From NCBI GenBank assembly GCA_017457385.1, contig JAFTHO010000130.1, forward strand, positions 1 to 58,608: a DNA stretch of 58,608 nucleotides, written 5' to 3'. Origin of the DNA: Clostridia bacterium (GTDB lineage Bacteria > Bacillota > Clostridia > Christensenellales > CAG-314). This document shows, one piece after another, positions 1 through 58,608 of the stretch; within the stretch, counting starts at the first letter, position 1; every line of letters begins with the position of its first letter. The notes beneath the pieces were generated by a model. The model searched no databases. It was not told the origin of the DNA and was given only the letters and a program-made list of their open reading frames with translations. The translations under genes and the position numbers were made by a program.

Positions 1-2
1 AC

Positions 3-929
3 AAATTTGACAAGTACAAATACAGTGGTTTTGAGTATTGCAAAAACACAAAGATACTGCAACACCTGAGATTATATGAGCAATATCCTCAAATGGAATA
101 TATGCTAAAGCTTGGTTTTAATAAATTTGCATACAGCAAACAAATATTAAGACGTATAGGCAAAGACAAAAAGTTTCGCAAATGGCTTTGCAACAATGCA
201 AAAGATATACAAGCCAAGTGTTATTACATATCTGCCATATTGCTTGCTTACAAAAACAACATGACTATTGAACAAGCACAGAGTTATGAGAGTGCAAAAA
301 AGAATTTATGTACTGACAAAGTATACAAAACTATACGAGATTTGTTTAAAGACAATCTCAGCAAATATTTTGACTATTGCAGCAAGCAAGATATATCTAA
401 CAGGCTATACCTTGACTATCTGACAGCTTGTCAATATCTACACCTTGACATGTCATTGCCGCAAAATGCATTTCCTCACGATTTCCGTCATTGGCACGAC
501 GTTCGCATTGATGAATACAACACCGCCAGAGCATTGGCTAATGCAGAAAAGAAAAAAGCATTATATGAGTCATTTGCAAAGGTTGCAGACAAGTATATAT
601 CTTTGCAAAAAGAAGATCGTGCAGGTTACGTTGCAATAATAGCAAAATCTCCTGCTGACTTAATAAAAGAAGGTGATACACTTAATCATTGTGTTGGACG
701 TATGAACTATGACCAAAAGATGATTCGTGAAGAAACGCTAATCTTTTTTATACGTCATAAAGACACACCTGACGTTCCTTTCGTCACAGTTGAGTATTCT
801 TTATCTAAACACAAAGTTCTTCAGTGTTATGCAAAAAGCAACTCTAAACCTGATGACGACGTTTACAAATACATTCACAAAAACTGGTTGCCTTATGCCA
901 ACAGGCAACTTAAAAAGATATGTGCATAG
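3..929 (+). CDS. PcfJ-like protein, 5'-truncated by the window edge
   Basis: The frame is open from base 3 with no upstream stop. The motif block TLNHCVGRMNY...LIFFIR...PFVTVEY resembles the PcfJ-like family found on conjugative elements. Confidence 0.6.
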   Translation, partial: KFDKYKYSGFEYCKNTKILQHLRLYEQYPQMEYMLKLGFNKFAYSKQILRRIGKDKKFRKWLCNNAKDIQAKCYYISAILLAYKNNMTIEQAQSYESAKKNLCTDKVYKTIRDLFKDNLSKYFDYCSKQDISNRLYLDYLTACQYLHLDMSLPQNAFPHDFRHWHDVRIDEYNTARALANAEKKKALYESFAKVADKYISLQKEDRAGYVAIIAKSPADLIKEGDTLNHCVGRMNYDQKMIREETLIFFIRHKDTPDVPFVTVEYSLSKHKVLQCYAKSNSKPDDDVYKYIHKNWLPYANRQLKKICA

Positions 930-941
930 GAGGAAATAATA

Positions 942-1253
942 ATGGCAAACTACTTTAGACTCACAGTATATCACCCAGAAAAAGACCTTTGTGCTATCCT
1001 TGATAGTAATGGTCTATATGAAAAAGTATGGCAATTCAGCTCTTTCTTGATTGGCAAAAACTTCAAAATATTAGAGGTATCCAATAAAGACAATATGATT
1101 GACGTTAATATAGGTTTTGCAGAACAAGACAACAGCAAGATATTGATACGTGCAGTAGCTCATGGCAAACCAAAATATTTTGACCATGTTATAGATGGGC
1201 AGAAATACAAAGCAGTGCAAGTAAAAGACAAAATCTATATTCCAGTAAAATAA
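942..1253 (+). CDS. Hypothetical protein (103 aa)
   Basis: AGGAGG lies upstream of the ATG and the gene is tightly spaced after the previous one. No recognisable motif. Confidence 0.6.
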   Translation: MANYFRLTVYHPEKDLCAILDSNGLYEKVWQFSSFLIGKNFKILEVSNKDNMIDVNIGFAEQDNSKILIRAVAHGKPKYFDHVIDGQKYKAVQVKDKIYIPVK

Positions 1254-1426
1254 GGTCATCCATTGGGTGACCTTTTGTTTACACAAAATTACTTTATGTT
1301 CTACATAAATAACCTACAACTTACAAGACAAAACTTTTTGGTCACAAAACTCACTTTTAACCTACTCACGCATTACAAATTTTTATGTCTATACTCAAAC
1401 AAACAAAAATAAAAAGAGGTAAAAAT

Positions 1427-1702
1427 ATGGCTCAAATCAATGTAGAAGAAATTATTGCAACAGAAACAAGTCGTCTCTGCAAACAGTTTAATAAATCTTT
1501 TTTAGATTGTGCAGATATTGTAAAGCTCACAGGGTTAGGCACAGAAAATGCTCGCGCCCTTATGCGAAGCAAACACTTTCCGATGGTACGTGTTGGCAGA
1601 CGACAAGTTGTGAGTATTTTAAGTTTTGTTACTTGGCAAATGAAAGAATCAATGAAAGGAGATGAATACTATGGCGAAAAAAACAAATACAAGACGTGGT
1701 AA
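1427..1702 (+). CDS. Excisionase/AlpA-type helix-turn-helix protein
   Basis: I prefer the internal ATG at 1427, which is preceded by AGAGGT. The protein is small, has an HTH-like segment (IVKLTGLGTENARALMRSKHFPMVRVGRRQVV), and overlaps the integrase start. Confidence 0.55.
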   Translation: MAQINVEEIIATETSRLCKQFNKSFLDCADIVKLTGLGTENARALMRSKHFPMVRVGRRQVVSILSFVTWQMKESMKGDEYYGEKNKYKTW

Positions 1703-2903
1703 CAATGAAGGCTCAATTTTTCAAAGGAAAGATGGTCGCTGGGTTGCAACTGTAACTTTGGGTTATGACGATAACGGCAAACGTGTAAGGAAAACATTAT
1801 ATGGAAAAACACGCACTGACGTAGCCGTTAAAATGAGTACCTTGGTAGGAACAACTTTACAACGTGGTCACACTTCTATTCAAAATGACAACCTTCAAAC
1901 TATAATGCAAGAATGGCTCATTACTTTTAAACAAGCTGATGTAACACCGAGAACATTTGACGGCATGCTAATGCGTGCAAGAAATCATATCTATCCAGTT
2001 TTTGGAGAAATGAAAATTAATGAAATAACATCTCACCAAATTCAAATATTTTTTAATAAAATGTCTCTCAATGGGTATGCAGTGGCAACGGTAAGAAAAG
2101 TAAAATTCCTCTTGAACCAATTCTTTAATTATTGCAAAAGATGCAAATACATTTATGACAATCCTGTCAGTGATTGTATTGTTAAAGCAACTGCAAAACA
2201 AAAAGAAATGGCACAAAATAAATATAAGGCAATACCCATGGATGTCAGAGAAAAATTTATTGCTACTATTGGCAGCCACCCTTTTCTTGGTCCATTGGCC
2301 TTGACGCAAATGTTTGGCAGCCTACGTATTGGAGAAGCATTAGCACTAAAATGGAAAAATATAGATTTTGAAAACAAAACTATAGAAATACTTGCAGCAA
2401 TAACAGAAATGCCCGAATTTGATAAAAACTATAATGTTGTAAAAAGAACCACCGTAATAGGTGAAACGAAAACTGCGGCAAGCATTCGCAAAAATCCTAT
2501 GCCTGAAATATTGGCAAATTCACTTGCAGAATTATTTGAACGAAGAAAACAAGAAGAGTTAGAAACAGGTGTTATTTTAACATCTCCTAATTCCCTTGTT
2601 TTTGGAACAAAAGATGGTGAAGTACGTTCTTATTCTGGTACAAAATGTATATATTATCGAGCATTAAAACGCGCTGGTCTAGAAAAATACAATTTACATT
2701 TTCATAAACTCAGACATACATATTCCAATATGCTTTTTGAGTCAAGAGAAAACCCACAAGTCATAAAAATGCTCATGGGTCACAAAGACGTTGACACAAC
2801 GCTTAGAACTTACAATAGCATTGATGATTGGTATTATATGCAAGCAGCTGAAAAGCTTGAAATAAAGTCTATTGACTACACAACAAAAACCCCACCTGTA
2901 TGA
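1671..2903 (+). CDS. int: Tyrosine site-specific integrase
   Basis: C-terminal catalytic motifs are present: LRIGEALAL, HKLRHTYSNMLF, LMGHKDVDTTLRTY. AAGGAG lies 9 nt upstream of the ATG at 1671. Confidence 0.9.
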   Translation: MAKKTNTRRGNNEGSIFQRKDGRWVATVTLGYDDNGKRVRKTLYGKTRTDVAVKMSTLVGTTLQRGHTSIQNDNLQTIMQEWLITFKQADVTPRTFDGMLMRARNHIYPVFGEMKINEITSHQIQIFFNKMSLNGYAVATVRKVKFLLNQFFNYCKRCKYIYDNPVSDCIVKATAKQKEMAQNKYKAIPMDVREKFIATIGSHPFLGPLALTQMFGSLRIGEALALKWKNIDFENKTIEILAAITEMPEFDKNYNVVKRTTVIGETKTAASIRKNPMPEILANSLAELFERRKQEELETGVILTSPNSLVFGTKDGEVRSYSGTKCIYYRALKRAGLEKYNLHFHKLRHTYSNMLFESRENPQVIKMLMGHKDVDTTLRTYNSIDDWYYMQAAEKLEIKSIDYTTKTPPV

Positions 2904-2921
2904 TTTCAGGTGGGGTTTTTT
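2890..2921 (+). terminator. Intrinsic terminator after int
   Basis: Hairpin CCCCACCTG / CAGGTGGGG followed by TTTTTT. The int stop codon sits in the loop. Confidence 0.8.
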
Positions 2922-2976
2922 ATCTAAAATGCAGAGCCGTTCTTTCATGTGACTCTGCTCTCTTTTTATACAGCCA

Positions 2977-3120
2977 TTGACAGCCAAAGCCCTCTTTTTT
3001 GATGTTTTTTGTTCTTTTTAAAATGAAATTTTGGTGCAAAAAAAGGAACTAAAAAGTGTTGTAAAAAAGCACTAATTTTTTTATGAAGTTGACAGCCAAA
3101 ACATCACTTTGACAGCCAAT
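2977..3120 (+). repeat. Three direct copies of TTGACAGCCAA(A/T); candidate integrase arm-type sites
   Basis: Copies at 2977-2988, 3089-3100 and 3109-3120, located between int and the tRNA. Confidence 0.5.
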
Positions 3121-3144
3121 GAAAAACTCCAAAAACATGCTAAA

Positions 3145-3167
3145 AGCCCCAAAAATGGGGCTTTTTT
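3145..3167. terminator. Hairpin AGCCCC/GGGGCT with flanking A and T runs, directly abutting the tRNA-Thr 3' end
   Basis: Read directly from the sequence. It could terminate transcription from either direction. Confidence 0.6.
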
Positions 3168-3242
3168 GGAGCTAATGACGAGAATCGAACTCGTGACCTC
3201 ATCCTTACCATGGATGTGCTCTGCCTACTGAGCTACATTAGC
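3167..3242 (-). tRNA. tRNA-Thr (anticodon GGT), CCA encoded
   Basis: Manual cloverleaf: acceptor GCTAATG/CATTAGC, D stem GCTC/GAGC, anticodon stem CATCC/GGATG with loop ATGGTAA, T arm ACGAG-TTCGATT-CTCGT, then T-CCA. Confidence 0.9.
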
Positions 3243-3250
3243 ATATATTA

Positions 3251-3279
3251 TTTTGCGGGCGACCAATGGTCGCCCCTAC
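3251..3279. repeat. REP-type hairpin (GGGCGACC-AAT-GGTCGCCC) with conserved flanks
   Basis: TTTTGCGGGCGACCAATGGTCGCCCCTAC matches 22365-22393, inside the RAYT gene, with one mismatch. Confidence 0.75.
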
Positions 3280-3295
3280 TGAGCTACATTAGCAT
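3275..3295 (-). pseudogene. Duplicated 5' fragment of tRNA-Thr (21 bp)
   Basis: CCTACTGAGCTACATTAGCAT at 3275-3295 is identical to 3224-3244, which is the tRNA 5' end plus 2 nt. Confidence 0.85.
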
Positions 3296-3343
3296 TTTAT
3301 TGTAATTGTCTGTTTTTTGATTATATGCAAAATTTGCCTGTGT

Positions 3344-3386
3344 TAGTCTTACCAATGACGTGCGCTACCTACTGCGCCACGTTAGC
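3344..3386 (-). pseudogene. Orphan 5' half of a second tRNA-Thr(GGT)-like gene
   Basis: The reverse complement GCTAACGTGGCGCAGTAGGTAGCGCACGTCATTGGTAA has acceptor, D arm and anticodon loop. The 3' anticodon-stem strand and T arm are missing. Confidence 0.7.
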
Positions 3387-3396
3387 ATTTTTGTCG

Positions 3397-3458
3397 ACTC
3401 CCTCCGTCTGGCATGCGCCATCCACCTCCCTCCTCCGATGGAGGCATTTGAAGGTGGG
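3397..3458. repeat. Dispersed short repeat, family 2 (ACTCCCTCCGTC ... CACCTCCCTCCTC-N-GGAGGC)
   Basis: Shares both boxes and the CCTCC/GGAGG hairpin with 16143-16207. Confidence 0.65.
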
Positions 3459-3501
3459 TTTTGCAGATATACACCAACGAGAAGAAACCTGTCATTGATT
3501 G

Positions 3502-4419
3502 TCAATTTCTTTCTACACGCAAGTCTTTGCCAGGCATGTTGATGAGCAAAGTTTTTTGCGAAAAAATGCGAGAGTATATTCTGTCGCCGTAGACGTCCTG
3601 TATTTGTTTGCCAAGGTTTGACGTGATGAAGGTATATTTTTTGCCTGCCATACGTTCACTCAAAAGGTTGCACAAATACTCCTCTGTCACGTTGTTGTAT
3701 TTGTTTTCGCTGCCAAGGTCGTCTATCACCAAAACGTCGGTAGAAAGCAGGTTTGCAAACAAGGCGTTTTTTTGATAGGCAGGTGCAAGGTGAATTTGCA
3801 AAAACAAATTGTTGAGGTTGAAAGATGACGTGAAAAGCACGCTGTAGTTTTGTTTGAGCAAATCGTTTGCAAGGCAAGTGACAAGGTGTGTTTTGCCTGT
3901 GCCTGTGCCACCTGTTACAAACACGTTGCATTTTGGCACTTTTGGCAGGGCAGAAAGATATTTTTTAAACACGTCCACAACGTCTTGCTGTGTGCTGTTT
4001 TTTGCAACAACGCTGTCAAGTGACAAATTTGTGTCGCACAGATTGCTGTTGTCTGACAAAATTTTGTTTGTTGCCTGCACAAAGCATTTGCATTTTTTGC
4101 CATCCACAAAACCTTTGTCATTACACACTTTGCAACTATATTGTGGCACAAGGTCGTCTGGTGACAAAGCCATTTGTTCAAGCAAAAGTGCCTGTTGTGA
4201 CGCAATTTCCTCCATACGTGACTGCATTTTGTCAACAGGTTTGCCCAAAAACAGGTTTTTGCCCATATCGAAAACAAGGCTTCGCCTTTCACTTTCCAGC
4301 AATGCAAAATCTTTGTTTTTGCATGCAAAATCAAGGGCAAGCTGTGCTTTTGTTTCCGCCCTTTGTCTTTTGTCTTCCATTTGTTTTTGCACCTGTTGAA
4401 AAACGTCTTTTTTGTCCAT
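3502..4419 (-). CDS. dnaI: DnaI/DnaC-like helicase loader (IstB-like AAA+ ATPase)
   Basis: Walker A GGTGTGKTHL and Walker B VLVIDDLGSE, with an N-terminal CKVC..C.C zinc-like motif. It is translationally coupled to the upstream DnaD-domain gene. Confidence 0.8.
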   Translation of the reverse strand: MDKKDVFQQVQKQMEDKRQRAETKAQLALDFACKNKDFALLESERRSLVFDMGKNLFLGKPVDKMQSRMEEIASQQALLLEQMALSPDDLVPQYSCKVCNDKGFVDGKKCKCFVQATNKILSDNSNLCDTNLSLDSVVAKNSTQQDVVDVFKKYLSALPKVPKCNVFVTGGTGTGKTHLVTCLANDLLKQNYSVLFTSSFNLNNLFLQIHLAPAYQKNALFANLLSTDVLVIDDLGSENKYNNVTEEYLCNLLSERMAGKKYTFITSNLGKQIQDVYGDRIYSRIFSQKTLLINMPGKDLRVERN

Positions 4420-4422
4420 AAA

Positions 4423-5850
4423 CTAAAACTCTATATTTTTGAGATCTTCAAACAGCGCATTATATTCTTCGTCGCTGTATTGTCTTTCTTTATATTTTGG
4501 TTCGGCCTTTTTGCCTGTGTGTTGTTTTTGTTGCAATGCTTTTTCTACACTGTCAACACCCTTTGACTTGAAGTCTGCAAGCACCTTGTTGATATATGCC
4601 ATCTGGTTTGTTGCTCCGTTTGCAAGGCCTGCAACATAAAGTATCACGTCGTCTGCAAAACCCCATGCATCAGTCCACGTTTTGTAACTGCCACGGTCAC
4701 TTGCAGAAACACCACGCAAAAGACCCGCAGTTTGCAAAACTGTCTTTATCTGTTTGTCTTGTGAGACCAGTTCTGTCATATACTGTGCAATTGCACCCAC
4801 AGAAGTGAGACCCTTTTGATAAAACTTTTGCACAACGCCATCCATGCCGTCAATTGTGCGCACGTTTTGCTTGAAGCAATATTTGGCAACAAGTGTGAGA
4901 GAGTCGTCGTCAAAACCTTTTTGCAACCACGGTGTGACGTAGTCTTCTATGATAAAATCCAATGACTGATAGTATACACCAATGATTTTGTTGATTTGTT
5001 TTGCAAGCTCAAACATTTTGTCGCGGTTTTTGTCATAGTCGGCAATTTCTGCCACACTGTGCAAACCCATTTTGTAATATGCCTCTATGCGTCTGTCCAG
5101 ATAATCCATAGACGCTTTTTTGTGTTTTTTTGCAACAAAACGCAAAGTTTCGAGGTCATAGCCCATGCCCTCTGTCCACTTTTCAAAAAGACGACGGTCG
5201 TCATATTCGATATGTCTTTTTGTGCCAAGTGCGCCAAACAAAAGTTTGATGTCGTCTGTATATTTTACTGTTGTAGAAAGTTTTTGTTCTACCGCGTCAA
5301 CAGTTTTTACACCGCTGTCAGCAAGACTGCGCGCAACTTTGAGTATATATGGATAGTTTATGTCGTTGCCCTTTTTTTCTGCACAATATTTTGCAACTGC
5401 CACAAGTGCTTTTGGCTCGAAAAAGGTTGTCTCCAAAAAGATATAATACTCGTTGTATTCGTTGGTAGAAATCATACGCTCACAAAGCACACCCTGTATG
5501 TCTTTGTTGAACTGCTGATATTTTTGCGGTTTGATTTTTTTGAGCAAAACGTCGTCACTGCGCACAGGCATATATACCACTTCGCACGGGTTTTTTTGCA
5601 AAATATGCACAAGACCCAACTCCTGCCAGTAGGTATATGCAGTGAGGATATCTTCTTTGTCAATGCCAAGCACCCTTGCCATTGTGTCAAGATTGTTGTC
5701 CTGACCGCCTTTTGAGCAGAGATAAAGTCCAAACAAATATATGTCTACGTATTTGTTTGGTGCTTCTGGCAGATAGTTTGTGATAAAGACGTTGTCCACC
5801 GTTGTATAACCAACGTTTGTCAACTCTTGCGAATAGTTGCAAAATGCCAT
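4423..5850 (-). CDS. DnaD-domain / DnaB-like replication initiation and membrane attachment protein
   Basis: Repeated DnaD/DnaB_2-like helical modules, and a position immediately upstream of dnaI as in the Bacillus dnaB-dnaI pair. I prefer the ATG at 5850, which has a GGAG, over the GTG at 5862. Confidence 0.65.
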   Translation of the reverse strand: MAFCNYSQELTNVGYTTVDNVFITNYLPEAPNKYVDIYLFGLYLCSKGGQDNNLDTMARVLGIDKEDILTAYTYWQELGLVHILQKNPCEVVYMPVRSDDVLLKKIKPQKYQQFNKDIQGVLCERMISTNEYNEYYIFLETTFFEPKALVAVAKYCAEKKGNDINYPYILKVARSLADSGVKTVDAVEQKLSTTVKYTDDIKLLFGALGTKRHIEYDDRRLFEKWTEGMGYDLETLRFVAKKHKKASMDYLDRRIEAYYKMGLHSVAEIADYDKNRDKMFELAKQINKIIGVYYQSLDFIIEDYVTPWLQKGFDDDSLTLVAKYCFKQNVRTIDGMDGVVQKFYQKGLTSVGAIAQYMTELVSQDKQIKTVLQTAGLLRGVSASDRGSYKTWTDAWGFADDVILYVAGLANGATNQMAYINKVLADFKSKGVDSVEKALQQKQHTGKKAEPKYKERQYSDEEYNALFEDLKNIEF

Positions 5851-6037
5851 AGATATCTCCACGTTATAGTCAAATTTAGGGTGATTTGCTATTGATTTAT
5901 TTAATATAAAAGATTATAATAATAGATGATATTATCCAAAAGTATCCACTTTTGGCACGTCACAAAAAGTGAGTGTAAATATAATATCACAAATCTTTTG
6001 TTTTTCAAATAGTTTTTGTCAACAAACGGAGGAACAG

Positions 6038-9000
6038 ATGAAAATAAATCTCATCAAAATAAAAGGCTTGTTTGAAGAGTCTTTTGACGTATATCTCAAA
6101 ACAGACAATATGTCGCATGGTTGTGACAGTTTGTTTTGCAATGCCTGCGACCTTGCACGCGCAATTGACTTTTTGTTTTTGAACAAAAGCGAAGGTTTGT
6201 GCGACGGCTCTGCCCAGTGCGAATTTGAATATGCCGGTTGCAAATATACTTTGTCACGCACAAAAAGTTTTGACAACGTGGCAAGCCTTTTGCGTGAACA
6301 AAATGGCGACGTAAAAAAGAGATATATTCAGGTTGACGAAAAACTCCGTCAGCTCTTTAAGACTGACGTGCAAAAACTGTTTGAAGGCATTGTTATCGAA
6401 TCTAAAGAGTTTGACGAGTTCAATCAAAACCCTTGCATTTCCTTCCACAAAGACATTGCAGACCTTAACGAAGTGCAAAAGCAGACTCAGGTTGCATACA
6501 ACGAGGCACTTGACCGCAAAAACCAACTCAAACTGCAAATAAAGGCAATCACAAGCAAACCGATAAAAGCAATAAAGGCAAGTCAGCTGGACGAAGTGAG
6601 ACAGCAGACAAACGATTTGCAGGCACAATATCTCGATACACTTGCACAAATTGCCCTTTTGAAAGATCAACTGCGCACTTTGTCTACGAGAGAAAATCTG
6701 CAAAAAGACATTGACACAACGCAGGACCACATAAACCGTCTCAACGAAAACAGAGATTTTATTGACGAAAAACGCAAACAACTTGACGACCACAACAAGA
6801 TACAACAGTTTTTGCCACAGCTTAAAGACATTTTGTCATACAAAAAGCAACTGGCAGAAACAAAACAAGTGGCAGAAAAAGACAGCGAAGAACTTGAGTG
6901 GTTGCGCACAGAAAGACAAGGCATCGTAACACAACTTGACGAACTGAGTCAGGAAATAAGCAAACGTGTTGAGCAAAACACACGCCTTATGCTGATACGT
7001 CAGGACAGCGACTCGGTAGAAAGTCTTTCTCGCCGAAACGAAGAGCTTGCCGACAAAATTTTGCAACTGCAGAGCGAAAAAGAACAACTCGAACAGACAC
7101 GTGACGCTCACAAAGTTGCAATCGACCAGATTGACCTGTCTATAGAAGAAACAAAAGACAAACTCAAAGCAGTTGACGTGCCTGTGCGTTCTATCAACGA
7201 CCTGGTAGAAAGCGTGCGAAACAGCGTGCGTATAAAAGAAGTAGAAAAGCAACTTGACGGCATTGACAAAGAAATCATCTTTGTATCAGCCCAGCTCAAC
7301 GAAAGAGAACTTGACGTTAAAAAATTGCAGGACACAGTAAACACCCTGCTCAAAATTGACGGCATAGTGACCCCTTTTAAATCAAAAGACACAATTTTGC
7401 AGATTTTGCAAAGCAAGATAAACAAAAGCGAAGTTATTTTGCAGTCACTCAGCGAAAAGCAACAAAACCTGAGAGAAGAAATACAAAACCTGCATTATAA
7501 AGAAATCGAGATTGACCAGTCGGCAGATTGTTTGCAGACACTTTTGTCACAAAAACAATATGACCGTGACCTTGTGCTCAAAAAACAGGCAATAAGCGAA
7601 CAACAGGCATTGCCACTTGCCAACAACGGCATGGGCATGATGATTGCCCCTACTACCTGTGCATTTATTGACGAGCATATCGAAAGCCTAAAAAGCGATC
7701 TTGTGCGTCGCAACAACAAAAAACTCGAAATTGCATCACGTCAGGCAGGCCTCAAATGTGTGCTGACCGAGGTTGACAGACAAAAACAAATTGTTTTGGG
7801 CGACATCATCTCTTGCAGAAGCGAACGTGACGCTATAATAAGACGTTTTCGTGAACTTGCAAAAGCAGGCAACAACGAGGTTGTAAACAAATATTTCAAG
7901 GCGCTGGAACTTGGCAAATCTACAAGTTATCTTTTGGACGTGCAACGTGGCCTTGTTGAAACTCAAACGCAAATAAGTCTGCTTAAAGAAAAGCACAGCG
8001 ACCTTGTAAAAGAAAAGAAAGAAGTTATGTCTCGTCTTGGCAGGCTTAGTGACCTGCAACAGGCAATTGACGTAAAACAAATGACTGTTGAAATGATGGT
8101 TGAGTCTAACGAAGAAGTAAAATCTTCTTTGGTGGACCTCACCGAAAAACTCGTGCTTTTGCACACTCAGCGCAAAACAGAAAGCGACGGATATGACGCA
8201 ATGGACACTCGTCTTGCAAACGTGACCCTGCTTTTGAACGACGTGATGAGTGAAAAGAAGGCAAACGAAAAAGAGATACTCAAAATACACCAAAAAGTGA
8301 GTATGTTTGCAAAAGGCAACCCTGACGAAGCACAGCAAAACGTTCAGGATAAGGTAAATGCTCTCATGAGCGAAAAACGCCTTTTGGAAGAAAACAAAGC
8401 AGACCTTGATGACAAAATACTTGCAAAATCAATCGAGATAGAAAAGCACGAAATTGTGCTTTCTTCCCTTATGTCTGGATACGAAGACAAAAAGGCAAGC
8501 GCAGAGTCTATCATGCACGACCTTGGCGAAGATGATATCGAAGCAATAAAACTCAAAAATCTTTCTGCCGAGGCATACAAAAACACAAAAGATGCAGTTG
8601 ACAGATTTGACGTGACTTTGCAAACCCTCACCTCTCGTCTGGATCATCTCACTCAACTTTTTGAGCAAAACAAAGACGAAGAGTTGCAGGCACAAATAAA
8701 CGAAAAAATTGATGCTTTGCAACAGCAAAACGAAGATACAAAACAAAAACTCGACCAAAGCAAACAAGACCTTGCTTTGCTCACAGAAGAGTATATTGCA
8801 TCTGACAAAACAAGATATGACCTGACAAACCTTTTGCACCAATACAACAGCAACAAATCGCTTGACGTGGTGCTCAGACAAAACCAGGTTGTAAAACTTG
8901 TTGTCAAGCAAGAGATTGACAAAATACTCACCTCTGCAAGCAGAATATACTCTACTTTGTGTGGCAGTGGCGAAATTGTTTGCATTGACGAAAAATTTGC

Positions 9001-9226
9001 AATCAGACAAAATGACGAAATCACACCTTTTGAAGACTTGTCTGTGAGCGACAAACTGTGCATCTTTTTGTCAATAAAACTTTGCGATATGCAGGTTAAA
9101 TTTCCACAATGTCAGACGGTGCTTTTGCACGGCAGTCTGTCAGTAAACAAAGAAGAAATGGCAAGCAGACTTGCAAACCTTGCAAACCGTGTTTTTGTTG
9201 TAGAAGCAATGAGCCTGATAAAGTGA
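6038..9226 (+). CDS. Long coiled-coil SMC/Rad50/SbcC-like protein with degenerate ATPase motifs
   Basis: ATG at 6038 follows GGAGGA. About 900 aa of heptad-rich E/K/Q/L sequence lies between a RecF/SbcC-like N-terminus (MKINLIKIKGLFE) that lacks GxxGxGKS and a C-terminus with LSVSDK (in place of LSGGE) and VLLHGS (in place of a DE Walker B). Confidence 0.7.
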   Translation: MKINLIKIKGLFEESFDVYLKTDNMSHGCDSLFCNACDLARAIDFLFLNKSEGLCDGSAQCEFEYAGCKYTLSRTKSFDNVASLLREQNGDVKKRYIQVDEKLRQLFKTDVQKLFEGIVIESKEFDEFNQNPCISFHKDIADLNEVQKQTQVAYNEALDRKNQLKLQIKAITSKPIKAIKASQLDEVRQQTNDLQAQYLDTLAQIALLKDQLRTLSTRENLQKDIDTTQDHINRLNENRDFIDEKRKQLDDHNKIQQFLPQLKDILSYKKQLAETKQVAEKDSEELEWLRTERQGIVTQLDELSQEISKRVEQNTRLMLIRQDSDSVESLSRRNEELADKILQLQSEKEQLEQTRDAHKVAIDQIDLSIEETKDKLKAVDVPVRSINDLVESVRNSVRIKEVEKQLDGIDKEIIFVSAQLNERELDVKKLQDTVNTLLKIDGIVTPFKSKDTILQILQSKINKSEVILQSLSEKQQNLREEIQNLHYKEIEIDQSADCLQTLLSQKQYDRDLVLKKQAISEQQALPLANNGMGMMIAPTTCAFIDEHIESLKSDLVRRNNKKLEIASRQAGLKCVLTEVDRQKQIVLGDIISCRSERDAIIRRFRELAKAGNNEVVNKYFKALELGKSTSYLLDVQRGLVETQTQISLLKEKHSDLVKEKKEVMSRLGRLSDLQQAIDVKQMTVEMMVESNEEVKSSLVDLTEKLVLLHTQRKTESDGYDAMDTRLANVTLLLNDVMSEKKANEKEILKIHQKVSMFAKGNPDEAQQNVQDKVNALMSEKRLLEENKADLDDKILAKSIEIEKHEIVLSSLMSGYEDKKASAESIMHDLGEDDIEAIKLKNLSAEAYKNTKDAVDRFDVTLQTLTSRLDHLTQLFEQNKDEELQAQINEKIDALQQQNEDTKQKLDQSKQDLALLTEEYIASDKTRYDLTNLLHQYNSNKSLDVVLRQNQVVKLVVKQEIDKILTSASRIYSTLCGSGEIVCIDEKFAIRQNDEITPFEDLSVSDKLCIFLSIKLCDMQVKFPQCQTVLLHGSLSVNKEEMASRLANLANRVFVVEAMSLIK

Positions 9227-9310
9227 GTTTGCCTTTGGCAAGTTAAGCTGTCTTGGACAGTGCAGTTCACTTTGCGAGTTAAGTTTTGCCATACAAAACA
9301 AATCAAAACC

Positions 9311-9329
9311 GGGTGGGCAATGCCCACCC
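9311..9329 (+). terminator. Hairpin GGGTGGGCA/TGCCCACCC after the coiled-coil gene
   Basis: Perfect 9-bp stem, but only a weak T tract follows. Confidence 0.45.
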
Positions 9330-9346
9330 TTAAACAAAGGAAAAAA

Positions 9347-10480
9347 ATGAAAAAAAACAAAAACAACAATAAAACCCCCATCTTTATAATGATTGTGGTT
9401 GGCATAATTGCCGGCACGGCTTTGGGGTTGTGGATGGCATCTGACAACAACACAAGCGGGTTTGACATTTTGACGACAGACACCCTTTTGTTTATGTTGT
9501 TGTGGCTTGTTATTGCAACCTTTACTCACGAACTGGGTCACATGCTGTTTGGTTTTGTGGGTGGATACAAATTTGTATACTTTAAGCTGTTTGGCTTTAT
9601 GTTTTTTAAAAAAGACGACAAATGGCAGGTTTTAAACGGCGGACCACGTGGTGCTATTGGTCAATGCGTGATGCGACCTGACTTTAAATACACAGACAAA
9701 ATGCCATACCTGTTGTATAACGCAGGCGGTTGCATAGTCAACTTTGCTTTTGCAGTTTTGTGCTTTGCACTCATTTTTGCATATGGACAAAATGCTTTTG
9801 CAATTGCCGGCATTGTGGTAAACGTGCTTTTTGTGGTAATGAATATGATACCTGCAAAAAGTATGCGCAACGACGGATACAACATGACAACAATTGGCAA
9901 AACCCCTGCCCACAAACAAGCATACTGGCTTGAACTCAACATGACGGCTGACATTTTGGCTGGCAAAAAATTCAGCGATTTGCCGTCACATTATTTTGAG
10001 TTTGAAGTGACAGACCTGCACCTTGAAAACGTGTGCACGGCACTTTATATGCAATATTGCTATTTTGTCTGCACGTGGCAGACGCAAAAAGCAAAAGAAC
10101 TGATAACTGCCCTTTATGAAAGAAAGGGCGAAATGCCACTTTCAAACGCAAACACAATTTGTGTGGAATATTTCAACTTTGTGGCTGTTTTTGAAAAGGA
10201 CGCAACAAAGGCAATAAACGTATACAACACGTTTGACGCATCTGTAAAAAATGCAATACAACGAGTGCCTTTGCCTTTTGCAATTGTGGCAAAAATTTTG
10301 TCAAACGCTTTTTCGGTGCACAATGACGTGCAGTTTGATCTTGACTGCAAAGTCATGCAACAGATAATTGATATGTCAAAAAACCTTGTCGAGACAGAAT
10401 ACAACAACCTTTTGTTCCGTCAGGCAAAGCAGTTGTATGAAAGTGACATTGCAAAACCACAGGATCCATTTGACATTTGA
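9347..10480 (+). CDS. Polytopic membrane protein with HExxH (putative M50-like zinc metalloprotease)
   Basis: THELGHMLFG sits within hydrophobic segments and several TM helices are apparent. The ATG at 9347 follows AAGGA. The upstream part of the track ORF crosses the terminator hairpin. Confidence 0.55.
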   Translation: MKKNKNNNKTPIFIMIVVGIIAGTALGLWMASDNNTSGFDILTTDTLLFMLLWLVIATFTHELGHMLFGFVGGYKFVYFKLFGFMFFKKDDKWQVLNGGPRGAIGQCVMRPDFKYTDKMPYLLYNAGGCIVNFAFAVLCFALIFAYGQNAFAIAGIVVNVLFVVMNMIPAKSMRNDGYNMTTIGKTPAHKQAYWLELNMTADILAGKKFSDLPSHYFEFEVTDLHLENVCTALYMQYCYFVCTWQTQKAKELITALYERKGEMPLSNANTICVEYFNFVAVFEKDATKAINVYNTFDASVKNAIQRVPLPFAIVAKILSNAFSVHNDVQFDLDCKVMQQIIDMSKNLVETEYNNLLFRQAKQLYESDIAKPQDPFDI

Positions 10481-10515
10481 CAAAAAAGGCAACTTACATA
10501 CTGAAACAAAACCTT

Positions 10516-10547
10516 TCCCTTTCTTTAAAAAAGAAAGGGATTTTTTT
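10516..10547 (+). terminator. Intrinsic terminator
   Basis: TCCCTTTCTT / AAGAAAGGGA followed by TTTTTTT. Confidence 0.8.
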
Positions 10548-10631
10548 GTGCAAATGTGTTGATTTTTTTGTAAAATGGGTTTATTATTCAAAAAACTTAA
10601 AAAACAAAGGCAAACCAAAAACAACAAAAAC

Positions 10632-10659
10632 AAAAGACGGACAAGTGTCCGTCTTTTTT
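10632..10659. terminator. Bidirectional terminator AGACGGA/TCCGTCT
   Basis: Hairpin flanked by an A run and a T run. It lies downstream of the minus-strand glycosylase gene. Confidence 0.7.
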
Positions 10660-10729
10660 ATATAAGATAAATAAAGTTGTAAATGCCAAACCATTGCACC
10701 ACCGCACCTGCAAGCACAAAAAAGGGTTT

Positions 10730-11203
10730 TTACAAATAAGGGGTGATTGCATTTTGCCATATTTGCAACAACTTGTCAAAAGAATATTTTGCATTTGCAG
10801 GGCTTGTTGATGGCAGACATATCACGTCAACCCCATACACCTGCTGTTTAAACACGCTTTTTGCCTTGTTGCCGTTTAGCACAATGCACCTGACTTTGCT
10901 GTTTTTTATCAGCGAGGCAACGTCGTTTGGCACAACGTCTTTTATGGCACTGTCAAGCGACCCCTCTCTACTGCAAATACCAATGGTATCCCACAGCCCA
11001 ATGCCGTGACACAGCAACGTTTGTTTTTTTGCATTGTAGTCATCCGTTGGCCTCACGCCACAAATGGCAAACATCACTTTCCAAAATCGGTTTTGTTTGT
11101 GGGCATAATACTCCCCCTGCTCCAGCGATTTTATACCTGGGCAAGAGCCAAGCACGAGTATTTTGCAGTTTTTGTCAAAAATTGGATCAAAACTTTTTAT
11201 CAT
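10730..11203 (-). CDS. UDG-superfamily DNA-deoxyinosine (hypoxanthine) glycosylase-like protein
   Basis: KILVLGSCPG...YYAHKQNRFWKVM...GIGLWD...LNGNKA resembles the hypoxanthine-DNA glycosylase family. Confidence 0.65.
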   Translation of the reverse strand: MIKSFDPIFDKNCKILVLGSCPGIKSLEQGEYYAHKQNRFWKVMFAICGVRPTDDYNAKKQTLLCHGIGLWDTIGICSREGSLDSAIKDVVPNDVASLIKNSKVRCIVLNGNKAKSVFKQQVYGVDVICLPSTSPANAKYSFDKLLQIWQNAITPYL

Positions 11204-11214
11204 AGTTTTTAAAA

Positions 11215-11233
11215 GGGCGACTGATTGTCGCCC
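11215..11233. repeat. GGGCGAC-loop-GTCGCCC hairpin related to the REP stem; probably the luxS terminator
   Basis: Same stem core as the REP copies. On the minus strand it is followed by TTTTAAAAA. Confidence 0.5.
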
Positions 11234-11239
11234 ACAATA

Positions 11240-11668
11240 TTACAAACTCAACAACAAGTCGAGATATTTTGCGCATTCTTTTTTTGCACCGTCAAGGTCA
11301 TGCTCGAGATAGTTGCCACACTCTATTTTTTGTGCGCCTGGCACGTGGTCAAAATCCTGCACCTTTTTGAGGCTTTGCACAAGCAGGTTTTTTGCATCGT
11401 CTTTTGTCATATTTGTTGTCAAAAGATAAAAACCCGTTCTGCAACCCATTGGTCCAAAATAGATGATATCATCTTTTTTGTCGCTGTTGCGCAGTATTGT
11501 TGCAAGCAAATGCTCGATTGAGTGGCCTGCGGCACAATCTATATAGTCACCTTCGTTTGGTCTTTTAAACCTGAGGTCAAAAGTGGCAACCCCGTTTTGC
11601 TCGTTGCTGAGATAAAAACCAGGCATGAGCGTGTTGTGATCTTTTTGAAAAGATTTAATTTTTTCCAT
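11240..11668 (-). CDS. luxS: S-ribosylhomocysteine lyase
   Basis: HSIEHLLAT and GPMGCRTGFY metal-binding motifs. The ATG at 11668 has an AGAGG 6 nt upstream. Confidence 0.9.
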   Translation of the reverse strand: MEKIKSFQKDHNTLMPGFYLSNEQNGVATFDLRFKRPNEGDYIDCAAGHSIEHLLATILRNSDKKDDIIYFGPMGCRTGFYLLTTNMTKDDAKNLLVQSLKKVQDFDHVPGAQKIECGNYLEHDLDGAKKECAKYLDLLLSL

Positions 11669-12335
11669 AAACAACCTCTATCACTTGTGGAATAACTTTT
11701 GCATAACAACTTATTGCGTCATGCTCCATCTCGTTGAATTCGTCTGCACCGTTGCTGTCCACCATGTTTGACACGGATTTTACAGACAGGGTATCCACAC
11801 CCAAAAGCGTGCATACCTGTGCGATTGCACCCATTTCCATATCTTCTACCGCAAGGTCACACTCACGGCAATATGCCACGTTGTCTGCGTTGTATCTGAA
11901 TGCATCCGTAGTGGCAATGCGACATATTTTGTAGCCAAGTTTTGCAAACTCGTCTACGTATTTTTGTGTGAGAGATATGTGTTTGTCGTCAAAGTTAGAC
12001 AGTTGACCACGATCTATGCCGTTTGGCAAACTAAGGTCAAAGTCATATTGCATGGCACTTTTGCCAACAACCACGTCGCCTATTTTGAGTGACGGGTCGA
12101 TTGCACCAACCACGCCAAAATTTGCAATTGTTGTTGCGCCAAATTTTTGCACGCAAAGTATTGCACCCATTGACGAGTTGACTTTGCCAATGTCGCTCAC
12201 GCAAAGCACAACTTTTTTGCCAAGCAGGTTGCCCAGATAAAACTGTTTTTTTGCAAAACTTTGTGGCACGACGTCTGTCATAAGGTCGAGCACCGGTTTT
12301 GCCTCTGATGCCATTGCACAAACTATACCAAGCAT
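11655..12335 (-). CDS. mtnN: 5'-methylthioadenosine/S-adenosylhomocysteine nucleosidase
   Basis: PNP_UDP-fold motifs: MLGIVCAMASEA..., VEDMEMGAIAQVC. Confidence 0.85.
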   Translation of the reverse strand: MLGIVCAMASEAKPVLDLMTDVVPQSFAKKQFYLGNLLGKKVVLCVSDIGKVNSSMGAILCVQKFGATTIANFGVVGAIDPSLKIGDVVVGKSAMQYDFDLSLPNGIDRGQLSNFDDKHISLTQKYVDEFAKLGYKICRIATTDAFRYNADNVAYCRECDLAVEDMEMGAIAQVCTLLGVDTLSVKSVSNMVDSNGADEFNEMEHDAISCYAKVIPQVIEVVYGKN

Positions 12336-12345
12336 AATTTATCCT

Positions 12346-13176
12346 TTAAATTTTTACAAAAATTTTGTTGCCATTTTTGTCAAAAGTTGCAAGTCGTGTT
12401 ATGCCAAGCGTTTTGAGGTGACATACAGTCTCGTCAAACTCAAAACCAAGTGATGCCGTCACGTGAGCATCGCTTGACAACACAAAGTCAAAGCCGTGTT
12501 TTGCAAACTCTTTTATCAAAAAGTCGGCAGGATAAAGCCCACCCCTGCCCTTGAATTTGCGGTTGCCGTTGATTTCTATCAGACATCCACAACCTGCAAG
12601 GCGTTTGACTGCATCTTTTGCAATTTGTTGATACTCGCTTTGCACTTTGCCAAAATCGCCATAAAGGCTGATGAGGTCAAAGTGACCGATGATTGTCGGT
12701 TTTGTTTTTTGCACCATATCCACAACCGTGTCAAAATAGCATTTTGCAACGGCAAGGATATCGTTGTCAAACCCCTCTGCAAGCAGTTTTAAAAAAGTTT
12801 CTTTAGACTCGTCCAGTGCAAAAACTTTTTTGGGGTTGAGGTCAAACACAGACAAAAACTTTCCGTCAACGGGCAAATAGTGCACAGACCCTATCGTATA
12901 GTCAAACACGTCGTCTGGCGTTTGTCCAAATGCATCTGCCTCGATGCCCATCATAAGGTTGATTTTGTCCTGATATTTTTGTTTGAGTCGCAAAAACTCC
13001 TGTTTAAATGCAGGATAGTCTTTCATGCAATAACTCTGGTCAAAAAGCGTGAGAGAGTGTGGCGAAAAACCAAGTGTATCAAAACCCTTGGCTATTGCGT
13101 CTTTTGTCATCTCCTCCATACTGCAACCACCGTCACAAAACTGTGTGTGGGTGTGCAGATTGCATTTGTAAATCAT
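12346..13176 (-). CDS. hisJ: Histidinol-phosphatase, PHP family
   Basis: N-terminal NLHTHTQFCDG and GFSPHS PHP motifs, plus its position at the end of the his genes. Confidence 0.8.
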   Translation of the reverse strand: MIYKCNLHTHTQFCDGGCSMEEMTKDAIAKGFDTLGFSPHSLTLFDQSYCMKDYPAFKQEFLRLKQKYQDKINLMMGIEADAFGQTPDDVFDYTIGSVHYLPVDGKFLSVFDLNPKKVFALDESKETFLKLLAEGFDNDILAVAKCYFDTVVDMVQKTKPTIIGHFDLISLYGDFGKVQSEYQQIAKDAVKRLAGCGCLIEINGNRKFKGRGGLYPADFLIKEFAKHGFDFVLSSDAHVTASLGFEFDETVCHLKTLGITRLATFDKNGNKIFVKI

Positions 13177-13178
13177 TG

Positions 13179-13826
13179 TTATTGCATCTTCTCCTGTTTG
13201 ACTTTTTTGTCAACAATGTGTCTGCGTGCAAGTTCGTCTCTTATCTCGTTGAGCGAAATGCCATATTCTACCATAAGCACCATCACGTGGTAGGTCAGGT
13301 CGCAAATTTCGTATACAGTTTCTGCCTTGTCGCCACCTTTTGCACCAATGATAACTTCGGTGCACTCTTCGCCCACTTTTTTGAGGATTTTGTCCAACCC
13401 TTTTTGGAAAAGATAAGTCGTATAACTGCCCTCTGGCATAGTTTGTTTTCTGCCAACAAGCATTTTGTACAAATTGTCAATTGCAAACTCTTTTTCGTCT
13501 TCGTTTTTAAACACAGGTTTTGTAAAACAACTTTCACTGCCTGTGTGGCATGCAGGGCCGTCTTTTTTGACCTCTATCACCAAAGCGTCGTTGTCGCAAT
13601 CGGTTGTGATTGACACAACGTGCTGATAGTTGCCAGACGTTTCGCCTTTGAGCCACAACTGTTGTCTGCTGCGGCTATAAAAACAAGTGAGTTTTGTGTC
13701 TATTGTTTTTTGAAGGCTCTCTTTGTTCATATATGCAACTGTGAGCACCTGCTTTGTATAATAGTCCACAACAACTGCAGGTATAAGACCTTTTTCGTCA
13801 AACTTTAAACTGTTGATATCTGTCAT
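13179..13826 (-). CDS. hisIE: Bifunctional phosphoribosyl-AMP cyclohydrolase / phosphoribosyl-ATP diphosphatase
   Basis: [13 protein letters not shown] cyclohydrolase motif followed by a MazG-like PRA-PH C-terminal half. Confidence 0.9.
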
Positions 13827-13841
13827 AACTTTTCTCCTTTT

Positions 13842-14600
13842 TTATAACCTTACTGACACACCGTTGTCTGCAAGTATTTGTTTTAGATTTTTTATGTCCA
13901 CCTGTTTGAAGTGGAATATAGATGCGGCAAGACCTGCATCTGCCTTTGGGCAGGCACGAAACAAATCCACAAAGTGTTTTTCGCAACCGGCACCACCAGA
14001 CGCAATGATTGGTATAGAAAGTTTTGCACCGATTTTGTCAAGCATCTCAATATCAAAGCCACCCTTTACGCCGTCGGTATCTATGCTGTTTAGCACAAGT
14101 TCGCCTGCGCCGTTTTCCTGACCCATATATGCCCATTCGATTGCATCTATGCCTGTGCACTCTCTGCCGCCTTTTGCAAAAACCACAAATCTGCCGTCAA
14201 CACGCTTTACGTCCATTGACAACACAACGCACTGGTTGCCATATTTTTTTGCACCCTGCTCGATGAGTTTTGGGTTTTTGATAGCACCGCTGTTTACGCT
14301 GACTTTGTCTGCACCGCTTTTCAGCACTCTGTCAAAATCGTCAAGTGTGTTTATGCCACCCCCAACCGTAAGTGGTATAAAAATGTTTTTTGCAACGTCT
14401 TTTAGCACGTCTGCAAACAGTTTGCGTCCCTCGCTTGATGCAGTTATGTCATAAAAAACAAGTTCGTCCGCACCACTTGCGTTGTAAAACTTTGCAAGTT
14501 CCACCGGGCTGTCCACGTCTTTTATGCCTTGAAAATTTGTACCTTTTACCACCCTGCCGTCTTTTACGTCAAGGCATGGTATTATCCTTTTTGCCAACAT
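13842..14600 (-). CDS. hisF: Imidazole glycerol phosphate synthase cyclase subunit
   Basis: MLAKRIIPCLDVKDGRVVKG start at 14600. The track ORF extends upstream into the SDR gene and I reject that extension. Confidence 0.9.
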   Translation of the reverse strand: MLAKRIIPCLDVKDGRVVKGTNFQGIKDVDSPVELAKFYNASGADELVFYDITASSEGRKLFADVLKDVAKNIFIPLTVGGGINTLDDFDRVLKSGADKVSVNSGAIKNPKLIEQGAKKYGNQCVVLSMDVKRVDGRFVVFAKGGRECTGIDAIEWAYMGQENGAGELVLNSIDTDGVKGGFDIEMLDKIGAKLSIPIIASGGAGCEKHFVDLFRACPKADAGLAASIFHFKQVDIKNLKQILADNGVSVRL

Positions 14601-14611
14601 ATATTTATCCT

Positions 14612-15397
14612 TTAAAAAGCATCTTTGCTTTGTTTTTTCCACCTGTTTGCAATAAAACGCATTTTTATGCAAAGAGGCACAACCTTCATAAAATGATACA
14701 AAAACTTGTTGAAAAAACCCGGTATATGGATGCGTTTGTTTTTTTGCACTTTTTTGAGCGAAGTTTTTGCAACGTACTCGGGAGTTTTTGCCGAAAGTTT
14801 GCCCCACAGCCCCTGACCTTTGATATCTGCGATGATATCCGGGCGGGTAGGCACTCCACCAGGCAACACAGTTGTGACCTTTACGCCCTGTTTTTTAAGT
14901 TCGAGACGAAGTGAACTGAAAAAACTTGTGAGGCACCCTTTTGTTGCACTGTAAAGAGCAAAATATGGCATAGGGCTGACGCCACTCATGCTTGAAATTG
15001 TGATGACCTCTACCTTGTCTGCCCTGCGTTGCAAAAGGCTGTATGTGTTTGTTATGGTTGCCTCTACGTTGACACGTGTTTGAAAAATGAGTTTTGGCAA
15101 AGTATACTCCATAACCCCTTTTTGAATGTCCACACCCGCAACGTTGACGATTTTGTCAAACTTTAGCCCAAGGGTATCGATATAGTCAAACATATCCGCA
15201 CGGCTTTTTTCGTCGTCAAGCATACATGGGCATACCTTGATATCCACGTCGTATTGACTTTGTATCTGTTGTTTGAGGTCGTCTAGTTTATCCTCACTGC
15301 GACCTGTTAAAAACAAATTTTGTTTTTGTTTTGCACACTCGATGACAAAGGCTTTGCCAATGCCACCAGTTGCACCCGAAATGAAAGTATAGTTCAT
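14612..15397 (-). CDS. Short-chain dehydrogenase/reductase embedded in the his operon
   Basis: SGATGGIGKA Rossmann motif and YSATK catalytic motif. It overlaps the hisA stop and ends 11 nt before hisF. Confidence 0.85.
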   Translation of the reverse strand: MNYTFISGATGGIGKAFVIECAKQKQNLFLTGRSEDKLDDLKQQIQSQYDVDIKVCPCMLDDEKSRADMFDYIDTLGLKFDKIVNVAGVDIQKGVMEYTLPKLIFQTRVNVEATITNTYSLLQRRADKVEVITISSMSGVSPMPYFALYSATKGCLTSFFSSLRLELKKQGVKVTTVLPGGVPTRPDIIADIKGQGLWGKLSAKTPEYVAKTSLKKVQKNKRIHIPGFFNKFLYHFMKVVPLCIKMRFIANRWKKQSKDAF

Positions 15398-16104
15398 ACC
15401 AGCTCCAACACTTTTTTGAGGTCAAGTTTGCCTTCGTACAGGGCTTTGCCCAGAATTGCGCCATACGTACCCATATTTTTGAGACTTTTTATTTCGTCAT
15501 AAAAAGTTATGCCACCAGACGCAACCACGTCGAGACCATCTATTTTTGCAAGTTCGCCATATACCTGCAAATTTGTGCCAGACAAAGCACCGTCTTTTGA
15601 AATGTCTGTATAAATGACTGTTTTAACGCCTGCGTCACGCAGTTTTGTGCAAAAGTCAACTGATTTTACGTCGGTGATTGTTTTCCATCCGTGGATGGCA
15701 ACGTAGCCATCTTTTGCATCTACGCCAACTGCAATTTTGTCGCCGTATTTTTTTGCCATTTGCTCAACAAAAGCAAAGTTTTCTACCGCAACAGTGCCAA
15801 GTATAACCCTGCCCACGCCACAGTCGATATATTTTTTGATGCGCTCTTCGTCACGGATGCCACCGCCCACCTCGACGAACATACCGCAGTTTTTTGCGAT
15901 TTTTTCTATCACGTCAAAGTTGGCAAGTTTGCCGTCTTTTGCACCGTCAAGATCCACCACGTGCAGATTTTTTGCACCGCACTCCAAAAAGTTTTTGGCA
16001 ATGACCACCGGGTCGTCGGCATATATTTTCATCTGGTCATAGTCGCCAAAAGTCAGTCTGACAACTTTTTTGTCTTTTATGTCAATAGCAGGAAAAATTT
16101 GCAT
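15394..16104 (-). CDS. hisA: ProFAR isomerase
   Basis: IFPAIDIKD, VVDLDGA and EVGGGIR motifs. Confidence 0.9.
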   Translation of the reverse strand: MQIFPAIDIKDKKVVRLTFGDYDQMKIYADDPVVIAKNFLECGAKNLHVVDLDGAKDGKLANFDVIEKIAKNCGMFVEVGGGIRDEERIKKYIDCGVGRVILGTVAVENFAFVEQMAKKYGDKIAVGVDAKDGYVAIHGWKTITDVKSVDFCTKLRDAGVKTVIYTDISKDGALSGTNLQVYGELAKIDGLDVVASGGITFYDEIKSLKNMGTYGAILGKALYEGKLDLKKVLELV

Positions 16105-16142
16105 ATTTTTGCTCCTGATTTGGTTTTGTTTTTATAACTTCA

Positions 16143-16207
16143 ACTCCCTCCGTCGCTGCACTTTGTTTCGCGACACCTCCCTCCTCTGAGGGAGGCTTTA
16201 GTGGGGG
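16143..16207. repeat. Dispersed short repeat, family 2, inside the hisH-hisA spacer
   Basis: ACTCCCTCCGTC ... CACCTCCCTCCTCTGAGGGAGGC with a CCTCCCTC/GAGGGAGG hairpin. Related to 3397-3458. Confidence 0.65.
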
Positions 16208-16237
16208 TATTTATAAACAAAATTTTATAAATCTAAA

Positions 16238-16846
16238 TTAAATTTCGTTGAACGCTTTTAAAATTGCAAGACCTGTTTCGCCAGATTTCTCTGGATGAAA
16301 CTGTGCACCAAACACATTGCCGTTTTGCACCATTGCAGTGAGGTCAATGCCATAGTTGCTTGTTGCAATGACGTCGTTGCAGTTTTTTGCATAATAAGAA
16401 TGCACAAAATATACGTAGTCGCCATCCTTGATATATTTAAACAACGGACTTTGCTTTTTGATGTCAAGGCTGTTCCAGCCCATATGTGATATTTTGAGAG
16501 TTTTGTCCACGTCGTCTGCAATAGGGCAGACGTCACCCTTTATAAACCCAAGACCTTTGTGGCATCCATATTCAAAACTGTTTTCAAAAAGCAGTTGCAT
16601 GCCAAGACAAATGCCCAAAAGCGGTTTGCCCTGTGACACCTGTTGTTTCAGCACAGGTACAAGACCCGTCTGATGCAAAAGCTTTATTGCGTCGGCAAAA
16701 GCACCAACCCCAGGCAAAATGATTTTGTCTGCGTTTTTGATAACATCCGCATCGTTTGTGATGACGTTTTGTGCCCCGATAAAATCAAGACTGCTTTTTA
16801 GCGAAAACAAGTTGCCAACACCATAGTCAACTATAGCAATCATCAA
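16238..16846 (-). CDS. hisH: Imidazole glycerol phosphate synthase glutaminase subunit
   Basis: GICLGMQLL nucleophile motif and FHPEKS motif. Confidence 0.9.
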   Translation of the reverse strand: MMIAIVDYGVGNLFSLKSSLDFIGAQNVITNDADVIKNADKIILPGVGAFADAIKLLHQTGLVPVLKQQVSQGKPLLGICLGMQLLFENSFEYGCHKGLGFIKGDVCPIADDVDKTLKISHMGWNSLDIKKQSPLFKYIKDGDYVYFVHSYYAKNCNDVIATSNYGIDLTAMVQNGNVFGAQFHPEKSGETGLAILKAFNEI

Positions 16847-17433
16847 AGCACCCCTTTTGTAGACGGCAAAACGTCTTTGTTTTTTTCGTCAATGGCAACC
16901 GCCTGACGAAGCGCACGTGCAAATGCTTTAAAGACACCCTCTGCCACGTGATGATTGTTTTTGCCACAGATTTTTTTGACGTGCAAAGTGATTTCGGCAT
17001 TGCGCACAAAAGCAAGCAGATATTCTTCGACAAGTTCTGCATCCATATCGCCAAGTTTGTATTCGTCCGGAAAGTCTACCTCAAAGTTGAGATATGCCCT
17101 GCCACTAAAGTCTATTGCAACAAGCACCAGAGCCTCGTCCATTGGCAAAATGACAGAGCCATAGCGATATATGCCCTTTTTGTCACCCAAGGCTTCTTTA
17201 AAGGCTTTGCCCAAAGCAATGCCACAGTCTTCTACCGTGTGGTGGCAGTCTACGTGAATATCCCCATTGCAAAAAAGGTCAAGGTCAAAGTTGCCGTGTT
17301 TTGCAAACAACTCTGTCATGTGGTCAAAAAAGCCACAGCCTGTTTTGACGTTGTATCTGCCCTGACCGTCAAGGTTGAGCATACCCTTTATATCAGTTTC
17401 GCCCGTTTTGCGTGCAAAGTCGATTTTTCTCAT
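16843..17433 (-). CDS. hisB: Imidazoleglycerol-phosphate dehydratase
   Basis: DCHHTVEDCGIALG and NHHVAEG motifs. Confidence 0.9.
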   Translation of the reverse strand: MRKIDFARKTGETDIKGMLNLDGQGRYNVKTGCGFFDHMTELFAKHGNFDLDLFCNGDIHVDCHHTVEDCGIALGKAFKEALGDKKGIYRYGSVILPMDEALVLVAIDFSGRAYLNFEVDFPDEYKLGDMDAELVEEYLLAFVRNAEITLHVKKICGKNNHHVAEGVFKAFARALRQAVAIDEKNKDVLPSTKGVL

Positions 17434-18497
17434 ATTTTTTCTCCAAAAAGTATACCTGACAAAGTATACGCAAGTTGTTTTATCTGTTCGTTTGTGCCAA
17501 CCGTAATGCGCACAAAATCTTTTATCCTTTCGTCACCAAGGTGTCGCACCAAAATGCCCTTTTGTTTGAGTTTTGCATATACCTCTTGTCCGGACATTTT
17601 TTCGTGTTTTGCCAAAACAAAGTTTGCTTTTGACGGCAAAACCAAAAAACCGAGTTTTTCAAGACAATCTACAAGATATTTGCGTGACAGTTTGATTTTG
17701 TCGCAACACTCGTCAAAATAGTCGTGATCTTTTATTGCCATTGCACCTGCAATTGTGCTGAGTCTGTTGACGTTGTATGGATTAAAACTGAATTTGATTG
17801 TTTTGAGGTCGTTGATAAGACTCTCACACGCAACCGCAAACCCCACCCTTGCACCTGCAAGCTGACGTGATTTTGACATTGTCTGCACCACGATGAGGTT
17901 GTCGTATTTTTGTGTGAGTGGCACAGCCGTCTGTGCGCCAAAGTCTACGTATGCCTCGTCAACCACAACAAGTCTGTTTTTGTTTTGGCACACGAGTTTT
18001 TCTATCTCGTCAAGACCAAGGCAAATGCCCGTTTGTGCGTTTGGGTTTGCAATAATCACGTTGTCTTGGATGTCTTTATAGTCATCAACGTTTATGCAAA
18101 AATTGTCGTCAAGTGGCACAGATATATACTTTATGCCAAACAACTGACAAAAAACAGGATAAAATCCATAAGTCACGTCAGGGCAAGCCATACCCTTTTT
18201 GCCACAAAACGCCTTGAATACAAATGCCAAAATTTCGTCACTGCCGTTGCCTGATATTACGTTGCTGATATCCACTCTGTAATAGTCTGCAATTGCCTGA
18301 TCAAGCAGTTTTGTGGATGGATCGCTGTAAAGCCTTAGCTTTTGCACCTCGTCACAAGAGATTGCGTCAATGACGCTTTGTGACGGTGGATATGGCGATT
18401 CGTTTGTGTTGAGTTTTATATACTGCATATCCTGTGGCTGTTCGCCAGGGGTATATGGCAAAATGCCTGCAAGACTTTCGTCAAGAAATCTGCCCAT
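17430..18497 (-). CDS. hisC: Histidinol-phosphate aminotransferase
   Basis: Class-II aminotransferase pattern with TMSKSRQLAGARVG (PLP lysine). Confidence 0.9.
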   Translation of the reverse strand: MGRFLDESLAGILPYTPGEQPQDMQYIKLNTNESPYPPSQSVIDAISCDEVQKLRLYSDPSTKLLDQAIADYYRVDISNVISGNGSDEILAFVFKAFCGKKGMACPDVTYGFYPVFCQLFGIKYISVPLDDNFCINVDDYKDIQDNVIIANPNAQTGICLGLDEIEKLVCQNKNRLVVVDEAYVDFGAQTAVPLTQKYDNLIVVQTMSKSRQLAGARVGFAVACESLINDLKTIKFSFNPYNVNRLSTIAGAMAIKDHDYFDECCDKIKLSRKYLVDCLEKLGFLVLPSKANFVLAKHEKMSGQEVYAKLKQKGILVRHLGDERIKDFVRITVGTNEQIKQLAYTLSGILFGEKI

Positions 18498-18500
18498 AAG

Positions 18501-19775
18501 TTACTCCTCAAACCTGATTGTAGCAGACTTTGCGTGTGCAGAAAGACCTTCTGCCTGAGCAAAGGTTGCCACCTGGTCTTTAACTTTGCCGAGTGCCTGT
18601 TTTGTATATTGAATATATGATGATTTTTTTACAAAATCGTCAACGGAAAGTGGCGAAGAAAATTTTGCACTGCCACTTGTTGGCAAGGTGTGGTTTGGCC
18701 CTGCAAAATAGTCGCCGAGTGCCTCCGGAGTGTATCCACCCAAAAAGATAGAGCCTGCGTTTGTGATTTTGTCAAGATAGTCGTATGGGTTTTGCACACA
18801 CACCTCAAGGTGCTCTGGTGCAATTGCATTTGAAACCTCTATTGCCTTGTCAATGCTGTCCACCACAATGATTTTGCCATTGTTGTCTATTGATGCTCTT
18901 GCAATATCCTGTCTTGGCAACAATGCAAGCTGACGCTCGATTTGTTGTGCAGTCTGCAAAGCAATATCTTTGCTGTCCGTCACCAAAACCGCAGTTGCAA
19001 GTTTGTCGTGCTCTGCCTGTGACAAAAGGTCTGCCGCAAGATGAGTTGGGTTTGCACTTTTGTCTGCAATGACCAGAATTTCGCTTGGGCCTGCAATCAT
19101 ATCGATAGAAACTGTGCCAAACACAAGTTTTTTTGCAAGTGCCACAAAAATGTTGCCCGGGCCTACTATTTTGTAAACCTGCGGTATGCTCTCTGTGCCA
19201 TATGCCATTGCGGCAATAGCCTGTGCGCCACCGCACTTGAAAATTTTGTCCACACCTGCAAGGTCTGCCGCAACAAGAATTTCTGCCTTGATTTTGCCGT
19301 CTTTTTGCGGAGGTGTGCACATGACAATTTCGCTCACGCCTGCAATTTTTGCAGGGATGGCATTCATAAGCACTGTTGAAGGATAACTTGCAGTGCCACC
19401 CGGCACGTATATGCCCGCTTTTTGAATTGGAGTATATTTTTGTCCCAATATTATGCCGTCTTGTTTTGTCACCTCAAAACCTTTTTTGACCTGCATTTTG
19501 TGAAAAAACGCAATGTTTTCCGCCGCAGTTTTGAGTATGTTTTTAAATTCGTCACCCACTTGTGCTTTTGCTTCTTGTATCTCTTGCTTGCTCACAAGCA
19601 AATCGTCAAGCAAAACACCGTCAAACTTTTGCGTATATTGTTTGAGTGCCTCGTCACCACGGGCAAGCACCTGTGCGATAACCTCTTTTACAACAGATTC
19701 ATACTCGCCATACGTTTGTATCTCACGGTTGAGCACTTTGTTTATATCAAAATCTTTGTCAAAAATTTTAATCAT
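18501..19775 (-). CDS. hisD: Histidinol dehydrogenase
   Basis: GPGNIFV, SQAEHD and APEHLE motifs. Confidence 0.9.
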
Positions 19776-20394
19776 CAGGCAACTCCTTTTTGAGGTTTTG
19801 CACCATATTGTCTATTTCGTCATTTTTAAATTTGTATTTTGCCTTGTTGACAATGAGTCTTGCGCTTATTGGCAAAATTGTCTCTATCACGCCAAGATCG
19901 TTTTCTTTCAGCGTAGTGCCTGTTTCGACAATATCCACAATAACGTCACTCATGCCAAGTATTGGCGCAAGCTCGATAGAGCCAGACAGTTTGATGATGT
20001 CGATATCTCTGTTTTTGCCTGCATAAAACTCTTTTGCAATGTTGACAAATTTTGTTGCAACCACAAGTGGTTTTGAAAGGTCGTCACGATAGCCGTTTTT
20101 TGCCGCAACTGCCATGCGACATTTGCCGATTTTGAGGTCGAGCATTTCGTATACGTCTGCGTCATACTCAAGCAAAATGTCTTTGCCTGCAACACCAACG
20201 TCTGCCGCACCACGCTGTACATAAATTGGCACGTCACTTGGCTTTACCCAAAAATACTGCACGCCGTTTTTTTCGTCTGTAAAAATGAGTTTTCTGCTGT
20301 CTTTGTCAAACTCGTCGCAGGCATATCCTGCTTTTTCAAGCATTTTGTATACTTTTTCGCCAAGTCGTCCTTTTGGCAAAGCAATGTTTATCAT
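19768..20394 (-). CDS. hisG: ATP phosphoribosyltransferase, short form
   Basis: The 208-aa short HisG (ALPKGRL...) is paired with hisZ. Confidence 0.9.
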   Translation of the reverse strand: MINIALPKGRLGEKVYKMLEKAGYACDEFDKDSRKLIFTDEKNGVQYFWVKPSDVPIYVQRGAADVGVAGKDILLEYDADVYEMLDLKIGKCRMAVAAKNGYRDDLSKPLVVATKFVNIAKEFYAGKNRDIDIIKLSGSIELAPILGMSDVIVDIVETGTTLKENDLGVIETILPISARLIVNKAKYKFKNDEIDNMVQNLKKELPDD

Positions 20395-20402
20395 AAATCA
20401 CC

Positions 20403-21479
20403 TCACAACTCGACAACCTGTGCAAACTTTTTGTCTGCAGGGGCTGTTTTTGCAACAAGCACTTTTTTACCCAAATCAGTTTGTTGCTGTGCATATTCGA
20501 GCACTTTTGCATAGTCGCTGTTTTGGCTGTAAAGCACCAGAACGTCAGTTTCGTCACCATACTGAGTTTGTTTGTACATTGCAAGCTCGTTGAGATAAAT
20601 TGCAAAGCCAAGTGCCTTTACGTCTGCAAATTTGCCTGCAAGTTTGTCATATCTTCCACCAGAAAGCACAAGGCTTGGTGACTTGCTGACGTAACCCACA
20701 AACACAATGCCGTTGTAATAGTCTGTGTCGTTGATGATAGAAAAATCGAGACGAACTTTGTCGCCATAACCCATTGTGCCAAAACTGTCGCAAACAATCT
20801 GCAATTCGTCCACAGCCTGTTTTGACACCTCGTTTGTAGCAACCTGTTTTGCAATGGCAAGCACCTCGCAAAAACTTCCTTTTGCACTCAAAAGCAAAGA
20901 TACCTTGTCGGCAAAAGCAGGGTCTATGCCCTTTTGCTGACAATAAGTTTTTAGGTCGTGCACGTTTTTTGAAGACACGTATGCCAAAACTTCGTCACCA
21001 TTGACAATGCCATATTCTTCCATAAGGCCAAGCACCACGCCAAGATGAGATACGTCCAAAACAAAGTTTTTGTCAATTGCACCAAGGCTTTTGCCTGCAA
21101 GTGACAAAACCTCCAAAATGCCATAGCCGTCCACGTCGCCAATGAGTTCCAGCCCAACCTGGCTGATTTCCTTAAACTCTTTTGTTGCACCCTGCGGACG
21201 ATACACACTCTCTTTATAATAGAGTTTTTCGCTTTGAAGGTTTGTCGCTTTGGTGTTTTTGACAATAGACAAAGTGACGTCTGGTTTTAGTGCCATGAGT
21301 TTGCCGTTAAGGTCGGTAAAAGTGATGACGTAAGGACTGCGCAAAAACTTTTTGTTTTCGAGATATACGCCGTATTCTTCAAACTTGCTCATTTTAAATT
21401 GTTTGTAACCAAAACCTTCATAAAGATTTTTGAGGTCAAAAAACAATCTTTCTTCGTCAAAAAAATCAGTCTTTTTCAT
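20403..21479 (-). CDS. hisZ: ATP phosphoribosyltransferase regulatory subunit (HisRS paralogue)
   Basis: HisRS-like class-II core without an anticodon-binding domain, located immediately upstream of short hisG. Confidence 0.8.
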   Translation of the reverse strand: MKKTDFFDEERLFFDLKNLYEGFGYKQFKMSKFEEYGVYLENKKFLRSPYVITFTDLNGKLMALKPDVTLSIVKNTKATNLQSEKLYYKESVYRPQGATKEFKEISQVGLELIGDVDGYGILEVLSLAGKSLGAIDKNFVLDVSHLGVVLGLMEEYGIVNGDEVLAYVSSKNVHDLKTYCQQKGIDPAFADKVSLLLSAKGSFCEVLAIAKQVATNEVSKQAVDELQIVCDSFGTMGYGDKVRLDFSIINDTDYYNGIVFVGYVSKSPSLVLSGGRYDKLAGKFADVKALGFAIYLNELAMYKQTQYGDETDVLVLYSQNSDYAKVLEYAQQQTDLGKKVLVAKTAPADKKFAQVVEL

Positions 21480-21771
21480 TGTCTGCCTCCACCATTTTGC
21501 CTACTATTTCTGCATAGCCACCACTGCCATATTTGATGCAACGTGACACCCTGCTGAGTGTTGCAGACGAAATGTCTGTGATTTCTATAATCTGCGAATA
21601 GGTATATCCTTTGAGCAAAAGTTTTGCACACAAAAGTCGCTGTGCCATTTGCTCAACTTCGCTAGGAGTGCAAAGGTCCTGGAGCAACGCCTCAAAATCT
21701 TTTGCAGAGTCTATTTTTGCAAGACATTGATACAATTCGTGATTGATTTTTTGTTTGTCAAATTTTTCCAT
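21466..21771 (-). CDS. TrpR-like YerC/YecD family protein
   Basis: CTPSEVEQMAQRL...GYTYSQIIEITDISSATLSRVSRCIKYGSGGY matches the YerC/YecD pattern. It is the first gene of the array and overlaps hisZ. Confidence 0.8.
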   Translation of the reverse strand: MEKFDKQKINHELYQCLAKIDSAKDFEALLQDLCTPSEVEQMAQRLLCAKLLLKGYTYSQIIEITDISSATLSRVSRCIKYGSGGYAEIVGKMVEADNEKD

Positions 21772-21825
21772 TTTAAACCCACCAGATTGTGATATTGAAG
21801 ATATTTTACACCCTCACTTTAGTTT

Positions 21826-21962
21826 TGTAAAGCACTTTCACGAATTAAAGTGTGAAAGCAAGACAAAAAATTTCATTTTTGTCTTACGCTACGAGTAAAA
21901 CGTATGTAAACTGGTACATAGTAAGAGCCACTTTGTAAACCCAAACAAGTTCGAGTTAAAGT
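21826..21962. promoter_or_regulatory. Repeated CACTTTA(A/G)(T/C)T motif set in the leader of the yerC-his array
   Basis: CGAATTAAAGTG at 21841-21852 and CGAGTTAAAGTG at 21951-21962, with the inverted CACTTTAGTT at 21826-21835. Hairpins CTTTCAC/GTGAAAG and AGACAAAAA/TTTTTGTCT are also present. Confidence 0.35.
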
Positions 21963-21993
21963 GAATAAATTGTTTTTCTTTTTATTATAAAAA

Positions 21994-22018
21994 ACAAAAA
22001 AGACGGCATTTGCCGTCT
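21994..22018 (-). terminator. Terminator of the RAYT gene
   Basis: AGACGGCA/TGCCGTCT hairpin followed by a T run on the minus strand. Confidence 0.75.
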
Positions 22019-22548
22019 TAGTCTTCAAAAAACAACTCATCATCACGCCATTTTAATGGATTGGTGTCGATGTATTGCCAAATATTATCATAGTCTTCCT
22101 GATTGCGTATCACATGGTCATAAAAAGATTTTTGAAAAATTTCGCAACCTGCCATTTTTGTTGCAACACCCTTTGTTTGATGCACTACGTTAGATATCGT
22201 AGGGGCGACCATTGGTCGCCCGTTGTCGTCAGAATGAATTTGCAAAATCATATGCAAATGATTTGGCATAACAACGTGTTTATCCACCGTTATCATTGGG
22301 TAATGAGTCGGGATATCCAAAATAACCTTTTCTACAATTTGCCCAACTCGTGTCAACACTTGTTTTTGCGGGCGACTAATGGTCGCCCCTACGGGCTCAT
22401 CAACATTGTTTTTGTTACACGATAAGTTTCCCCAAAACAAATTTTTTCTTTCTTTTGCGCATATGGTTATAAAATATGCACCACTGTTATCATAACTGAA
22501 CTCTTTTAATCTGTTTTGTTTTCTTGTTGGTTTTTGCTGGTCTTTCAT
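22018..22548 (-). CDS. REP-associated tyrosine transposase (RAYT; IS200/IS605 Y1 HUH family)
   Basis: HUH motif PNHLHMILQI and catalytic-Tyr region SFYDHVIRNQEDYDNIWQYIDTNPLKW. It is a solitary gene with its own terminator. Confidence 0.8.
   Translation of the reverse strand: MKDQQKPTRKQNRLKEFSYDNSGAYFITICAKERKNLFWGNLSCNKNNVDEPVGATISRPQKQVLTRVGQIVEKVILDIPTHYPMITVDKHVVMPNHLHMILQIHSDDNGRPMVAPTISNVVHQTKGVATKMAGCEIFQKSFYDHVIRNQEDYDNIWQYIDTNPLKWRDDELFFED
22203..22221. repeat. REP-type hairpin inside the RAYT ORF (encodes GRPMVAP)
   Basis: GGGCGACC-ATT-GGTCGCCC. Confidence 0.75.
22365..22393. repeat. REP-type hairpin with flanks inside the RAYT ORF (encodes GATISRP)
   Basis: TTTTGCGGGCGACTAATGGTCGCCCCTAC differs from 3251-3279 at one base. 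Confidence 0.75.
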
Positions 22549-22585
22549 AAATAAATTTTACTACAATCTTGAGCTTGTTTCAATA

Positions 22586-22618
22586 CAAAAAAAGACGGCA
22601 GATGCCGTCTTTTTTTTG
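22586..22618. terminator. Bidirectional terminator AGACGGCA/TGCCGTCT
   Basis: Hairpin flanked by an A run and a T run. Confidence 0.75.
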
Positions 22619-22639
22619 TTTGTTGTTATCACATTGTTA

Positions 22640-23632
22640 TCAAAGTTTTATGCTCCAGACGTCTTTGGCACGCAAAAGTTTGCCAAAGATATATTTGTTG
22701 CTTGCAGATTCGTTCATGACGTAAAGTCTGCCGTCGAGATATACCATTTCTTCTGCCATAGGTGGTGCAGAAATTGTATCCACAAGGCAACCGCTGTCAA
22801 GATAACTTATGCCAATTTGTTGTCCTTCAACAGTGATTTTGTCGTCGCTGAGTTGTGGCATATTGTATACGTAAAGTTTTGACGTTGCAATACCATAACT
22901 GCTCGAAAGCACAACCTTGTTTTCTGTTATCACCATACCCTGGATTTTGTCTGGTATGCTGACTGCGCCAATTGGCTTGTCACTTGCAATGTTGCCGTTT
23001 GTGTCAAGAGGATATGCAAAAACAACTGCATGATGCTCGTCACCCTCTGGAGTTGTCATATGGTGTGTTTCGTCAGTTTGGTATTTGCCATCCATATAAA
23101 ACTCGCCAACGTACAAAACAGCACCGTCAACATGGCAGAAAGATGCCCCGCAAGCCACAGGCACGTTTTGTTGTGCAACAACGTCGCCACCTTCGTTTGC
23201 AGACAAAATATCTGTGAGCGAATAGACAAGGATTGAAGATGGGTCACCTTCGCTGTTGCACACGTATACCTTGTCTTTAAACACAGAAATGCCACCTGCG
23301 TGGTTTGTTGTATATTTGCCCTTTTCGTCTTTGAGTTGAACGTAGGTTTGCTCACGGTCATAGCCAGTGCCATCAATGATATAAATTCTGCTTGGTTTTT
23401 TGCCTTTCATATATCCACTGGCAAGCAAAGTGTCGTTGTCGACAGAGCAAAAGCCCTGTTGAATAAAATCGTCACCTGCGCCAGGCGTTGCAAACTCTTT
23501 TTGACTGTCACGACTGTAAAAATCGTTGTAAACAAGTGGCTCGGCAAGCATAAAACCAATCACGCCAACTATTGCCACCACCACAATGATTGCAAGTGTT
23601 TTTATTGCAATTTTGATGAGTTTTTTTATCAT
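22640..23632 (-). CDS. Membrane-anchored hypothetical protein (330 aa)
   Basis: N-terminal TM helix (IAIKTLAIIVVVAIVGVIGFML) followed by a beta-rich extracytoplasmic domain. No motif I can name. Confidence 0.6.
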   Translation of the reverse strand: MIKKLIKIAIKTLAIIVVVAIVGVIGFMLAEPLVYNDFYSRDSQKEFATPGAGDDFIQQGFCSVDNDTLLASGYMKGKKPSRIYIIDGTGYDREQTYVQLKDEKGKYTTNHAGGISVFKDKVYVCNSEGDPSSILVYSLTDILSANEGGDVVAQQNVPVACGASFCHVDGAVLYVGEFYMDGKYQTDETHHMTTPEGDEHHAVVFAYPLDTNGNIASDKPIGAVSIPDKIQGMVITENKVVLSSSYGIATSKLYVYNMPQLSDDKITVEGQQIGISYLDSGCLVDTISAPPMAEEMVYLDGRLYVMNESASNKYIFGKLLRAKDVWSIKL

Positions 23633-23664
23633 AACATTTCCTTTTTTTCAATCAAGTTACATTG

Positions 23665-24696
23665 TCAGCAGTTTTCTGCAATGTCAAAAATGAGTTTTTC
23701 GGTGTCCTGCCATCCAAGGCATGGGTCTGTGATAGATTTGCCATATATGCCCTCGTGGCTGATGGCCTGACTGCCCTCTACGATATAACTTTCTATCATC
23801 ATGCCCTTTACAAGTTTTTTGATGTCGCCGTTGTGTTTGCGACTGTTGAGAACTTCTTTGGCAATGCGTATTTGCTCTTTGTATTGTTTGCCACTGTTTG
23901 AGTGGTTTGTGTCTATCACGGCGGCAGGATTTTTAAGGTCCATTTTGTCATAAAGTTCAAGCAGACGCATCATATCTTCATAGTGATAGTTTGGTATGTT
24001 GTTGCCATGCTTATTTACACCGCCACGCAAAATTGCATGTGCAAGGTCATTGCCACTTGTTGTCACGTCCTGACTGCGATAAATAAAGTTGTGACCGTGC
24101 TGTGCAGCGTATATCGAGTTGAGCATAACGGACAAGTGACCGCTCGTTGGGTTTTTCATGCCAACGGGGATGTCCATTCCGCTTGCAGTAAGACGATGTT
24201 GCTGGTTTTCTACAGACCTTGCGCCAATCGCCTCATAACTGAGCAAATCGTCAAGATAACTTCTGTTTTCGGGATAGAGCATTTCGTCCGCAGAGCTCAA
24301 ACCGCTTTCGCTCATTGCCCTGAGGTGTATTTTGCGTATTGCCACAATGCCTTCTGCAAGATTTGGCGCTTTGTCCGGCACAGGCTGGTGCAACATACCC
24401 TTATATCCTTCGCCCGTTGTGCGTGGTTTGTTTGTGTATATGCGTGGGATTATCATGAGTTTATCTTTGACAAATTCGTTCACTTTGGCAAGACGACTGA
24501 TATAATCGCACACAGCGTCTTCGTTGTCGGCAGAACATGGGCCAATAACAAGCACAAACCTGTCGTCTTTGCCCTCAAAAATATCCCTTATTTGTTTGTC
24601 GCGAGTTGCTTTTGCCAACGCCAGCTCTTTTGACAGAGGAAACTGACTTTTTATTTCATCAGGGCTTGGCAAAACGCCGTTTATCTTCATTGACAT
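23665..24696 (-). CDS. aroG: 3-deoxy-7-phosphoheptulonate (DAHP) synthase, class I
   Basis: VIGPCSADNEDA, IPRIYTNKPRTT and GMKNPTSG motifs. Confidence 0.85.
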   Translation of the reverse strand: MSMKINGVLPSPDEIKSQFPLSKELALAKATRDKQIRDIFEGKDDRFVLVIGPCSADNEDAVCDYISRLAKVNEFVKDKLMIIPRIYTNKPRTTGEGYKGMLHQPVPDKAPNLAEGIVAIRKIHLRAMSESGLSSADEMLYPENRSYLDDLLSYEAIGARSVENQQHRLTASGMDIPVGMKNPTSGHLSVMLNSIYAAQHGHNFIYRSQDVTTSGNDLAHAILRGGVNKHGNNIPNYHYEDMMRLLELYDKMDLKNPAAVIDTNHSNSGKQYKEQIRIAKEVLNSRKHNGDIKKLVKGMMIESYIVEGSQAISHEGIYGKSITDPCLGWQDTEKLIFDIAENC

Positions 24697-24731
24697 ACGT
24701 CACCTCGAAAAAACAGATTTTTGTTTTTCAA

Positions 24732-24760
24732 ATTATATATTTTTTGCCCTGCCTTGTCAA
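24732..24760 (-). promoter_or_regulatory. Consensus sigma-70-type promoter for the DAHP synthase gene
   Basis: On the minus strand: TTGACA (24760-24755), a 17-nt spacer, then TATAAT (24737-24732). Confidence 0.7.
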
Positions 24761-24806
24761 CGGCAAGGCAAACAAAAAAGCCTGTTTCGTAATGAAACAG
24801 GCAATT

Positions 24807-24842
24807 TGGTGCGGGAAAGAGATTCGTAAGGAGCAAAGCGAC
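24807..24842 (-). repeat. Degenerate tRNA-Arg 3'-end (att) scar, copy A
   Basis: TGGTGCGGGAAAGAGATTCGTAAGGAGCAAAGCGAC compared with the intact TGGCGCGCCGTAAGAGATTCGAACTCC. Confidence 0.7.
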
Positions 24843-25040
24843 GGAATACTCGAATTAGCGTTGTTTTCATACAAGCACTTGCCAAGTTTTGTTTACACGG
24901 TCTTTACTCGTGAACGCCTGCCTGACGGCAGGGCTTATGCGATTGCTACCATAAGGTCAATCGCGTCACTCCTGTGCCTTGCCAACACCAAGACCAAAAG
25001 GCAAAAGAAAAAACCCAAGTTTTCACTTGGGTTTATTTCT

Positions 25041-25076
25041 TGGCGCGGGAAAGAGATTCGTAAGGAGCAAAGCGAC
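25041..25076 (-). repeat. Degenerate tRNA-Arg 3'-end (att) scar, copy B
   Basis: TGGCGCGGGAAAGAGATTCGTAAGGAGCAAAGCGAC. Like copy C, it is preceded by a terminator-like hairpin. Confidence 0.7.
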
Positions 25077-25174
25077 AGAACAGCGAGAACGAAGTGGAGC
25101 GTCACTCCTGTGCCTTGCCCACGACAAAACCAAAAGGCAAAAGAAAAAGCACAGTTTTCACTGTGCTTTATTCT

Positions 25175-25219
25175 TGGCGCGCCGTAAGAGATTCGAACTC
25201 CTGGCCTTTTGGTCCGTAG
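25175..25219 (-). repeat. attL: exact 45-bp copy of the tRNA-Arg 3' half
   Basis: Identical to 37685-37729, which runs from the anticodon loop to CCA. Confidence 0.95.
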
Positions 25220-25281
25220 AACTAAAGCCAGGGCGAAAAAACCACTAAAAACGGGTTTTTTTGATAAAAAATAAGGGTTTT

Positions 25282-25309
25282 AACAAAAAAATGCAATAGC
25301 ATACCCCAA
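25282..25309 (+). repeat. 28-bp direct repeat (left arm copy) shared with the int 3' end
   Basis: AACAAAAAAATGCAATAGCATACCCCAA is identical to 37548-37575. Confidence 0.9.
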
Positions 25310-25334
25310 ATATACCCACATATGCCTTGACTGT

Positions 25335-25365
25335 AAAAAATTAAAAGACCGGTTTTATCCGGTCT
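25335..25365 (-). terminator. Terminator at the left end of the element operon
   Basis: AGACCGG/CCGGTCT hairpin followed by a T-rich tract on the minus strand. Confidence 0.7.
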
Positions 25366-25608
25366 TTAATATTTATTAAACCATGTATATATTGTTTGAT
25401 TTTGCTCTTGCCAAAATTTTTCTCTTTCTGGTGTGACTTCATTAAAATCAATACGTTGTATCTGTTCCATTGAACGATATAACATTTCTCCCATTACATG
25501 AAAGGGGTCAGTTGTTTTACATTTATAAACATAAAGTTCATAATCATTAGTAAAAATACTATATTTTCTTACATAAAAAAAATAAGATTTAATCACAATA
25601 CACCTCAA
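25366..25608 (-). CDS. Hypothetical protein (about 76-80 aa), last gene of the element operon
   Basis: ORF directly downstream of rep. GAGGTG precedes an in-frame GTG at 25596, so the start is uncertain. Confidence 0.4.
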   Translation of the reverse strand: MRCIVIKSYFFYVRKYSIFTNDYELYVYKCKTTDPFHVMGEMLYRSMEQIQRIDFNEVTPEREKFWQEQNQTIYTWFNKY

Positions 25609-25651
25609 TAAATTGAAAAAGATAAATACTCAAGTTTATTATTATAAATAC

Positions 25652-26725
25652 TTATCTCCAAACATCCCCATATATTTCAAATTGTTCTTGTATGTATTCA
25701 GTTTCAATTTTTTCAACAAGGCCGTTAAGTTCACGCAGACGTTCAATTTTCTTTGCATCAGTTTCTTCCGGTTGTTGTTTTGAATAATCAACAATATATT
25801 CATCGCGCCAAACTTCTTTATAAAGTTTATCAAGTGTGCCTTCAGTACAACCACAGACTTGACAAACAAATTGCTTAATTTGGTCGTCAGTCATACTGTC
25901 AAGTTCTTGCTCAACTTCACGTGGTATTTTATAAAGAACGCCCCAGGTTGAAAGTTGTCGAGTTCCTTTAAGTCCAAAATACATTTGCTCCAGGTGTTCG
26001 GTTGTGTCATTAACGTAGTCAAACTTCGTCATATACTTTACAACTTCCATAATAGACTTTAACAACCTTTCTTCATAAGGCTTTTTTCTGTCACGTCTTT
26101 TGTTATATACCCCAAACGCTTCAAGATAAACAATACCTTCTTGCTCATCAGTTCCGTATTTACCACCACCAGCATATTCAACTGACTTCGCCCATGCAGG
26201 CGCAAGAAAATCATAATCATCTTTTGTATACTCACGCTTTAAAACCATTGTATGTAAGTGAGGATGCCATTTACCAGAATTTTCGCCAATCTTTACTTCT
26301 AAAGATTTCACGCCACCGGCATAACGTTTTTTAAATTCTTTGCGTGTTTGTTTATGGTCGTGTGTCATATAACGCCAGGCATCTTGCAGCACTTCCAAAC
26401 CTTGTGTCAATTTTTCCCTGTCACGTATTGTATAATTCACAAACACGATATAATTGCCACTATCAACCCAAGATTTAAGATATGGATAGAGTTTTGCCAA
26501 CCAAAGCATTGACTTTGCTTTGTTGCATATCGCACAATAACGGCTTTTACAACGGCTAAAACCCTTAAAGTGTTGTGTTCCACAATGATCGCATTTTATA
26601 GTGTTTATAAACTCACCACAACTTTGTATTTTCCATGCTTCAGCAGTTAGTCCTGCTTTTTCAAAAGTAGGAGCAATCAACTTGTTATTTATCTGATGAA
26701 GCGATTTAAATTTTTTATACTTCAT
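25652..26725 (-). CDS. rep: Rolling-circle replication initiator, pC194/pUB110-type (Rep_1-like HUH)
   Basis: Zinc-ribbon-like CDHCG..C..RYCAIC, HUH motif WHPHLHTMVL and Tyr motif MEVVKYMTKFDY. AGGAG lies upstream. Confidence 0.8.
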   Translation of the reverse strand: MKYKKFKSLHQINNKLIAPTFEKAGLTAEAWKIQSCGEFINTIKCDHCGTQHFKGFSRCKSRYCAICNKAKSMLWLAKLYPYLKSWVDSGNYIVFVNYTIRDREKLTQGLEVLQDAWRYMTHDHKQTRKEFKKRYAGGVKSLEVKIGENSGKWHPHLHTMVLKREYTKDDYDFLAPAWAKSVEYAGGGKYGTDEQEGIVYLEAFGVYNKRRDRKKPYEERLLKSIMEVVKYMTKFDYVNDTTEHLEQMYFGLKGTRQLSTWGVLYKIPREVEQELDSMTDDQIKQFVCQVCGCTEGTLDKLYKEVWRDEYIVDYSKQQPEETDAKKIERLRELNGLVEKIETEYIQEQFEIYGDVWR

Positions 26726-26862
26726 AAGCTTTTTGCTCCTTTTTTCTTTTTGTTTTTTTTTGAGTGTTTTTACCCCTTCGGGCAGCTATCGCTCAACCAA
26801 GTTTTGAGCTGGAAGTGACCCCACTTGTTTCTATATATTATAAATAAAAAACAATAGCACTT

Positions 26863-27006
26863 ATCCACAATTTGTAGTGTAGTTTACACGGTAGAAAATC
26901 AACGCTTTTGTGGCTATCAGCAGTTGCTTATTCGCCACAAAAGCTGTTTCGTTTCTATTACCAACTACCAAAAAAGCACATCCAAGCAAAGAAAGTAATT
27001 GTGGAT
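26863..27006. promoter_or_regulatory. Nested inverted repeats upstream of rep (candidate double-strand origin / control region)
   Basis: Outer inverted repeat ATCCACAATT (26863-26872) / AATTGTGGAT (26997-27006), which includes a perfect TTATCCACA at 26861-26869. Inner 11-bp inverted repeat GCTTTTGTGGC (26904-26914) / GCCACAAAAGC (26934-26944) with a 19-nt loop. Confidence 0.4.
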
Positions 27007-27077
27007 GCAGAGCTTGAAACAACGTCACGAGAGTTCTTTATGTATACCAGGGGCGTTGCTTTGCCCTGCTAAGCCTT

Positions 27078-27102
27078 CACCTGGCTATGCCAGGTGAAGA
27101 CT
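27078..27102. other. Strong hairpin CTTCACCTGGC/GCCAGGTGAAG just downstream of the NTPase gene
   Basis: 11-bp stem with a 3-nt loop and no T tract. Confidence 0.5.
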
Positions 27103-27125
27103 TGACGCAACGGATAAGGTTAAAA

Positions 27126-29423
27126 TCATTTTTTAGACTTCTTAGAAGCCTCATATTCCTCAACAAGCTTTTCTGCAATGTCACGTTTATTTAAATCATA
27201 AGCTTTGGCCAAAACTTTTTTGTAATCATATTTTTTACTTATCTCATCCAACATTGATTTAACTTTTGGTGTGAGAACAACTTTGTCTTCTGCCTGATTA
27301 GTTATCTTCAACAACTGCTGTATAAAGTAACTGTTTTGCGACTTAAATTCTTCCAACGTTGGTTTTGTGCTGCCATACGTTGGAACATCTTGCAAGCCTT
27401 TACCTTGTTTGCAGACTTCTGCAGTAAGGATCTCACTGTAACAATCAGTAGAAAACCTATCAGAGTAGATCTTTTTCTTACAAAGATAATAACGGTGTTC
27501 ATCAGTTCCACCTTCAAGTGTACCGGAACGAGTTTCTATCTTACTTCTGAAGTAACCGTATTTATCGTGTACTGCAGTATGCTTCAAATGAAAAAAAGAT
27601 ACAACTTTTTTCAGAAGATAAAGAGTTAAACAATTATCACTTCGTTTAGTTCTATAATCATAATAAAGTGAAATAAATTTACCAAAAACAACATTATGCA
27701 AAAGATCTTCTAAATAAAAGAACGGCATTGCCAAGTTTTCATCAGAAACATCTGCTATATTAAGCAAAGTGCAAAGTTCTTTTGCATCAGCACCCCAACT
27801 GGATGCACGTTGTTCGTCTGTGTAAAAACGGATAAAAGGATAATTGTCTATAGTTGCTTTATGACGGGACATCTTTAAACTGTAGTTAAATAAATCGTTC
27901 TTTTGATTGGCATCATCAGACATTTTTTCAATGCCCTGCAGTTCAACCTGGTTGCCACGTTCTTTGCCTATTTCAGTTATACCAACACAAGCAAATTCGA
28001 GCATGCTGGTGTGTTCTTCGTCAATACGTTTTCCAAGTCGCACGTCATCAAAATCAAGAATATGAGCATAATTACTATCATAGCGATGCTCAGGGGTCCG
28101 TTCAAAAAAATCCATATCCCAAACAGGAAAATGCCCTTCACAAACAAGCATGTTATCTGACCGAATAGAATAATTTGCTAATGCCAAACTCGAAGGAACA
28201 GTATAAACAAAGTAAAGTTGGGCATACGTTTCCAACACGTCAAAAATGCTTTCACTTACAAGCTCTGTTTCTCTAAAAGTGGGATAAATGGTATAATCAT
28301 AACCAAACAAATTATCTGCAGAAGGGTTACTATAAAAACGTTGTTCTTGTTTTCTTACCCAAAGTCTAGCAGACGTAAGATTGAAAACAAGACCTGAATC
28401 AATAGCACAATCAAAGTCGTTTTCAAATTGAGCCCATGGAAATAAAGGGAACTTCATATCATTATTTTGGATGAGTTCAAAAGCCTTTTGCCTGAAGATA
28501 ACTTCCTGTGACAGCATTATATCTGTCAACGTCGTTGTCTTTTTGCTACCCATAGAACCGGTTATCAAAATAACCAGGTTAAGTTTGTTGTTTATAAAAT
28601 TCTTATTACGTTGTTCAAACCTTCTAAGCCTTTTTAAACCTATATACCGGCGTATTTTAGATAAAAGAATATAACCTAAAACAAACCAGGCCCACGTTGG
28701 CAAAGAAGAAAACATGAGAGCAACGTCCATTGACAACTTGTACACCTGCAAATAAACAGTTGCAACGTCAAAAGAAACAATAAAATAAATCATCCAGGCA
28801 ACAAGCTCCATTGCCATAGAAAAAACGTTTAAGTTGATCAGCCAAAGGCAGAGCCATAATCTTACGTAGATCTTACGTTGGTTTAAAAAATCAAAAAAAC
28901 CTTTTAATTTTAGCCCTGCCGGCTGATATTTTTTTTCTAATTTACGCCATTTGACAAGAGCCTTGCTGTCCTCATTAACATCATTTTTACTTTCACTCAA
29001 AAGCATATGTTTGACAACGAAATACAAACCTACAAGTGGTGGCGCAAAAAGCATAATTAAAATGCTTGCCTGGTAAATAAATTTAACAACAATGCCAAGA
29101 TAATTGCCAAAATTACTGGCATTAAAAAACTGTGGCCAAAAGGCTTGCATTTTAAGCTCGAAGTCAGACCAGAGCAAAGGAAAAGCTGTATCTATATTGA
29201 CGTAAGATGAAACATTAGCAACGCCTGGCTGCATAACATTATCACTGTTTGTAAAGATGCAAAAAAGTTCAACAAAATAATAGGCAACAGACTGAAGAAC
29301 GTGCCAGACTGTTTCAAAGAAACGCAACCACGCTGTAGAAAACAAAAACAGCGTAGATAACGTTAACAATGTTATGCCGATTGACAACCAATCTTTTTTT
29401 GTGAGCTTTTTAAAAATTGTCAT
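27126..29423 (-). CDS. Polytopic-membrane P-loop NTPase (765 aa), family unassigned
   Basis: About 280 aa with roughly 6-7 hydrophobic helices, then Walker A LITGSMGSKKTT, a Walker-B-like ACVGITEIG, and a lysine-rich C-terminus. Confidence 0.8.
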   Translation of the reverse strand: MTIFKKLTKKDWLSIGITLLTLSTLFLFSTAWLRFFETVWHVLQSVAYYFVELFCIFTNSDNVMQPGVANVSSYVNIDTAFPLLWSDFELKMQAFWPQFFNASNFGNYLGIVVKFIYQASILIMLFAPPLVGLYFVVKHMLLSESKNDVNEDSKALVKWRKLEKKYQPAGLKLKGFFDFLNQRKIYVRLWLCLWLINLNVFSMAMELVAWMIYFIVSFDVATVYLQVYKLSMDVALMFSSLPTWAWFVLGYILLSKIRRYIGLKRLRRFEQRNKNFINNKLNLVILITGSMGSKKTTTLTDIMLSQEVIFRQKAFELIQNNDMKFPLFPWAQFENDFDCAIDSGLVFNLTSARLWVRKQEQRFYSNPSADNLFGYDYTIYPTFRETELVSESIFDVLETYAQLYFVYTVPSSLALANYSIRSDNMLVCEGHFPVWDMDFFERTPEHRYDSNYAHILDFDDVRLGKRIDEEHTSMLEFACVGITEIGKERGNQVELQGIEKMSDDANQKNDLFNYSLKMSRHKATIDNYPFIRFYTDEQRASSWGADAKELCTLLNIADVSDENLAMPFFYLEDLLHNVVFGKFISLYYDYRTKRSDNCLTLYLLKKVVSFFHLKHTAVHDKYGYFRSKIETRSGTLEGGTDEHRYYLCKKKIYSDRFSTDCYSEILTAEVCKQGKGLQDVPTYGSTKPTLEEFKSQNSYFIQQLLKITNQAEDKVVLTPKVKSMLDEISKKYDYKKVLAKAYDLNKRDIAEKLVEEYEASKKSKK

Positions 29424-29518
29424 ACTGTATTAAAAGTAAAAACTATATAGCCAACCAGCAAAAAAATAAATACAGAAGCTATAAGTTTAAATATATTTTT
29501 TAACGTAGTCTTTTTCAT
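29420..29518 (-). CDS. 32-aa single-TM peptide (MKKTTLKNIFKLIASVFIFLLVGYIVFTFNTV)
   Basis: Found by manual translation. Its stop overlaps the NTPase start (ATGA). It is too short for the ORF track. Confidence 0.4.
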   Translation of the reverse strand: MKKTTLKNIFKLIASVFIFLLVGYIVFTFNTV

Positions 29519-29631
29519 TGTTTGACTTTTTATTTATTTTGGTTATAATAGTTAATGAAGAAACGCAACTTGTAAAAAGTTGATGAATGGGCGGCTTAAG
29601 CTTAGCCCGTGGGGCGTTTCTTTTTTTTATG

Positions 29632-29955
29632 TCATTTTTTAGGATATTTCCAAGATAAAGGCTTGTCTTCAAAATTAGATATTTTATCGTGACGGACTCT
29701 TTTTGCAATATACATTGCATTCGGGTCTTTTTTATTTGGATTAGGATAAATCATTTCATTTGAATGTCTGCCATCTTTTTCGCGATGCATAACCTTTCTA
29801 TAACAATATTCGTCAACAGATTGTTCGCCTACAATAAGAGCAGGATGATTATTTTTTCTATAATACCTAAAATGAGGATAAGGGGCTTTCAAATGAATAG
29901 ATTTTTTAGCCGGTTTAACTACCGGCTTTTTTGTTTTCTTTTTTACTGCCATCAT
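29632..29955 (-). CDS. Basic 107-aa hypothetical protein
   Basis: Its start overlaps the stop of the upstream gene. The N-terminus is K-rich. Confidence 0.6.
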   Translation of the reverse strand: MMAVKKKTKKPVVKPAKKSIHLKAPYPHFRYYRKNNHPALIVGEQSVDEYCYRKVMHREKDGRHSNEMIYPNPNKKDPNAMYIAKRVRHDKISNFEDKPLSWKYPKK

Positions 29956-31295
29956 TTACCCCTTAAGAAATCAACTACCCAACGAAGAACGTTCCAACCA
30001 AGAAAAATGAGAACAGCACCCAAGACCCACAAGCCAATAGTTTTAAGTTTGTCAAAAAAAGAATCTACTTCAGGAATTGTAACGTTAATAATAGGACCAT
30101 CAGGATTGTCAGGGACAGGTTCGCCAGTATCTGGATCAACTGGTTTTGATTGCATATTGTCAACGACACCCAAATTGTAATAATCGCCATCAGTAACAAA
30201 AGCAAGACGTAAAATTGAAACGTCAGCTATAATAGTAAATTCCTTTTCAGTCACAACAAATGTATTAGTGTTATAAGTGCCAGTATTATAGTCAGTCAAA
30301 GCAAAACGCAAAACCCAATCGTGTGAACGAATTTTGTCTTCAGACTCCTTGCTAAGATTACTTTGAACTTCAACGTCAAAAATACCAGCCTCATACATTT
30401 GACCAATTTGTTCATTTTCCAAAAAAGCATCGGATTTTTCTATGCTGTTCCATTGATAGGTTGAAGAAAACCAACCGTCACCAGTATACGTCACGTCAAT
30501 GTCTGATTTAAGATAAACCGTATCCGGTGTAACCTCGCCAAATTGAACAATATCACCAGTGCTACCACCTTTGTGACTGTAATAAGTCTGATATGTATAA
30601 TAAACATCTGCTTCAAGCAGGTTTTTCATTTTTTTATCGGTAGAAAAAGAAACAAAATGCACGTCACAAGCCGTTGCAGAAGCAAAAATGCCACCGTCAG
30701 GATAACGAATAAAGCCAACGTATTTATCTGTAACAGTTATAACTTCAACGTCTTTAACAGACAAAGAAAGGGTTGAGCCACTACCTGTAAAAGTGAATGC
30801 TTTGCCTACTTTAAATGGGGTCATAGAAACAGTGTTGCCATTGTCAAGTTCTTCATCAAAATCAGAGATAAAACGTCTTGAAATAGAAGAAATTTCGTAA
30901 TAACGTGTTTCATCAGAACTAACGGTCAAACCATCGACTTTATATTTAAAAAAGCCGTCATGAGAATTAATCAAGGTCAAACCATAAACTTTATAATCAA
31001 CGTCTTTCTCAACCAAAGAAATATTAATGGAAGCTGCACGCAAAATTGCAGGCGAATAAACGTAAACAAAAAGTTCGTTGTTTACACTTTCTGCAACTGT
31101 CAAAAGTTCCAATTTGCCATTGGTATAATCAATAGGATATTTAGATGCATCAAACATTGGATCTTCAGCAAGGTCGTCCATAACGTTTGTATATTGAATA
31201 GTATCGTTTGCTGTTACAGCAAAGGCTGTGGCAGTTCCGCCACAGCCGAAGCATAGCAACAAAACGAAAATCAAAATAAGACTAATTTTTTTCAT
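29952..31295 (-). CDS. Lipoprotein-like secreted protein with C-terminal TM anchor (447 aa)
   Basis: Signal sequence MKKISLILIFVLLLCFGCGG and a C-terminal helix IGLWVLGAVLIFLGWNVLRWVV followed by RGK. Confidence 0.75.
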   Translation of the reverse strand: MKKISLILIFVLLLCFGCGGTATAFAVTANDTIQYTNVMDDLAEDPMFDASKYPIDYTNGKLELLTVAESVNNELFVYVYSPAILRAASINISLVEKDVDYKVYGLTLINSHDGFFKYKVDGLTVSSDETRYYEISSISRRFISDFDEELDNGNTVSMTPFKVGKAFTFTGSGSTLSLSVKDVEVITVTDKYVGFIRYPDGGIFASATACDVHFVSFSTDKKMKNLLEADVYYTYQTYYSHKGGSTGDIVQFGEVTPDTVYLKSDIDVTYTGDGWFSSTYQWNSIEKSDAFLENEQIGQMYEAGIFDVEVQSNLSKESEDKIRSHDWVLRFALTDYNTGTYNTNTFVVTEKEFTIIADVSILRLAFVTDGDYYNLGVVDNMQSKPVDPDTGEPVPDNPDGPIINVTIPEVDSFFDKLKTIGLWVLGAVLIFLGWNVLRWVVDFLRGK

Positions 31296-31438
31296 CGTTT
31301 TTTCCGTTTATTATTTTTAGTTGTAAAAACTCCTGTCAAAGCACAGATAATCACAAAGGCCAAACCTATGCCAAGGCCAAGAACGATTGTGTCAAAATCT
31401 TCCTCAGATACAACTTGTCCAAGCTCGGTTTTAACCAA
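31292..31438 (-). CDS. Coat-like mini-protein: acidic N-terminus, one TM, basic C-terminus (about 48 aa)
   Basis: Manual translation gives ..VKTELGQVVSEEDFDTIVLGLGIGLAFVIICALTGVFTTKNNKRKKR. The stop overlaps the next start (ATGA). There is no ATG or GTG; TTG at 31438 is the best candidate start. Confidence 0.3.
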   Translation of the reverse strand: MVKTELGQVVSEEDFDTIVLGLGIGLAFVIICALTGVFTTKNNKRKKR

Positions 31439-31461
31439 GGTGATTGTTGTATCTTCAGTTA

Positions 31462-33480
31462 TTAAAAATTTTCGTCACCTTCCGGTTCATAAAGAAAATT
31501 ATTAATGCCAGCAACAGTAAGTGCATCCAAGATACTTGTGCCATAGTCTACCTGTGCGTATGCGTATACTTCACCATCAACGATAAATGTGATATTACAT
31601 CTGATGATTTCATATCTTGCAGTAATTGTTGTTGTTTCGTTAATTTCTTGATCTACGTATTGAGTACCGTCAGCAAGGAACCAGCCAACAAAGTTGTAAC
31701 CTGTTTTTGCTGGTGCATTAGGGATTTCTGCAGCTTCACCAATAATTACATAATCAGATTGAACTGTGTTGCCATCCGCAATGAAAGTAACAAGTTTTTC
31801 ATTGAGTTTCCAAACAGCATAGAGGTTGATAGTTGAACCATTATTTTCAGTTACACCGTATACTTCTTCTTGATCTGCGTATTCGACGGCACCATTTGCT
31901 GCAGTTGCCCAGCCAAGGAAGATATAGTGTTCACGTGTGAATTTGTTTGCTGACAATTTAGTGTCAATATCATATTGAACACCTGTCTGATCTGCCATTG
32001 TGCCAGTACCGCCATTTGCATGGAACTTGAAATTATAAGTTACGGTTTCCCAAACTGCTTTGAGTGTTACAGTGCCATTTGCAGTTGCAGTAAGATTGTT
32101 TGCACTTGCACCATCTGTCAAATAGCTTGTTGTGCCATTGATAGACCATTTTACAAAATACATACCTTTATTTACGAAAGTATTAGCTGGCAATGTTTTA
32201 GCCTGGTCATATGTCATTGCAACGTCTGCCATAGTACCAGTACCGCCCATACCATCAAATTTGATCGTATAAGTGTTAGCCTGCCATACAGCATAGTAAG
32301 TGATTGTGCCACCGTCAGTTGCAGTCAATTTTGAAACAGATGCTTTATCTGTTTTTGCTACTGAACCTGTTGCTGAAGTTGCCCAACCAGTGAATGTATA
32401 ACCTGTCTTTGTAAAGGCATTTGCAGTCAAGTTTGCAGTCTGGCTATATTTCATAGACATATCTGCCATTGTTCCAGTACCGCCATTTTTGTCGAACTTG
32501 ATTGTGTAGTCATGTTCTTCCCAAACGGCATACAAAGTTACTGAGCCATTATCTGTTGCAGTCAAGTTTTTAACAGATTGTTTATCTGTATAAGTTGCAG
32601 TAGTTGCAGTTGATGACGTACTCCAACCTTTAAAAGTATAACCTGTGCGTGTGAGTGTGTTTTGTGTCAAAGCTTTAGCAACGTCATAAGTCATTGACAT
32701 TGTTGCAATGCTACCAGAACCACCATTATTGTTGAATACAATGCTGTATGTATGAGCACGGAAACCAGCATACAAAGTAACGTCACCAATTACTGTGCTA
32801 TCTGTATAAGGTTGAGTGCAAGCTTCATCTTTAAACCAACCTGTAAATGTATAACCTGTCTTTATTGGAGCGTCGGGCAAGCCATAAGTGACAATAGAAA
32901 TCTTTTTGCTTGTGCCAGAAGTATACGTCTGGTTGATCTCATAGTCACCGCTTTCAGTTTCATATACGTCAGTAAATGTTATAGACACAGTGTATTCTGT
33001 ATTAGCTTTCAAAGATCCAGCTTCATACAAGTCAACAAGATCAACGACAAATTCATTTGGATTCCAACCGTTAGCCAAGAAAGAATGTTCTACTGCATAG
33101 TTAGAGCCTGATGCAACAAATTGGACTTTAATAGTTCCAACAGCGCCATCTTGCCAACTATACTTAGAACTAAAATGCAATCTGCCTGTTGTTCCAGAAT
33201 TATCTGTAAAATTAAGATAATTTGAACCTTGACCTGTCAACGTTGCAGGTGTATAAGATGCATATGGTGTAGCTTCATTGCCAGACATATAAAAAGGCAT
33301 TACAGCTAAAACAGAAGTCTCAACAACAGAATCACTTACTGAAGGTGGAGTAACAACGTTGTCAGACTCATCCTCTTTAACGTTTGAGATCTTGACAAGC
33401 AAAACCAACGTTGAAAGAGAAAAGACTATTGCCAAAACCCAAGCAATAATTAAATGAATTTTTTGTTTTTTATAAGTCAT
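31462..33480 (-). CDS. Signal-anchored surface protein with about 7 Listeria-Bacteroides (Flg_new-type) repeats
   Basis: N-terminal TM helix. Repeated G(Y)TF(T/K)GW...(V/I)TLYA(V)W units. GAGGAG RBS. Confidence 0.85.
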   Translation of the reverse strand: MTYKKQKIHLIIAWVLAIVFSLSTLVLLVKISNVKEDESDNVVTPPSVSDSVVETSVLAVMPFYMSGNEATPYASYTPATLTGQGSNYLNFTDNSGTTGRLHFSSKYSWQDGAVGTIKVQFVASGSNYAVEHSFLANGWNPNEFVVDLVDLYEAGSLKANTEYTVSITFTDVYETESGDYEINQTYTSGTSKKISIVTYGLPDAPIKTGYTFTGWFKDEACTQPYTDSTVIGDVTLYAGFRAHTYSIVFNNNGGSGSIATMSMTYDVAKALTQNTLTRTGYTFKGWSTSSTATTATYTDKQSVKNLTATDNGSVTLYAVWEEHDYTIKFDKNGGTGTMADMSMKYSQTANLTANAFTKTGYTFTGWATSATGSVAKTDKASVSKLTATDGGTITYYAVWQANTYTIKFDGMGGTGTMADVAMTYDQAKTLPANTFVNKGMYFVKWSINGTTSYLTDGASANNLTATANGTVTLKAVWETVTYNFKFHANGGTGTMADQTGVQYDIDTKLSANKFTREHYIFLGWATAANGAVEYADQEEVYGVTENNGSTINLYAVWKLNEKLVTFIADGNTVQSDYVIIGEAAEIPNAPAKTGYNFVGWFLADGTQYVDQEINETTTITARYEIIRCNITFIVDGEVYAYAQVDYGTSILDALTVAGINNFLYEPEGDENF

Positions 33481-33528
33481 AAAATCTCCTCAAAAAAAGA
33501 ACTCAAACTAAAAGTTTGAGTTTAAAAA

Positions 33529-33759
33529 TTATTCAGTTGCTTCGTCTGCAGGTTCTGGCATGTCGCAATCTTCACAAACACCATCTACATAGTCATGATT
33601 GCATTCATGTTCACATTCGATGCAAACACCATCTACGTAATCATGTTCGCAAAAGAGTGATGGAACAAACGTTTTAAGTGCCAACATTGACGTTGACAAA
33701 AAGATTGCAATAATAAGAACCCAAGAAAGAACCCTTTTGAATTTAGCTTTTTTAGCCAT
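33529..33759 (-). CDS. 76-aa TM protein with Cys/Asp-rich tail (CEHDYVDGVC twice)
   Basis: AAGGAG RBS, an N-terminal basic segment plus a TM helix, and a duplicated HDYVDGVC motif. Confidence 0.65.
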   Translation of the reverse strand: MAKKAKFKRVLSWVLIIAIFLSTSMLALKTFVPSLFCEHDYVDGVCIECEHECNHDYVDGVCEDCDMPEPADEATE

Positions 33760-33854
33760 TTAAAAAATCTCCTTAAAAAAAATATAGTTGTAAAAGTGCA
33801 AGTGAGTATCAAAAAAAATATTAACTAAAGTTTGAGAAACACCCCCTTTATCAA

Positions 33855-33977
33855 TCAAGAAATAACAAAGGCTACAAGTAAAGCATCGTTGGCAACCTTG
33901 TTATATTTAGTTTTACGTCTGTAAGGCTTTTTTCTTTTTGAATAATAATTGGGTTTAGTTCGTTTACGTTTTGGCAT
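33855..33977 (-). CDS. 40-aa extremely basic peptide (MPKRKRTKPNYYSKRKKPYRRKTKYNKVANDALLVAFVIS)
   Basis: Found by manual translation. AAGGA lies 6 nt upstream of the ATG. It is too short for the ORF track. Confidence 0.35.
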   Translation of the reverse strand: MPKRKRTKPNYYSKRKKPYRRKTKYNKVANDALLVAFVIS

Positions 33978-34006
33978 AAAATATCCTTATCCCTAAAAGG
34001 GAATGC

Positions 34007-34072
34007 AGTTTTACAGGGATGACTGCCAACCCGAGTGAGGTAGTGTAGTTTTACAAGGATGACTGCCAACCC
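34007..34072 (+). repeat. Two 26-bp direct repeats AGTTTTACA(G/A)GGATGACTGCCAACCC, period 40 bp
   Basis: 34007-34032 and 34047-34072, one mismatch. Confidence 0.85.
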
Positions 34073-34073
34073 A

Positions 34074-34433
34074 ATGGTGGTGGTGTTTATTTTAAGTCTT
34101 ACCACCAACAGACTAAGAACAAAGGAGTTCAAAATGCATAACGCAATGGAGTGGTAATGTTTAACGTGCTAGACCACTAATGCACAATCGGTATAATTGC
34201 TGAAACCACTCAAGGTTTTGGGGTGGTAATTCTTTTCCGGACGGCTACCACGAATCCGTCTTACACGACCAAGATTAAACTCTGATTGTCGAGACTGAGA
34301 GTGTGAGAGATTTAAAATACATTTTTCGGAGGAAAACCTAAAATGTAAATAATTCAAAAAAGAAACTTTGACAAAAAGTCAGGGTTTAATGGTGGTGGTC
34401 TTTAATTTAAAGTCCTACCACCAACGGACTAAC
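34074..34433. repeat. Hairpin-repeat field: two related 44-45-bp GGTGGTGGT...TACCACCAAC...GACTAA units plus two further (A/G)GTGGT.../...ACCAC hairpins
   Basis: Related units at 34074-34117 and 34389-34433, about 85 percent identical. Additional hairpins near 34150-34178 and 34221-34251. Confidence 0.7.
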
Positions 34434-34474
34434 CAAAAATCAGATAAAAAGGAAGTGTATGGATTTAAAAACAA

Positions 34475-34750
34475 TCACTTTTTAGCGTGTCTGATATTCA
34501 CCCATTTTGGAACGTCAACATTGTTTTTGCGATCAAATTCAGTTGTAACGTCCAACAAAACTTCTTCACCGGGAACAGCTTTAAAAGCCCCAACGTCTGT
34601 GCGACATTTTCTCAAACGTGGTTCAGGCATAAAACCTTCTGCATCTGGTGCAAAAACTTCTGCAACGTAATGGTTTTCGCCAGTATACGTTTTGTTTTGT
34701 TCAGAAGTGAATGAATAAGCTTTACTTGTAAGATAGATATACTTTGACAT
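34475..34750 (-). CDS. Hypothetical 91-aa protein
   Basis: AAGGAG RBS. Third gene of the leftward operon. Confidence 0.6.
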   Translation of the reverse strand: MSKYIYLTSKAYSFTSEQNKTYTGENHYVAEVFAPDAEGFMPEPRLRKCRTDVGAFKAVPGEEVLLDVTTEFDRKNNVDVPKWVNIRHAKK

Positions 34751-34753
34751 AAG

Positions 34754-35038
34754 TTACTCCTTTGCCCTTTTGGGCTTTTTATATTTGTTCCGGTTTAAGC
34801 ATCCGGTGTGCTTTTTAAATTTTTTGATCAAGTTGTTTTCACAACTTCGATAAGCCTGCAGATAAGATACCGTTGACGTAAAGTGTGGGCAATCTACAAA
34901 CGTAACGTTAAATAAACGTTGTGGAAAAGTTTGTTGCCAAAGATCAGCAGGTTTTGCAGTTTCAAATCTACGTTGCACGTTGCAATTTGCCCTGATACAG
35001 AACATACAAGGTGCACAAACAACAACATCTGCACTCAT
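34754..35038 (-). CDS. Hypothetical 94-aa Cys-rich, C-terminally basic protein
   Basis: Its start overlaps the stop of the upstream gene. Confidence 0.5.
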   Translation of the reverse strand: MSADVVVCAPCMFCIRANCNVQRRFETAKPADLWQQTFPQRLFNVTFVDCPHFTSTVSYLQAYRSCENNLIKKFKKHTGCLNRNKYKKPKRAKE

Positions 35039-35247
35039 AATGCAATTGGTGTAGAAGACATTTGTCTGACGCCAAATATCTTATTGAGAATATAGTCATA
35101 CTCTTCAATTACAACTGTTCTGTTATTGCCTATAACAATAACGCTATAAAGGCCTTTTCTTGTTTTTACTTCTTCAACGGCATAAATGCTGTTGATTGTC
35201 ACAAAAAAGCGTGTGCCATCTTCTTTTGTTAATTGCATTGCGTTCAT
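35035..35247 (-). CDS. Hypothetical 70-aa protein, first gene of the leftward operon
   Basis: GGGGAGAG RBS. Divergent from the XRE gene. Confidence 0.55.
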   Translation of the reverse strand: MNAMQLTKEDGTRFFVTINSIYAVEEVKTRKGLYSVIVIGNNRTVVIEEYDYILNKIFGVRQMSSTPIAL

Positions 35248-35291
35248 TTCTTCACTCTCCCCTTTGTTCAGTAATTTTGATAATTAAAAAA

Positions 35292-35370
35292 ATACGATAA
35301 TATCGTATTTATAAAAATATTATAAACGGTAATATCGTATTGTCAAGACAAAAAAACAATTTTATCGTAT
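35292..35370. promoter_or_regulatory. Operator array in the divergent control region
   Basis: Palindrome ATACGATA-A-TATCGTAT (35292-35308), plus further TATCGTAT half-sites at 35333-35340 and 35363-35370, about 30-32 bp apart. Confidence 0.6.
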
Positions 35371-35394
35371 TTTTTTTTAAAAGGAGAACTAAAA

Positions 35395-35712
35395 ATGCTA
35401 AAAATCAAAGATGCTCGTAAAGAAAAAGGATTAAAACAATATCAACTTGCAGAAAAAGTAAATGTATCAGTTCAAACAATTAGTGGTTATGAAACTGGTT
35501 ATGCTAAACCACCAATTGAAATACTTATAAAAATTGCAGATGTATTAGAAACAACAACAGATTATCTTTTAGGTAGAGAATCGGAAATAGGAATTATAAA
35601 TGCAAATGCAAACCTTGCTTCCGATGAAGTGCAACTACTCGATTTATATCGTCAAATGAACTTTCAAGACAAAAACCAACTCATTGGCTTTGCTAAAGCT
35701 TTGGTTTACTAA
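35395..35712 (+). CDS. XRE-family HTH transcriptional regulator (repressor-like)
   Basis: LKQYQLAEKVNVSVQTISGYETG...LIKIADVLETTTDYLLGRE. AAGGAG RBS. Confidence 0.85.
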   Translation: MLKIKDARKEKGLKQYQLAEKVNVSVQTISGYETGYAKPPIEILIKIADVLETTTDYLLGRESEIGIINANANLASDEVQLLDLYRQMNFQDKNQLIGFAKALVY

Positions 35713-35726
35713 AAGGAGATAAAAAG

Positions 35727-36374
35727 ATGGCAGAAAAATTAGTATGTCCAATTTGTGGCGAACCAACAAGAGTGTACATGGGCAATGCACGTAAAGACAG
35801 ATTATGTGGCAAACATGCTGATGAACTTAAAGCCGGCAAGCTTGTTTTGGATGAAAAAGGAAACTTTGTATCAACAGAAAAAGAAGAAAGCAATCAAAAT
35901 GAATTAACTTGCATTATTTGCGGACAAATATCAAATGGATATCATTTTTGCAAAGACTGCTACAAAAAATATAAAGACAAATCAGTTGATTTAAGAATAA
36001 AAAATTGTACTGAAACAACAATTTTAGATGAATATGGAAACAGAAAATATACTTGCGAAGATGGAAGAAAAGTAAGAAGTCTACAAGAAAAAGTAATCAG
36101 CGACTTTTTATTCAATAATAAAATTAGAGCAATTTATGAAAAAGAAGTTTATTACACAGAAAATGATGAAGATAAAGTATTGCATCCAGACTTTTACCTG
36201 CCAGACTATGATATCTATATCGAACACTACGGTATGACAGGCAAAAAATACGAACAAATGAAGGAATACAAAGAAAGAATATATAAAGAAAACAACTTAA
36301 AATTAGTTGTAACCTGTCCGGAAGATCTGTCAAACATTGCAGCAAAATTAAAACCAATATTAAAAATTAATTAG
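35727..36374 (+). CDS. Zinc-ribbon protein with C-terminal PD-(D/E)xK-like nuclease motif
   Basis: CPICG...C and CIICG...CKDC ribbons, then SLQEKVISDFL...HPDFYLPDYDIYIEHYG. Confidence 0.6.
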   Translation: MAEKLVCPICGEPTRVYMGNARKDRLCGKHADELKAGKLVLDEKGNFVSTEKEESNQNELTCIICGQISNGYHFCKDCYKKYKDKSVDLRIKNCTETTILDEYGNRKYTCEDGRKVRSLQEKVISDFLFNNKIRAIYEKEVYYTENDEDKVLHPDFYLPDYDIYIEHYGMTGKKYEQMKEYKERIYKENNLKLVVTCPEDLSNIAAKLKPILKIN

Positions 36375-36417
36375 ACATTATATAATCTTTTCACCATGCA
36401 ACAGGAGGTTTTAACGT

Positions 36418-36543
36418 ATGGAATGGAAAGATTATGTAACAGCACTAACTCAAATTGACGGTCTTTTATGGCAAGTCATCGGCGCCATGAAAGCCGAACA
36501 AGCAAAAAAAATGCCCGGGAACAAACCAGGGCAAATGACGTAA
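36418..36543 (+). CDS. 41-aa ORF immediately upstream of int (possible Xis/RDF-like small protein)
   Basis: Found by manual translation (MEWKDYVTALTQIDGLLWQVIGAMKAEQAKKMPGNKPGQMT). AGGAGG lies 9 nt upstream of the ATG. Confidence 0.35.
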   Translation: MEWKDYVTALTQIDGLLWQVIGAMKAEQAKKMPGNKPGQMT

Positions 36544-36587
36544 CAAAAACAGTCAAGGCATTATCTTTACAACAACAAGGAGAAGAT

Positions 36588-37565
36588 ATGCCAAAAATCA
36601 AATTGAAAGCCTGTAGCATAAGACAAAGACCAAACGGTCTTTTTGAAGTCCGTTTTATACACGAAGGTCAAAGAATATCGGTATATGAACGTGAAAAAAT
36701 TGCTTGCATAAAAAAAGCAAACAAAAAAATCAAAGAAATGCAAACTTTGCCAGCCATTGAAAAAACTGTCTATTTTGACAGTTGGTTGCAAACCTGGTTG
36801 GAAACGTACAAAAAACCGAACGTATCAGAAGGGCAATTTAAAGCTTTAGAAGTTTGCTTGAGACTGCATCTGATGCCAAATATTCAACGTAAAGAGATCT
36901 CAAAAGTAACAGAACTAGAATGTCAGAACATACTTAACAAAATAAATGGTATAAGAACAAAAAAAGATGCCTTCAGCATTTTAAAAAATGCTTTTGACAA
37001 AGCTGTTGCAATGAACTACGTTGCAAAATCGCCAATGCAATTTTTGAAAAGACCAAAATACAAAAAACAAAAAGGAACTCCATTGAGCAAGAAAGAGCAA
37101 GCACAATTTTTAATTGACGTTCAGCACGTTACAGAAAAACAAGCTTTTTTGTTTTTGCTTTACTCCGGACTACGTCGTGGAGAACTATTAAGCTTGAAAT
37201 GGTCTGACGTGAAAGAAAACACGTTGCACGTGCCGGGAACAAAAACAGAAACGTCAAACAGAGTTATACCTTTGTTTGACAAACTAAAGGCAATACTAAA
37301 CGAAATGCCTAAAAATAACGAATTTATATTTAACCACGTAAAAGAAACGTTAACAAAAAAATTCAAAAAGCTGTGTCCGGAACATAAACTGCACGACTTG
37401 CGCCACACGTTTGCAACAAACTGTTTAGAAATGGGGATATCGATGAAAGTGGTTCAACAATGGTTAGGCCATGCAGACTTTGGAACAACTGCAAATATCT
37501 ATTCAACAGTGCTGGAAAAGTACAATAAAGAGCAAGCCGAAGTGTATAACAAAAAAATGCAATAG
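36588..37565 (+). CDS. int: Tyrosine site-specific integrase of the tRNA-Arg element
   Basis: LRRGELLSL, HDLRHTFATNCL and WLGHADFGTTANIY motifs. The ATG at 36588 follows AAGGAGAAG, and I reject the upstream extension of the track ORF. Confidence 0.9.
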   Translation: MPKIKLKACSIRQRPNGLFEVRFIHEGQRISVYEREKIACIKKANKKIKEMQTLPAIEKTVYFDSWLQTWLETYKKPNVSEGQFKALEVCLRLHLMPNIQRKEISKVTELECQNILNKINGIRTKKDAFSILKNAFDKAVAMNYVAKSPMQFLKRPKYKKQKGTPLSKKEQAQFLIDVQHVTEKQAFLFLLYSGLRRGELLSLKWSDVKENTLHVPGTKTETSNRVIPLFDKLKAILNEMPKNNEFIFNHVKETLTKKFKKLCPEHKLHDLRHTFATNCLEMGISMKVVQQWLGHADFGTTANIYSTVLEKYNKEQAEVYNKKMQ

Positions 37566-37575
37566 CATACCCCAA
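37548..37575 (+). repeat. 28-bp direct repeat (right arm copy) overlapping the int stop
   Basis: Identical to 25282-25309. Confidence 0.9.
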
Positions 37576-37684
37576 TTTATACCCCAATTCAAAAAAAATA
37601 AAAAAAATAACAGGCTGTTTTTGCCTGTTATTTTATGTAAAAGTGCAACAAAAAAGGCTTGTTTTCGTTCAAACAAGCCTAAAT

Positions 37685-37729
37685 TGGCGCGCCGTAAGAG
37701 ATTCGAACTCCTGGCCTTTTGGTCCGTAG
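37685..37729 (-). repeat. attR: 45-bp core within the intact tRNA-Arg
   Basis: Identical to 25175-25219. Identity ends at the 5' edge of the anticodon loop. Confidence 0.95.
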
Positions 37730-37761
37730 CCAAACGCTCTATCCAGCTGAGCTAACGGCGC
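37685..37761 (-). tRNA. tRNA-Arg (anticodon ACG), CCA encoded
   Basis: Manual cloverleaf: GCGCCGT/ACGGCGC acceptor, GCTC/GAGC D stem, TTTGG-CTACGGA-CCAAA anticodon arm, AGGAG-TTCGAAT-CTCTT T arm, G-CCA. Confidence 0.9.
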
Positions 37762-38010
37762 ATTTTATATAGGTTGCTTCAGTTTAAACAAACTGCCACA
37801 ACTGAACTCAAACATTATACAAGATAATTTCGGTTTTGTAAACTGTTTGGATTGTTTTTTTGTTTTAATTTAAAAAACCTGTTTTCAAATTGATTTGACG
37901 ATATATTGTCACAAAAAAACACACACCACCTTCATCCCGACCAACAGGTGCCGACTCACCCACCGACCAGCAAACAAAAGGCCTGCCCCTTTCACGCACT
38001 TATGGTCGTG

Positions 38011-38223
38011 TCAGACGTGGCAGAAAATAAAAAATAACCACCTTTGCAGGTGGCCAGAAAAAAGGTCGACTATCTTGTTTTCGTGAGTTCGCGTGCATGC
38101 ACCAACTCTGTTGCAAAGCAACTCTATTAAAGTCGTCTTAATAAGTTTAACGGAGAATATAAAACATGTCAAGTGTGTATCAACCTTTTGAAACAACTGT
38201 GCCGACATACTCTTTTGTTCCAT
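38011..38223 (-). CDS. Questionable 70-aa ORF coupled to the upstream small gene
   Basis: AAGGAG lies 7 nt before the ATG, directly after the upstream stop codon. However, the ORF reads through a terminator hairpin (38038-38053) and has odd composition. Confidence 0.25.
   Translation of the reverse strand: MEQKSMSAQLFQKVDTHLTCFIFSVKLIKTTLIELLCNRVGACTRTHENKIVDLFSGHLQRWLFFIFCHV
38018..38053 (-). terminator. Intrinsic terminator CCACCT/AGGTGG followed by a T-rich tail
   Basis: On the minus strand the hairpin is followed by TTATTTTTTATTTTC. Confidence 0.65.
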
Positions 38224-38238
38224 ATCTTTTCTCCTTTG

Positions 38239-38421
38239 TCAGTGGTTTTGTTTTTGTGCAAGGTTGTCTATTGCCTTGCCAATGTCGTCAAGGTTGTATA
38301 TCCCCTTGCCGGCAATTTTTGACAGGTTGTTTACAACGTCCACGTTGTTTTCTGCAATCTCCTGCAACAAACTTTTTATATCTGTGAGCAAATCTTTAAT
38401 GTCAAACAAAACTCTTTCCAT
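38239..38421 (-). CDS. 60-aa predicted helical protein
   Basis: GAGGTG RBS and amphipathic repeats (DIKDLLTDIKSLLQEI...). Confidence 0.55.
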   Translation of the reverse strand: MERVLFDIKDLLTDIKSLLQEIAENNVDVVNNLSKIAGKGIYNLDDIGKAIDNLAQKQNH

Positions 38422-38802
38422 ATTTCACCTCGTCAGGTCACTTCTTCAAACAAATAGTATTTGTTGCTTTTTGTATAGTTGTTAAAATATTTTTTTGCGT
38501 TTTTTTCGTTTTGCTATTATTTTTTGTTAAACTCTTTGAGCAAATCGGTCAAAAACCAATATATTGCCAAAACTATGCACGTCAGTTTAAACATATCTGC
38601 ACCTCTTTGCCTGCAACACACCGTTTGTATAATGCGTTTGGTTTGTTTTTAAACACATTATACAACGGCAAATATGACAACTATTTGTCAGCATTGAAAC
38701 GTATTTTTAAAATTATCGAAAATTTTTGACACCTGCCACTTGACAAAAGAGCAGCATGGTTTTGTTTTTTTAGATTTTTTTTGACAAAAGCACCTGGTCA
38801 AA

Positions 38803-38830
38803 CAAAAAAGGCTACTCGTTTGAGTAGCCT
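38803..38830 (-). terminator. Terminator of the kinase-vWA-PP2C-TGase operon
   Basis: AGGCTACTC/GAGTAGCCT hairpin followed by a T run on the minus strand. Confidence 0.8.
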
Positions 38831-38847
38831 TGAAAATTTGTTTTAGA

Positions 38848-39870
38848 TTAAAATAACTTTGTATGCCAGGTGATTTTTATTGTGTGGTGTTGCTGGTTGA
38901 TCTGGCAGGTGGTAGTGATTGTTTTTGCTTTTGTTTGCAAAAGCAGTTGGTAGGTGAACAGGTCATATACCTGTTGTGGTGCATCAAATGCAGATGCATC
39001 ATATTTGATTTCTATGGCGGTGTCGCCACGTTTGAGAGCGTTTGCCACAATTTGCGTCACGTTTTGCTTGTTTTTGACAAACAGATTGTTTAACACAAAA
39101 TAGTCAAAACCATCGTTGTCGCAAGTTGGATAAAAATCTTTTATTTCGTGATCGATTGCAATTGCTTTGTCTGTCAACGCAAAATAGTTGTGGCTGACGT
39201 GACCATCGTCTGACGAGTTTACGTCCCAGGTGACGTCAATATGCACAGCCTTGCCGTCAAGTTTGGCAATGTTCCATGCATGCAACACGTCTTCGTTTTG
39301 AGAGGAGGTATCACTTGTTTTGCCAATGACAACAACGCATTTGATATCCAGTGCATTTAGCAGATATTTAAAAATTTTTGCAATGCCCTCGCACACAGCC
39401 GTCTTGAAAAAAAGCACACCCAGGATAGTGTTGCTTCTGCGATGAAAATGATGCAGGTTTTGCACAGCCTGTCTGTCATACAACACGTTTTTTACAAGCA
39501 GGTCGTGCAGACAAAGTGCCTTTTGAAAATCGTTTTTGCCCTTTACCTTTGCCAGAATTTTTTGCAACACTTTTTTTGCCTTGTCAAAGACGATTTCTTT
39601 TTCGTCCTTTGTATAGCAATATGCCGGTATGATATCCTGCTTTAAAAAATATTGCCGTGCCACAACGTCTGCAAAATCCACGTAAAACAAATGAGGGTTG
39701 TCCATGTTGATTGCATTTAGCACGTTTGAAAATACGCTTTGCGTGATGGTTTTGCCCGTCCACGTGATTTTTGCCTGCATTTCGTGCATGCCGTTGTATA
39801 TTGCTTTGTAAAGTTGCTTTTGGTCGTCAGGCAATTTAGAAAAATAATATCTGTCATAAACCATAGGCAA
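38848..39870 (-). CDS. Transglutaminase-like cysteine peptidase superfamily protein
   Basis: Cys-His-Asp triad context: AVCEGIAKIFKYLL, LHAWNIAKL, HIDVTWD. The start is either TTG at 39870, abutting the PP2C stop, or ATG at 39864. Confidence 0.75.
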   Translation of the reverse strand: MPMVYDRYYFSKLPDDQKQLYKAIYNGMHEMQAKITWTGKTITQSVFSNVLNAINMDNPHLFYVDFADVVARQYFLKQDIIPAYCYTKDEKEIVFDKAKKVLQKILAKVKGKNDFQKALCLHDLLVKNVLYDRQAVQNLHHFHRRSNTILGVLFFKTAVCEGIAKIFKYLLNALDIKCVVVIGKTSDTSSQNEDVLHAWNIAKLDGKAVHIDVTWDVNSSDDGHVSHNYFALTDKAIAIDHEIKDFYPTCDNDGFDYFVLNNLFVKNKQNVTQIVANALKRGDTAIEIKYDASAFDAPQQVYDLFTYQLLLQTKAKTITTTCQINQQHHTIKITWHTKLF

Positions 39871-40743
39871 TCACTTTTGTTTTTGAAAGATAACAGCCAC
39901 AGACATATCGTCGCCACTGCCCTTTTGTGACAATCGTGGCAAAAAGTCTGCCAGCTCGTCACGTGCCGCCGCAAACTCCTGAGTTGTATATCCCTCCACA
40001 ACGTTTGAGGCAAAATCCAGATAAGGTTGCTCTGCCAGATAGCAGTTGAAAATGCCGTCAGAAGTGACAACAATGCCAAGCACCTGTTTGTTTGCAACAG
40101 GCACAAAACAATGTTTAAAATCCATATCTGCCGAACTGCCACACAAAGAGGTCGTGAGGTTGAACTGCAACTGTTCGTCCACCATGGCAGGGCATATTGT
40201 CTCGATGCTTTGCATGCCCTTGTCTTTTGACAAAACGCACACGTTGCCGTCGCCAAGCTTTAACACAAAAAAGAAGGCTTTGCACAAAACCACCGCAACA
40301 AAAGTTGAGCCATATGCCTTGACGGGTGTGCCGTCTGCGTATGCCTTTTCGTTGTCGGCAAGTGCAAGATATTTTTCGTCCTGCGCAAACGGTTGTGTTG
40401 CAACGTCGTCTTCTACCGACATTATCCACTTTTGGATGATTGCTCTTTCCAGCTGACGGAGCATATCGTCACGCTGTTTTTCGTTTTGAACAAACTGTTT
40501 TTTGAGTTTTTTGTTGCCGTGCAAAACAGTCATAAAATCATTTATGGTTTCCTGACCGGCAAGACAGGCAAATTTTGATCCGACGGCACTGCGAAAGTGT
40601 CTGTTGCTGCCGTGGCCATCACACACGATAACTGCACGATATTTTTTGCCACACCACGACACAGAACTGTCCTGACACTCGGTGCCCTTTGTCACGTGAG
40701 AATATCCCTGCACAGAAATATTGTCTGCTGAAAAATTTTTCAC
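39871..40743 (-). CDS. PP2C-family Ser/Thr phosphatase
   Basis: VIVCDGHGSNRHFRSAVGSKFA and SGDDMSVAV motifs. GTG start with AAGGTG. Confidence 0.8.
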   Translation of the reverse strand: MKNFSADNISVQGYSHVTKGTECQDSSVSWCGKKYRAVIVCDGHGSNRHFRSAVGSKFACLAGQETINDFMTVLHGNKKLKKQFVQNEKQRDDMLRQLERAIIQKWIMSVEDDVATQPFAQDEKYLALADNEKAYADGTPVKAYGSTFVAVVLCKAFFFVLKLGDGNVCVLSKDKGMQSIETICPAMVDEQLQFNLTTSLCGSSADMDFKHCFVPVANKQVLGIVVTSDGIFNCYLAEQPYLDFASNVVEGYTTQEFAAARDELADFLPRLSQKGSGDDMSVAVIFQKQK

Positions 40744-40758
40744 TTTAACACCTTGTTT

Positions 40759-41502
40759 TTAATCCCATTGTTCGTCGTCGATATCCGGGATGTCCACAAC
40801 GATTGGCATATCGTTGTCTATATCTGCAATGGCTTTGTTGACCGCAGTTTGCGCATCTTCGTCAAGATTTGACATTGTGCCTGTTTTTGACACTGTTGCA
40901 GTAACAAACTGAATATACTGACGGATTTTGTCCGGGTCGTTGTCGTCGATAGAAATGACTGCCTCTTTTGTGCCACAAATCTGAGCAAGCACATCAAAGT
41001 CGGCATCTTCGCCAACGGCAAAGGCAACTTTTGTTGCAGATTTGAACCAGTTGTTTTTGTTGAGTTCTGCAAGTGCTTTTTGCCACTCGTCAGTTGGAGC
41101 ACCATCACTCAAAATGATCACACCAGGGGCATAATATCCCAAAGGGTTTTCGCTCAAAAAGGCTTTGCGTGACATTTTTTCGTTGAGAGAATTGAGGGCT
41201 GCGCCAAGGCTTGTGAGACCTTCGGCACAAACAGGCTTCCAGGTAGTGATAAAATCATCCGGAGTTTGTGGTTTTGGCGTGATCCACTCAACTGTGTTTG
41301 CAAAAGTTGCCGCAGCAATTTCTATCTGTGCGTTTGGCGCACCGTCAGACACGTCCTTGATGATTTTTGGAATATCTCTCATGGCAAAATTGACTTGTTC
41401 TATCTTTGTGCCCGCCATACTGCCAGACACGTCAAACAAATAAAACATAGTCATTGTTCTTGTTTGAATTGCTTCTACGTTGCTGTTGTCATATCTTCCC
41501 AT
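40759..41502 (-). CDS. von Willebrand factor A (TerY-like) protein
   Basis: MIDAS motif DVSGSM, with ILSDGAPTD further downstream. Confidence 0.85.
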   Translation of the reverse strand: MGRYDNSNVEAIQTRTMTMFYLFDVSGSMAGTKIEQVNFAMRDIPKIIKDVSDGAPNAQIEIAAATFANTVEWITPKPQTPDDFITTWKPVCAEGLTSLGAALNSLNEKMSRKAFLSENPLGYYAPGVIILSDGAPTDEWQKALAELNKNNWFKSATKVAFAVGEDADFDVLAQICGTKEAVISIDDNDPDKIRQYIQFVTATVSKTGTMSNLDEDAQTAVNKAIADIDNDMPIVVDIPDIDDEQWD

Positions 41503-41532
41503 TTTTTACACCTTCCTTTGCTTGTTTTTATA

Positions 41533-42843
41533 TCAGTTTTTTACCGTCAGTTTGTTTTTGCCAAAAACAATTGTTGTATCCGGCACAAGGGTGACTACCT
41601 CTCCCTTGTTGTAATTGCGTGCGGTCTGGTTTGGATAGGTGACCTCCCACACGTAGTCGCTTTCGTTTTTGAGGCCAAACACACCCGCAGTTTTTTTGCT
41701 TTCGACAAAAGATGCAATTGTTTTTGTTTTGTCGCCAAAAGACAAATGATATTCTGTAACAGTTTTGCCCTTGCCTGCAACCACCTCAAAATTGTCGCCC
41801 GCAACACTCACCGGTGCATGCACTGTTTTTTTGCATGACGCACAGTTTGTTTTGCCCTTTTTTATCATAGATGCAAAGTTGATTTCTCCACAATGTCTGC
41901 AAACCACAGCGTCATCCTGCAATTTGTACAACACTTTTGACCAGTCTCTTTCGGTAAGACGACTTGTGCCGTTTTTGAGTGCCATGTTGCTGAAAGCATC
42001 CTGAAAAGCATCTTGCAGATATGTCGGATAGGTTGGCCACAAATTGATGAGGTTTGAGCAGGTGCCCCTTACCGGAGCGTTTGACGTATCTGTTTTGCTG
42101 CACACAAACACAGGGTTTTGTGCATACAGCTCTTTTTCTACCTTAGGGGTGAGGCAAGGATATTTGCAACACTTTGCCCCGTTGAGCGGATGTGACAAAA
42201 AAAACAACTCAAACAAAATGACAGACAACGAAAACAAGTCTGTGCCCGCAGATGGTTTTGCCTGTCCAAGCAAAACCTCTGGTGCGATGTATCCGGGAGT
42301 GCCACTAACACCAAGGTTTTTGTTGTTTGGTGCAACGTTGTCGTTGTCGCAGATGAGCACGTCGCCTGTGTTTTTGTCAATAAAAAAGTTGCCCGGACTG
42401 AGGTCCTGATAGCTGTATCCTTTGCGGTGCAGACACATAAAAGCCTGCACAATGTTTGTTGCCGCATTGATGACTGCACCCGTGTTTGCAAAAAACTCTT
42501 TTGCCTTGATAAATTTTGTAAACTCGGCATAGTTGTCGGGACGCAAATCCATAACGTAACCAAAACCTTTGCTGTGCTTGCCTGTTGTGGCAATTGCCTT
42601 CATCCACAAAAAGTTTGGCGACGGACTGCCACTTGCAATGTTTGACGCCAGGTTGTTGTAAAACTTGTTTATACTTTTGAGCGAGCGAAGATATCTTTGC
42701 AGATACCACTTCATGGCATACTCTTTGCCGTTGTAGTCCACCTTGTAAACACAACCTTGTCCACCCTCGCCTATTTTTGATTTTACTGTGACAAAATCGC
42801 CGTTGGTGAGTTTTATTTTAGTGCCTTTTTTAAAGTCGTCCAT
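41533..42843 (-). CDS. Ser/Thr protein kinase with C-terminal zinc ribbon and FHA-like beta domain
   Basis: GEGGQGCVYKV, YAMKW, YQDLSPGNFFI and GTPGYIAPE kinase motifs, then CRHCG..CASC and a C-terminal beta-rich module. Confidence 0.85.
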   Translation of the reverse strand: MDDFKKGTKIKLTNGDFVTVKSKIGEGGQGCVYKVDYNGKEYAMKWYLQRYLRSLKSINKFYNNLASNIASGSPSPNFLWMKAIATTGKHSKGFGYVMDLRPDNYAEFTKFIKAKEFFANTGAVINAATNIVQAFMCLHRKGYSYQDLSPGNFFIDKNTGDVLICDNDNVAPNNKNLGVSGTPGYIAPEVLLGQAKPSAGTDLFSLSVILFELFFLSHPLNGAKCCKYPCLTPKVEKELYAQNPVFVCSKTDTSNAPVRGTCSNLINLWPTYPTYLQDAFQDAFSNMALKNGTSRLTERDWSKVLYKLQDDAVVCRHCGEINFASMIKKGKTNCASCKKTVHAPVSVAGDNFEVVAGKGKTVTEYHLSFGDKTKTIASFVESKKTAGVFGLKNESDYVWEVTYPNQTARNYNKGEVVTLVPDTTIVFGKNKLTVKN

Positions 42844-42999
42844 AGTTTTGTCCTTGGTTTAAATTATGCAAAAAATTTTGCCAGGGTATAATATACCCTG
42901 AATATAATTATAACATAACCAAAAGATAAATCAACCCCGACTTGAAAGTATGCACCATATAAAGTGTAACAAAAATGAGACATCCAAAACTTTTTGCCA

Positions 43000-43030
43000 A
43001 AAAAAAGCACGGTGTTAACCGTGCTTTTTA
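43000..43030. terminator. Bidirectional terminator AGCACGG/CCGTGCT
   Basis: Hairpin flanked by an A run and a T run. Downstream of the immunity gene. Confidence 0.8.
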
Positions 43031-43059
43031 TCAGCTTTCTTTTTTAGAATAAAAGTGTA

Positions 43060-43431
43060 TTATAAATACTTTTTCTGCCATTGCATAAAATATTCAATCG
43101 ATATTTCTTCTATATCCTGATAGTCAAAAAATACATTAAATTTTCCTTTTGAGTCAACCAACAAAGTAAAAACTGTCCATTTATCTTTTTTCTTGAGTTC
43201 TTTTCTTTGTCTCATCAATACATTATCAATACTTTCAAAAAGGTCAAATATTTCAAAACTATTAATATCATATATTTTAAAGCAATCTATGTACCCTTTC
43301 CCCTTATCAACAAAAAACTTCATTTCATAACTGGACGAAGTGTATCCCGCATAAAAAGCCATTCTTTTCCATCCTTGCGGCAAAAAATCACTTATCAACT
43401 CTACCACTTGTTGCACCACTCTTCCTTCCAT
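43060..43431 (-). CDS. YezG/DUF600-like immunity protein
   Basis: Pattern WKRMAFYAGYTSSSYEMKFFV...F.LLVDSKGKFNVFFDY. The gene starts 2 nt after the toxin stop. Confidence 0.7.
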   Translation of the reverse strand: MEGRVVQQVVELISDFLPQGWKRMAFYAGYTSSSYEMKFFVDKGKGYIDCFKIYDINSFEIFDLFESIDNVLMRQRKELKKKDKWTVFTLLVDSKGKFNVFFDYQDIEEISIEYFMQWQKKYL

Positions 43432-43433
43432 TG

Positions 43434-45701
43434 CTATCCTCCAATAATGTCTGTTACATCGTTTTTGAAAACTTTCATATTGGCAACCCCGTCTATTGTA
43501 TATTTATAGACAAATCCTAATGGACGAAATGAAGATTCATCATAAAAAATCTCTATCGCTAAAAAAACATCCTTTCCGGCCTTTATTTGACTTTGTAACT
43601 GTTTTTCTAGTTGTTTTATTGGCCCCTGATTCAATTTTGCACTTTGAGGAACAAGATTTCCAAATTTATTTGAACCATTAAACATGTCAGACATTAAGTG
43701 ACCCTTCTGATCTCCTATAAGTTCGTCGCCTTTACCTATAACAGACATAGCCTCATTTATTGTTTTTCTTCCTGTACGGTCTGTCAAATAAAGATCCCCT
43801 TGGACTTTAGTTACTCTTCCTAATCCATCGGTTTTATACGTATAGTTGTTTATAGTATACGTATTATTTGGAACTAGATCGTTTCCTTTTCGATAAATAT
43901 TACCAGTGTCATCCAAGTAAGTTTTTGTTTTTGCAGTCGCTTTTACTAGTGCTGTTTTAGAAAACTTTTTATTGAATTTTTGCACAAGCTCAAAGCTTTT
44001 TACTTTTTGCACCAGGTTGTTTGCAATTTTGCTCAATGACTGAACAGGTGCACTCTCTATAATTGGTTTGACTATTTTTTTGACAACTGGTGTAGCAGCT
44101 TTAAATATGCCGCTGATGGTTGCCGCAATCAAAGCACCTGTACCAAATTTTTGGCATGCTTCTTCAAAAGTAGCGCCGTCGATAAGTGCGTTTACAAAAA
44201 ACTCCCCACCACCAATGAGAGCATCACAAGTAAGGTCTATGGCCGTGCGTGCCAATACTTGGACTGCCCTTGTTTTGCCAATTGACAAGCCAGAAACCCA
44301 CTGGTTTGCAGTTCCTGCCAAAGCACCGGCAATGGTTGCAACGGCTACTTTTTCCCATTGGATATCTGACACAGGAGTACTCGAAATAACAACTTGTGAA
44401 AAAGTCTCCATAGCCGCACCGATGACGGCACCGCCAACCTGATGGCCCACCACAGGGAGGCCAATTTCCACACATATACCAGCGACAATCGCAGCACCGC
44501 AAACCACAGAAGTAACGATTTTTTCATCCAGTGTAGCGAGTTTTTCGATCTGTATGATGTCTATTTTGCAAACACCGTCTGCATCTACAGAAATGCGCAA
44601 ATGTTGCATAGGGTCAATGCGGTTTGCAATTTCAACCAAAGTATCTACGTCCACACCAATAAACGTTTCTTCCTGCAGACCAAGCAAAAAGTCTGTTAAA
44701 ACCTGCTTGTTTTGTGTTGCATACGTTTTAAGATCTTCGTATGCCATATTTGCGTCTTGTGTGCGCAAAATGCGATTGATTTCATCTTCTATTATTTTGA
44801 ATTCTGCCTCACCAACAAGACTGACACCATCAACGGGAACATACTCCTGTTCTTCTACAATATAAACGTATTGATTTGTGTCATAGTTGAAAATATTGCC
44901 CCTGCTTTCATCAATTGTCATACCGACAAGAAACGGCTCTTTTGTATAAGACAAAACTCCATCAACAACGTCATATTTGATATAATAATTGTTTTTTACA
45001 CAATGCATGTGCAAATCTGAAGTCTTGTAATTGTATACGTAAGAAAACTCTTCGTCATATTCTTCTTCTAAAGAAATAATTTCCAAGCCTGACTCTATAT
45101 CATTTGTTGTTATTTCATGTTGTTCAAGCAAGGGGATAAAGCCGGCAGAAAAATATGTTTTTCTCTCCGCATCTACGTAGGCATCTTCATAATCCACGTA
45201 AGAAATACCAACAACTTCCTGCGGATCATCTTCTTCTGTTCTTGCAACAGAAGGCAACGTTACGTATCCTACAAAAGTATCGTATTGTGTGCCAAGGTCT
45301 GACAAAATCAAGCGATAAACAAACTGCTCTTCCCGGTCAATTGCATAGTCGCTAAAATCTTCTTCCGGCAGGGTGTCACCACCAGAATCCCCACCTGGTG
45401 TTTCACCAGGATTTGTTCCTGTGCCTTCGTTCCCAGAGCCACTGCCTTCATTTCCTGATCCATCGGCAGAGCCACTGTCCTCGTTTCCTGATCCAGTATT
45501 TCCGCCCGAACTGCCACCTGACTCATCGCCAGAGCCCGATCCTGAATTGTCACCCGATTCTGTCGTAGTATCATTGCCGCCGTTGGATCCTCCGCCTGAG
45601 CCAGGCTTTTTGCCTTCACATGCAACAAACATAAACATCATAATCAATGACATTAATACAGCTAAAAATGATATAAAAAATTTTTTCTTTTGTTTTTTCA
45701 T
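43434..45701 (-). CDS. Lipoprotein-type polymorphic toxin with C-terminal non-specific DNA/RNA endonuclease (YeeF-CT / Endonuclease_NS_2-like) domain
   Basis: ATG at 45701 follows GGAG. Signal peptide plus lipobox-like FVAC, then a G/S/N/E low-complexity linker and a glycine-zipper hydrophobic region with FGTGAL (pre-toxin TG-like). The C-terminus has DQKGHLMSDMFNGSNKFGNLVPQSAKLNQG. Confidence 0.75.
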   Translation of the reverse strand: MKKQKKKFFISFLAVLMSLIMMFMFVACEGKKPGSGGGSNGGNDTTTESGDNSGSGSGDESGGSSGGNTGSGNEDSGSADGSGNEGSGSGNEGTGTNPGETPGGDSGGDTLPEEDFSDYAIDREEQFVYRLILSDLGTQYDTFVGYVTLPSVARTEEDDPQEVVGISYVDYEDAYVDAERKTYFSAGFIPLLEQHEITTNDIESGLEIISLEEEYDEEFSYVYNYKTSDLHMHCVKNNYYIKYDVVDGVLSYTKEPFLVGMTIDESRGNIFNYDTNQYVYIVEEQEYVPVDGVSLVGEAEFKIIEDEINRILRTQDANMAYEDLKTYATQNKQVLTDFLLGLQEETFIGVDVDTLVEIANRIDPMQHLRISVDADGVCKIDIIQIEKLATLDEKIVTSVVCGAAIVAGICVEIGLPVVGHQVGGAVIGAAMETFSQVVISSTPVSDIQWEKVAVATIAGALAGTANQWVSGLSIGKTRAVQVLARTAIDLTCDALIGGGEFFVNALIDGATFEEACQKFGTGALIAATISGIFKAATPVVKKIVKPIIESAPVQSLSKIANNLVQKVKSFELVQKFNKKFSKTALVKATAKTKTYLDDTGNIYRKGNDLVPNNTYTINNYTYKTDGLGRVTKVQGDLYLTDRTGRKTINEAMSVIGKGDELIGDQKGHLMSDMFNGSNKFGNLVPQSAKLNQGPIKQLEKQLQSQIKAGKDVFLAIEIFYDESSFRPLGFVYKYTIDGVANMKVFKNDVTDIIGG

Positions 45702-45729
45702 CTTTTTCTCCAATTGTTACATGCTATCA

Positions 45730-48513
45730 TTAATTAATCTCTAACGTATTTTTAAAGTTATTGCCATATCTGTCAATAACAGCAACTTCATATTTGCCCG
45801 CCGCATCAAACGTCATTTCTTCTGTTTCTGACGCCATATAATAACTGAATGTTACATTGTTGTTTTTGTCTGTATATTTAATGCGAACAAACGTGCATGG
45901 ATCTATATAATCTGATACTTGTTTTATTGCAAAAGAAGTGCAAACCTTGTTTTGCAAAGTGTTTTCCTGCGACAATTGTTGTGATTGCTGATCAACTATA
46001 ACGGCAACTTTTGCAGGTTGATTGCCCTGCCTGATAAAACATACGTTATATTGGGCCATGATTGTACCATAAACGTTTGTTTCTTCAATAGCAACCAAAC
46101 CAGGCTCGCAACCAAGTTTTACAAACTGCTCATACAGACCTTCGCCATAATTTAAAGAAAAACTATTGCCTTTTGAATCCGTCGCTCTAAGCAAAAATGA
46201 ATCCAGACCAAGTACGTCTTTGATAAACATATAGTCTTGCTGTTCTTCTTCTATAACAGAATATCTTCCATCCTCGCCCTGCACAAGCACGGCCTTTTTT
46301 TGATAACTGATAATTTTTGCAACTTGCTGATCGTTTATAACCAGATTTTTAACCAAAGCTTTGTTTCGATGTTCTGCGTTATACCATACAATCACGGTTT
46401 TATCCAGCGCCTCACATTGCAAATCTTCAAACTTTGTTCCTTCTTCTTCAATTTCCTGTGCACTTTTTGACAAAGTCAATATTGAATACGTAGCAGAAAG
46501 ATCAAAAAATCCTTCGTGAACAGACGACTGTGCATATTCGTTGACGAGTGCTGCATTTTGCCAACCCGAAGCCGTAAAAACAGGTTCTCCTGTGCTTGTT
46601 CCATGAAAACGCCACTCTCCATCCCCAAGATATTCCAATTCGCTCCATGCCACTTTTGTTGCATAATCAAGTGCTGACACTTTATCTGCAAAAGCAACCC
46701 TCACTCTACCTTTGCCGGCAGTGTTGCGTGCCACGTAGTAATATTTTGGCACATAGTCTGACGGAGATGCTATCGAAAATCCCTTGAATTCATTTGTAGA
46801 CATCAATTCCTGATTTATCGTTTTGTCAACATCTTTGCCAACGAGTTTAAATTTGAATCTGTATACACGAACGTCACCTGACAACTCTACGTTGGCTCCG
46901 TTGATATATTTGTAATAATCAGGATGAGTATAAAAAATTGCTTCGTATTCGCCCCAGTCAAAAAGGGTCATTTGATACGTTTGCTCACCATTGTTGTATA
47001 CAGGCGTGCCATTATACCAGTTTTCTGCACCGGTACTTTTATTGATAACCCTACCATATAAAGGCAAACAATACTCCTGTGACACCTCTTGGAGCTTGAT
47101 TTTTAGTGGGGCAATAAATACAGGCACATCCATATATGCATCAAAAATTCTTTTGTTGCCATACCCGTTATCTGGCGAATAATCTATAAACTCATCACCA
47201 TACGTTTGGCCATTGTATATTTTTTTATTTCCAAAATAACGTACGTATGCTTCGTCTGCGCTTGCCCTGTCTATGTACAGAGTTTTTTGTATTATCCTGA
47301 CAGGATTTTCTTTTGGGGCACTGATTGTTATCGTGTATTTTCCAGTATCAGTTATTTCATAAAAAATTTGTCCGTCCGCCTCTTGTTTTTCTGGCAGATC
47401 AATATGCTCTCCATTTTTTTGAAGCAAAATGCCAAGATATGGATTTGCCGTGACATTTATTCTGAAACCGGTTGTTGTCATCGAATTATCTTTCATTGTG
47501 TCCATCATTTTATTAACAACACTAGAAAGATATTCGTTATATTGTTCCGTTTGTTTTTCAAATTCTTCTGAATTTTGACTGTCAGGTTTTGCAACTTGTA
47601 CAATTTCTTCTTTGTCGCTCAAGGTAAGATTATTAAACGAAACAACGTCCGGATTTGCGGCCACCACAAAAAACGTGTAACTTTCGCAAATGTTAAGATA
47701 TTCTGTCTTTTTTTTGTGATTTTCTAAAAACAAAAATTTGTCACATACGTCGGTATAATGCTTTACTTCATAAAAAAAGTTGACCGTAACGTATATGCCA
47801 CGTCTTACGTCGTCGCCATCCAGCACGTATTGTTGTGTTGTTCCATGATAATTGTTGAGCACGTTTGTTGTATACAGACCGTTTGCATATTTGCCCCCGT
47901 CTGCGACAGTCCAGTTTGTCTTGTCATAAGACGTCTGCACAACTATTGCACCCGTTTCTATTTTGCCAGTAACAACCTGCAAACCATTTGAAGTCACACT
48001 TTCCGGATTGTTGCCCGTCTGATGTTCGCCCCAGTCATCACTGTTCAGTTTGTAATATTCTTCTGACAGTTCACCCACAACGTGCCTATCTTCTGCAACG
48101 TAGTGAGTCAATGTATTTGGCGAAGTTGTTTCTTCGTTATCTATAGTTTCATCAACGTACAAATCTTTAAAAGAAACGTTTACGAAAAAATCGCTTGCAT
48201 TTGTTATGTAAATCGTTGGCTCGTTATAATTGACAACAAACTGATAGGCATTTTCTTCGGACGAACCAACAAAAAGTGACGTCATTGCTTTTTCATTTCC
48301 ATAAGGCAGACTTGTTGGCTGAACAGAATTGTATCCCTCGTCTTCTTCAGAAATATATATCTTTCTGAATTCGGTCAGATCTTTTTGAGTACCTGACGTT
48401 GCAGACGCAGTTGATATTGCCCATACATTTGCAATGCCAACAAAAGACCACACCATTGCAATCACACATATTGTAAATATACTGTACCACGCTTTTTTCG
48501 AAATAATTTTCAC
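45730..48513 (-). CDS. Large secreted hypothetical protein (927 aa)
   Basis: GTG start with GGAG and signal peptide ...VGIANVWA. It ends 28 nt upstream of the toxin ATG (45701) on the same strand. Confidence 0.75.
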   Translation of the reverse strand: MKIISKKAWYSIFTICVIAMVWSFVGIANVWAISTASATSGTQKDLTEFRKIYISEEDEGYNSVQPTSLPYGNEKAMTSLFVGSSEENAYQFVVNYNEPTIYITNASDFFVNVSFKDLYVDETIDNEETTSPNTLTHYVAEDRHVVGELSEEYYKLNSDDWGEHQTGNNPESVTSNGLQVVTGKIETGAIVVQTSYDKTNWTVADGGKYANGLYTTNVLNNYHGTTQQYVLDGDDVRRGIYVTVNFFYEVKHYTDVCDKFLFLENHKKKTEYLNICESYTFFVVAANPDVVSFNNLTLSDKEEIVQVAKPDSQNSEEFEKQTEQYNEYLSSVVNKMMDTMKDNSMTTTGFRINVTANPYLGILLQKNGEHIDLPEKQEADGQIFYEITDTGKYTITISAPKENPVRIIQKTLYIDRASADEAYVRYFGNKKIYNGQTYGDEFIDYSPDNGYGNKRIFDAYMDVPVFIAPLKIKLQEVSQEYCLPLYGRVINKSTGAENWYNGTPVYNNGEQTYQMTLFDWGEYEAIFYTHPDYYKYINGANVELSGDVRVYRFKFKLVGKDVDKTINQELMSTNEFKGFSIASPSDYVPKYYYVARNTAGKGRVRVAFADKVSALDYATKVAWSELEYLGDGEWRFHGTSTGEPVFTASGWQNAALVNEYAQSSVHEGFFDLSATYSILTLSKSAQEIEEEGTKFEDLQCEALDKTVIVWYNAEHRNKALVKNLVINDQQVAKIISYQKKAVLVQGEDGRYSVIEEEQQDYMFIKDVLGLDSFLLRATDSKGNSFSLNYGEGLYEQFVKLGCEPGLVAIEETNVYGTIMAQYNVCFIRQGNQPAKVAVIVDQQSQQLSQENTLQNKVCTSFAIKQVSDYIDPCTFVRIKYTDKNNNVTFSYYMASETEEMTFDAAGKYEVAVIDRYGNNFKNTLEIN

Positions 48514-48801
48514 TTTTTACTCCATATACGTTTTGTTTAAAACAATTAAACCGACTGTTAAAAATCTTTATGCCATGATATTTTTGACTGACCAATTTTT
48601 TTGTTGTTTTAACTTTTTAATCAAAAACAATGTGATATTTTTTAATTATTTTACAAAACTTTTGCATCCATTTCAAGCGGAAACAATCTTTTTGTATCAC
48701 TTTTTTTATTTTAGTTCAAAACGCCACATAAATGCTGTGACGTTGTTTGTCTTTTTGTTAATATATTTTAAAAAGCAACTGACAATTTGATTTTTTACAA
48801 C

Positions 48802-48831
48802 AAAAAACCACTCTGCAACAGAGTGGTTTTA
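48802..48831. terminator. Bidirectional terminator ACCACTCTG/CAGAGTGGT
   Basis: Hairpin flanked by A and T runs. Confidence 0.8.
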
Positions 48832-48835
48832 TATT

Positions 48836-49885
48836 TTAAAACAAATCTTCTTCTTTTTCCGGCACTTGTGCTTCGTCAATTGGTTTTGACACCTGACGCT
48901 GACTTTGCACAAATTTGAGTGCATCCTGCTCCTGCTCTGGTGTGAGTGGTTGTGGCTTTTCGCCAGGCTGATTGACAACAACCTGCTGATATGGCAATGC
49001 AACGTTGTTTTTGTCAAACATAATTTTGATTTCTCTGTTCATGCCACGTTGCACCGTGTATATATCTTCTTCGTGACATTTTGCAAAAAACAGCAGTTCC
49101 ATAGTGGACGAGCCAAGGTTTGTAATGCCTTTGTAAAAAGGACCCTCCACAATTTGCGGAACGTGTTGTTTGATTGTATCTATGTTTTGCTCAATGATGA
49201 GCTCGATGTTTTGAATTGACTCGCCATAACTGACCGAAACAATGCTCCTGGCAAGCGAAAGCTCTTTTGTCTGGTTGATGACAGAGGTGATCATGCTGTT
49301 GTTGACAACCTTTACGTTGCCACCAACGTCCACAATTTTTGTGGTGCGTATGCCAATTTCGTCAACACGGCCACGCCATCCGTCAACCACAACGTAGTCG
49401 CCAACCTGATATACCTTTTCAAACACGATAAAGATGCCTGCAATGATGTCGGCAATAAGGCTTTGTGCGCCAAGACCAACAACAATACCCAAAATACCGG
49501 CAGAGGCAACGAGTGCACCCGTATCCACACCCCATGCGCTGAGCACGAGCAAAACTGCAACGATTGCAACGATATATCTCAAAAAACTGTTGATCATTTT
49601 GATGATTGTCACGTGACGTTTGTTTGCACGCATAATCTGCCTGATAAAAAACCTTGCAATTATGCTGACTGTCCATGCAAAAGTCAAAATCTGCACTGTT
49701 TTGACAACAGATGGCACGAAAGAAAACAACATGTTGACGCCATCGTTTGCCGAAATTGCCTGATTGAACACAGACTCTTCGCCAAAAATTTTGTCATACA
49801 AAATGATTGACACAACCGTCGCCGCCAAAAAGATGAGATAAAACACCAGACGGTGCGTTTTGATTTGATATTTTTTGTTTTGCAT
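48836..49885 (-). CDS. Small-conductance mechanosensitive channel (MscS family)
   Basis: Three N-terminal TM helices followed by the conserved beta domain (GDYVVVDGWRGRVDEIGIRTTKIVDVGGNVKVVNNS). Confidence 0.85.
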   Translation of the reverse strand: MQNKKYQIKTHRLVFYLIFLAATVVSIILYDKIFGEESVFNQAISANDGVNMLFSFVPSVVKTVQILTFAWTVSIIARFFIRQIMRANKRHVTIIKMINSFLRYIVAIVAVLLVLSAWGVDTGALVASAGILGIVVGLGAQSLIADIIAGIFIVFEKVYQVGDYVVVDGWRGRVDEIGIRTTKIVDVGGNVKVVNNSMITSVINQTKELSLARSIVSVSYGESIQNIELIIEQNIDTIKQHVPQIVEGPFYKGITNLGSSTMELLFFAKCHEEDIYTVQRGMNREIKIMFDKNNVALPYQQVVVNQPGEKPQPLTPEQEQDALKFVQSQRQVSKPIDEAQVPEKEEDLF

Positions 49886-49891
49886 AAAAAA

Positions 49892-50461
49892 TCACCTTTG
49901 TTCTTTTGCAACGTGAGTTGCAGTTTTTATCTTTTGTTTTGCAAGAGTTGCGTTGCCGTCTTTTATTTCTACCGTGAAATAAACTCCTTTTGGCAAATCT
50001 GCCTGCACGCCCGTATCTGTGGCAGAGTCTATTTTGTCCACACGATAAATCTGCTTGTTGCCGTTGTATACCACAACGCACAAATCTGCATTGTCATCCC
50101 AGTTGTCCACCACCGATTGGTAATATATCTCGTTTTGTGTGGCATATACGTCAAGACTTGCCGTATAGTCGCTTGTTGGTGCAAACAAACCTGCTGACAC
50201 CGTGATTGCACCCACAGCACCGAGTGCAAGCACACCTGTGACAACCTTGCTTGTGGTTTTTGCTTTTTTTGCCAGTTCGGCATTGTATAACTGTGGACGG
50301 ATATGCGTCATTTCGTCCGGACAGATTTTTTCCTGTGCAACAAAGTTGTGCTCGACAAACTGCATGCTTTCGACCCACTCGTTGTGTTTTTCGTCAAAAG
50401 CAAATTTTTCGTTGTCGTTGTTGTTGACAAGCCCTTTTAGCAAATCCGGATCAAACTGCAC
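49892..50461 (-). CDS. Single-pass membrane hypothetical protein (189 aa)
   Basis: Central TM helix VVTGVLALGAVGAITVSAGLF. No recognisable motif. Confidence 0.55.
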   Translation of the reverse strand: MQFDPDLLKGLVNNNDNEKFAFDEKHNEWVESMQFVEHNFVAQEKICPDEMTHIRPQLYNAELAKKAKTTSKVVTGVLALGAVGAITVSAGLFAPTSDYTASLDVYATQNEIYYQSVVDNWDDNADLCVVVYNGNKQIYRVDKIDSATDTGVQADLPKGVYFTVEIKDGNATLAKQKIKTATHVAKEQR

Positions 50462-50531
50462 GGCATACCCCCTTGTTTTATAGCTATATTATACAATAAA
50501 ACAAAAACAAATCAATAGCAAAAAGCAAAAC

Positions 50532-50556
50532 AAAAAAGCACGGGAAACCCCGTGCT
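50532..50556 (-). terminator. Terminator AGCACGGG/CCCGTGCT after pbuX
   Basis: Hairpin followed by a T run on the minus strand. Confidence 0.8.
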
Positions 50557-50571
50557 TTAAAAACATATTTT

Positions 50572-51894
50572 TTATTGTTGTTCTTCTTTTTCTTTTGGCA
50601 TAACAAGGTTGAGGATAATTGCCAAAACAAAAACAACTGCAACACAGTTTTCTGCAAAAATTGTCTGGAACAATTGTGGAAAACCTGCAAAGATTTGTGG
50701 CACTTGTGTAAAACCAAGACCAATGCTGAGTGACAATGCCAAAATTGTTATGTTGCGTTGAGAAAAACCACATTTTGCAACCATTTGCATACCACTTACA
50801 ACAATGGTACCAAACATCATTATTGTGCAACCGCCCAAAACGGCTTCTGGCAAGGTTGCAAGAATTGCACCAACAGCAGGGAACAAACCTGCAATTATCA
50901 TAATGCATGCACCCGTTGCAATAGTAAACCTGTTTACAACCTTTGTCATAGCAACAAGACCAACGTTTTGACTGAAAGAAGTGACAGGCATGCAACCAAA
51001 GCAGGCAGAAAGCGAACTTACAAAACCGTCAACTGCAAGCGAACCAGAAATTTCTTTGTCTGTTGGTTCGCGACCAAGTGCAGTAGCAGCAAGTGCAGTT
51101 GTGTCGCCAATTGTTTCTGTTGCAGAAACCAAAAAGATAAGTGCAACTGCAATAATTGCATCAATATTAAACACAGGTGTATACGGCATAATTTTTGGCA
51201 ACGAAACAATGCCAATTCCTTCGAGTGCAGAAAAATCTACCACACCAAGGCAAAGCGCAAGTATATAACCAACAACAAGACCAAACAAAACAGAAAGTTG
51301 TTTGTAATGACCTTTTGCCAAAATGTTAAAGCCAATGCAACAAACGAGTGTAACGCAACCAAGCAACCAGTTTTGAGCACTGCCAAAATCTGCCGCGCCA
51401 TTGCCACCTGCAAAAGAGTTTGCACCAACTGTCAAAAGCGAAAAACCAATTGCCGTAACAACGCTTGCCGCAACTATTGGCGAAATTATTTTGCGCCAGT
51501 ATTTTGCAAAAAAGCCCAAAAGCCCCTCGACAATACCACCAACGATAACGGCACCGATTATTGCCTCATAACCATAGTTTGTGCCAACGTATGCAAAAAC
51601 CGAAACGAAGGTAAAGCTCACGCCCATTATGATAGGCAAGCCAGAACCAAACTTCCAGAAAGGAAAAAGTTGTATCAACGAACCAATGCCCGCAATAATC
51701 ATTGCCGTTTGAATGAGAGTTGCCGTTTCGCTTGCAGAAAGGCCACACATGCCGGTAACGATAATGATAGGAGTAATGTTTGCGACAAACATTGCCAAAA
51801 TGTGTTGCAAGCCAAAAGGAACAGCCTTTGCAACAGGCACACGTCCGTCAAGGTTATAAATATTTTTTACGTCTGCTTTGCTTTTTGTGCTCAT
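50572..51894 (-). CDS. pbuX: Xanthine/uracil permease (NCS2 family)
   Basis: Polytopic NCS2-like sequence, overlapping and downstream of xpt as in Bacillus xpt-pbuX. Confidence 0.85.
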
Positions 51895-52481
51895 ATTTCC
51901 CCCTGTTCACGAAAGAAAATTTCGCCTGTGCCTGCATCCATGCCGTCAACAATGGCAAGTGACAACAAATCATAGCCAAGGTTGCGAATCATTCTGCCAC
52001 CAACCTGAAAGCCTTTTTCTACACCAATGCCAATGCCCACAACCTGTGCGCCAGCATCTTTCACGATAGAAATAAGACCTTGCAAGGCACAACCGTTTGC
52101 CAAAAAGTCATCAATAAGCAAGATACGATCGTCTGGCGACAAAAACTTTTTAGACACAATGACAGTGTTTTTGTTTTTATGAGTAAACGACTCGACTTCT
52201 GCCGTATAAAGGTCGCCATCAAGATTTACACTTTTAGATTTTTTTGCAAAAACAACAGGCACGTCAAAATATCTTGCCGCGGCACATGCAATTGCAATGC
52301 CAGACGTTTCGATAGTCAAAATTTTTGTAACCTGCTTTTCTGCAAATTTTTTGTAAAAAGCCTGACCCATTTTGTCAAGCAGTTTTACGTCCATCTGGTG
52401 GTTCAAAAAGCTGTCAACCTTGAGCACGTTGCCCTCTTTTACCACACCATCTTTAACAATACGTTCTTCTAAAAAATTCAT
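51891..52481 (-). CDS. xpt: Xanthine phosphoribosyltransferase
   Basis: [12 protein letters not shown] and the PRPP-binding motif [11 protein letters not shown]. Confidence 0.9.
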
Positions 52482-52514
52482 AACTTTTTTCCTTAATGTA
52501 AAATTTACCTACAT

Positions 52515-52543
52515 ATTATATAAAAATTCGACAAAGTTTTCAA
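52515..52543 (-). promoter_or_regulatory. Near-consensus promoter of xpt-pbuX
   Basis: On the minus strand: TTGAAA (52543-52538), a 17-nt spacer, then TATAAT (52520-52515), about 34 nt before the ATG. Confidence 0.65.
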
Positions 52544-52577
52544 TAGCAAAAGCAAAGTTAAACAAACTTTTGCAAAC

Positions 52578-52604
52578 AAAAAAGCACGGATTTTTTTCCG
52601 TGCT
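52578..52604 (-). terminator. Terminator AGCACGGA/TCCGTGCT after the giant surface-protein gene
   Basis: Hairpin followed by a T run on the minus strand. Confidence 0.8.
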
Positions 52605-52626
52605 TTTATATTTTGTATAGTTGTTG

Positions 52627-55600
52627 CTAAATGCGTTTGCGTCTTTTTATCAAAAACCAGATGCCAACGCCAATGCCACCTGCAAGGGCAACACTGCCTG
52701 CCACAATGCCAACTATTTCGCCTGCAAACAGTTTTGACTCGATAACAAACTCAACTGTTTTTTCTGCACCGCCAAAGTTGCTTGTTCCGGCAACAGTTAT
52801 TTTTGCGATATATTCGCCAGGTTTTGTTGGTTTTGTGCTTGAAAAGTTGCTTTCGCCTTTTTTTGCATAACTATATTGAACGTCGCCAAAGTTGCTTGTT
52901 GCGTTTATCTGCAAATCTTCGCCCCTTACGTTGCCCAAAACCGAAACGTCGCCAATAGTGGCTGTTGCCTTTGTGATTTCAAAATCAAAAATCAAATCAT
53001 CCGCACTGCCATCCGCCCAGATATTGTTTGCTTTGTCGCTGAGCGAATAAGTCACAGTATATACACCAACGTTTGTGCCACCATCGTTTGTGATGACAAT
53101 GCCATTTGTTGCAGATACGTCTGCCGTTTGTTTTTGTCCGTTGTAGATGACAGTTTGTTTTGTTGTATCTGGTTTTGATACGATTGCCTTTTCAATCTGG
53201 ATTTCAACTGCTTGTTCTGCCGAATAATAAAACTCGCTTTCGTGAACAAAAATTTTCATCCAATAAGTGCCTGCATTTGTCGGAACAGTGCCTGAATACA
53301 CACCGTTTTGGCTTGTTGCAAAAGAAAGGTCATATTCTTCAGCCCAATCTGCATCAATGTCATATGCTGGTTGTTCGCCAAAAGTCCAGCCACCAGACAC
53401 GTTTGAAATTACGTTTTGTTTTTTGTTGACAACAAGGTCAACCAGGCAAGTGATTTTTTGATTTTTAAGGTTTGTATATTGCAACGTCACCCCAGTATCC
53501 GTTGGATGAAAACCATTTTCGTTTGTCTGATAAACAATCTTCACGTCATCGTTGTCAACCAACTCTGTTTTGCCGTTGTTATACGTTGCAGAAACAACCA
53601 TGCCGTCTTTTTCAAACGGTTGGTCATAGATATATTCTTGTTTTGTTGGTTGTGTATCAACGCTTATTTTTGCAACGTCAATAAGTGTAACTGCAACTTT
53701 GTTTTGACTGTCTTTCATCAGGAAAAAGTCATTTACAGGTTGTGCGTTGTCAATCGTGCCTTTGTGCAACACAAACAGGTCTTCGTTGCAAACAAAGTTT
53801 TCAAACAAAACAATGTCTTCAATAACGGCAAGGTCACTCACGTTAACAACCACCTTTATTTCGTTTTGCAAATCTGCACCAGCCAAAACAACTGATTGAA
53901 CCGGGATATTTGCAAAATACACCGTTGAGACTTGTCCTGTGATATCTGCAGTGCTGTGTTTGTGTTCAATAAACAAACTTTCAACACTGCCACCATCCAA
54001 AGTGAACTTGCCCATGTTGCTCACCTGTTGCAAAGTGCTGTCACTTGCCTCAAACGTATCATTTGCAAAGTTATAAAGGTCGGCACCAAAGCTTGCAACG
54101 TTGTTTTTAATCGAAACATTGCTGACAGTTGCTTTGCTAAAGTTAAAAATGCCGCCACCTAATTGTGCAGTATTGTTGGCTATTTCACCACCATCAATAG
54201 TGAGTTCGCCATTGTTATAAATGCCACCACCGTCGCCTGTTGCAACGTTTTGCAAAATTGTTGCTCCTTGGAGTTGGACTGTGCTGTTGTTGTTGATATA
54301 AATGCCACCACCGGTTAATGCACTGTTGTCTGAAATTGTTGCTCCTTTGAGTTGGATTGTGCTGCTGCTGTTGATATAAATGCCACCGCCATATTCTGCA
54401 CTGTTGTCTGAAATTGTTGTGTCTTCAACAGTTGCAATGCTATTGCCAGAGTTGCTGATGCCACCACCTTCTCTTGTTGCAACGTTGTTTGAAATTGTTC
54501 CACTTGCAAAAGTGAGCGTGCCAGAGTTTAAAATGCCACCGCCATAATACGTTACACTGTTTTGCGAAACTGTTGTGTTTTCAGCAGTTACAGTGCTGCC
54601 AATGCCGTTATAAACGCCACCGCCATATTGTGCACTGTTGTTTGAAATTGTTGCACCTTCAACAGCAAGTTCGCCATTATAATTATTATAAATGCCACCG
54701 CCATAATCAGTTGCAACGTTTTCTGTTATTTCACCACCATCAACAGTTGTTGTGCCTTGGTTATAAATGCCACCGCCAGAAAGCGAACTTTCGTTTTTGC
54801 TTATCTTTGTGTCAGAGTCCAGAGTTGTTGTGCCAGAGTTATAAATGCCACCACCAGTCTCTGCAACGTTTTGCAAAATGATGCCACCAGACACAGTGAG
54901 TTCGCTATGGTTATAAACACCACCGCCATTATACGTTGCAGTGTTGTTTGAAATTGTGCCACCAGTTACATTGAGCGTGCCACTACTGTTAAAAACGCCA
55001 CCGCCATCATACGTTGCTACGTTGCCTGAAATTTCACCACCAGACACAGTAACTGTACCTTGGTTATAAATACCACCACCACTAGACATTGCAGTGTTTT
55101 GTGAAACAGATGCTGTCAAAATTTCAACTGTGCCAAAGTTATAAATGCCACCACCCTCATACGTTGCAGTGTTTTGTGAAACAGATCCTGTAAAAATTTC
55201 AACTGTGTCAGAGTTAAAAATGCCACCGCCATTATACGTTGCAGTGTTTTGTGAAATTGTTGCACCCTCAACAGAAAGTTCGCCACTATTATAAATGCCA
55301 CCGCCATATTGTGCACTGTTGTTTGAAATTGTTACTTCGTTGTGTATCGTTACACTTCTGTCAGGAGCGTTATAAATTCCACCACCATATCTGGTTACTG
55401 TGTTTTGTGAAACAAGTCCTGCCAAAATTTCAACCGTGCCAGAGTTATAAATGCCACCGCCATCATACGTTGCTTCGTTGCCTGAAATTTCACCATCATC
55501 AACAATGAGAATGCCTGCTTGATAGTTATAAATGCCACCGCCATCAACAGCACTGTTATTTAAAATTGAACTGCCTGACACAGTGAGTGTGCTTTCGTTA

Positions 55601-57312
55601 TAAATGCCACCGCCATTATACGTTGCAGTGTTTTGTGAAATTGTTGCACCCGCAACAGTAAGGTCGCCACTATTATAAACACCTCCGCCAAATTCTGTTG
55701 CTTCGTTGTCTGAAATTGTTCCACCTGACACAGTAAACGTGCCTTCGTTATAAATGCCACCACCATATCTGTTTGCTTTGTTTTGTGAAACAAGTACTGT
55801 CAAAATTTCAACTGTGCCTTTGTTAAAAATGCCACCGCCACTTGTTGTTGCTTTGTTGTGTGATATTTCACCACCATCAACAATGAGTCTCTTTTCCTCG
55901 CAGACAAAAACGCCACCGCCATTTTCTGTTGCCGTGTTTTGTGTTATTGTTGCATCCTCAACCAAAACGTTGTTTGAATTGATATAAACACCACCGCCAA
56001 GCCTTGCCGTGTTTTGCGAAATCAAAGTGTTGTATTTGACGTTGGCAGTGACTCCAACAGTATAAATGCCACCGCCAGCATCTGCACTGTTGTTTGATAT
56101 TGTGATTCTTTTCACGTCAATAGTGCCATAATTGTTAAAGATGCCACCGCCACCACTTTTTGCAACGTTTTCCAAAACAGTGCCACCAACCGCACTAAAG
56201 TCACCACCATCGTTGTAAATGCCGGCACCATTGTTGCTTTGGTTTTTTGTTATCATTGCACTGCCACTTATGCTCAGTTTTCCTTTGGATGTGTCAATGG
56301 AGTTAAAAATGCCACCGCCATTGTACCTTGCTGTGTTTGACTCTATAAACCCACCGGCTATTTCTACTAAGTTTGTGTCGCTGTTGTCACTTACGTTAAA
56401 AATGCCACCACCGTTGCTCCCTGCAGTGTTGCTCAAAATTGTGCCACCCGTCATTTTGAGTCTGCCTTTTGTAAAAAAGATGCCACCGCCATCGTTGACT
56501 GCATTATTTTGTTTGATAGCGCCATTTGTTATATCAACTATGCAATAGCCGACGGCATAAATGCCACCGCCATTGTTTGCAGTGTTGTTTGAAATTGTTG
56601 CATTGCTTATAGTGAGTGTGCCACCAGTAGAATAAATGCCACCGCCATCGTCTGCAGTGTTGTTTGAAATTGTGCCACCATTTATTGTGACTGTGCCCTG
56701 TGAAAAAATGCCACCACCTCTGGTTGCTCTGTTGTTTGATATTGTGCCACCGTTTATTGTGAGTGTGCCATGGTTGTTAATGCCACCGCCATTCTCTGCC
56801 GAACCGTTTTCTATACTGCCACCATTTATTGTGACTGTGCCCTTTGAATAAATGCAACTGTTGCCTGTTCCTTCAAATTGTGCAATTGTGCCACCGTCAA
56901 GAACAAACGTGCCTGTTTGACCAACGCTTATTACGCTGATTGCACCTTCTGCCGCGCCCCTGACATATCCGTCGCCTTTAATGCAAAGCGTGCCCAAAAC
57001 CCTAAAAACACCATCATTTTGGTTCACAAGGCTAAAACTGTTGAGATCAAACACCACGTTTTTTGTTGCTGAGATCTCAATGATTTCGGTTATCGTTACG
57101 TTGGCAAGCAATTTTACGTTTGTCTGCTCGTCGTCTTTGGCACTGTCAAATGCCTCTTTCAAAGTGGCATATTGCGTGCTGCCTGCCTGTGCAACGTATT
57201 GTGCTGCATCAACCTGTTTTGGGGCAAACAACGCAATGCCACCAAAACAAAGTGCCAGTGCAAACACCAATGATATTATTGAAAGGTTAAATTTGTTAAA
57301 AAGTTTTTTCAT
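52627..57312 (-). CDS. Giant cell-surface protein: signal peptide, about 40 GGGI(Y/F)N beta-helix (polymorphic-membrane-protein-type) repeats, Ig/MBG-like modules, C-terminal TM anchor
   Basis: ATG at 57312 follows AGAGGTG. Signal peptide ends ...ALFAPKQVDA. The N-x-A-x-x-GGGI(Y/F)N unit is highly iterated. The C-terminus is IVGIVAGSVALAGGIGVGIWFLIKRRKRI. Confidence 0.85.
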   Translation of the reverse strand: MKKLFNKFNLSIISLVFALALCFGGIALFAPKQVDAAQYVAQAGSTQYATLKEAFDSAKDDEQTNVKLLANVTITEIIEISATKNVVFDLNSFSLVNQNDGVFRVLGTLCIKGDGYVRGAAEGAISVISVGQTGTFVLDGGTIAQFEGTGNSCIYSKGTVTINGGSIENGSAENGGGINNHGTLTINGGTISNNRATRGGGIFSQGTVTINGGTISNNTADDGGGIYSTGGTLTISNATISNNTANNGGGIYAVGYCIVDITNGAIKQNNAVNDGGGIFFTKGRLKMTGGTILSNTAGSNGGGIFNVSDNSDTNLVEIAGGFIESNTARYNGGGIFNSIDTSKGKLSISGSAMITKNQSNNGAGIYNDGGDFSAVGGTVLENVAKSGGGGIFNNYGTIDVKRITISNNSADAGGGIYTVGVTANVKYNTLISQNTARLGGGVYINSNNVLVEDATITQNTATENGGGVFVCEEKRLIVDGGEISHNKATTSGGGIFNKGTVEILTVLVSQNKANRYGGGIYNEGTFTVSGGTISDNEATEFGGGVYNSGDLTVAGATISQNTATYNGGGIYNESTLTVSGSSILNNSAVDGGGIYNYQAGILIVDDGEISGNEATYDGGGIYNSGTVEILAGLVSQNTVTRYGGGIYNAPDRSVTIHNEVTISNNSAQYGGGIYNSGELSVEGATISQNTATYNGGGIFNSDTVEIFTGSVSQNTATYEGGGIYNFGTVEILTASVSQNTAMSSGGGIYNQGTVTVSGGEISGNVATYDGGGVFNSSGTLNVTGGTISNNTATYNGGGVYNHSELTVSGGIILQNVAETGGGIYNSGTTTLDSDTKISKNESSLSGGGIYNQGTTTVDGGEITENVATDYGGGIYNNYNGELAVEGATISNNSAQYGGGVYNGIGSTVTAENTTVSQNSVTYYGGGILNSGTLTFASGTISNNVATREGGGISNSGNSIATVEDTTISDNSAEYGGGIYINSSSTIQLKGATISDNSALTGGGIYINNNSTVQLQGATILQNVATGDGGGIYNNGELTIDGGEIANNTAQLGGGIFNFSKATVSNVSIKNNVASFGADLYNFANDTFEASDSTLQQVSNMGKFTLDGGSVESLFIEHKHSTADITGQVSTVYFANIPVQSVVLAGADLQNEIKVVVNVSDLAVIEDIVLFENFVCNEDLFVLHKGTIDNAQPVNDFFLMKDSQNKVAVTLIDVAKISVDTQPTKQEYIYDQPFEKDGMVVSATYNNGKTELVDNDDVKIVYQTNENGFHPTDTGVTLQYTNLKNQKITCLVDLVVNKKQNVISNVSGGWTFGEQPAYDIDADWAEEYDLSFATSQNGVYSGTVPTNAGTYWMKIFVHESEFYYSAEQAVEIQIEKAIVSKPDTTKQTVIYNGQKQTADVSATNGIVITNDGGTNVGVYTVTYSLSDKANNIWADGSADDLIFDFEITKATATIGDVSVLGNVRGEDLQINATSNFGDVQYSYAKKGESNFSSTKPTKPGEYIAKITVAGTSNFGGAEKTVEFVIESKLFAGEIVGIVAGSVALAGGIGVGIWFLIKRRKRI

Positions 57313-57400
57313 ATAGCACCTCTTTGCAACTGTTGTGCAAGTTTTTTTCTTTTTTGATATTCGGTTGCAATTTCTGCAACCTGTCAGCGCCACAGGGGGT

Positions 57401-57445
57401 TGTTTTTCAACCACACTTTGTACCAAACCTACTTTTGGAAACTTT
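57401..57445 (+). repeat. 45-bp imperfect direct repeat, copy 1, in the surface-protein leader
   Basis: TGTTTTTCAACCACACTTTGTACCAAACCTACTTTTGGAAACTTT compared with copy 2; I count about 9 mismatches. Confidence 0.7.
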
Positions 57446-57550
57446 AACTCGAAGTGGCTTTGCCGACACACAGGCACTTGCCATGTAACGTTAACACACG
57501 TTTTACTCGTGAATGTATCCCTCGGCAACTCATTGTTATCAAAAAAATTT

Positions 57551-57595
57551 TGTGTTTCAACCACACTCTGTATCGAGCCTACTTTTGAATACTTT
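57551..57595 (+). repeat. 45-bp imperfect direct repeat, copy 2
   Basis: TGTGTTTCAACCACACTCTGTATCGAGCCTACTTTTGAATACTTT, 150 bp after copy 1. Confidence 0.7.
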
Positions 57596-57896
57596 GTAAG
57601 TATCAAAAAATCTGCCACGAACAAGTCGGGCAGATTTTGTTTCCTTTTAGCCTGCAAAAGCAGATTTATTGGTATCGGCCTGACTTACTTTTTTTGCGGG
57701 TCGGTATCGTTTGTAAAGTGGCAGGTGTCTTTACACCTGTCTTGACATTGACAATTTTTTAACATAGTTTTGTTAGTTTTATACTATCATATTTTATTTT
57801 TAGTTTCAATATGTTTTTTTAAAAAAATATTGCAATTTTTTAAACTTTTTTTGCAAAATGCCCCCTATACCTGGGGGTTTTTGGCGTTTTTTTGCA

Positions 57897-57925
57897 AAAT
57901 AAAAGCACGGAAAAATATCCGTGCT
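57897..57925 (-). terminator. Terminator AGCACGG/CCGTGCT after ftsH
   Basis: Hairpin followed by a T run on the minus strand. Confidence 0.8.
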
Positions 57926-57949
57926 TTTTGTTTTGTTTTTTAAAATCAA

Positions 57950-58608
57950 TTATTGATTATCGTCAGAATTTTGTTCTGCCTTTTCTTCAACCTGTGGTTG
58001 AGCAACGTCTTCAACAACTTCAGCAGGTGCAATCACTTGTTCTGCCTTTGGTTGTTCAACTGCAGGGGCAGGTGTTGTCACTTGTGGTTTGTCTGGATTG
58101 TATTTTTTGTCAATAAAGTTGATGACAGTCTGTGCAGATTCGCCCGCAATGAGCATATCTACTTCTGTTGTATGGATAGTTTCTTTTTCCAAAAGCACTC
58201 TTGCCATATTGTGCAGAATTTCGATATTGTCGCCGAGGATTTGTCTTGCACGTTCGTGACATTCACGGATGATTTTGTTTGCTTCCTGGTCGATTTTGCT
58301 TGCCATATGTTCGCTAAAACTGTTTTGGCTTGCATAGTTTTTGCCAACGAAAACTTCGTGGTCACTGCCATAAAAGATAGGGCCGATTTCGTCAGACATG
58401 CCAAGTTCTGCAACCATTGCGTGAGCAATTTGAGTTACCTTGCGGATATCACTGCTTGCGCCACCCGTGATGTTTTTGATGACGAGTTCTTCGGCAACAC
58501 GACCACCAAGCGTCATAACAATCTGGTCGAGCAGTTGTTGTTTAGACTCATAGTTGTCGTCGTTGTCTGGTCTTGTCATTGTGTAGCCACCAGCCATGCC
58601 ACGTGGGA
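57950..58608 (-). CDS. ftsH: ATP-dependent zinc metalloprotease FtsH, C-terminal part (5' end beyond the window)
   Basis: The frame is open to the window edge (..PRGMAGGYTM). M41 peptidase C-terminal helices are followed by a P/Q/E/A-rich tail. Confidence 0.85.
   Translation of the reverse strand, partial: PRGMAGGYTMTRPDNDDNYESKQQLLDQIVMTLGGRVAEELVIKNITGGASSDIRKVTQIAHAMVAELGMSDEIGPIFYGSDHEVFVGKNYASQNSFSEHMASKIDQEANKIIRECHERARQILGDNIEILHNMARVLLEKETIHTTEVDMLIAGESAQTVINFIDKKYNPDKPQVTTPAPAVEQPKAEQVIAPAEVVEDVAQPQVEEKAEQNSDDNQ

Follow-up and report, generated by a model that had tools for sequence, protein, structure and literature searches.

The window, a 58,608-nucleotide stretch of DNA from a gut Clostridia bacterium, carries a repeat-bounded segment in a tRNA gene, and the question is what kind of mobile element it is. 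A sequence-only reading had reported no portal, terminase, capsid, tail, relaxase, VirB4, or VirD4 genes, and searches of Pfam, PHROGs, and NCBIfam agree, with FtsK-type genes also absent; no lysis, T4SS, or TraB genes were found in the element. Three possibilities had been left standing: an inovirus-like virus, a plasmavirus- or pleolipovirus-like virus, and a TraB-type transfer element. The segment, known from sequence alone, is probably an integrated, apparently intact, temperate, and non-lytic inovirus-like prophage in which pI has been replaced or is highly derived.

Integration site and gene organization

The tRNA-Arg(ACG) gene was located with ARAGORN at 37685-37761 on the minus strand (Rfam tRNA, 65 bits). 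An exact repeat of 45 nt had been claimed; the repeat is exact and was found to be 46 nt in length, one base longer, with copies at 25174-25219 and 37684-37729 that take in the 3' part of the tRNA gene. The copies are 12,510 bp apart, and the unit of that size stands. All of the ORFs listed earlier are present at the sizes given. The features are as follows.

25174..25219, unstranded: attL, a 46-nt exact copy of the tRNA-Arg 3' part
25281..25309, unstranded: perfect 29-nt direct repeat, paired with 37547-37575, a candidate arm site for the integrase
25344..25367, unstranded: hairpin resembling a bidirectional terminator, immediately inside attL and 3' of the 80-aa ORF
25366..25608, minus: 80-aa ORF downstream of Rep, function unassigned (76 aa as called in L093)
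25652..26725, minus: HUH rolling-circle Rep, pC194/Rep_1 type, zinc ribbon at the N-terminus
26726..27125, minus: 400-bp non-coding hairpin spacer, candidate double-strand origin or Rep promoter
27126..29423, minus: 765-aa NTPase, a polytopic membrane domain of ~280 aa followed by a P-loop ATPase; positional substitute for pI/Zot
29420..29518, minus: 32-aa single-TM peptide (p32), translationally coupled to the NTPase
29632..29955, minus: 107-aa highly basic protein (p107) of a conserved family with net charge to ~+25, putatively DNA-binding
29952..31295, minus: 447-aa protein (p447), signal/lipobox at the N-terminus and TM anchor at the C-terminus, putatively for adsorption or a cap
31292..31438, minus: 48-aa TM peptide (p48) with an acidic N-terminus and a basic C-terminus, conserved in the closest clade only
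31462..33480, minus: 672-aa signal-anchored Listeria-Bacteroides-repeat protein (p672), variable, putatively host-binding
33500..33522, minus: terminator-like hairpin between p76 and p672
33529..33759, minus: 76-aa protein (p76) with a basic N-terminus, one TM, an acidic Cys-rich C-terminus, and a strong RBS
33855..33977, minus: 40-aa extremely basic peptide (p40) with a hydrophobic tail
33978..34474, minus: non-coding region, candidate origin or packaging region
34475..35247, minus: three small early ORFs of 91, 94, and 70 aa, function unassigned
35275..35376, unstranded: switch region with palindromic operator-like repeats and the main-operon promoter
35395..35712, plus: XRE/RstR-like repressor (NCBIfam NF041951, E 4e-19)
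35727..36374, plus: 215-aa protein, zinc ribbon plus nuclease-like, with homologues in 11 related loci
36468..37565, plus: tyrosine integrase (phrog_1, E 2.7e-64)
37547..37575, unstranded: second copy of the 29-nt repeat, overlapping the int 3' end
37684..37729, unstranded: attR core, within the intact tRNA-Arg(ACG) gene (37685-37761, minus)

The tyrosine integrase placed the element in the 3' end of tRNA-Arg(ACG). A consensus promoter, a perfect TTGACA-16-TATAAT at 35346-35319 on the minus strand, lies opposite the RstR-like XRE repressor and drives one long operon with the HUH rolling-circle Rep at its end. The profile matches given above support the earlier calls of an XRE switch and an integrase; the pC194-type Rep is likewise confirmed by Pfam Rep_1 (E 3.9e-22), together with an IS91-type zinc ribbon, and the Listeria-Bacteroides repeats of p672 by Flg_new (E 2.4e-56). 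The stop/start overlaps reported for the minus-strand array are real at p48/p447 (31292-31295), p447/p107 (29952-29955), and p32/NTPase (29420-29423). The gap of ~500 bp had been called hairpin-rich; its folding is only modestly better than that of shuffled sequences (z -1.9), and it has two units that each occur twice, one of 40 nt in a tandem pair at 33998-34077 and the other a 49-nt hairpin at 34086-34134 and 34402-34450. The heptamer CTTGATA has one match in the element, inside the Rep gene and not in the 400-bp spacer.

Two other assemblies (L093 and L094) carry the same element, integrated at the same site, with 99.98% identity, and contigs L095 and L096 hold internal parts only (99.98-100% identity). 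A search for attP or an empty attB, as had been proposed, returned none for this exact element, which was thus seen solely integrated, in the two assemblies with sequence across the insertion site. This, and the adhesin-type repeats, would suit a rolling-circle plasmid that integrates, or a defective remnant, with the NTPase and anchored proteins working for the host, for example in adhesin display. Such a reading is very unlikely, however, given the intact ORFs, the exact att repeats, the perfect consensus promoter, and the behavior of the relatives. At least 806 clusters (at 50% identity) retain the core module, and it is the integrase and Rep modules that have been exchanged among them; relatives with a REP_ORF2-G2P Rep have it in the position of the element's own Rep. 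Relatives occur in multiple copies per genome, and an identical 14.6-kb element was found at two different chromosomal sites, with a separate 14-bp target duplication at each. Circular forms are represented by four metagenome contigs in which the two element ends are joined and by a circular NTPase-type contig (L002) found in 4 samples.

Homology of p447 and a natural gene swap in L120

The core genes, which encode the 765-, 447-, 107-, and 32-aa proteins, gave no match in Pfam, PHROG, NCBIfam, or the PDB. The family that they define is nevertheless very large, with 457 loci in species-representative genomes alone, mostly of gut Christensenellales and other Clostridia. Using tblastn, p447 was found to match a 541-aa protein of bajarodino virus 12 (PQ006185.1) with E 1e-31 and 96% coverage, and the p447 family profile was aligned with the same protein over 443 columns (hhalign 100%, E 4e-68). 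Bajarodino virus 12 is a circular, sequence-only genome of 9,828 bp that the GenBank taxonomy assigns to the Inoviridae, a class that rests on its Zot (33.3 bits; Pfam cut-off 20.3). The matching protein sits just upstream of Zot/pI, in a gIII-like position. The alignments show homology over the full length of p447 with this Zot-neighbouring protein of an Inoviridae-classified genome. It had been stated that the element could not be placed in a described family; it can now be set beside the Inoviridae.

The metagenomic contig L120 is circular (11.8 kb, 43-bp terminal overlap) and has almost all modules of NTPase-type loci, sharing with them a transposase (83% amino acid identity), a Rep (62%), a SprT-like protein (80%), two N-anchored proteins (57% and 50%), a p447-family protein (48%), and the 146-aa and 150-aa proteins. 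The NTPase is absent from L120, and its position is occupied by a 272-aa Zot-like ATPase (PHROG_197, E 1.9e-10; tblastn to an inovirus Zot, E 1e-21), whereas NTPase-type loci contain no Zot homologue. By these matches, L120 presents a natural gene swap, with a Zot/pI-like ATPase in the place of the 765-aa NTPase.

Bajarodino virus 12 and L120 resemble the element in having a small circular or integrating genome and in the order of an N-anchored Ig-like/adhesin-type protein, a p447-family protein, and an ATPase. Bajarodino virus 12 also has a divergent XRE gene and a tyrosine integrase, whereas L120 integrates with an IS30-like transposase. Both differ from the element in that their ATPase is a soluble Zot/pI-like protein of 266-272 aa, in contrast to the 765-aa membrane-fused NTPase, 32-aa peptide, and basic protein of the window. 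The homology and the gene swap now back the inovirus-like alternative over the others. Most likely, the element belongs to a large overlooked group with a bigger membrane-embedded ATPase in place of the usual assembly motor, pI/Zot, and marker-based phage finders miss the group for this reason.

The NTPase and the alternative readings

The NTPase of the window and those of 60 family members matched no Zot model, with no hits at all in Pfam or PHROGs. No similarity to pI of B5 or M13 was detectable, and hhalign against the B5/M13 Zot profile gave 4.7%. The NTPase and Zot do have colinear motifs, namely Walker A, an 'ITE' Walker B, and 'RH..D.QR....REL', and their hhalign score of 33 (probability 23-40%) equals that of the intended positive control, gut Zot against the B5/M13 Zot profile. 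These results suggest that the NTPase may be remotely homologous to Zot; it is either a highly derived pI, with an N-terminal membrane domain fused on and large insertions, or an unrelated replacement.

Actinomycete AICEs of the pSAM2 type are ~11 kb in length, integrate in tRNA genes, and encode an RCR Rep, a single membrane-associated ATPase, and small membrane proteins; their TraB is a FtsK/SpoIIIE-family translocase. The window element could by analogy be a non-viral IME-like or AICE-like transfer element in which Rep is the relaxase, the NTPase a coupling protein or TraB-like pump, and the surface proteins serve cell contact. In nearly all relatives Rep follows the NTPase directly, and the NTPase has the arrangement of FtsK/TraB and VirD4, an N-terminal membrane domain and then a P-loop; relatives' cargo includes a Dnd-like system, and only 2 family members are present in IMG/VR. 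However, the window NTPase and 60 members gave no Pfam signal for FtsK_SpoIIIE, VirD4, TraG, or VirB4. The NTPase model (pLDDT 91.8) has only weak Foldseek matches, to HerA, B204, and AAA+ proteins, with FtsK, TrwB, and VirB4 absent from them. The NTPase thus resembles FtsK/TraB neither in sequence nor in fold. A transfer element also leaves unexplained both the exchange of Zot for the NTPase in L120 and the p447 homologue beside Zot in an inovirus genome, and we consider this reading unlikely.

Among the other operon products, p107 has no database match, and most family members have, directly ahead of the NTPase gene, an ORF for a short TM peptide equivalent to p32, with a GY[FL]IYTG motif. 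The 48-aa peptide, earlier described as coat-like, is weaker than stated and a poor candidate for the major coat protein; it has a TTG start and no Shine-Dalgarno sequence, and it is missing from most family members. The element yielded no convincing major coat protein.

The lack of an evident coat protein, several anchored ectodomain proteins (one of which combines a signal peptide with a C-terminal anchor), and conserved hyper-basic proteins would fit a pleomorphic membrane-vesicle virus, with a lipid envelope bearing spikes and DNA condensed by basic proteins. The order of small membrane protein, spike, and NTPase also resembles HRPV-1 (Pleolipoviridae), and both HRPV-1 and Acholeplasma phage L2 (Plasmaviridae) are ~7-12 kb and non-lytic with membrane-anchored envelope proteins; L2 is, in addition, temperate and integrates in a tRNA gene. 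The comparisons that had been called for gave no protein similarity to the element, including L2 ORF1/ORF13 and HRPV-1 VP8/VP4, and L2 uses the host replisome from DnaA-box origins rather than an RCR Rep. The hosts are walled bacteria, from which budding is difficult, and the homology and gene swap point to Zot-bearing genomes. A pleomorphic virus is thus quite unlikely.

Comparison with filamentous phages and a proposed life cycle

The element shares with Propionibacterium phage B5 (Paulinoviridae) and M13 the order of small TM proteins, a large anchored protein, a small protein, and the ATPase, which in M13 is gVIII-gIII-gVI-gI; Rep follows the ATPase in B5 only. A rolling-circle Rep and the lack of lysis genes are common to all three. 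The element differs in that its genome is twice as large and in having no secretin, as expected in a monoderm host; neither a major coat protein nor a gV-like ssDNA-binding protein was identified in it, and p447 has no detectable similarity to B5 Orf6. CTXphi-type inoviruses likewise have an RstR-like repressor divergent from the structural/replication operon and chromosomal lysogeny. CTXphi integrates via host XerCD at dif, whereas the window element encodes a tyrosine integrase of its own and is inserted in a tRNA gene. By description, the element can also be likened to Dehalococcoides IME1, which is integrated or episomal, has no tailed-phage hallmarks, and was proposed to represent filamentous or budding viruses from its pI-like ATPase and small TM proteins (bioRxiv 10.64898/2026.09.15.751708). 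IME1 differs in its size of 21-28 kb, its restriction to Chloroflexota, its proposed dsDNA, and a recognisable pI-like ATPase.

The physical minus strand of the element is rich in T at third codon positions (T 0.443, A 0.273; host genes, 0.306 and 0.284), and the pattern is reversed in the three genes on the other strand (A3 0.474), which means that the bias follows the strand and not the genes. M13 also has a T-rich sense strand (T3 0.51). Any rolling-circle replicating element would be expected to show such a skew, which lessens its weight for the inovirus-like reading.

For an inovirus-like prophage, derepression would lead to excision, and Rep would then make single-stranded copies of the operon-sense strand, to which the basic proteins p107 and p40 would bind. 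The membrane NTPase, with its coupled 32-aa peptide, would act in the role of pI and thread the DNA through the membrane, while the membrane-anchored p76, p48, p32, p447, and p672 would supply the coat, the cap, and the adsorption proteins. The particles would be released without lysis. In line with this reading, relatives have phage-like switches; one locus (L118) encodes CI, with an S24 peptidase domain, and Cro, and another (L110) encodes a LexA-like repressor.

Boundaries and gene content of the element

The element is real, well-bounded and apparently intact; a temperate inovirus-like prophage is the best reading of it. In its family, the place of pI/Zot, the usual assembly ATPase of inoviruses, is taken by a large membrane-fused NTPase together with a coupled micro-peptide and a basic protein. 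The exact att repeat described in the sequence-only reading recurs at 25174-25219 (attL), and the spacing of 12,510 bp between the two copies was confirmed, but the repeat is 46 nt long, one more than had been counted. It covers the part of tRNA-Arg(ACG) between the anticodon region and the 3' end. The G+C content is 35.2% in the element versus 40-41% in the flanks.

Sites at the ends of the element and in its switch region
37685-37761, minus strand: tRNA-Arg(ACG) (ARAGORN; Rfam, 65 bits)
35346-35319, minus strand: perfect promoter (TTGACA-16-TATAAT) in the interval from the repressor gene to the long operon, surrounded by palindromic operator-like repeats
25281-25309 and 37547-37575: perfect 29-nt direct repeat, one copy just inside each end

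The 29-nt direct repeats are plausible candidates for integrase arm sites. The tRNA was the sole Rfam match. Matches to the pC194 nick consensus CTTGATA are no more frequent than expected by chance, and the single copy in the element lies within rep. The same element was found at the same integration site in two other assemblies (L093 and L094, 99.98% identity), and two further contigs (L095 and L096) hold internal parts of it that do not reach the junctions. All occurrences found were integrated copies or internal fragments, with no excised or empty-site form among them, and a metagenome scan found no attL/attP junction of the exact element. Two degenerate copies resembling the tRNA 3' end lie to the left of attL (24806-24846 and 25040-25080; TTGGYGCGGGAAAGAGATTCG...), each preceded by a terminator-like hairpin, and a 60-nt repeat is found at 24963 and 25099. 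The repeats in 24760-25174 may be remnants of earlier integrations at a hotspot.

Every open reading frame that had been listed from the sequence is present, and four of the products were assigned by profile.

Profile assignments of element proteins
Rep, pC194-type HUH rolling-circle protein: Pfam Rep_1, E 3.9e-22, with an IS91-type zinc ribbon
672-aa Listeria-Bacteroides-repeat (Flg_new) protein: E 2.4e-56
XRE repressor, RstR-like: E 4e-19
Tyrosine integrase: phrog_1, E 2.7e-64

Searches of all open reading frames with Pfam, PHROGs and NCBIfam returned no terminase, portal, HK97-fold capsid or tail genes, as the first reading had stated; the sole "tail" PHROG matches were weak repeat matches (E ≥ 0.003) in the Flg_new protein. 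No VirB4 ATPase, VirD4/TcpA coupling protein or relaxase was found with Pfam and NCBIfam, and neither VirB4 nor TrwB was among the fold matches of the NTPase. This gene content excludes both a T4SS element and a tailed prophage. Lysis genes were also absent from the element in the Pfam, PHROG and NCBIfam searches.

The inovirus criteria of Roux et al. 2019 are a small genome, short genes and structural-type proteins of 30-90 aa with a single transmembrane segment. The element, at 12.5 kb, conforms to these, with the single-TM proteins p32, p48 and p76 (operon proteins are named by length in residues) and with p40, which has a hydrophobic tail. No convincing major coat protein was found among the element ORFs. 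As a candidate for the major coat protein, p48 was dropped because its gene has a TTG start and no ribosome-binding site and is restricted to the closest clade. The gene for p76 has a strong ribosome-binding site and a terminator-like hairpin directly 3' of it, and p76 is probably the best-expressed small membrane protein of the element. Both p76 and a conserved 30-aa peptide have a basic N-terminus followed by the transmembrane segment, the reverse of the classical inovirus coat topology. If a virion is made, it might also differ from the classical one and consist, for example, of a nucleoprotein filament with membrane proteins in type II orientation. A duplicated C-x-H-D-Y-V-D-G-V-C-x-x-C motif lies just outside the transmembrane segment of p76 (33529-33759). 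The Flg_new protein of a related locus, L002 (3387-4784), carries a similar motif, C-K-H-E-Y-E-E-G-K-C-K-I-C, after its transmembrane segment, and the two may represent a shared membrane-proximal Cys knuckle.

The base composition of the element is strand-specific. Third codon positions of the element, read on the physical minus strand, have a T fraction of 0.443 and an A fraction of 0.273; the corresponding values for host genes are 0.306 and 0.284 in either orientation. The T3 values of the operon genes are 0.31-0.52, and 0.39-0.52 in all but those for p94 and p70. In the three genes that run the other way, the values are the mirror image (A3 0.474, T3 0.251), and the bias therefore belongs to the strand and not to codon choice. 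The genes of M13 are likewise T-rich (T3 0.51). The T excess fits rolling-circle production of sense-strand ssDNA, as it would fit any rolling-circle replicon. Together with the lack of lysis genes and the circular relatives, it points indirectly to a filamentous virion that would contain circular ssDNA and be extruded without lysis.

Links to inoviruses and the position of the NTPase

In sequence and profile comparisons, p447 is a full-length homologue of a 541-aa protein of bajarodino virus 12 (PQ006185.1), with a tblastn E-value of 1e-31 over 96% of the query and an hhalign probability of 100% (E 4e-68). This circular genome of 9,828 bp is classified in the Inoviridae and is known from sequence alone. 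It encodes a Zot (33.3 bits against the Pfam cut-off of 20.3), a divergent XRE repressor and a tyrosine integrase, and the 541-aa protein is encoded just upstream of Zot with one small ORF between them. No recognizable Rep was found in bajarodino virus 12; about 1.5 kb (2000-3500) has no annotated CDS and contains short unannotated ORFs of up to 112 aa. The gene order of the element agrees with that of B5, an inovirus of Gram-positive bacteria, and with the order gVIII-gIII-gVI-gI in M13.

The second link is a natural exchange of ATPases. A contig of 11.8 kb from a metagenome scan for joined ends (L120) is circular because it has a 43-bp terminal overlap. It shares nearly all of its modules with the NTPase-type loci.

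Amino acid identity of L120 proteins to those of NTPase-type loci
Transposase: 83%
Rep: 62%
SprT-like protein: 80%
N-anchored protein (369 aa): 57%
N-anchored protein (193 aa): 50%
p447-family protein: 48%
146-aa protein: ~60%
150-aa protein: 77%

The NTPase is not encoded in L120. A 272-aa Zot-like ATPase (4352-5170) stands exactly at its position, and all of the surrounding modules are homologous. This ATPase matches PHROG_197 "Zot-like" (E 1.9e-10) and the Zot of bajarodino virus 12 (tblastn, E 1e-21), and its score against Pfam Zot is borderline (19.5 bits, cut-off 20.3). No Zot homologue was found in the NTPase-type loci. The NTPase thus occupies the pI position in the morphogenesis module, where it would take the pI role. 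The inovirus-like logic suggested by the sequence-only reading is strengthened by this exchange and by the p447 homologue. With respect to the Inoviridae/Tubulavirales, the element has this homologue in a classified inovirus, a rolling-circle Rep and an ATPase at the pI position, but the ATPase is not recognized as pI/Zot by family models. The gut Zot-like ATPases of L120 (272 aa) and bajarodino virus 12 (1-801, 266 aa) have no evident transmembrane segment, unlike classical pI.

Sequence and predicted fold of the NTPase

The 765-aa NTPase has no match in Pfam, PHROGs, NCBIfam or the PDB by sequence or profile. The Zot models (PF05707 and the PHROG Zot-like model) and FtsK_SpoIIIE matched neither the window NTPase nor 60 family members. 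An initial AF2 model, built on a shallow alignment, was of poor quality (pLDDT 62.5), and its Foldseek matches are therefore meaningless. The second model, from a 106-sequence alignment, reached a pLDDT of 91.8 and predicts a helical N-terminal membrane domain of ~280 residues followed by a P-loop domain. Foldseek with this model gave nothing significant in the PDB; the weak best matches were HerA, the STIV2 B204 packaging NTPase and AAA+ proteins, and FtsK was not among them. The first reading had noted compatibility with a TraB-type transfer element. A TraB/FtsK-type (AICE) or coupling-protein element is not supported, as the NTPase gives no FtsK/SpoIIIE signal by sequence or fold and this explanation leaves the Zot exchange unaccounted for.

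The single BFVD match was an unnamed 269-aa viral protein, A0A894JLK1 (E 4.9e-4), which may be one of the gut Zot-like ATPases. By hhalign, a P-loop match was the most that was obtained against M13 pI, B5 Orf8, L2 ORF13/ORF1 and HRPV-1 VP8. The probability against a B5/M13 Zot profile was 4.7%, for the P-loop only. Against a gut Zot profile made from two sequences it was 23%, or 40% with an insert removed, with a score of 33. The intended positive control, the gut Zot profile against the B5/M13 Zot profile, scored 32. The motifs that are colinear between the NTPase and the gut Zot proteins are Walker A, an unusual "ITE" Walker B and "RH..D.QR....REL". Remote homology to the gut Zot proteins is possible but unproven. 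From the colinear motifs and the control-level score, derivation of the NTPase from pI by fusion and insertion is plausible but not established, and a replacement unrelated to pI is also possible. The "TEIGKE" motif of the NTPase might possibly be read as kinesin/myosin-like (TRAFAC).

Kinship with plasmaviruses or pleolipoviruses, which had also been raised from the gene set, is not supported by direct comparison. For Plasmaviridae, the NTPase profile gave an hhalign probability below 1% with ORF13 and ORF1 of Acholeplasma phage L2, which has no RCR Rep and, unlike the element, is replicated by the host replisome from DnaA-box origins. For Pleolipoviridae, hhalign gave 0.3% in the comparison with the VP8 NTPase of HRPV-1 and 0.1% in that with the VP4 spike.

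A mobile family in gut Clostridia

At the 90% cluster level, relatives of the NTPase number at least 1,818, and at 50% identity there are at least 806 clusters; nearly all of the full-length relatives among those listed are ~680-840 aa. When one genome per species was scanned, 457 family loci were found. Their hosts come from the guts of humans, mice, chickens, rabbits and ruminants and belong to uncultured Christensenella, Christensenellaceae and other Clostridia, or to Gallimonas, Onthoplasma and Scatosoma. The variant is abundant in the Christensenellales and related Clostridia that inhabit human and animal guts. There are up to three copies per MAG, and the distinct members that share a MAG (L013/L054, L022/L025/L057, L032/L039 and L038/L078/L090) suggest polylysogeny.

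The core order, determined from 89 loci, is one or two N-anchored ectodomain proteins, the p447 family, a basic protein, a TM peptide, the NTPase and a rolling-circle Rep. The p447-family proteins are large and have both a signal peptide and an anchor at the C-terminus. No Pfam family covers p447, for which 1,113 relatives were counted, and its profile found no match in the PDB, B5 Orf6 or HRPV-1 VP4. The highly basic protein (100-170 aa, net charge up to ~+25) has no match in Pfam or the PDB and is without counterpart in classical inoviruses. The TM peptide is 30-32 aa long and usually overlaps the NTPase start. The Rep module is exchangeable (Rep_1 in the window element, REP_ORF2-G2P in most relatives), as is the integration module (tyrosine integrase or IS30-like DDE transposase). 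Switches of the CI(S24)/Cro or LexA-like kind occur in some relatives, and Dnd-like defence genes are present as cargo in some.

The relatives are active and also occur as episomes. Two chromosomal sites unrelated to each other hold identical copies of a 14,577-bp element, each copy with a separate 14-bp target duplication, and two further relatives have duplications of ~15 bp. In four contigs, L120 among them, the joined-end scan found the right end meeting the left end across a 3-nt spacer. L002, an NTPase-type locus of 11.3 kb with a tyrosine integrase, was seen in four samples and closes on itself. A host-serving integrative plasmid or a dead remnant is unlikely, because the genes are intact, the att repeats are exact, the core is conserved across hundreds of clusters and the relatives are active. 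The IS30-like (HTH_38 + rve) members have conserved ends, GTAAAGTTTTAYAAT ... CTTGACTTTTCA, with target duplications of 14-15 bp and the 3-nt spacer at circle junctions.

IS30-like loci to which these features refer
L107, 1197-15773
L108, 1197-15773
L111
L117
L119-L122

The detection of inoviruses currently relies almost entirely on the pI/Zot marker. In the element this marker is absent or unrecognizable and the remainder is inovirus-like, which makes it invisible to pI-based detection. IMG/VR holds only two family loci, and the searchable literature contains no description of this NTPase-bearing variant and nothing relevant on bajarodino virus or A0A894JLK1. We tentatively propose, with somewhat less than even confidence, that the membrane-fused NTPase of 700-780 aa, the coupled 30-aa peptide and the hyper-basic protein form an unrecognized export/assembly machine that has displaced pI/Zot in a very large filamentous-type virus lineage of monoderm gut Clostridia. 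If so, the family would be a Tubulavirales-like group of family level or higher, missed by every pI-based detector. If particles are made, a sizeable share of the chronic, non-lytic gut virome of these hosts has been overlooked. The natural exchange between a Zot of 270 aa and a membrane-fused NTPase of 720-780 aa offers a direct handle on how filamentous phages cross the monoderm envelope.

Two relatives extend the range of accessory modules. L118 (138-3496) has a classic CI(S24)/Cro switch. In place of a rolling-circle Rep it carries a Phage_rep_org_N replisome organizer, upstream of the core module, and the replication modules of the family are therefore not restricted to rolling-circle Reps. 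L110 (MT835493.1, 459-25210) was deposited as "UNVERIFIED: Bacteriophage sp."; the family member in it encodes UmuC and a LexA-like S24 repressor besides its tyrosine integrase. Downstream of the Rep gene there is a Dnd-like cluster (PAPS reductase, DUF4007, cysteine desulfurase and helicase/PLD), which could be element cargo or flanking host DNA.

What the first reader, a model, noticed from the sequence alone, without database searches (positions are those of the whole stretch)
27126..29423. Unusual NTPase architecture: about 280 aa of polytopic membrane domain followed by a P-loop domain
The protein starts with roughly 6-7 hydrophobic helices. Walker A (LITGSMGSKKTT) appears near residue 290, and a Walker-B-like hhhhTE (ACVGITEIG) lies about 190 aa later. 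The C-terminal tail is K/E-rich.

Inovirus pI/Zot proteins have the opposite order (ATPase first, then TM). FtsK/TraB-type translocases have N-terminal TMs, but their motor motifs differ from what I can read here. As the only NTPase of the element, it is the likely export, assembly or transfer motor.
Basis: partly seen in the sequence, partly recalled or inferred. Interest (0 to 1): 0.7.

Follow-up and report, generated by a model that had tools for sequence, protein, structure and literature searches.

The report
Membrane-anchored ATPase of integrated Clostridia element
This gene encodes a membrane-embedded ATP-driven motor from a large, unannotated protein family that forms the core of small rolling-circle mobile elements (probably non-tailed viruses) integrated in gut Clostridia genomes, and its function has not been tested.

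Summary
Window 27126-29423 (-) encodes a 765-aa protein. Residues 1-280 form a conserved polytopic membrane domain. Residues 281-700 form a P-loop ATPase with Walker A G-x-M-G-x-x-K295-T, an unusual Walker B hhhh[T/S]-E484, and a D-E-Q538-R539-P sensor/arginine motif.

It is the only NTPase of a 12.5-kb element integrated in tRNA-Arg, bounded by 46-nt perfect repeats. The family is very large: 1,257 clusters at 50% identity and 457 loci in GTDB species genomes, almost all gut Clostridia. It is nearly always full length and matches nothing in Pfam, PHROGs, NCBIfam, PADLOC or PDB sequences.

A confident AlphaFold model (pLDDT 92.6) has only weak fold neighbours: HerA, STIV2 B204, Zot and one unnamed viral protein. 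Profile comparison with Zot/pI aligns only the P-loop.

The gene is syntenic with a secreted, membrane-anchored protein, a small basic protein and a rolling-circle Rep. The Rep is usually the phage G2P type.

Best reading (about 0.5): a morphogenesis/egress motor playing the role of inovirus pI, in an unrecognised lineage of Clostridia elements. Main rival: a conjugative DNA translocase or coupling protein.

"TM first, ATPase second" is not unique. Plectrovirus SpV1 ORF2 and plasmavirus L2 ORF3 are Zot-like with N-terminal TM segments.

The parts
27126..29423 (-). Complete ORF, 765 aa, membrane-anchored P-loop ATPase (P0001)
28584..29423 (-). Residues 1-280: polytopic membrane domain. It has four family-conserved hydrophobic stretches (4-7 passes) and conserved polar residues R34, N199, Q226, K229 and D233.
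27324..28583 (-). Residues 281-700: ATPase domain with large insertions (about 180 aa between Walker A and Walker B), followed by a helical hairpin and a beta-hairpin region
28533..28568 (-). Walker A / P-loop, LITGSMGSKKTT (K295 invariant)
27951..27992 (-). Walker B-like strand and following motif, ACVGITEIGKERGN (E484 and N491 invariant; T/S replaces the usual Asp)
27807..27875 (-). K517..R520-H521 helix and beta4 ending in D536-E-Q538-R539, the putative sensor-1 Gln and arginine finger (R539 invariant)
27129..27323 (-). Residues 701-765: K/E-rich helical tail, present only in the closest relatives, low model confidence
27071..27103 (.). 15-bp-stem hairpin just downstream of the stop codon (possible terminator between the ATPase and rep genes)
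29632..29955 (-). 107-aa very basic protein immediately upstream. A counterpart lies next to the ATPase gene in related elements, and one relative gives a weak PemK/MazF-like hit.
29952..31295 (-). 447-aa protein with a hydrophobic, signal-peptide-like N-terminus and a C-terminal TM anchor. Homologues lie 1.5-3.5 kb upstream of the ATPase gene in 35 of 38 well-flanked loci.
31292..31438 (-). 48-aa ORF with an acidic N-terminus, one TM segment and a basic C-terminus (major-coat-like, or a detached membrane anchor)
31462..33480 (-). 672-aa N-terminally anchored protein with Listeria-Bacteroides (Flg_new) repeats, a putative adhesin or receptor-binding protein
25652..26725 (-). Rolling-circle replication initiator (Rep_1, with an N-terminal zinc ribbon)
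36468..37565 (+). Tyrosine integrase of the element
25174..25219 (.). attL: 46-nt perfect direct repeat, a copy of the tRNA-Arg 3' end
37684..37729 (.). attR: 46-nt perfect direct repeat within tRNA-Arg(ACG) 37685-37761 (-)

Best explanation
The protein is the membrane-embedded motor of a 12.5-kb integrated rolling-circle element.

Proposed mechanism:
- The N-terminal ~280 residues anchor the protein in the cytoplasmic membrane and probably form part of a conduit.
- The cytoplasmic C-terminal domain is a divergent ASCE-type P-loop ATPase. Its key residues are Walker A K295/T296, catalytic E484, sensor Q538 and arginine finger R539. It presumably works as a ring oligomer.
- It most likely couples ATP hydrolysis to assembly and export of the element's DNA as a non-tailed virion, either filamentous or pleomorphic. 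This would be the role played by pI/Zot in inoviruses, SpV1 ORF2 in plectroviruses and, presumably, L2 ORF3 in plasmaviruses.
- Likely partners are the neighbouring secreted/anchored proteins, the small TM protein and the basic DNA-binding-like protein.

Shown:
- the architecture and motif conservation;
- the size of the family;
- the absence of any curated family match;
- the element boundaries;
- the synteny with Rep and secreted proteins;
- a circular copy of a related element.

Inferred:
- ATPase activity and oligomeric state;
- membrane topology;
- the cargo (DNA);
- the viral nature of the element.
For: - Motifs: K295, E484, N491 and R539 are invariant in 125 sequences that share 29-58% identity with the query.
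- Structure: the AlphaFold model is confident (pLDDT 92.6, pTM 0.85). It shows beta1/P-loop/helix, a Walker B strand at 478-482 and a beta4 strand at 531-537 that ends in D-E-Q-R.
- Fold neighbours, although weak, are all FtsK-HerA-type virus or translocase ATPases: HerA, STIV2 B204, Zot, IVa2, A32 and one unnamed 269-aa viral protein (E 9e-4, probability 1.0).
- Element: 46-nt att repeats lie in tRNA-Arg, with an integrase, a Rep_1 gene and a single Walker A.
- Gene order: small TM protein, then secreted and anchored protein, then small protein, then ATPase, then Rep. This parallels Ff VIII-III-VI-I. It also parallels gut inoviruses in which Zot lies directly upstream of Rep.
- Synteny: of 38 loci with at least 8 kb on both sides, 36 carry a rolling-circle Rep. 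In 30 of these it is the phage G2P type (PF23343), 33-2060 nt downstream of the ATPase gene. In 35 of the 38, the secreted protein lies upstream.
- Modularity: the Rep modules (Rep_1, G2P, Rep_OBD+S3H) and the integrases (tyrosine, IS30-like DDE) are interchangeable around a constant morphogenesis-like block. Inoviruses and plectroviruses show the same pattern (PMC6813254, PMC8295915).
- Multiple copies occur per genome.
- A related element assembles as a 14.5-kb circle without host genes.
- There is no match in 72,556 plasmids.
- N-terminal TM segments followed by a Zot-like ATPase occur in SpV1 ORF2 and L2 ORF3.
Against: - No statistically supported homology to Zot/pI: Pfam and PHROGs give nothing, and hhalign against Ff, diverse gut Zot and L2 ORF3 profiles aligns only the P-loop.
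- Fold matches to Zot, HerA and B204 have E values of 0.4-1.
- No capsid or coat protein is identified by homology. The 48-aa 'coat-like' ORF could equally be a detached membrane anchor, because it is fused to the upstream protein in some relatives.
- Only 2 of 2.9 million IMG/VR contigs and one unverified GenBank 'phage' contig carry the family.
- No virion, virome-enrichment or ssDNA evidence is available.
- At 11-14.5 kb the elements are larger than classified inoviruses (5.5-10.6 kb, PMC8491893).
- A polytopic membrane domain is more typical of FtsK/SpoIIIE-like translocases than of pI.
Confidence: 0.5

Rival explanations
1. The protein is a DNA-transfer motor of an integrative mobilizable or conjugative element. 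It would act as a coupling-protein-like or TraB/FtsK-like translocase that pumps element DNA, nicked by the Rep acting as relaxase, across the membrane into a recipient. This could happen on its own or by docking onto a helper T4SS.
For: - An N-terminal membrane domain followed by an ASCE ATPase is the layout of FtsK/SpoIIIE, Streptomyces TraB, VirD4 and TcpA (established knowledge).
- The motif D-E-Q538-R539-[P/A] at the end of beta4 resembles the FtsK 'TQRP' sensor/arginine motif (my comparison from memory).
- The element is integrated in a tRNA gene and carries an integrase plus an RCR initiator. This layout is also seen in actinomycete AICEs and streptococcal IMEs (established knowledge).
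- Flg_new-repeat surface proteins could serve as mating adhesins.
- The family is almost absent from viral databases.
Against: - Pfam finds no FtsK_SpoIIIE, T4SS-DNA_transf, TrwB or TraG-D_C domain even at E of 1 or less.
- The family profile finds no FtsK, TrwB or VirB4 chain among PDB sequences at E of 10 or less.
- Foldseek lists no FtsK or T4CP among its top 50 hits.
- The elements contain no VirB4, VirB6 or cell-wall hydrolase detectable by Pfam.
- None of 72,556 plasmids carries the family.
- The commonest Rep is the phage G2P/phiX-A type PF23343, which is not known as a relaxase.
- The conserved partners are secreted, membrane-anchored proteins and small TM proteins, which resemble virion or envelope components.
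Confidence: 0.22
2. The protein is the ATPase of an enveloped or pleomorphic budding virus (plasmavirus- or pleolipovirus-like) rather than of a filament. It would drive loading of a nucleoprotein into membrane buds studded with the 447-aa and 672-aa spike-like proteins. This is a sub-case of the morphogenesis reading, listed separately because the virion type differs.
For: - Plasmavirus L2 has the same size (12 kb). It also encodes an integrase, large signal-peptide/C-terminal-TM proteins with repeat domains, and an N-TM + Zot-like ATPase, ORF3. The ICTV profile reports that related Acholeplasma proviruses sit in tRNA genes (PMC12662186).
- A very basic small protein encoded next to the ATPase gene could condense DNA into a core.
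- The Dehalococcoides IME1 preprint proposes budding, possibly filamentous, dsDNA viruses with pI-like ATPases (10.64898/2026.09.15.751708).
Against: - Hosts are presumably walled monoderm Clostridia (my knowledge of the taxa listed), where budding of enveloped particles is hard to envisage.
- L2 replicates from DnaA-box origins (PMC12662186), whereas these elements carry RCR Reps.
- There is no detectable homology between this family and L2 ORF3 beyond the P-loop.
Confidence: 0.15
3. The protein has a function unrelated to moving the element's DNA, for example a membrane transporter, a defence or abortive-infection NTPase, or a superinfection-exclusion protein carried as cargo.
For: - No family assignment exists, so function is formally open.
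- The element does carry a likely defence-type nuclease elsewhere.
Against: - It is the largest and most conserved gene of every element examined.
- It is always full length and always in the same position within the core block. Cargo genes vary between relatives.
- PADLOC gives no hit.
Confidence: 0.08

Closest known systems
Zot/pI morphogenesis ATPases of Tubulavirales (Pfam PF05707), especially the N-terminally anchored versions: plectrovirus SpV1-R8A2B ORF2 and plasmavirus L2 ORF3
   Same: - Membrane-anchored, with a cytoplasmic P-loop ATPase.
- The only or main NTPase of a small element with an RCR Rep.
- The gene lies after the structural-like genes and directly before rep, as in gut inoviruses.
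- TM segments precede the ATPase, as in SpV1 ORF2 and L2 ORF3.
- By eye, the motif series is similar: Walker A, Walker B-Glu, Asn about 7 residues later, an 'RH' helix, then a beta-strand ending in Gln.
- Foldseek lists one Zot among its hits (probability 0.66).
   Different: - No Pfam or PHROG match. hhalign aligns only the P-loop.
- More than twice the size of Zot/pI proteins.
- The membrane domain spans 280 aa with 4-7 passes, rather than 1-2 TM segments.
- About 180 aa are inserted between Walker A and Walker B.
- Walker B is [T/S]-E rather than D-E.
- There is an extra ~150-aa C-terminal region.
FtsK/SpoIIIE and Streptomyces TraB DNA translocases
   Same: - Polytopic N-terminal membrane domain followed by an ASCE motor.
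- A Q-R-P-like motif at the end of beta4.
- Occurrence (TraB) in integrated elements that also carry Int and an RCR Rep.
   Different: - No PF01580 match.
- No PDB sequence or fold match to FtsK.
- No recognisable gamma/wHTH domain.
- Different Walker B.
Type IV coupling proteins (VirD4/TrwB/TcpA)
   Same: N-terminal TM segments followed by a cytoplasmic FtsK-HerA-like ATPase, encoded on mobile elements next to a nicking enzyme.
   Different: - No Pfam match to T4CP families.
- No T4SS partner genes in the elements.
- Absent from plasmids.
HerA and A32/B204/IVa2-type viral genome-packaging ATPases (FtsK-HerA superfamily)
   Same: They are the best, though weak, fold neighbours. They share an ASCE core with a Walker B Glu and an arginine finger.
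   Different: - These ATPases are soluble and lack a membrane domain of their own.
- E values are 0.4-1.
- The elements contain no jelly-roll capsid gene detectable by Pfam or PHROGs.

Membership tests
Zot/pI (PF05707) | Significant match to the Zot profile | tested here: not met
   Pfam hmmscan of the full protein at E of 1 or less gives 0 families. PHROGs gives 0 for the full protein and for the C-terminal 494 aa at E of 10 or less.
Zot/pI (PF05707) | Profile-profile alignment spanning Walker A, Walker B, the RH motif and the Gln strand | tested here: not met
   hhalign of the family profile, and of insertion-trimmed cores, against Ff pI (A3) and a diverse Zot alignment aligns only 17-30 P-loop columns. 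As positive controls, L2 ORF3 (94.9%) and SpV1 ORF2 (94.2%) align across 122-149 columns.
Zot/pI (PF05707) | Walker B hhhhDE | tested here: not met
   Position 483 is T in 93, S in 25 and D in 3 of 125 sequences. E484 is invariant.
Zot/pI (PF05707) | Membrane anchor plus cytoplasmic ATPase; gene located in the structural/assembly block next to rep | tested here: met
   The domain order matches SpV1 ORF2 and L2 ORF3, not Ff pI.
Zot/pI (PF05707) | Fold similarity to a Zot ATPase domain | tested here: inconclusive
   Foldseek against BFVD finds Zot of Inoviridae sp. ctDDr4 at E 0.42, probability 0.66, TM (target) 0.42. A domain-only search could not be run.
FtsK/SpoIIIE/TraB | FtsK_SpoIIIE motor domain (PF01580) | tested here: not met
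   No Pfam hit. The family HMM finds no FtsK chain among PDB sequences at E of 10 or less. No FtsK appears in the Foldseek top 50.
FtsK/SpoIIIE/TraB | Polytopic N-terminal membrane domain | tested here: met
   Four conserved hydrophobic stretches and nine predicted helices lie in residues 1-280.
FtsK/SpoIIIE/TraB | C-terminal sequence-reading wHTH (gamma domain) and cognate DNA repeats | not tested
   No wHTH family was hit. The structure of residues 560-765 was not compared on its own.
Type IV coupling protein (VirD4/TrwB/TcpA) | Match to T4CP profiles, and a T4SS or helper-dependent context | tested here: not met
   No Pfam hit. Neighbouring genes lack VirB4, VirB6 or hydrolase domains. There is no plasmid homologue.
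FtsK-HerA superfamily (broad ASCE clade) | ASCE core with Walker A, a Walker B Glu, a polar sensor at the end of beta4 and an arginine finger, plus fold similarity to members | tested here: inconclusive
   The motifs are present and invariant (K295, E484, Q538 in 122 of 125, R539). The top fold hits are HerA, B204, Zot, IVa2 and A32, but with E of 0.4 or more. The exception is an unnamed viral 269-aa protein at 9e-4.
Inovirus-like element (criteria of Roux et al. 2019, PMC6813254) | pI-like ATPase marker detected by HMM | tested here: not met
Inovirus-like element (criteria of Roux et al. 2019, PMC6813254) | Short (30-90 aa) single-TM proteins, short genes mostly of unknown function, and an RCR Rep | tested here: met
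   There are 48-aa and 76-aa single-TM ORFs and many ORFs of 40-107 aa on one strand. The window element has Rep_1 and relatives have the G2P-type Rep.

The most novel reading that the evidence does not exclude
This family is the hallmark morphogenesis ATPase of a large, so far unrecognised lineage of non-tailed, chronically released rolling-circle viruses of gut Clostridia, notably Christensenellaceae. These would be walled-host counterparts of plectroviruses and plasmaviruses. In this reading the motor has acquired its own polytopic membrane conduit and has diverged beyond sequence recognition from Zot. Current inovirus-detection tools, which key on the pI/Zot profile, would miss the whole lineage.
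Probability: 0.35. Interest if true: 0.8.

Novelty: new variant of a known kind. Interest (0 to 1): 0.62.

Why it matters
- **Scale of the gap.** The family comprises 1,257 clusters at 50% identity and is found in 457 species-level genomes. It is the invariant core gene of 10-15-kb elements common in human and animal gut Clostridia, often in several copies per genome. Yet no curated family in Pfam, PHROGs, NCBIfam or PADLOC matches it, and the sources that name it call it a hypothetical protein.
- **If it is a virion-export motor.** It would give a marker gene for a hidden class of gut viruses. It would also give an entry point to how non-tailed phages cross the envelope of Gram-positive cells.
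- **If it is a DNA-transfer motor.** It would define a new minimal conjugation or mobilisation system in Clostridia.
- **Biochemistry.** The T/S-for-Asp Walker B and the fused polytopic domain make it an unusual ASCE ATPase.

Tried and rejected
- **Curated libraries.** Pfam, PHROGs, NCBIfam, PADLOC and PDB sequence searches, with the protein and with a 125-sequence profile, gave no meaningful hit.
- **First AlphaFold run.** A 31-sequence alignment left the ATPase core unmodelled (pLDDT 62). The 125-sequence alignment fixed this.
- **Foldseek with the whole chain.** Against PDB and BFVD it gave only weak hits.
- **hhalign against reference ATPases.** I compared the family with M13 pI alone, an Ff-type pI profile, a diverse Zot alignment built from gut inoviruses, the L2 ORF3 family, SpV1 ORF2 and HRPV-1 VP8, with and without removing the insertions. 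Only the P-loop aligned. My by-eye alignment of the 'RH...Q' motifs therefore remains unproven.
- **Plasmavirus L2 ORF13.** At 738 aa I considered it a possible counterpart, but it is an Ig-repeat envelope protein without a P-loop.
- **SpV1 ORF1.** This 715-aa protein also has no P-loop and no similarity.
- **pC194-type nick site.** A search within the element gave chance-level matches.
- **L015 terminal overlap.** The 30-nt overlap looked like a circle, but it is a tRNA-3'-end-like att repeat, so it is not proof of an episome.
- **Literature.** Searches found no description of the family. The library is incomplete, so prior description cannot be excluded.
Full report
**1. The observation**

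The ORF at window 27126..29423 (minus strand) is real, 765 aa, and starts with ATG. It is identical to a deposited hypothetical protein of a Clostridia MAG (P0001).

- LITGSMGSKKTT is residues 286-297 and ACVGITEIGKERGN is residues 478-491.
- Hydropathy shows hydrophobic stretches at 12-33, 107-142, 187-227 and 236-254.
- Averaged over 125 homologues, four hydrophobic stretches are conserved: 7-33, 108-143, 185-224 and 229-259.
- The loops at 143-186 and 255-283 are K/R-rich, and the loop at 58-104 is acidic. By the positive-inside rule both termini, and therefore the ATPase, are cytoplasmic (inference).
- The number of membrane passes is 4-7. The long helices are kinked and could be single passes or hairpins.
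- The K/E-rich tail (701-765, 32% K+E) is present only in the closest relatives and is modelled with low confidence.
- A six-frame scan of the element finds only this Walker A.

**2. The family**

A word-indexed search found at least 1,818 homologues. An exhaustive HMM search of 1.84 billion representatives found 1,257 clusters at 50% identity with E of 1e-3 or less. Most of the 150 best-scoring representatives listed are 700-780 aa and match end to end. The two-domain architecture is therefore fixed.

None of the listed homologues has a precomputed Pfam domain, and the few that carry a name are called hypothetical protein.

In a 125-sequence alignment sharing 29-58% identity with the query, K295, E484, N491 and R539 are invariant. 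T296, D459, R462, K487, E488, R489, N506, N509, D510, K517, R520, H521, D536 and Q538 are at least 90% conserved.

Position 483, where Walker B normally has Asp, is T in 93, S in 25 and D in 3 sequences. The motif is therefore hhhh[T/S]E. The membrane domain also has conserved polar residues: R34, N199, Q226, K229 and D233.

**3. Structure**

With 31 close sequences, AlphaFold left the ATPase core unmodelled. With 125 diverse sequences the model reached pLDDT 92.6 and pTM 0.85. It contains:

- nine helices in residues 1-280;
- a linker helix (243-280) that runs into beta1 (284-288), followed by the P-loop and a 30-residue helix;
- a ~150-aa mixed insertion;
- the Walker B strand (478-482);
- a helix carrying K517, R520 and H521;
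- beta4 (531-537), ending in D-E-Q-R;
- beta5 (551-559);
- a long helical hairpin, a beta-hairpin, and the loosely modelled tail.

Foldseek with the whole chain found nothing significant in PDB. The best hits were HerA and the STIV2 B204 packaging NTPase, with E of 0.4-1. In BFVD it found one unnamed 269-aa viral protein (E 9e-4, probability 1.0, TM 0.55 on the target). Weaker hits were a Zot (probability 0.66), adenovirus IVa2, an A32-like ATPase and others.

Taken together the neighbours point to the FtsK-HerA type of ASCE ATPase. No single hit is decisive, and a domain-only search could not be run.

**4. Tests against known families**

- Pfam (E of 1 or less), PHROGs (E of 10 or less on the C-terminal domain), NCBIfam and PADLOC give no hit.
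- PDB sequence searches with the protein and with the 125-sequence profile return only weak, unrelated hits above the default 0.001 cut-off, the best being a trypanosome ATP-synthase subunit at E 0.01; none is FtsK, TrwB, VirB4, HerA or Zot.
- FtsK/SpoIIIE, T4CP and Zot membership are therefore not met at the sequence level.

I built three comparison profiles:

- Ff-type pI (A3);
- a diverse Zot set that includes stand-alone Zot proteins of gut inoviruses;
- the plasmavirus L2 ORF3 family (A4).

hhalign of the family, with or without its insertions, aligned only the P-loop.

The method itself works. L2 ORF3 matches the diverse Zot profile at 94.9% (E 4e-8, 149 columns) and SpV1 ORF2 matches at 94.2% (E 1e-7). 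Both of these proteins have N-terminal TM segments followed by the ATPase.

By eye, the family shares a motif series with Zot: Walker B Glu, an Asn about 7 residues later, an 'RH' helix, and a strand ending in Gln. The D-E-Q-R-P motif also recalls FtsK 'TQRP'. These are leads, not tests.

**5. Genomic context in the window**

A 46-nt perfect direct repeat (25174-25219 and 37684-37729) is the 3' end of tRNA-Arg(ACG) at 37685-37761. It bounds a 12.5-kb element.

On the plus strand lie an XRE-type HTH gene, a CxxC/PD-(D/E)xK nuclease-like gene and a tyrosine integrase.

On the minus strand, in order, lie:

- several 70-94-aa ORFs;
- a ~500-nt non-coding gap with a tandem 40-nt repeat;
- a 76-aa single-TM protein;
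- a 672-aa Flg_new-repeat protein;
- a 48-aa acidic/TM/basic ORF;
- a 447-aa protein with a hydrophobic, signal-peptide-like N-terminus and a C-terminal anchor;
- a 107-aa very basic protein;
- the ATPase;
- a hairpin;
- Rep_1;
- an 80-aa ORF.

The run from small TM protein to large anchored protein to small protein to ATPase parallels VIII-III-VI-I of M13. ATPase followed by Rep parallels Zot followed by Rep in gut inoviruses.

**6. Context elsewhere**

- Close relatives show the same layout, with a tyrosine integrase and a G2P-type Rep.
- The 40%-identity clade has an IS30-like DDE integrase and a G2P-type Rep (PF23343, E 6e-11). The same element is inserted at different chromosomal sites.
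- A third type has a Rep_OBD+S3H Rep.
- In GTDB species genomes, 457 loci encode a relative. The best 80, which were the ones listed, are nearly all from gut Clostridia (Christensenellaceae, Gallimonas, Oscillospiraceae, Lachnospiraceae), and some genomes carry 2-3 copies.
- Of 38 loci with at least 8 kb on both sides, 36 carry an RCR Rep. In 30 it is G2P-type and lies 33-2060 nt downstream. In 35 the secreted-protein homologue lies upstream, and 16 have a recognised integrase or DDE.
- One SPAdes contig (L174) has a 55-nt terminal overlap, which indicates a 14,521-bp circle. It carries the ATPase, a DDE integrase, a Rep and no Pfam-recognisable host gene.
- No plasmid in PLSDB encodes the family.
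- Only one unverified 'Bacteriophage sp.' gut contig and two IMG/VR contigs do.

**7. Interpretation**

The protein is the constant, largest core gene of a modular family of integrated rolling-circle elements. The replication and integration modules are swapped freely, but the 'secreted proteins + small TM proteins + basic protein + membrane ATPase' block is kept.

This pattern, together with the phage-type Rep, polylysogeny and the IS30-like integrase (also found in plectrovirus SpV1), is most like Tubulavirales and plasmavirus biology. I therefore favour a morphogenesis/egress motor functionally equivalent to pI (confidence about 0.5).

Virion shape is open. A pleomorphic, plasmavirus-like particle is a sub-rival (0.15).

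The main alternative is a coupling-protein-like or TraB-like DNA-transfer motor (0.22). In its favour are the polytopic domain, the QRP-like motif and the near absence from viral catalogues. Against it are the lack of any T4SS or T4CP signature, the absence from plasmids, and the partner genes.

A function unrelated to DNA movement is unlikely given the invariant synteny (0.08).

ATPase activity, oligomeric state, cargo and topology are all inferred.

**8. Novelty and verdict**

As far as the curated libraries and the searchable literature show, the family is undescribed. The kind of machine, a membrane-anchored ASCE ATPase in the assembly or transfer module of a small mobile element, is known. 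N-terminal anchoring already exists in SpV1 ORF2 and L2 ORF3.

I therefore rate it a new variant of a known kind, not categorically new. Its distinctive features are:

- the large polytopic domain;
- the [T/S]-E Walker B;
- the large insertions;
- the size and host range of the family.

Interest: 0.62.

Noticed in passing
L004 (Acholeplasma plasmavirus L2, L13696) 2278-3216; alignment A4: L2 ORF3 (312 aa) has an N-terminal hydrophobic region followed by a P-loop. Its family matches a diverse Zot/pI alignment at hhalign probability 94.9% (E 4e-8, 149 columns). The ICTV profile (PMC12662186) says plasmaviruses share only the integrase with other viruses, so this looks like an unreported link between Plasmaviridae and filamentous-phage assembly ATPases.
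   Followed up: partly
L111 (Spiroplasma phage 1-R8A2B, NC_001365) ORF2, 7492..232 across the origin: SpV1 ORF2 (337 aa, translated with code 4) has two N-terminal TM helices followed by GKLGTGKT / ILFDES / ARHFG..FTAQ. It matches the Zot profile at 94.2%. It is a pI-like ATPase with TM segments first, the same domain order as the finding.
   Followed up: partly
window 25174-25219 and 37684-37729; tRNA-Arg 37685-37761 (-): 46-nt perfect direct repeats, equal to the 3' end of tRNA-Arg(ACG), bound a 12.5-kb integrated element. A second 29-nt perfect repeat lies at 25281-25309 and 37547-37575.
   Followed up: yes
window 24806-25158: Just outside attL there are two pairs of degenerate direct repeats (24806-24846 / 25040-25080 at 95%, and 24963-25022 / 25099-25158 at 87%). 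Their starts resemble the att/tRNA 3'-end sequence. They may be scars of earlier integrations.
   Followed up: no
window 35727-36374 (+): A 215-aa CxxC zinc-ribbon plus PD-(D/E)xK-like protein matches PADLOC candidate defence families (PDC-S69 at E 4e-17; HEAT_CxxC_PD-DEXK at E 4e-12). It is possibly a defence or superinfection-exclusion cargo gene of the element. Homologues occur in 9 of 80 related loci.
   Followed up: partly
window 29632-29955 (-); L008 9022-9501; L001 6169-6564; L015 6279-6623: A very basic 107-174-aa protein is encoded immediately upstream of the ATPase gene in most related elements. One member gives a weak PemK/MazF-like hit (E 0.009). It may be a DNA-binding or condensing partner.
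   Followed up: partly
window 31292-31438 (-): A 48-aa ORF with an acidic N-terminus, one TM segment and a KNNKRKKR tail resembles an inovirus major coat protein. In some relatives (L002, L012) the same TM-plus-basic tail is the C-terminus of the upstream large protein.
   Followed up: partly
window 33980-34470: This ~500-nt non-coding gap inside the element contains a tandem 40-nt repeat (33998-34077, 83% identity) and small inverted repeats. It is a candidate origin or packaging region. No pC194-type nick site was found.
   Followed up: partly
L174 (ERZ773150 NODE_2334), whole contig: A 14,576-nt contig with a 55-nt terminal overlap indicates a circular 14.5-kb copy of a related element. It carries the ATPase, an rve integrase, a Rep_OBD+S3H Rep and no Pfam-recognisable host gene.
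   Followed up: partly
L008-L011 (P0054 contigs): The same ~14-kb element, with an IS30-like DDE integrase and a G2P-type Rep, is inserted at different chromosomal sites in different assemblies. This suggests transposition-type integration, as in plectrovirus SpV1.
   Followed up: partly
L036, L059, L098 (GTDB bins labelled Muribaculaceae, Bacteroidaceae, Parasutterella): A few family members sit in bins of non-Clostridia taxa, on contigs of 6-26 kb. This is probably mis-binning, but host range outside Bacillota was not excluded.
   Followed up: no

Follow-up and report, generated by a model that had tools for sequence, protein, structure and literature searches.

A candidate polymorphic nuclease toxin system of Clostridia with a Sec/lipoprotein-type trafficking module and an Ig-like partner protein

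Here we describe a nuclease toxin locus from a Clostridia bacterium that very probably encodes a polymorphic toxin system directed at other bacteria, with a trafficking module of a new Sec/lipoprotein type and a partner protein. The locus lies in contig JAFTHO010000130.1, in the stretch of 58,608 nucleotides that we analyzed (hereafter the window). What is new here is that ordinary secretion, a lipid anchor, a constant module and a large surface partner protein would take the place of the usual type VII secretion (T7SS) route.

Results

The toxin gene lies between a partner gene and an immunity gene

The features of the locus, from the downstream end, are as follows.

43060-43431, minus strand: immunity gene, 123 aa, YezG/EsaG (DUF600) family, PF04634
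43434-45701, minus strand: toxin gene, 755 aa counted from the ATG
43434-43901, minus strand: predicted EsaD/YeeF-type beta-beta-alpha-Me non-specific endonuclease (PF13930), toxin residues 601-755 and the stop codon
43902-44072, minus strand: Lys-rich helical linker, toxin residues 544-600, with the constant-to-variable junction at about residue 580
44073-44531, minus strand: five Gly/Ala-rich hydrophobic helices, H1-H5, toxin residues 391-543, with FGTGAL in H5
44532-45347, minus strand: conserved, putatively extracellular part, toxin residues 119-390 (beta-rich domain 123-290, helices 301-361, beta-hairpin 366-384)
45348-45617, minus strand: G/S/N/E/D-rich disordered linker, toxin residues 29-118 (pLDDT <50; family column identity 0.07-0.17)
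45618-45701, minus strand: predicted signal peptide with lipobox F-V-A-C (Cys28), toxin residues 1-28 (PROSITE-type rule; Cys column conserved in the family alignment)
45730-48513, minus strand: partner gene, 927 aa, directly upstream of the toxin gene
48648-48676, minus strand: promoter-like site (TTGAAA, 17 nt, TAAAAT) upstream of the partner gene, a consensus match only

The toxin gene has a ribosome-binding site (GGAG) 7 nt upstream of its ATG, and a TTG at 45713 is unlikely to be the start because it overlaps this site. The immunity ATG is located 2 nt past the toxin TAG, with its own ribosome-binding site (GGAGGA) inside the last toxin codons, and translation of the immunity gene appears, from this arrangement, to be coupled to that of the toxin gene. 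The promoter-like site comes after the strong terminator hairpin (48804-48830) of the preceding MscS gene. We consider it likely that the partner, toxin and immunity genes form a three-gene operon, and that the polymorphic toxin system which it encodes depends on Sec and belongs to a family not described before. The initial annotation of this DNA had the ORF layout exactly right on re-check, including the 2-nt gap between toxin and immunity genes, but overlooked the upstream 927-aa gene at 45730-48513, which is integral to the system by strict synteny and gene fusions (see below). No further toxin or immunity copies were found by tblastn in the 58.6-kb window. DnaD/DnaB_2 and DnaI-like genes are also present in the window, in keeping with a host from Bacillota.

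A nuclease C-terminus is followed by a YezG-like immunity gene

Toxin residues 611-737 matched PF13930 (Endonuclea_NS_2) with an E-value of 4.4e-24 and 85.6 bits, against a cut-off of 27. The nuclease structure of S. aureus EssD/EsaD was matched both in sequence (8guo, E 1.9e-12) and in fold (8gun, E 4e-7, Foldseek), and the catalytic His of the GHL motif aligned to the His that is mutated in 8gun (EssD GHL to GAL, H528A). We predict that the toxin C-terminus is an EsaD/YeeF-type non-specific DNA/RNA endonuclease, which would be toxic and would be neutralized by the immunity protein. The latter matched PF04634 (YezG-like) with an E-value of 1.4e-10 and 42 bits (cut-off 21.7), while its match to TIGR01741 (E 7e-5) is below the cut-off of that model. 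These profile and structure matches bear out the initial annotation, which had proposed a YeeF-type nuclease C-terminus with a YezG/DUF600 immunity gene 2 nt downstream. The immunity protein carries no signal peptide in its sequence and is predicted to be cytoplasmic. None of the PADLOC defense-system models was matched by the toxin, the immunity protein or the partner.

The toxin family is polymorphic

Residues ~120-580 of the toxin are common to all 33 close relatives, whose identity is 30-49% except for the near-identical P0001. Column identity in this set is mostly 0.55-0.73 over the shared region, with four dips to 0.32-0.39, and is 0.11-0.17 beyond residue 580. The C-termini of the close relatives match PF13930, PF14436, PF12639, PF14411 or PF14414, or are unassigned by Pfam. 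In the wider family, where 61 proteins were scanned (60 relatives and the window protein), 16 carried WHH and 9 carried Colicin-DNase; Tox-REase-9 and PT-HINT were seen in relatives in which partner and toxin are fused. The alternative C-termini of the family, which include Endonuclea_NS_2, EndoU, Colicin-DNase, LHH, WHH and Tox-REase-9, belong to at least six families.

The small downstream gene changes with the C-terminus. It is YezG-like only after PF13930 toxins (window, L003 and L008), and the other C-termini are followed by different unnamed small ORFs of 82-160 aa, six of which were examined and had no Pfam match. Thus, a shared N-terminus of ~580 aa, at least six nuclease C-termini and differing downstream genes identify a true polymorphic toxin; exchangeable C-termini with a varying adjacent downstream gene make this a polymorphic toxin system sensu Zhang et al. 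2012.

At E <= 1e-3, a search of 1.84 billion representatives assigned 248 clusters to the family. The family proteins that were checked are all unnamed metagenome proteins, and a relative is present in only two species-representative genomes, both of them MAGs (an uncultured Eubacteriales and an uncultured Roseburia sp.). Searches for carriage on mobile elements were negative for 72,556 plasmids and 50,697 phages (tblastn) and for IMG/VR; the distant cassette L014 is located inside an ICE.

The toxin N-terminus resembles that of a lipoprotein rather than a T7SS substrate

The N-terminus of the toxin, MKKQKKKFFISFLAVLMSLIMMFMFVAC, obeys a PROSITE-type lipobox rule at Cys28, the rule being a signal peptide that ends in [LVI..][ASTVI][GAS]C within the first ~35 residues. 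Under this strict rule, 27 of the 33 close relatives and 60 of the 93 wider-family members carry a lipobox. Inspection of the rule-rejected N-termini, many of which read LSGC, LHGC or VAC and failed the strict pattern only through nearby residues, brought the wider-family figure to roughly 80%; a relative of only 31% identity (L002) has an N-terminus with LLSGC. A hydrophobic Sec-type N-terminus is present in 80/93 stand-alone and 16/18 fused members. Judged from its sequence, the toxin carries a lipoprotein-type signal peptide, and it would be expected to be lipidated and exposed at the cell surface. Residues 27-118 are rich in G/S/N/E and have a pLDDT <50 in the model. Hence, the Sec signal with a lipobox-like FVAC and the low-complexity G/S/N/E linker of ~90 aa, both previously read from the sequence, stand.

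The nuclease and immunity families are those of the T7SS toxins EsaD and YeeF, and at the related locus L006 an FtsK/SpoIIIE gene of 1037 aa lies 0.9 kb downstream, as one would expect if the protein were an ordinary T7SS (LXG-type) substrate whose LXG domain had diverged past recognition. This explanation is set against the Sec-type N-termini counted above and against the Pfam searches, which revealed no LXG, WXG100 or other known trafficking domain in 33 members (E <= 1) or in 60 more (E <= 0.001). In addition, the modeled N-terminus is disordered and then beta-rich, with no LXG helical hairpin. Among the window ORFs scanned with Pfam (those of at least 120 aa, a size above that of WXG100 genes, other than six his-operon ORFs), none had EssC-type FtsK/SpoIIIE, YukD or EssB/YukC domains; likewise, EssC, EssB, EsaA and YukD were found neither in these ORFs nor in the other loci inspected, in a search confined to 58.6 kb of the host genome and the related loci. 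The idea of a diverged T7SS substrate is therefore close to refuted, with a very slight residual probability. Over the same scope, the initial claims that the toxin lacks an LXG/WXG100 N-terminus and that the window lacks T7SS genes were upheld, and no cryptic LXG domain came to light.

The constant module combines a beta-rich part with five hydrophobic helices

Following the linker, toxin residues 119-390 have a column identity of 0.39-0.69, mostly above 0.55, and the model is confident over residues 121-280 (pLDDT about 75-89). In the helical region that comes next, E432, Q436 and W449 are invariant and D489, D493 and E500 nearly so. H1 is of transmembrane (TM) grade in 111/111 members (Kyte-Doolittle >1.6, median 2.24; 2.29 in the window toxin). 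H2, H3 and H5 are borderline as TM helices and H4 is amphipathic; since H2-H5 each cost +3 to +8 kcal/mol in a simple Hessa-scale sum, they are not autonomous TM helices. Loop charges are -3 before H1, +0.25 in L1, -0.5 in L2, +0.2 in L3, -1 in L4 and +2.3 in the tail. The topology signals given by simple Kyte-Doolittle and Hessa-scale sums and by the loop charges conflict. The AF2 model of the helical region is of low confidence (pLDDT 36-76). Past residue 580, at the junction, column identity drops from 0.37 to 0.17, and the tail has a net positive charge.

The constant module had no match in Pfam, NCBIfam or PDB. Foldseek against PDB matched the C-terminal nuclease only, and the constant-module profile found nothing below E 0.1 among PDB sequences. 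The helical region gave weak matches to multi-TM families (TM7S3_TM198, E 2e-4; MscS TM region, E 0.1). PF13367 (PrsW) was unmatched by the toxin, and a conserved His is absent from the helices. The initial annotation had likened the Gly/Ala-rich stretch with FGTGAL to a pre-toxin TG module. The stretch is real (FGTGAL at residues 519-524) and belongs to one of the five helices predicted in 391-543; its identity as PT-TG is unsupported. Pfam matched PT-TG (PF14449) in none of the members scanned, and most relatives have Y in place of the T of FGTGAL (consensus NFGYGV).

An Ig-like partner protein accompanies the toxin

The 927-aa partner begins with a signal peptide (cleavage-like ...NVWA/IS) and continues, in the AF2 model (pLDDT 82), as a string of Ig-like beta-sandwiches; it has no C-terminal anchor. 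It matched nothing in Pfam, NCBIfam or PADLOC, and a partner profile search against PDB was also negative; Foldseek against PDB and BFVD returned only generic multi-Ig matches with TM-scores of 0.1-0.2 (e.g. Robo, gp130, GhpA and the EA1 S-layer protein). The variability profile of the partner shows no clear hypervariable receptor-binding domain, with variability raised only at residues 121-150 and over the final ~90 aa.

A partner-sized gene is located immediately upstream of the toxin gene in 9/9 core cassettes inspected (the window, also seen as L008; L003-5; L006/7; L009/10; L011; L012/13; L014; L015; L016/17), while the flanking genes differ. Distant partner pairs were confirmed by hhalign (E 3e-50, 5e-46 and 1e-125). 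Moreover, about 18 representatives, 1860-2144 aa long, carry partner and toxin in one polypeptide; a match to the partner profile verified this for P0131 (hhalign E 2.6e-55), and for the rest it is judged from length and module position. The fused proteins have two TM segments between the partner half and the toxin half, and thus both ectodomains would lie outside the cell. Long-type partners have C-terminal TM anchors, which the short-type partner of the window lacks. Upstream of P0150 (L018), a distant protein that also bears the module, there is no partner gene. In the core family, the sequences indicate that the partner is a secreted Ig-like chain that is genetically inseparable from the toxin, and the two proteins would be expected to interact.

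Discussion

A model for toxin delivery

How the toxin is delivered, and on which side of the producer membrane its nuclease domain lies, we infer from these sequences. In our model, the toxin would be exported by Sec and then lipidated on Cys28 by Lgt/Lsp, and the ~90-aa linker would let the toxin module extend through the cell wall. The partner would bind the constant module, giving a surface-displayed apparatus that recognizes a neighboring cell. The hydrophobic helices, with help from the Lys-rich segment and the membrane potential of the target, would then insert into the membrane of the target cell and bring the nuclease to its cytoplasm, where nucleic acid would be degraded in cells without the cognate immunity protein. 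In some relatives, PT-HINT would cut the toxin free. A surface-tethered, contact-dependent mode has, in our estimate, slightly less than an even chance of being correct. Rather more tentatively, the helical region may serve as the entry (translocation) domain. With similar caution, we hypothesize that partner and lipoprotein toxin on their own make up an apparatus for contact-dependent inhibition in monoderm Clostridia, independent of any specialized secretion system, in which the Ig-like chain acts as stalk or adhesin and docks, and the five-helix, Lys-tailed module inserts into the membrane of the neighbor and threads the nuclease through. Several observations speak against the model as a whole: the helical region is modeled with low confidence, P0150 has no partner gene upstream, H1 is hydrophobic enough to stop Sec translocation, and the loop charges alternate weakly, as in a five-pass membrane protein with an N-out/C-in topology, which would place the nuclease in the producer's own cytoplasm.

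That topology is the basis of another explanation, in which the five helices span the producer membrane, the nuclease sits inside bound to its immunity protein, and sensing falls to the extracellular partner and the beta-domain; the nuclease would be freed inward, in the style of suicide or abortive infection, or pushed out through its own helices. TM-grade H1 in every member, the alternating charges with a net-positive tail after H5, the conserved polar and acidic residues within the helices (E432, Q436, D489, D493, E500), the weak multi-TM matches and the cytoplasmic location predicted for the immunity protein would all suit it, and the conduit idea for PrsW offers a precedent (Zhang et al. 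2012, PMC3482391). However, the Hessa-scale sums argue against H2-H5 as TM helices, a conserved lipid anchor would be redundant on a five-pass membrane protein, neither a PrsW match nor a conserved His was found, and YezG/EsaG immunity, PT-HINT and polymorphic C-termini characterize interbacterial toxins that are exported. We regard a polytopic protein as improbable. Alternatively, the lipoprotein could be shed or proteolyzed and act at a distance through a receptor, alone or bound to the partner, as a diffusible bacteriocin-like complex in the style of colicins, ABP/S8-PTS or umbrella particles instead of contact-dependent inhibition. In favor of this, the window partner, of the short type, is itself unanchored and its signal peptide looks cleavable, the PT-HINT domain of some relatives implies that the C-terminus is released by autoproteolysis, and the Lys-rich segment before the toxin domain is loosely analogous to ABP toxins, which are described as joining cationic-peptide properties to a polymorphic toxin and as "electrostatic-homing". 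Against diffusion, roughly 80% of stand-alone toxins keep the lipobox, long-type partners have C-terminal TM anchors and the fused proteins keep their two TM segments, which argues for selection to stay on the producer membrane; we think a diffusible complex rather unlikely.

Significance

A mid-2026 review of Gram-positive antibacterial protein toxins lists only T7SS/LXG systems, WapA-like wall-attached filaments, Streptomyces umbrella particles and ABP/S8-PTS (PMC13460014), and a 2026 study of nuclease effectors in gut Bacillota reported that most carrier MAGs are without any system dedicated to toxin secretion and described the mechanism of delivery as unknown (PMC13556189). The compact three-gene unit described here, present in about 250 sequence clusters, essentially all of them from uncultured bacteria, offers a candidate that can be tested for toxin delivery between monoderms by a Sec-dependent, lipid-anchored route. 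If true, a self-contained contact-dependent apparatus would be a new delivery route and would answer how gut Clostridia lacking a T7SS deliver polymorphic nuclease toxins. The natural fused, split, anchored and unanchored variants offer a ready genetic dissection of the system, and two new profiles (alignments A2 and A3) can be used to mine microbiomes for toxin and immunity repertoires.

Comparison with known systems

The LXG/T7SS pairs EsaD-EsaG (S. aureus) and YeeF-YezG (B. subtilis) share with the window locus the nuclease family (PF13930; 8guo/8gun), the PF04634/DUF600 immunity family and an immunity gene immediately downstream. In contrast to EsaD and YeeF, the window toxin has no LXG/WXG-type helical N-terminus and no nearby T7SS genes, and has instead a Sec/lipobox signal, a different constant module of ~460 aa and an Ig-like partner.

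Compared by description, the SitA/SitI systems of Myxococcus are also lipobox-led polymorphic toxins whose family is set by the N-terminal domain (the SitA "escort"), with mostly nuclease C-termini, cytoplasmic immunity, involvement of a polymorphic Ig-like surface receptor and some loci on mobile elements. SitA is delivered by TraA/TraB outer-membrane exchange (PMC10433427), that is, by outer-membrane fusion in diderms; this route is not applicable here because the window host appears to be a Clostridia-type monoderm. Furthermore, the window-type partner is encoded in the same operon as the toxin and is sometimes fused to it.

MafB/MafA of Neisseria and the APD1/APD2 effectors of Amoebophilus likewise combine a signal peptide, a constant N-terminal domain specific to the lineage and a polymorphic C-terminus, with an accessory surface protein conserved upstream, and APD1 and APD2 carry a lipobox (Zhang et al. 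2012, PMC3482391). In Maf systems the accessory MafA is the lipoprotein, whereas here it is the toxin; the domains are unrelated to those of Maf and APD systems (no Pfam match), whose hosts are diderms. In Bacillota, S8-PTS/ABP (AbpP protease, AbpT toxin, AbpI immunity) is similarly a three-gene, Sec-dependent, polymorphic system in which the toxin has a novel N-terminal domain behind its signal peptide and a secreted accessory protein is encoded alongside (PMC9424270, PMC13460014). However, the accessory protein here is an Ig-like chain of ~920 aa and not an S8 peptidase (no Peptidase_S8 match), the toxin is a lipoprotein with a five-helix region in place of the small BetaH domain (set apart by description), and ABPs are diffusible.

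The PrsW-peptidase-fused toxins of Gram-positive bacteria resemble the window toxin in having a multi-helix membrane domain directly N-terminal to an exchangeable toxin, and their PrsW domain was proposed as the toxin's own export conduit (Zhang et al. 2012, PMC3482391). PrsW has eight TM helices with peptidase motifs at the extreme N-terminus, whereas the window toxin has five helices without such motifs after an exported region of ~370 aa. Finally, WapA/CdiA-type toxins are built on the same logic: export by Sec, a long stalk outside the cell, and a constant region that ends in an exchangeable toxin accompanied by its immunity gene. The window system differs in having no RHS or filamentous-haemagglutinin repeats (no Pfam match to RHS/YD or filamentous-haemagglutinin repeats in the toxin, the partner or 93 relatives), wall-binding domain or TpsB partner, and its stalk and toxin are usually separate; the fused relatives of ~1900 aa resemble a single long surface toxin of the WapA/CdiA type.

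Identity of the toxin and immunity genes

We analyzed a three-gene cassette on the minus strand of the window. Its sequence shows a polymorphic toxin with a predicted nuclease domain and a Sec/lipobox signal, together with an immunity gene of the cognate type and an Ig-like partner that is coupled genetically to the toxin:

48513 to 45730, minus strand: partner gene, 927 aa, directly upstream of the toxin gene
45701 to 43434, minus strand: toxin gene, 755 aa, with GGAG preceding the ATG
43431 to 43060, minus strand: immunity gene, 123 aa

The toxin and 123-aa ORFs lie where the initial annotation had placed them; the partner, a third gene, was absent from that account. The immunity gene starts 2 nt beyond the toxin stop codon, and its ribosome-binding site is located within the last toxin codons. 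Toxin residues 611-737 matched PF13930 (Endonuclea_NS_2, Pfam) at E 4.4e-24, well over the curated cut-off, as well as the S. aureus EssD/EsaD nuclease structures 8guo by sequence (E 1.9e-12) and 8gun by fold (E 4e-7), and the catalytic His of the GHL motif is kept. The 123-aa protein matched the YezG-like family PF04634 with 42 bits against a cut-off of 21.7. The proposed YeeF-type nuclease and YezG/DUF600-type immunity domain assignments both hold.

The lipobox-like signal and the low-complexity linker of about 90 aa also held: Cys28 satisfies the lipobox rule, and the 90 residues that follow it are disordered in the AlphaFold model. Regarding the claim that the window carries no T7SS genes, no T7SS domain was found among the ORFs scanned with Pfam, and the claim stands for these, namely the ORFs of at least 120 aa other than six in the his operon.

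A constant module carries exchangeable C-terminal domains

Only 33 relatives of the toxin, every one an unnamed metagenome protein, were recovered from 5.8 billion protein clusters. In the alignment of the toxin with these close relatives, residues ~120-580 are conserved (column identity mostly 0.55-0.73, with four dips to 0.32-0.39), and past residue ~580 identity collapses to 0.11-0.17. The domains that follow in the relatives are Endonuclea_NS_2, EndoU_bacteria, Colicin-DNase, LHH and WHH, and others are unrecognised. When 1.84 billion representatives were searched with a profile built from the constant region, 248 clusters were recovered at E <= 1e-3, 110 of them at E <= 1e-30. When 60 relatives and the window protein were scanned, the C-terminus was WHH in 16 of the 61 and Colicin-DNase in 9; other family members end in Tox-REase-9, and in some relatives a PT-HINT autoprotease domain sits between the module and the toxin domain. 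This conserved region, followed by several different C-terminal domains, indicates that the toxin is truly polymorphic and that its N-terminus is a new constant module.

Comparisons with Pfam, NCBIfam, PADLOC, PDB sequences and PDB folds gave no match to the module. Neither LXG, WXG100, PT-TG nor any other trafficking domain was matched in any family member scanned, a result that covers a cryptic LXG domain and agrees with the earlier view that the N-terminus is not of the LXG/WXG100 type. The pre-toxin TG module suggested initially was not borne out: beyond the missing PT-TG match, the "TG" is not conserved, because the family consensus is NFGYGV.

The lipobox Cys is conserved in the family. 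A lipobox fitting the strict pattern occurs in 27 of the 33 close relatives and, in the wider set, in 60 of 93 stand-alone proteins. Many of the failures read LSGC, LHGC or VAC and were missed owing to neighbouring residues only. The 31%-identical relative L002 has a textbook LLSGC. In two members, P0007 and P0026 (L011 5916-9158), the lipobox is separated from the constant module by an insert of ~400 aa of Cys-rich repeats (...PTCTExGY...C..C...).

An Ig-like partner is encoded upstream of the toxin

The partner had no Pfam match. In every core cassette inspected (the window cassette, also seen as L008, and L003-5, L006/7, L009/10, L011, L012/13, L014, L015 and L016/17), a partner-sized gene occupies the same upstream position, with differing surrounding genes. 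Profile comparison confirmed the toxin modules of L014 (E 3e-50) and L015 (E 5e-46) and the L016 partner (E 1e-125). The partner family is equally small, with 29 clusters, several of which share contigs with toxins. Its AlphaFold model is confident (pLDDT 82) and shows a signal helix that leads into a string of beta-sandwich domains, for which Foldseek returned generic multi-Ig matches only (e.g. Robo, gp130, the GhpA grappling hook and EA1 S-layer).

The strongest evidence that the partner belongs to the system comes from what appear to be fused partner-toxin proteins. About 18 representatives of 1860-2144 aa contain both halves; P0131 was tested, and the others were assigned from their length and module position. 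In P0131, residues 169-1006 match the partner profile (E 2.6e-55), residues 1313-1773 are the toxin module, and the C-terminal end is Tox-REase-9. Two TM segments with a basic loop between them separate the halves of the fused proteins. One of the segments matches the toxin signal sequence and the other the C-terminal anchor that long-type partners carry, so that both ectodomains lie outside, side by side. A C-terminal TM anchor is present in long-type stand-alone partners (1230-1384 aa); short-type partners, including that of the window, are without one, and here the lipid-anchored toxin may hold the complex on the cell.

At its edges, the family may include members that do without a partner. 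Upstream of P0150 (L018 6001-8370), the most distant of the module-bearing proteins inspected, lies an alpha-amylase gene in place of a partner gene, and no small same-strand ORF lies downstream.

Proposed mechanism and the helical region

In our model, the toxin would be lipidated at Cys28, displayed through the wall by its disordered linker and associated with the partner. A neighbouring cell would be recognised, and nuclease entry would be aided by the hydrophobic five-helix region and a Lys-rich segment, with HINT cleavage contributing in some relatives.

The helical region (toxin residues 391-543; window 44073-44531) is the weak point of this mechanism. Across all 111 members examined, H1, the first of its five helices, reaches TM grade, with a median Kyte-Doolittle value of 2.24. 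Three others (H2, H3 and H5) are borderline; H4 carries conserved acidic residues and is amphipathic. By simple summation on the Hessa scale, H1 (+1.6) is the sole helix near the insertion threshold, H2-H5 score +5 to +8.5, and the signal peptide scores -3.7. Loop charges alternate weakly, as N-out/C-in would predict. Three positions (E432, Q436 and W449) are invariant and three more (D489, D493 and E500) nearly so; such conservation is unusual for a simple membrane anchor.

Alternatively, these features could mean that the toxin spans the membrane of the producer several times and keeps its nuclease inside that cell, an arrangement similar to one that Zhang et al. proposed for PrsW-fused toxins (PMC3482391). 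However, a five-pass protein would have no need of the conserved lipid anchor, and we therefore lean towards insertion of the helical module into the target membrane from outside.

Weak matches to multi-TM families (TM7S3_TM198, E 2e-4; MscS TM segment, E 0.1) were observed for toxin residues 391-543 and residues 323-426 of the L014 toxin.

Genomic setting

The window is chromosomal Bacillota DNA and carries DnaD/DnaB_2 and DnaI-like genes, the his operon and LuxS. The taxonomic labels known for relatives are only MAGs, uncultured Eubacteriales and uncultured Roseburia sp. MAGs with the cassette include GCA_965349405.1, GCA_054295005.1 and GCA_963586415.1. The cassette operon is flanked by an MscS gene with a strong terminator at its end and, opposite, by a kinase/VWA/PP2C/transglutaminase cluster; GC content reaches its regional minimum, 0.318, at the immunity end.

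This cluster (38848-42843, minus strand), directly downstream of the cassette, encodes a Ser/Thr kinase, a VWA protein, a PP2C phosphatase and a transglutaminase-core protein. In L011, these four genes together with one for a DUF4011 helicase come after the cassette, at 9857-19083; in L012, a helicase and a kinase do so, at 14644-19771. Possibly the cluster represents a TerY-P-like signalling or defence triad; PADLOC matched the kinase alone. In L006/L007, the region 13046-22148, starting 0.9 kb downstream of the cassette, encodes an FtsK/SpoIIIE protein of 1037 aa and an extended series of small ORFs without Pfam match. This region might belong to a conjugative element or to a further export apparatus, and no WXG100, YukD or EssB annotation was found in it. 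The distant L014 cassette, with a 1254-aa partner, a 674-aa toxin and an ORF of 132 aa, sits within an ICE-like region (1-19674) with TraG, NlpC/P60, CD1107-like, sortase and topoisomerase genes.

Other features of the window are:

93-929: PcfJ-like protein
1662-2903: second tyrosine integrase, beside tRNA-Thr (3167-3242)
5969-9226, plus strand: 1085-aa ORF with no Pfam match at all
25652-26725: Rep_1 replication protein
27126-29423 and 29952-31295: large ORFs without Pfam match
31462-33480: Listeria-Bacteroides-repeat protein
36468-37565: integrase, adjoining tRNA-Arg (37685-37761)
52627-57657, minus strand: 1676-aa protein with Chlamydia-PMP repeats and a Big_3 domain

The stretch ~25000-37761, a low-GC island (0.31-0.39) holding the Rep_1, large-ORF and repeat-protein genes, looks like an integrated mobile element, and 93-3242 may be another integration site.

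Comparison with known systems

The toxin domain and immunity protein belong to the EsaD/YeeF and EsaG/YezG families. The delivery part of the toxin is not of the LXG/T7SS type. In logic, the system is like the SitA lipoprotein toxins with their escort domains and TraA receptor (PMC10433427), MafB/MafA and the lipobox-bearing APD effectors (PMC3482391), the S8-PTS/ABP three-gene systems (PMC9424270, PMC13460014) and the WapA/CdiA surface toxins; no domain common to the window system and any of these was detectable. A literature search found no description of the constant module or the partner, and we therefore place the system among the polymorphic toxin systems as a new trafficking family.
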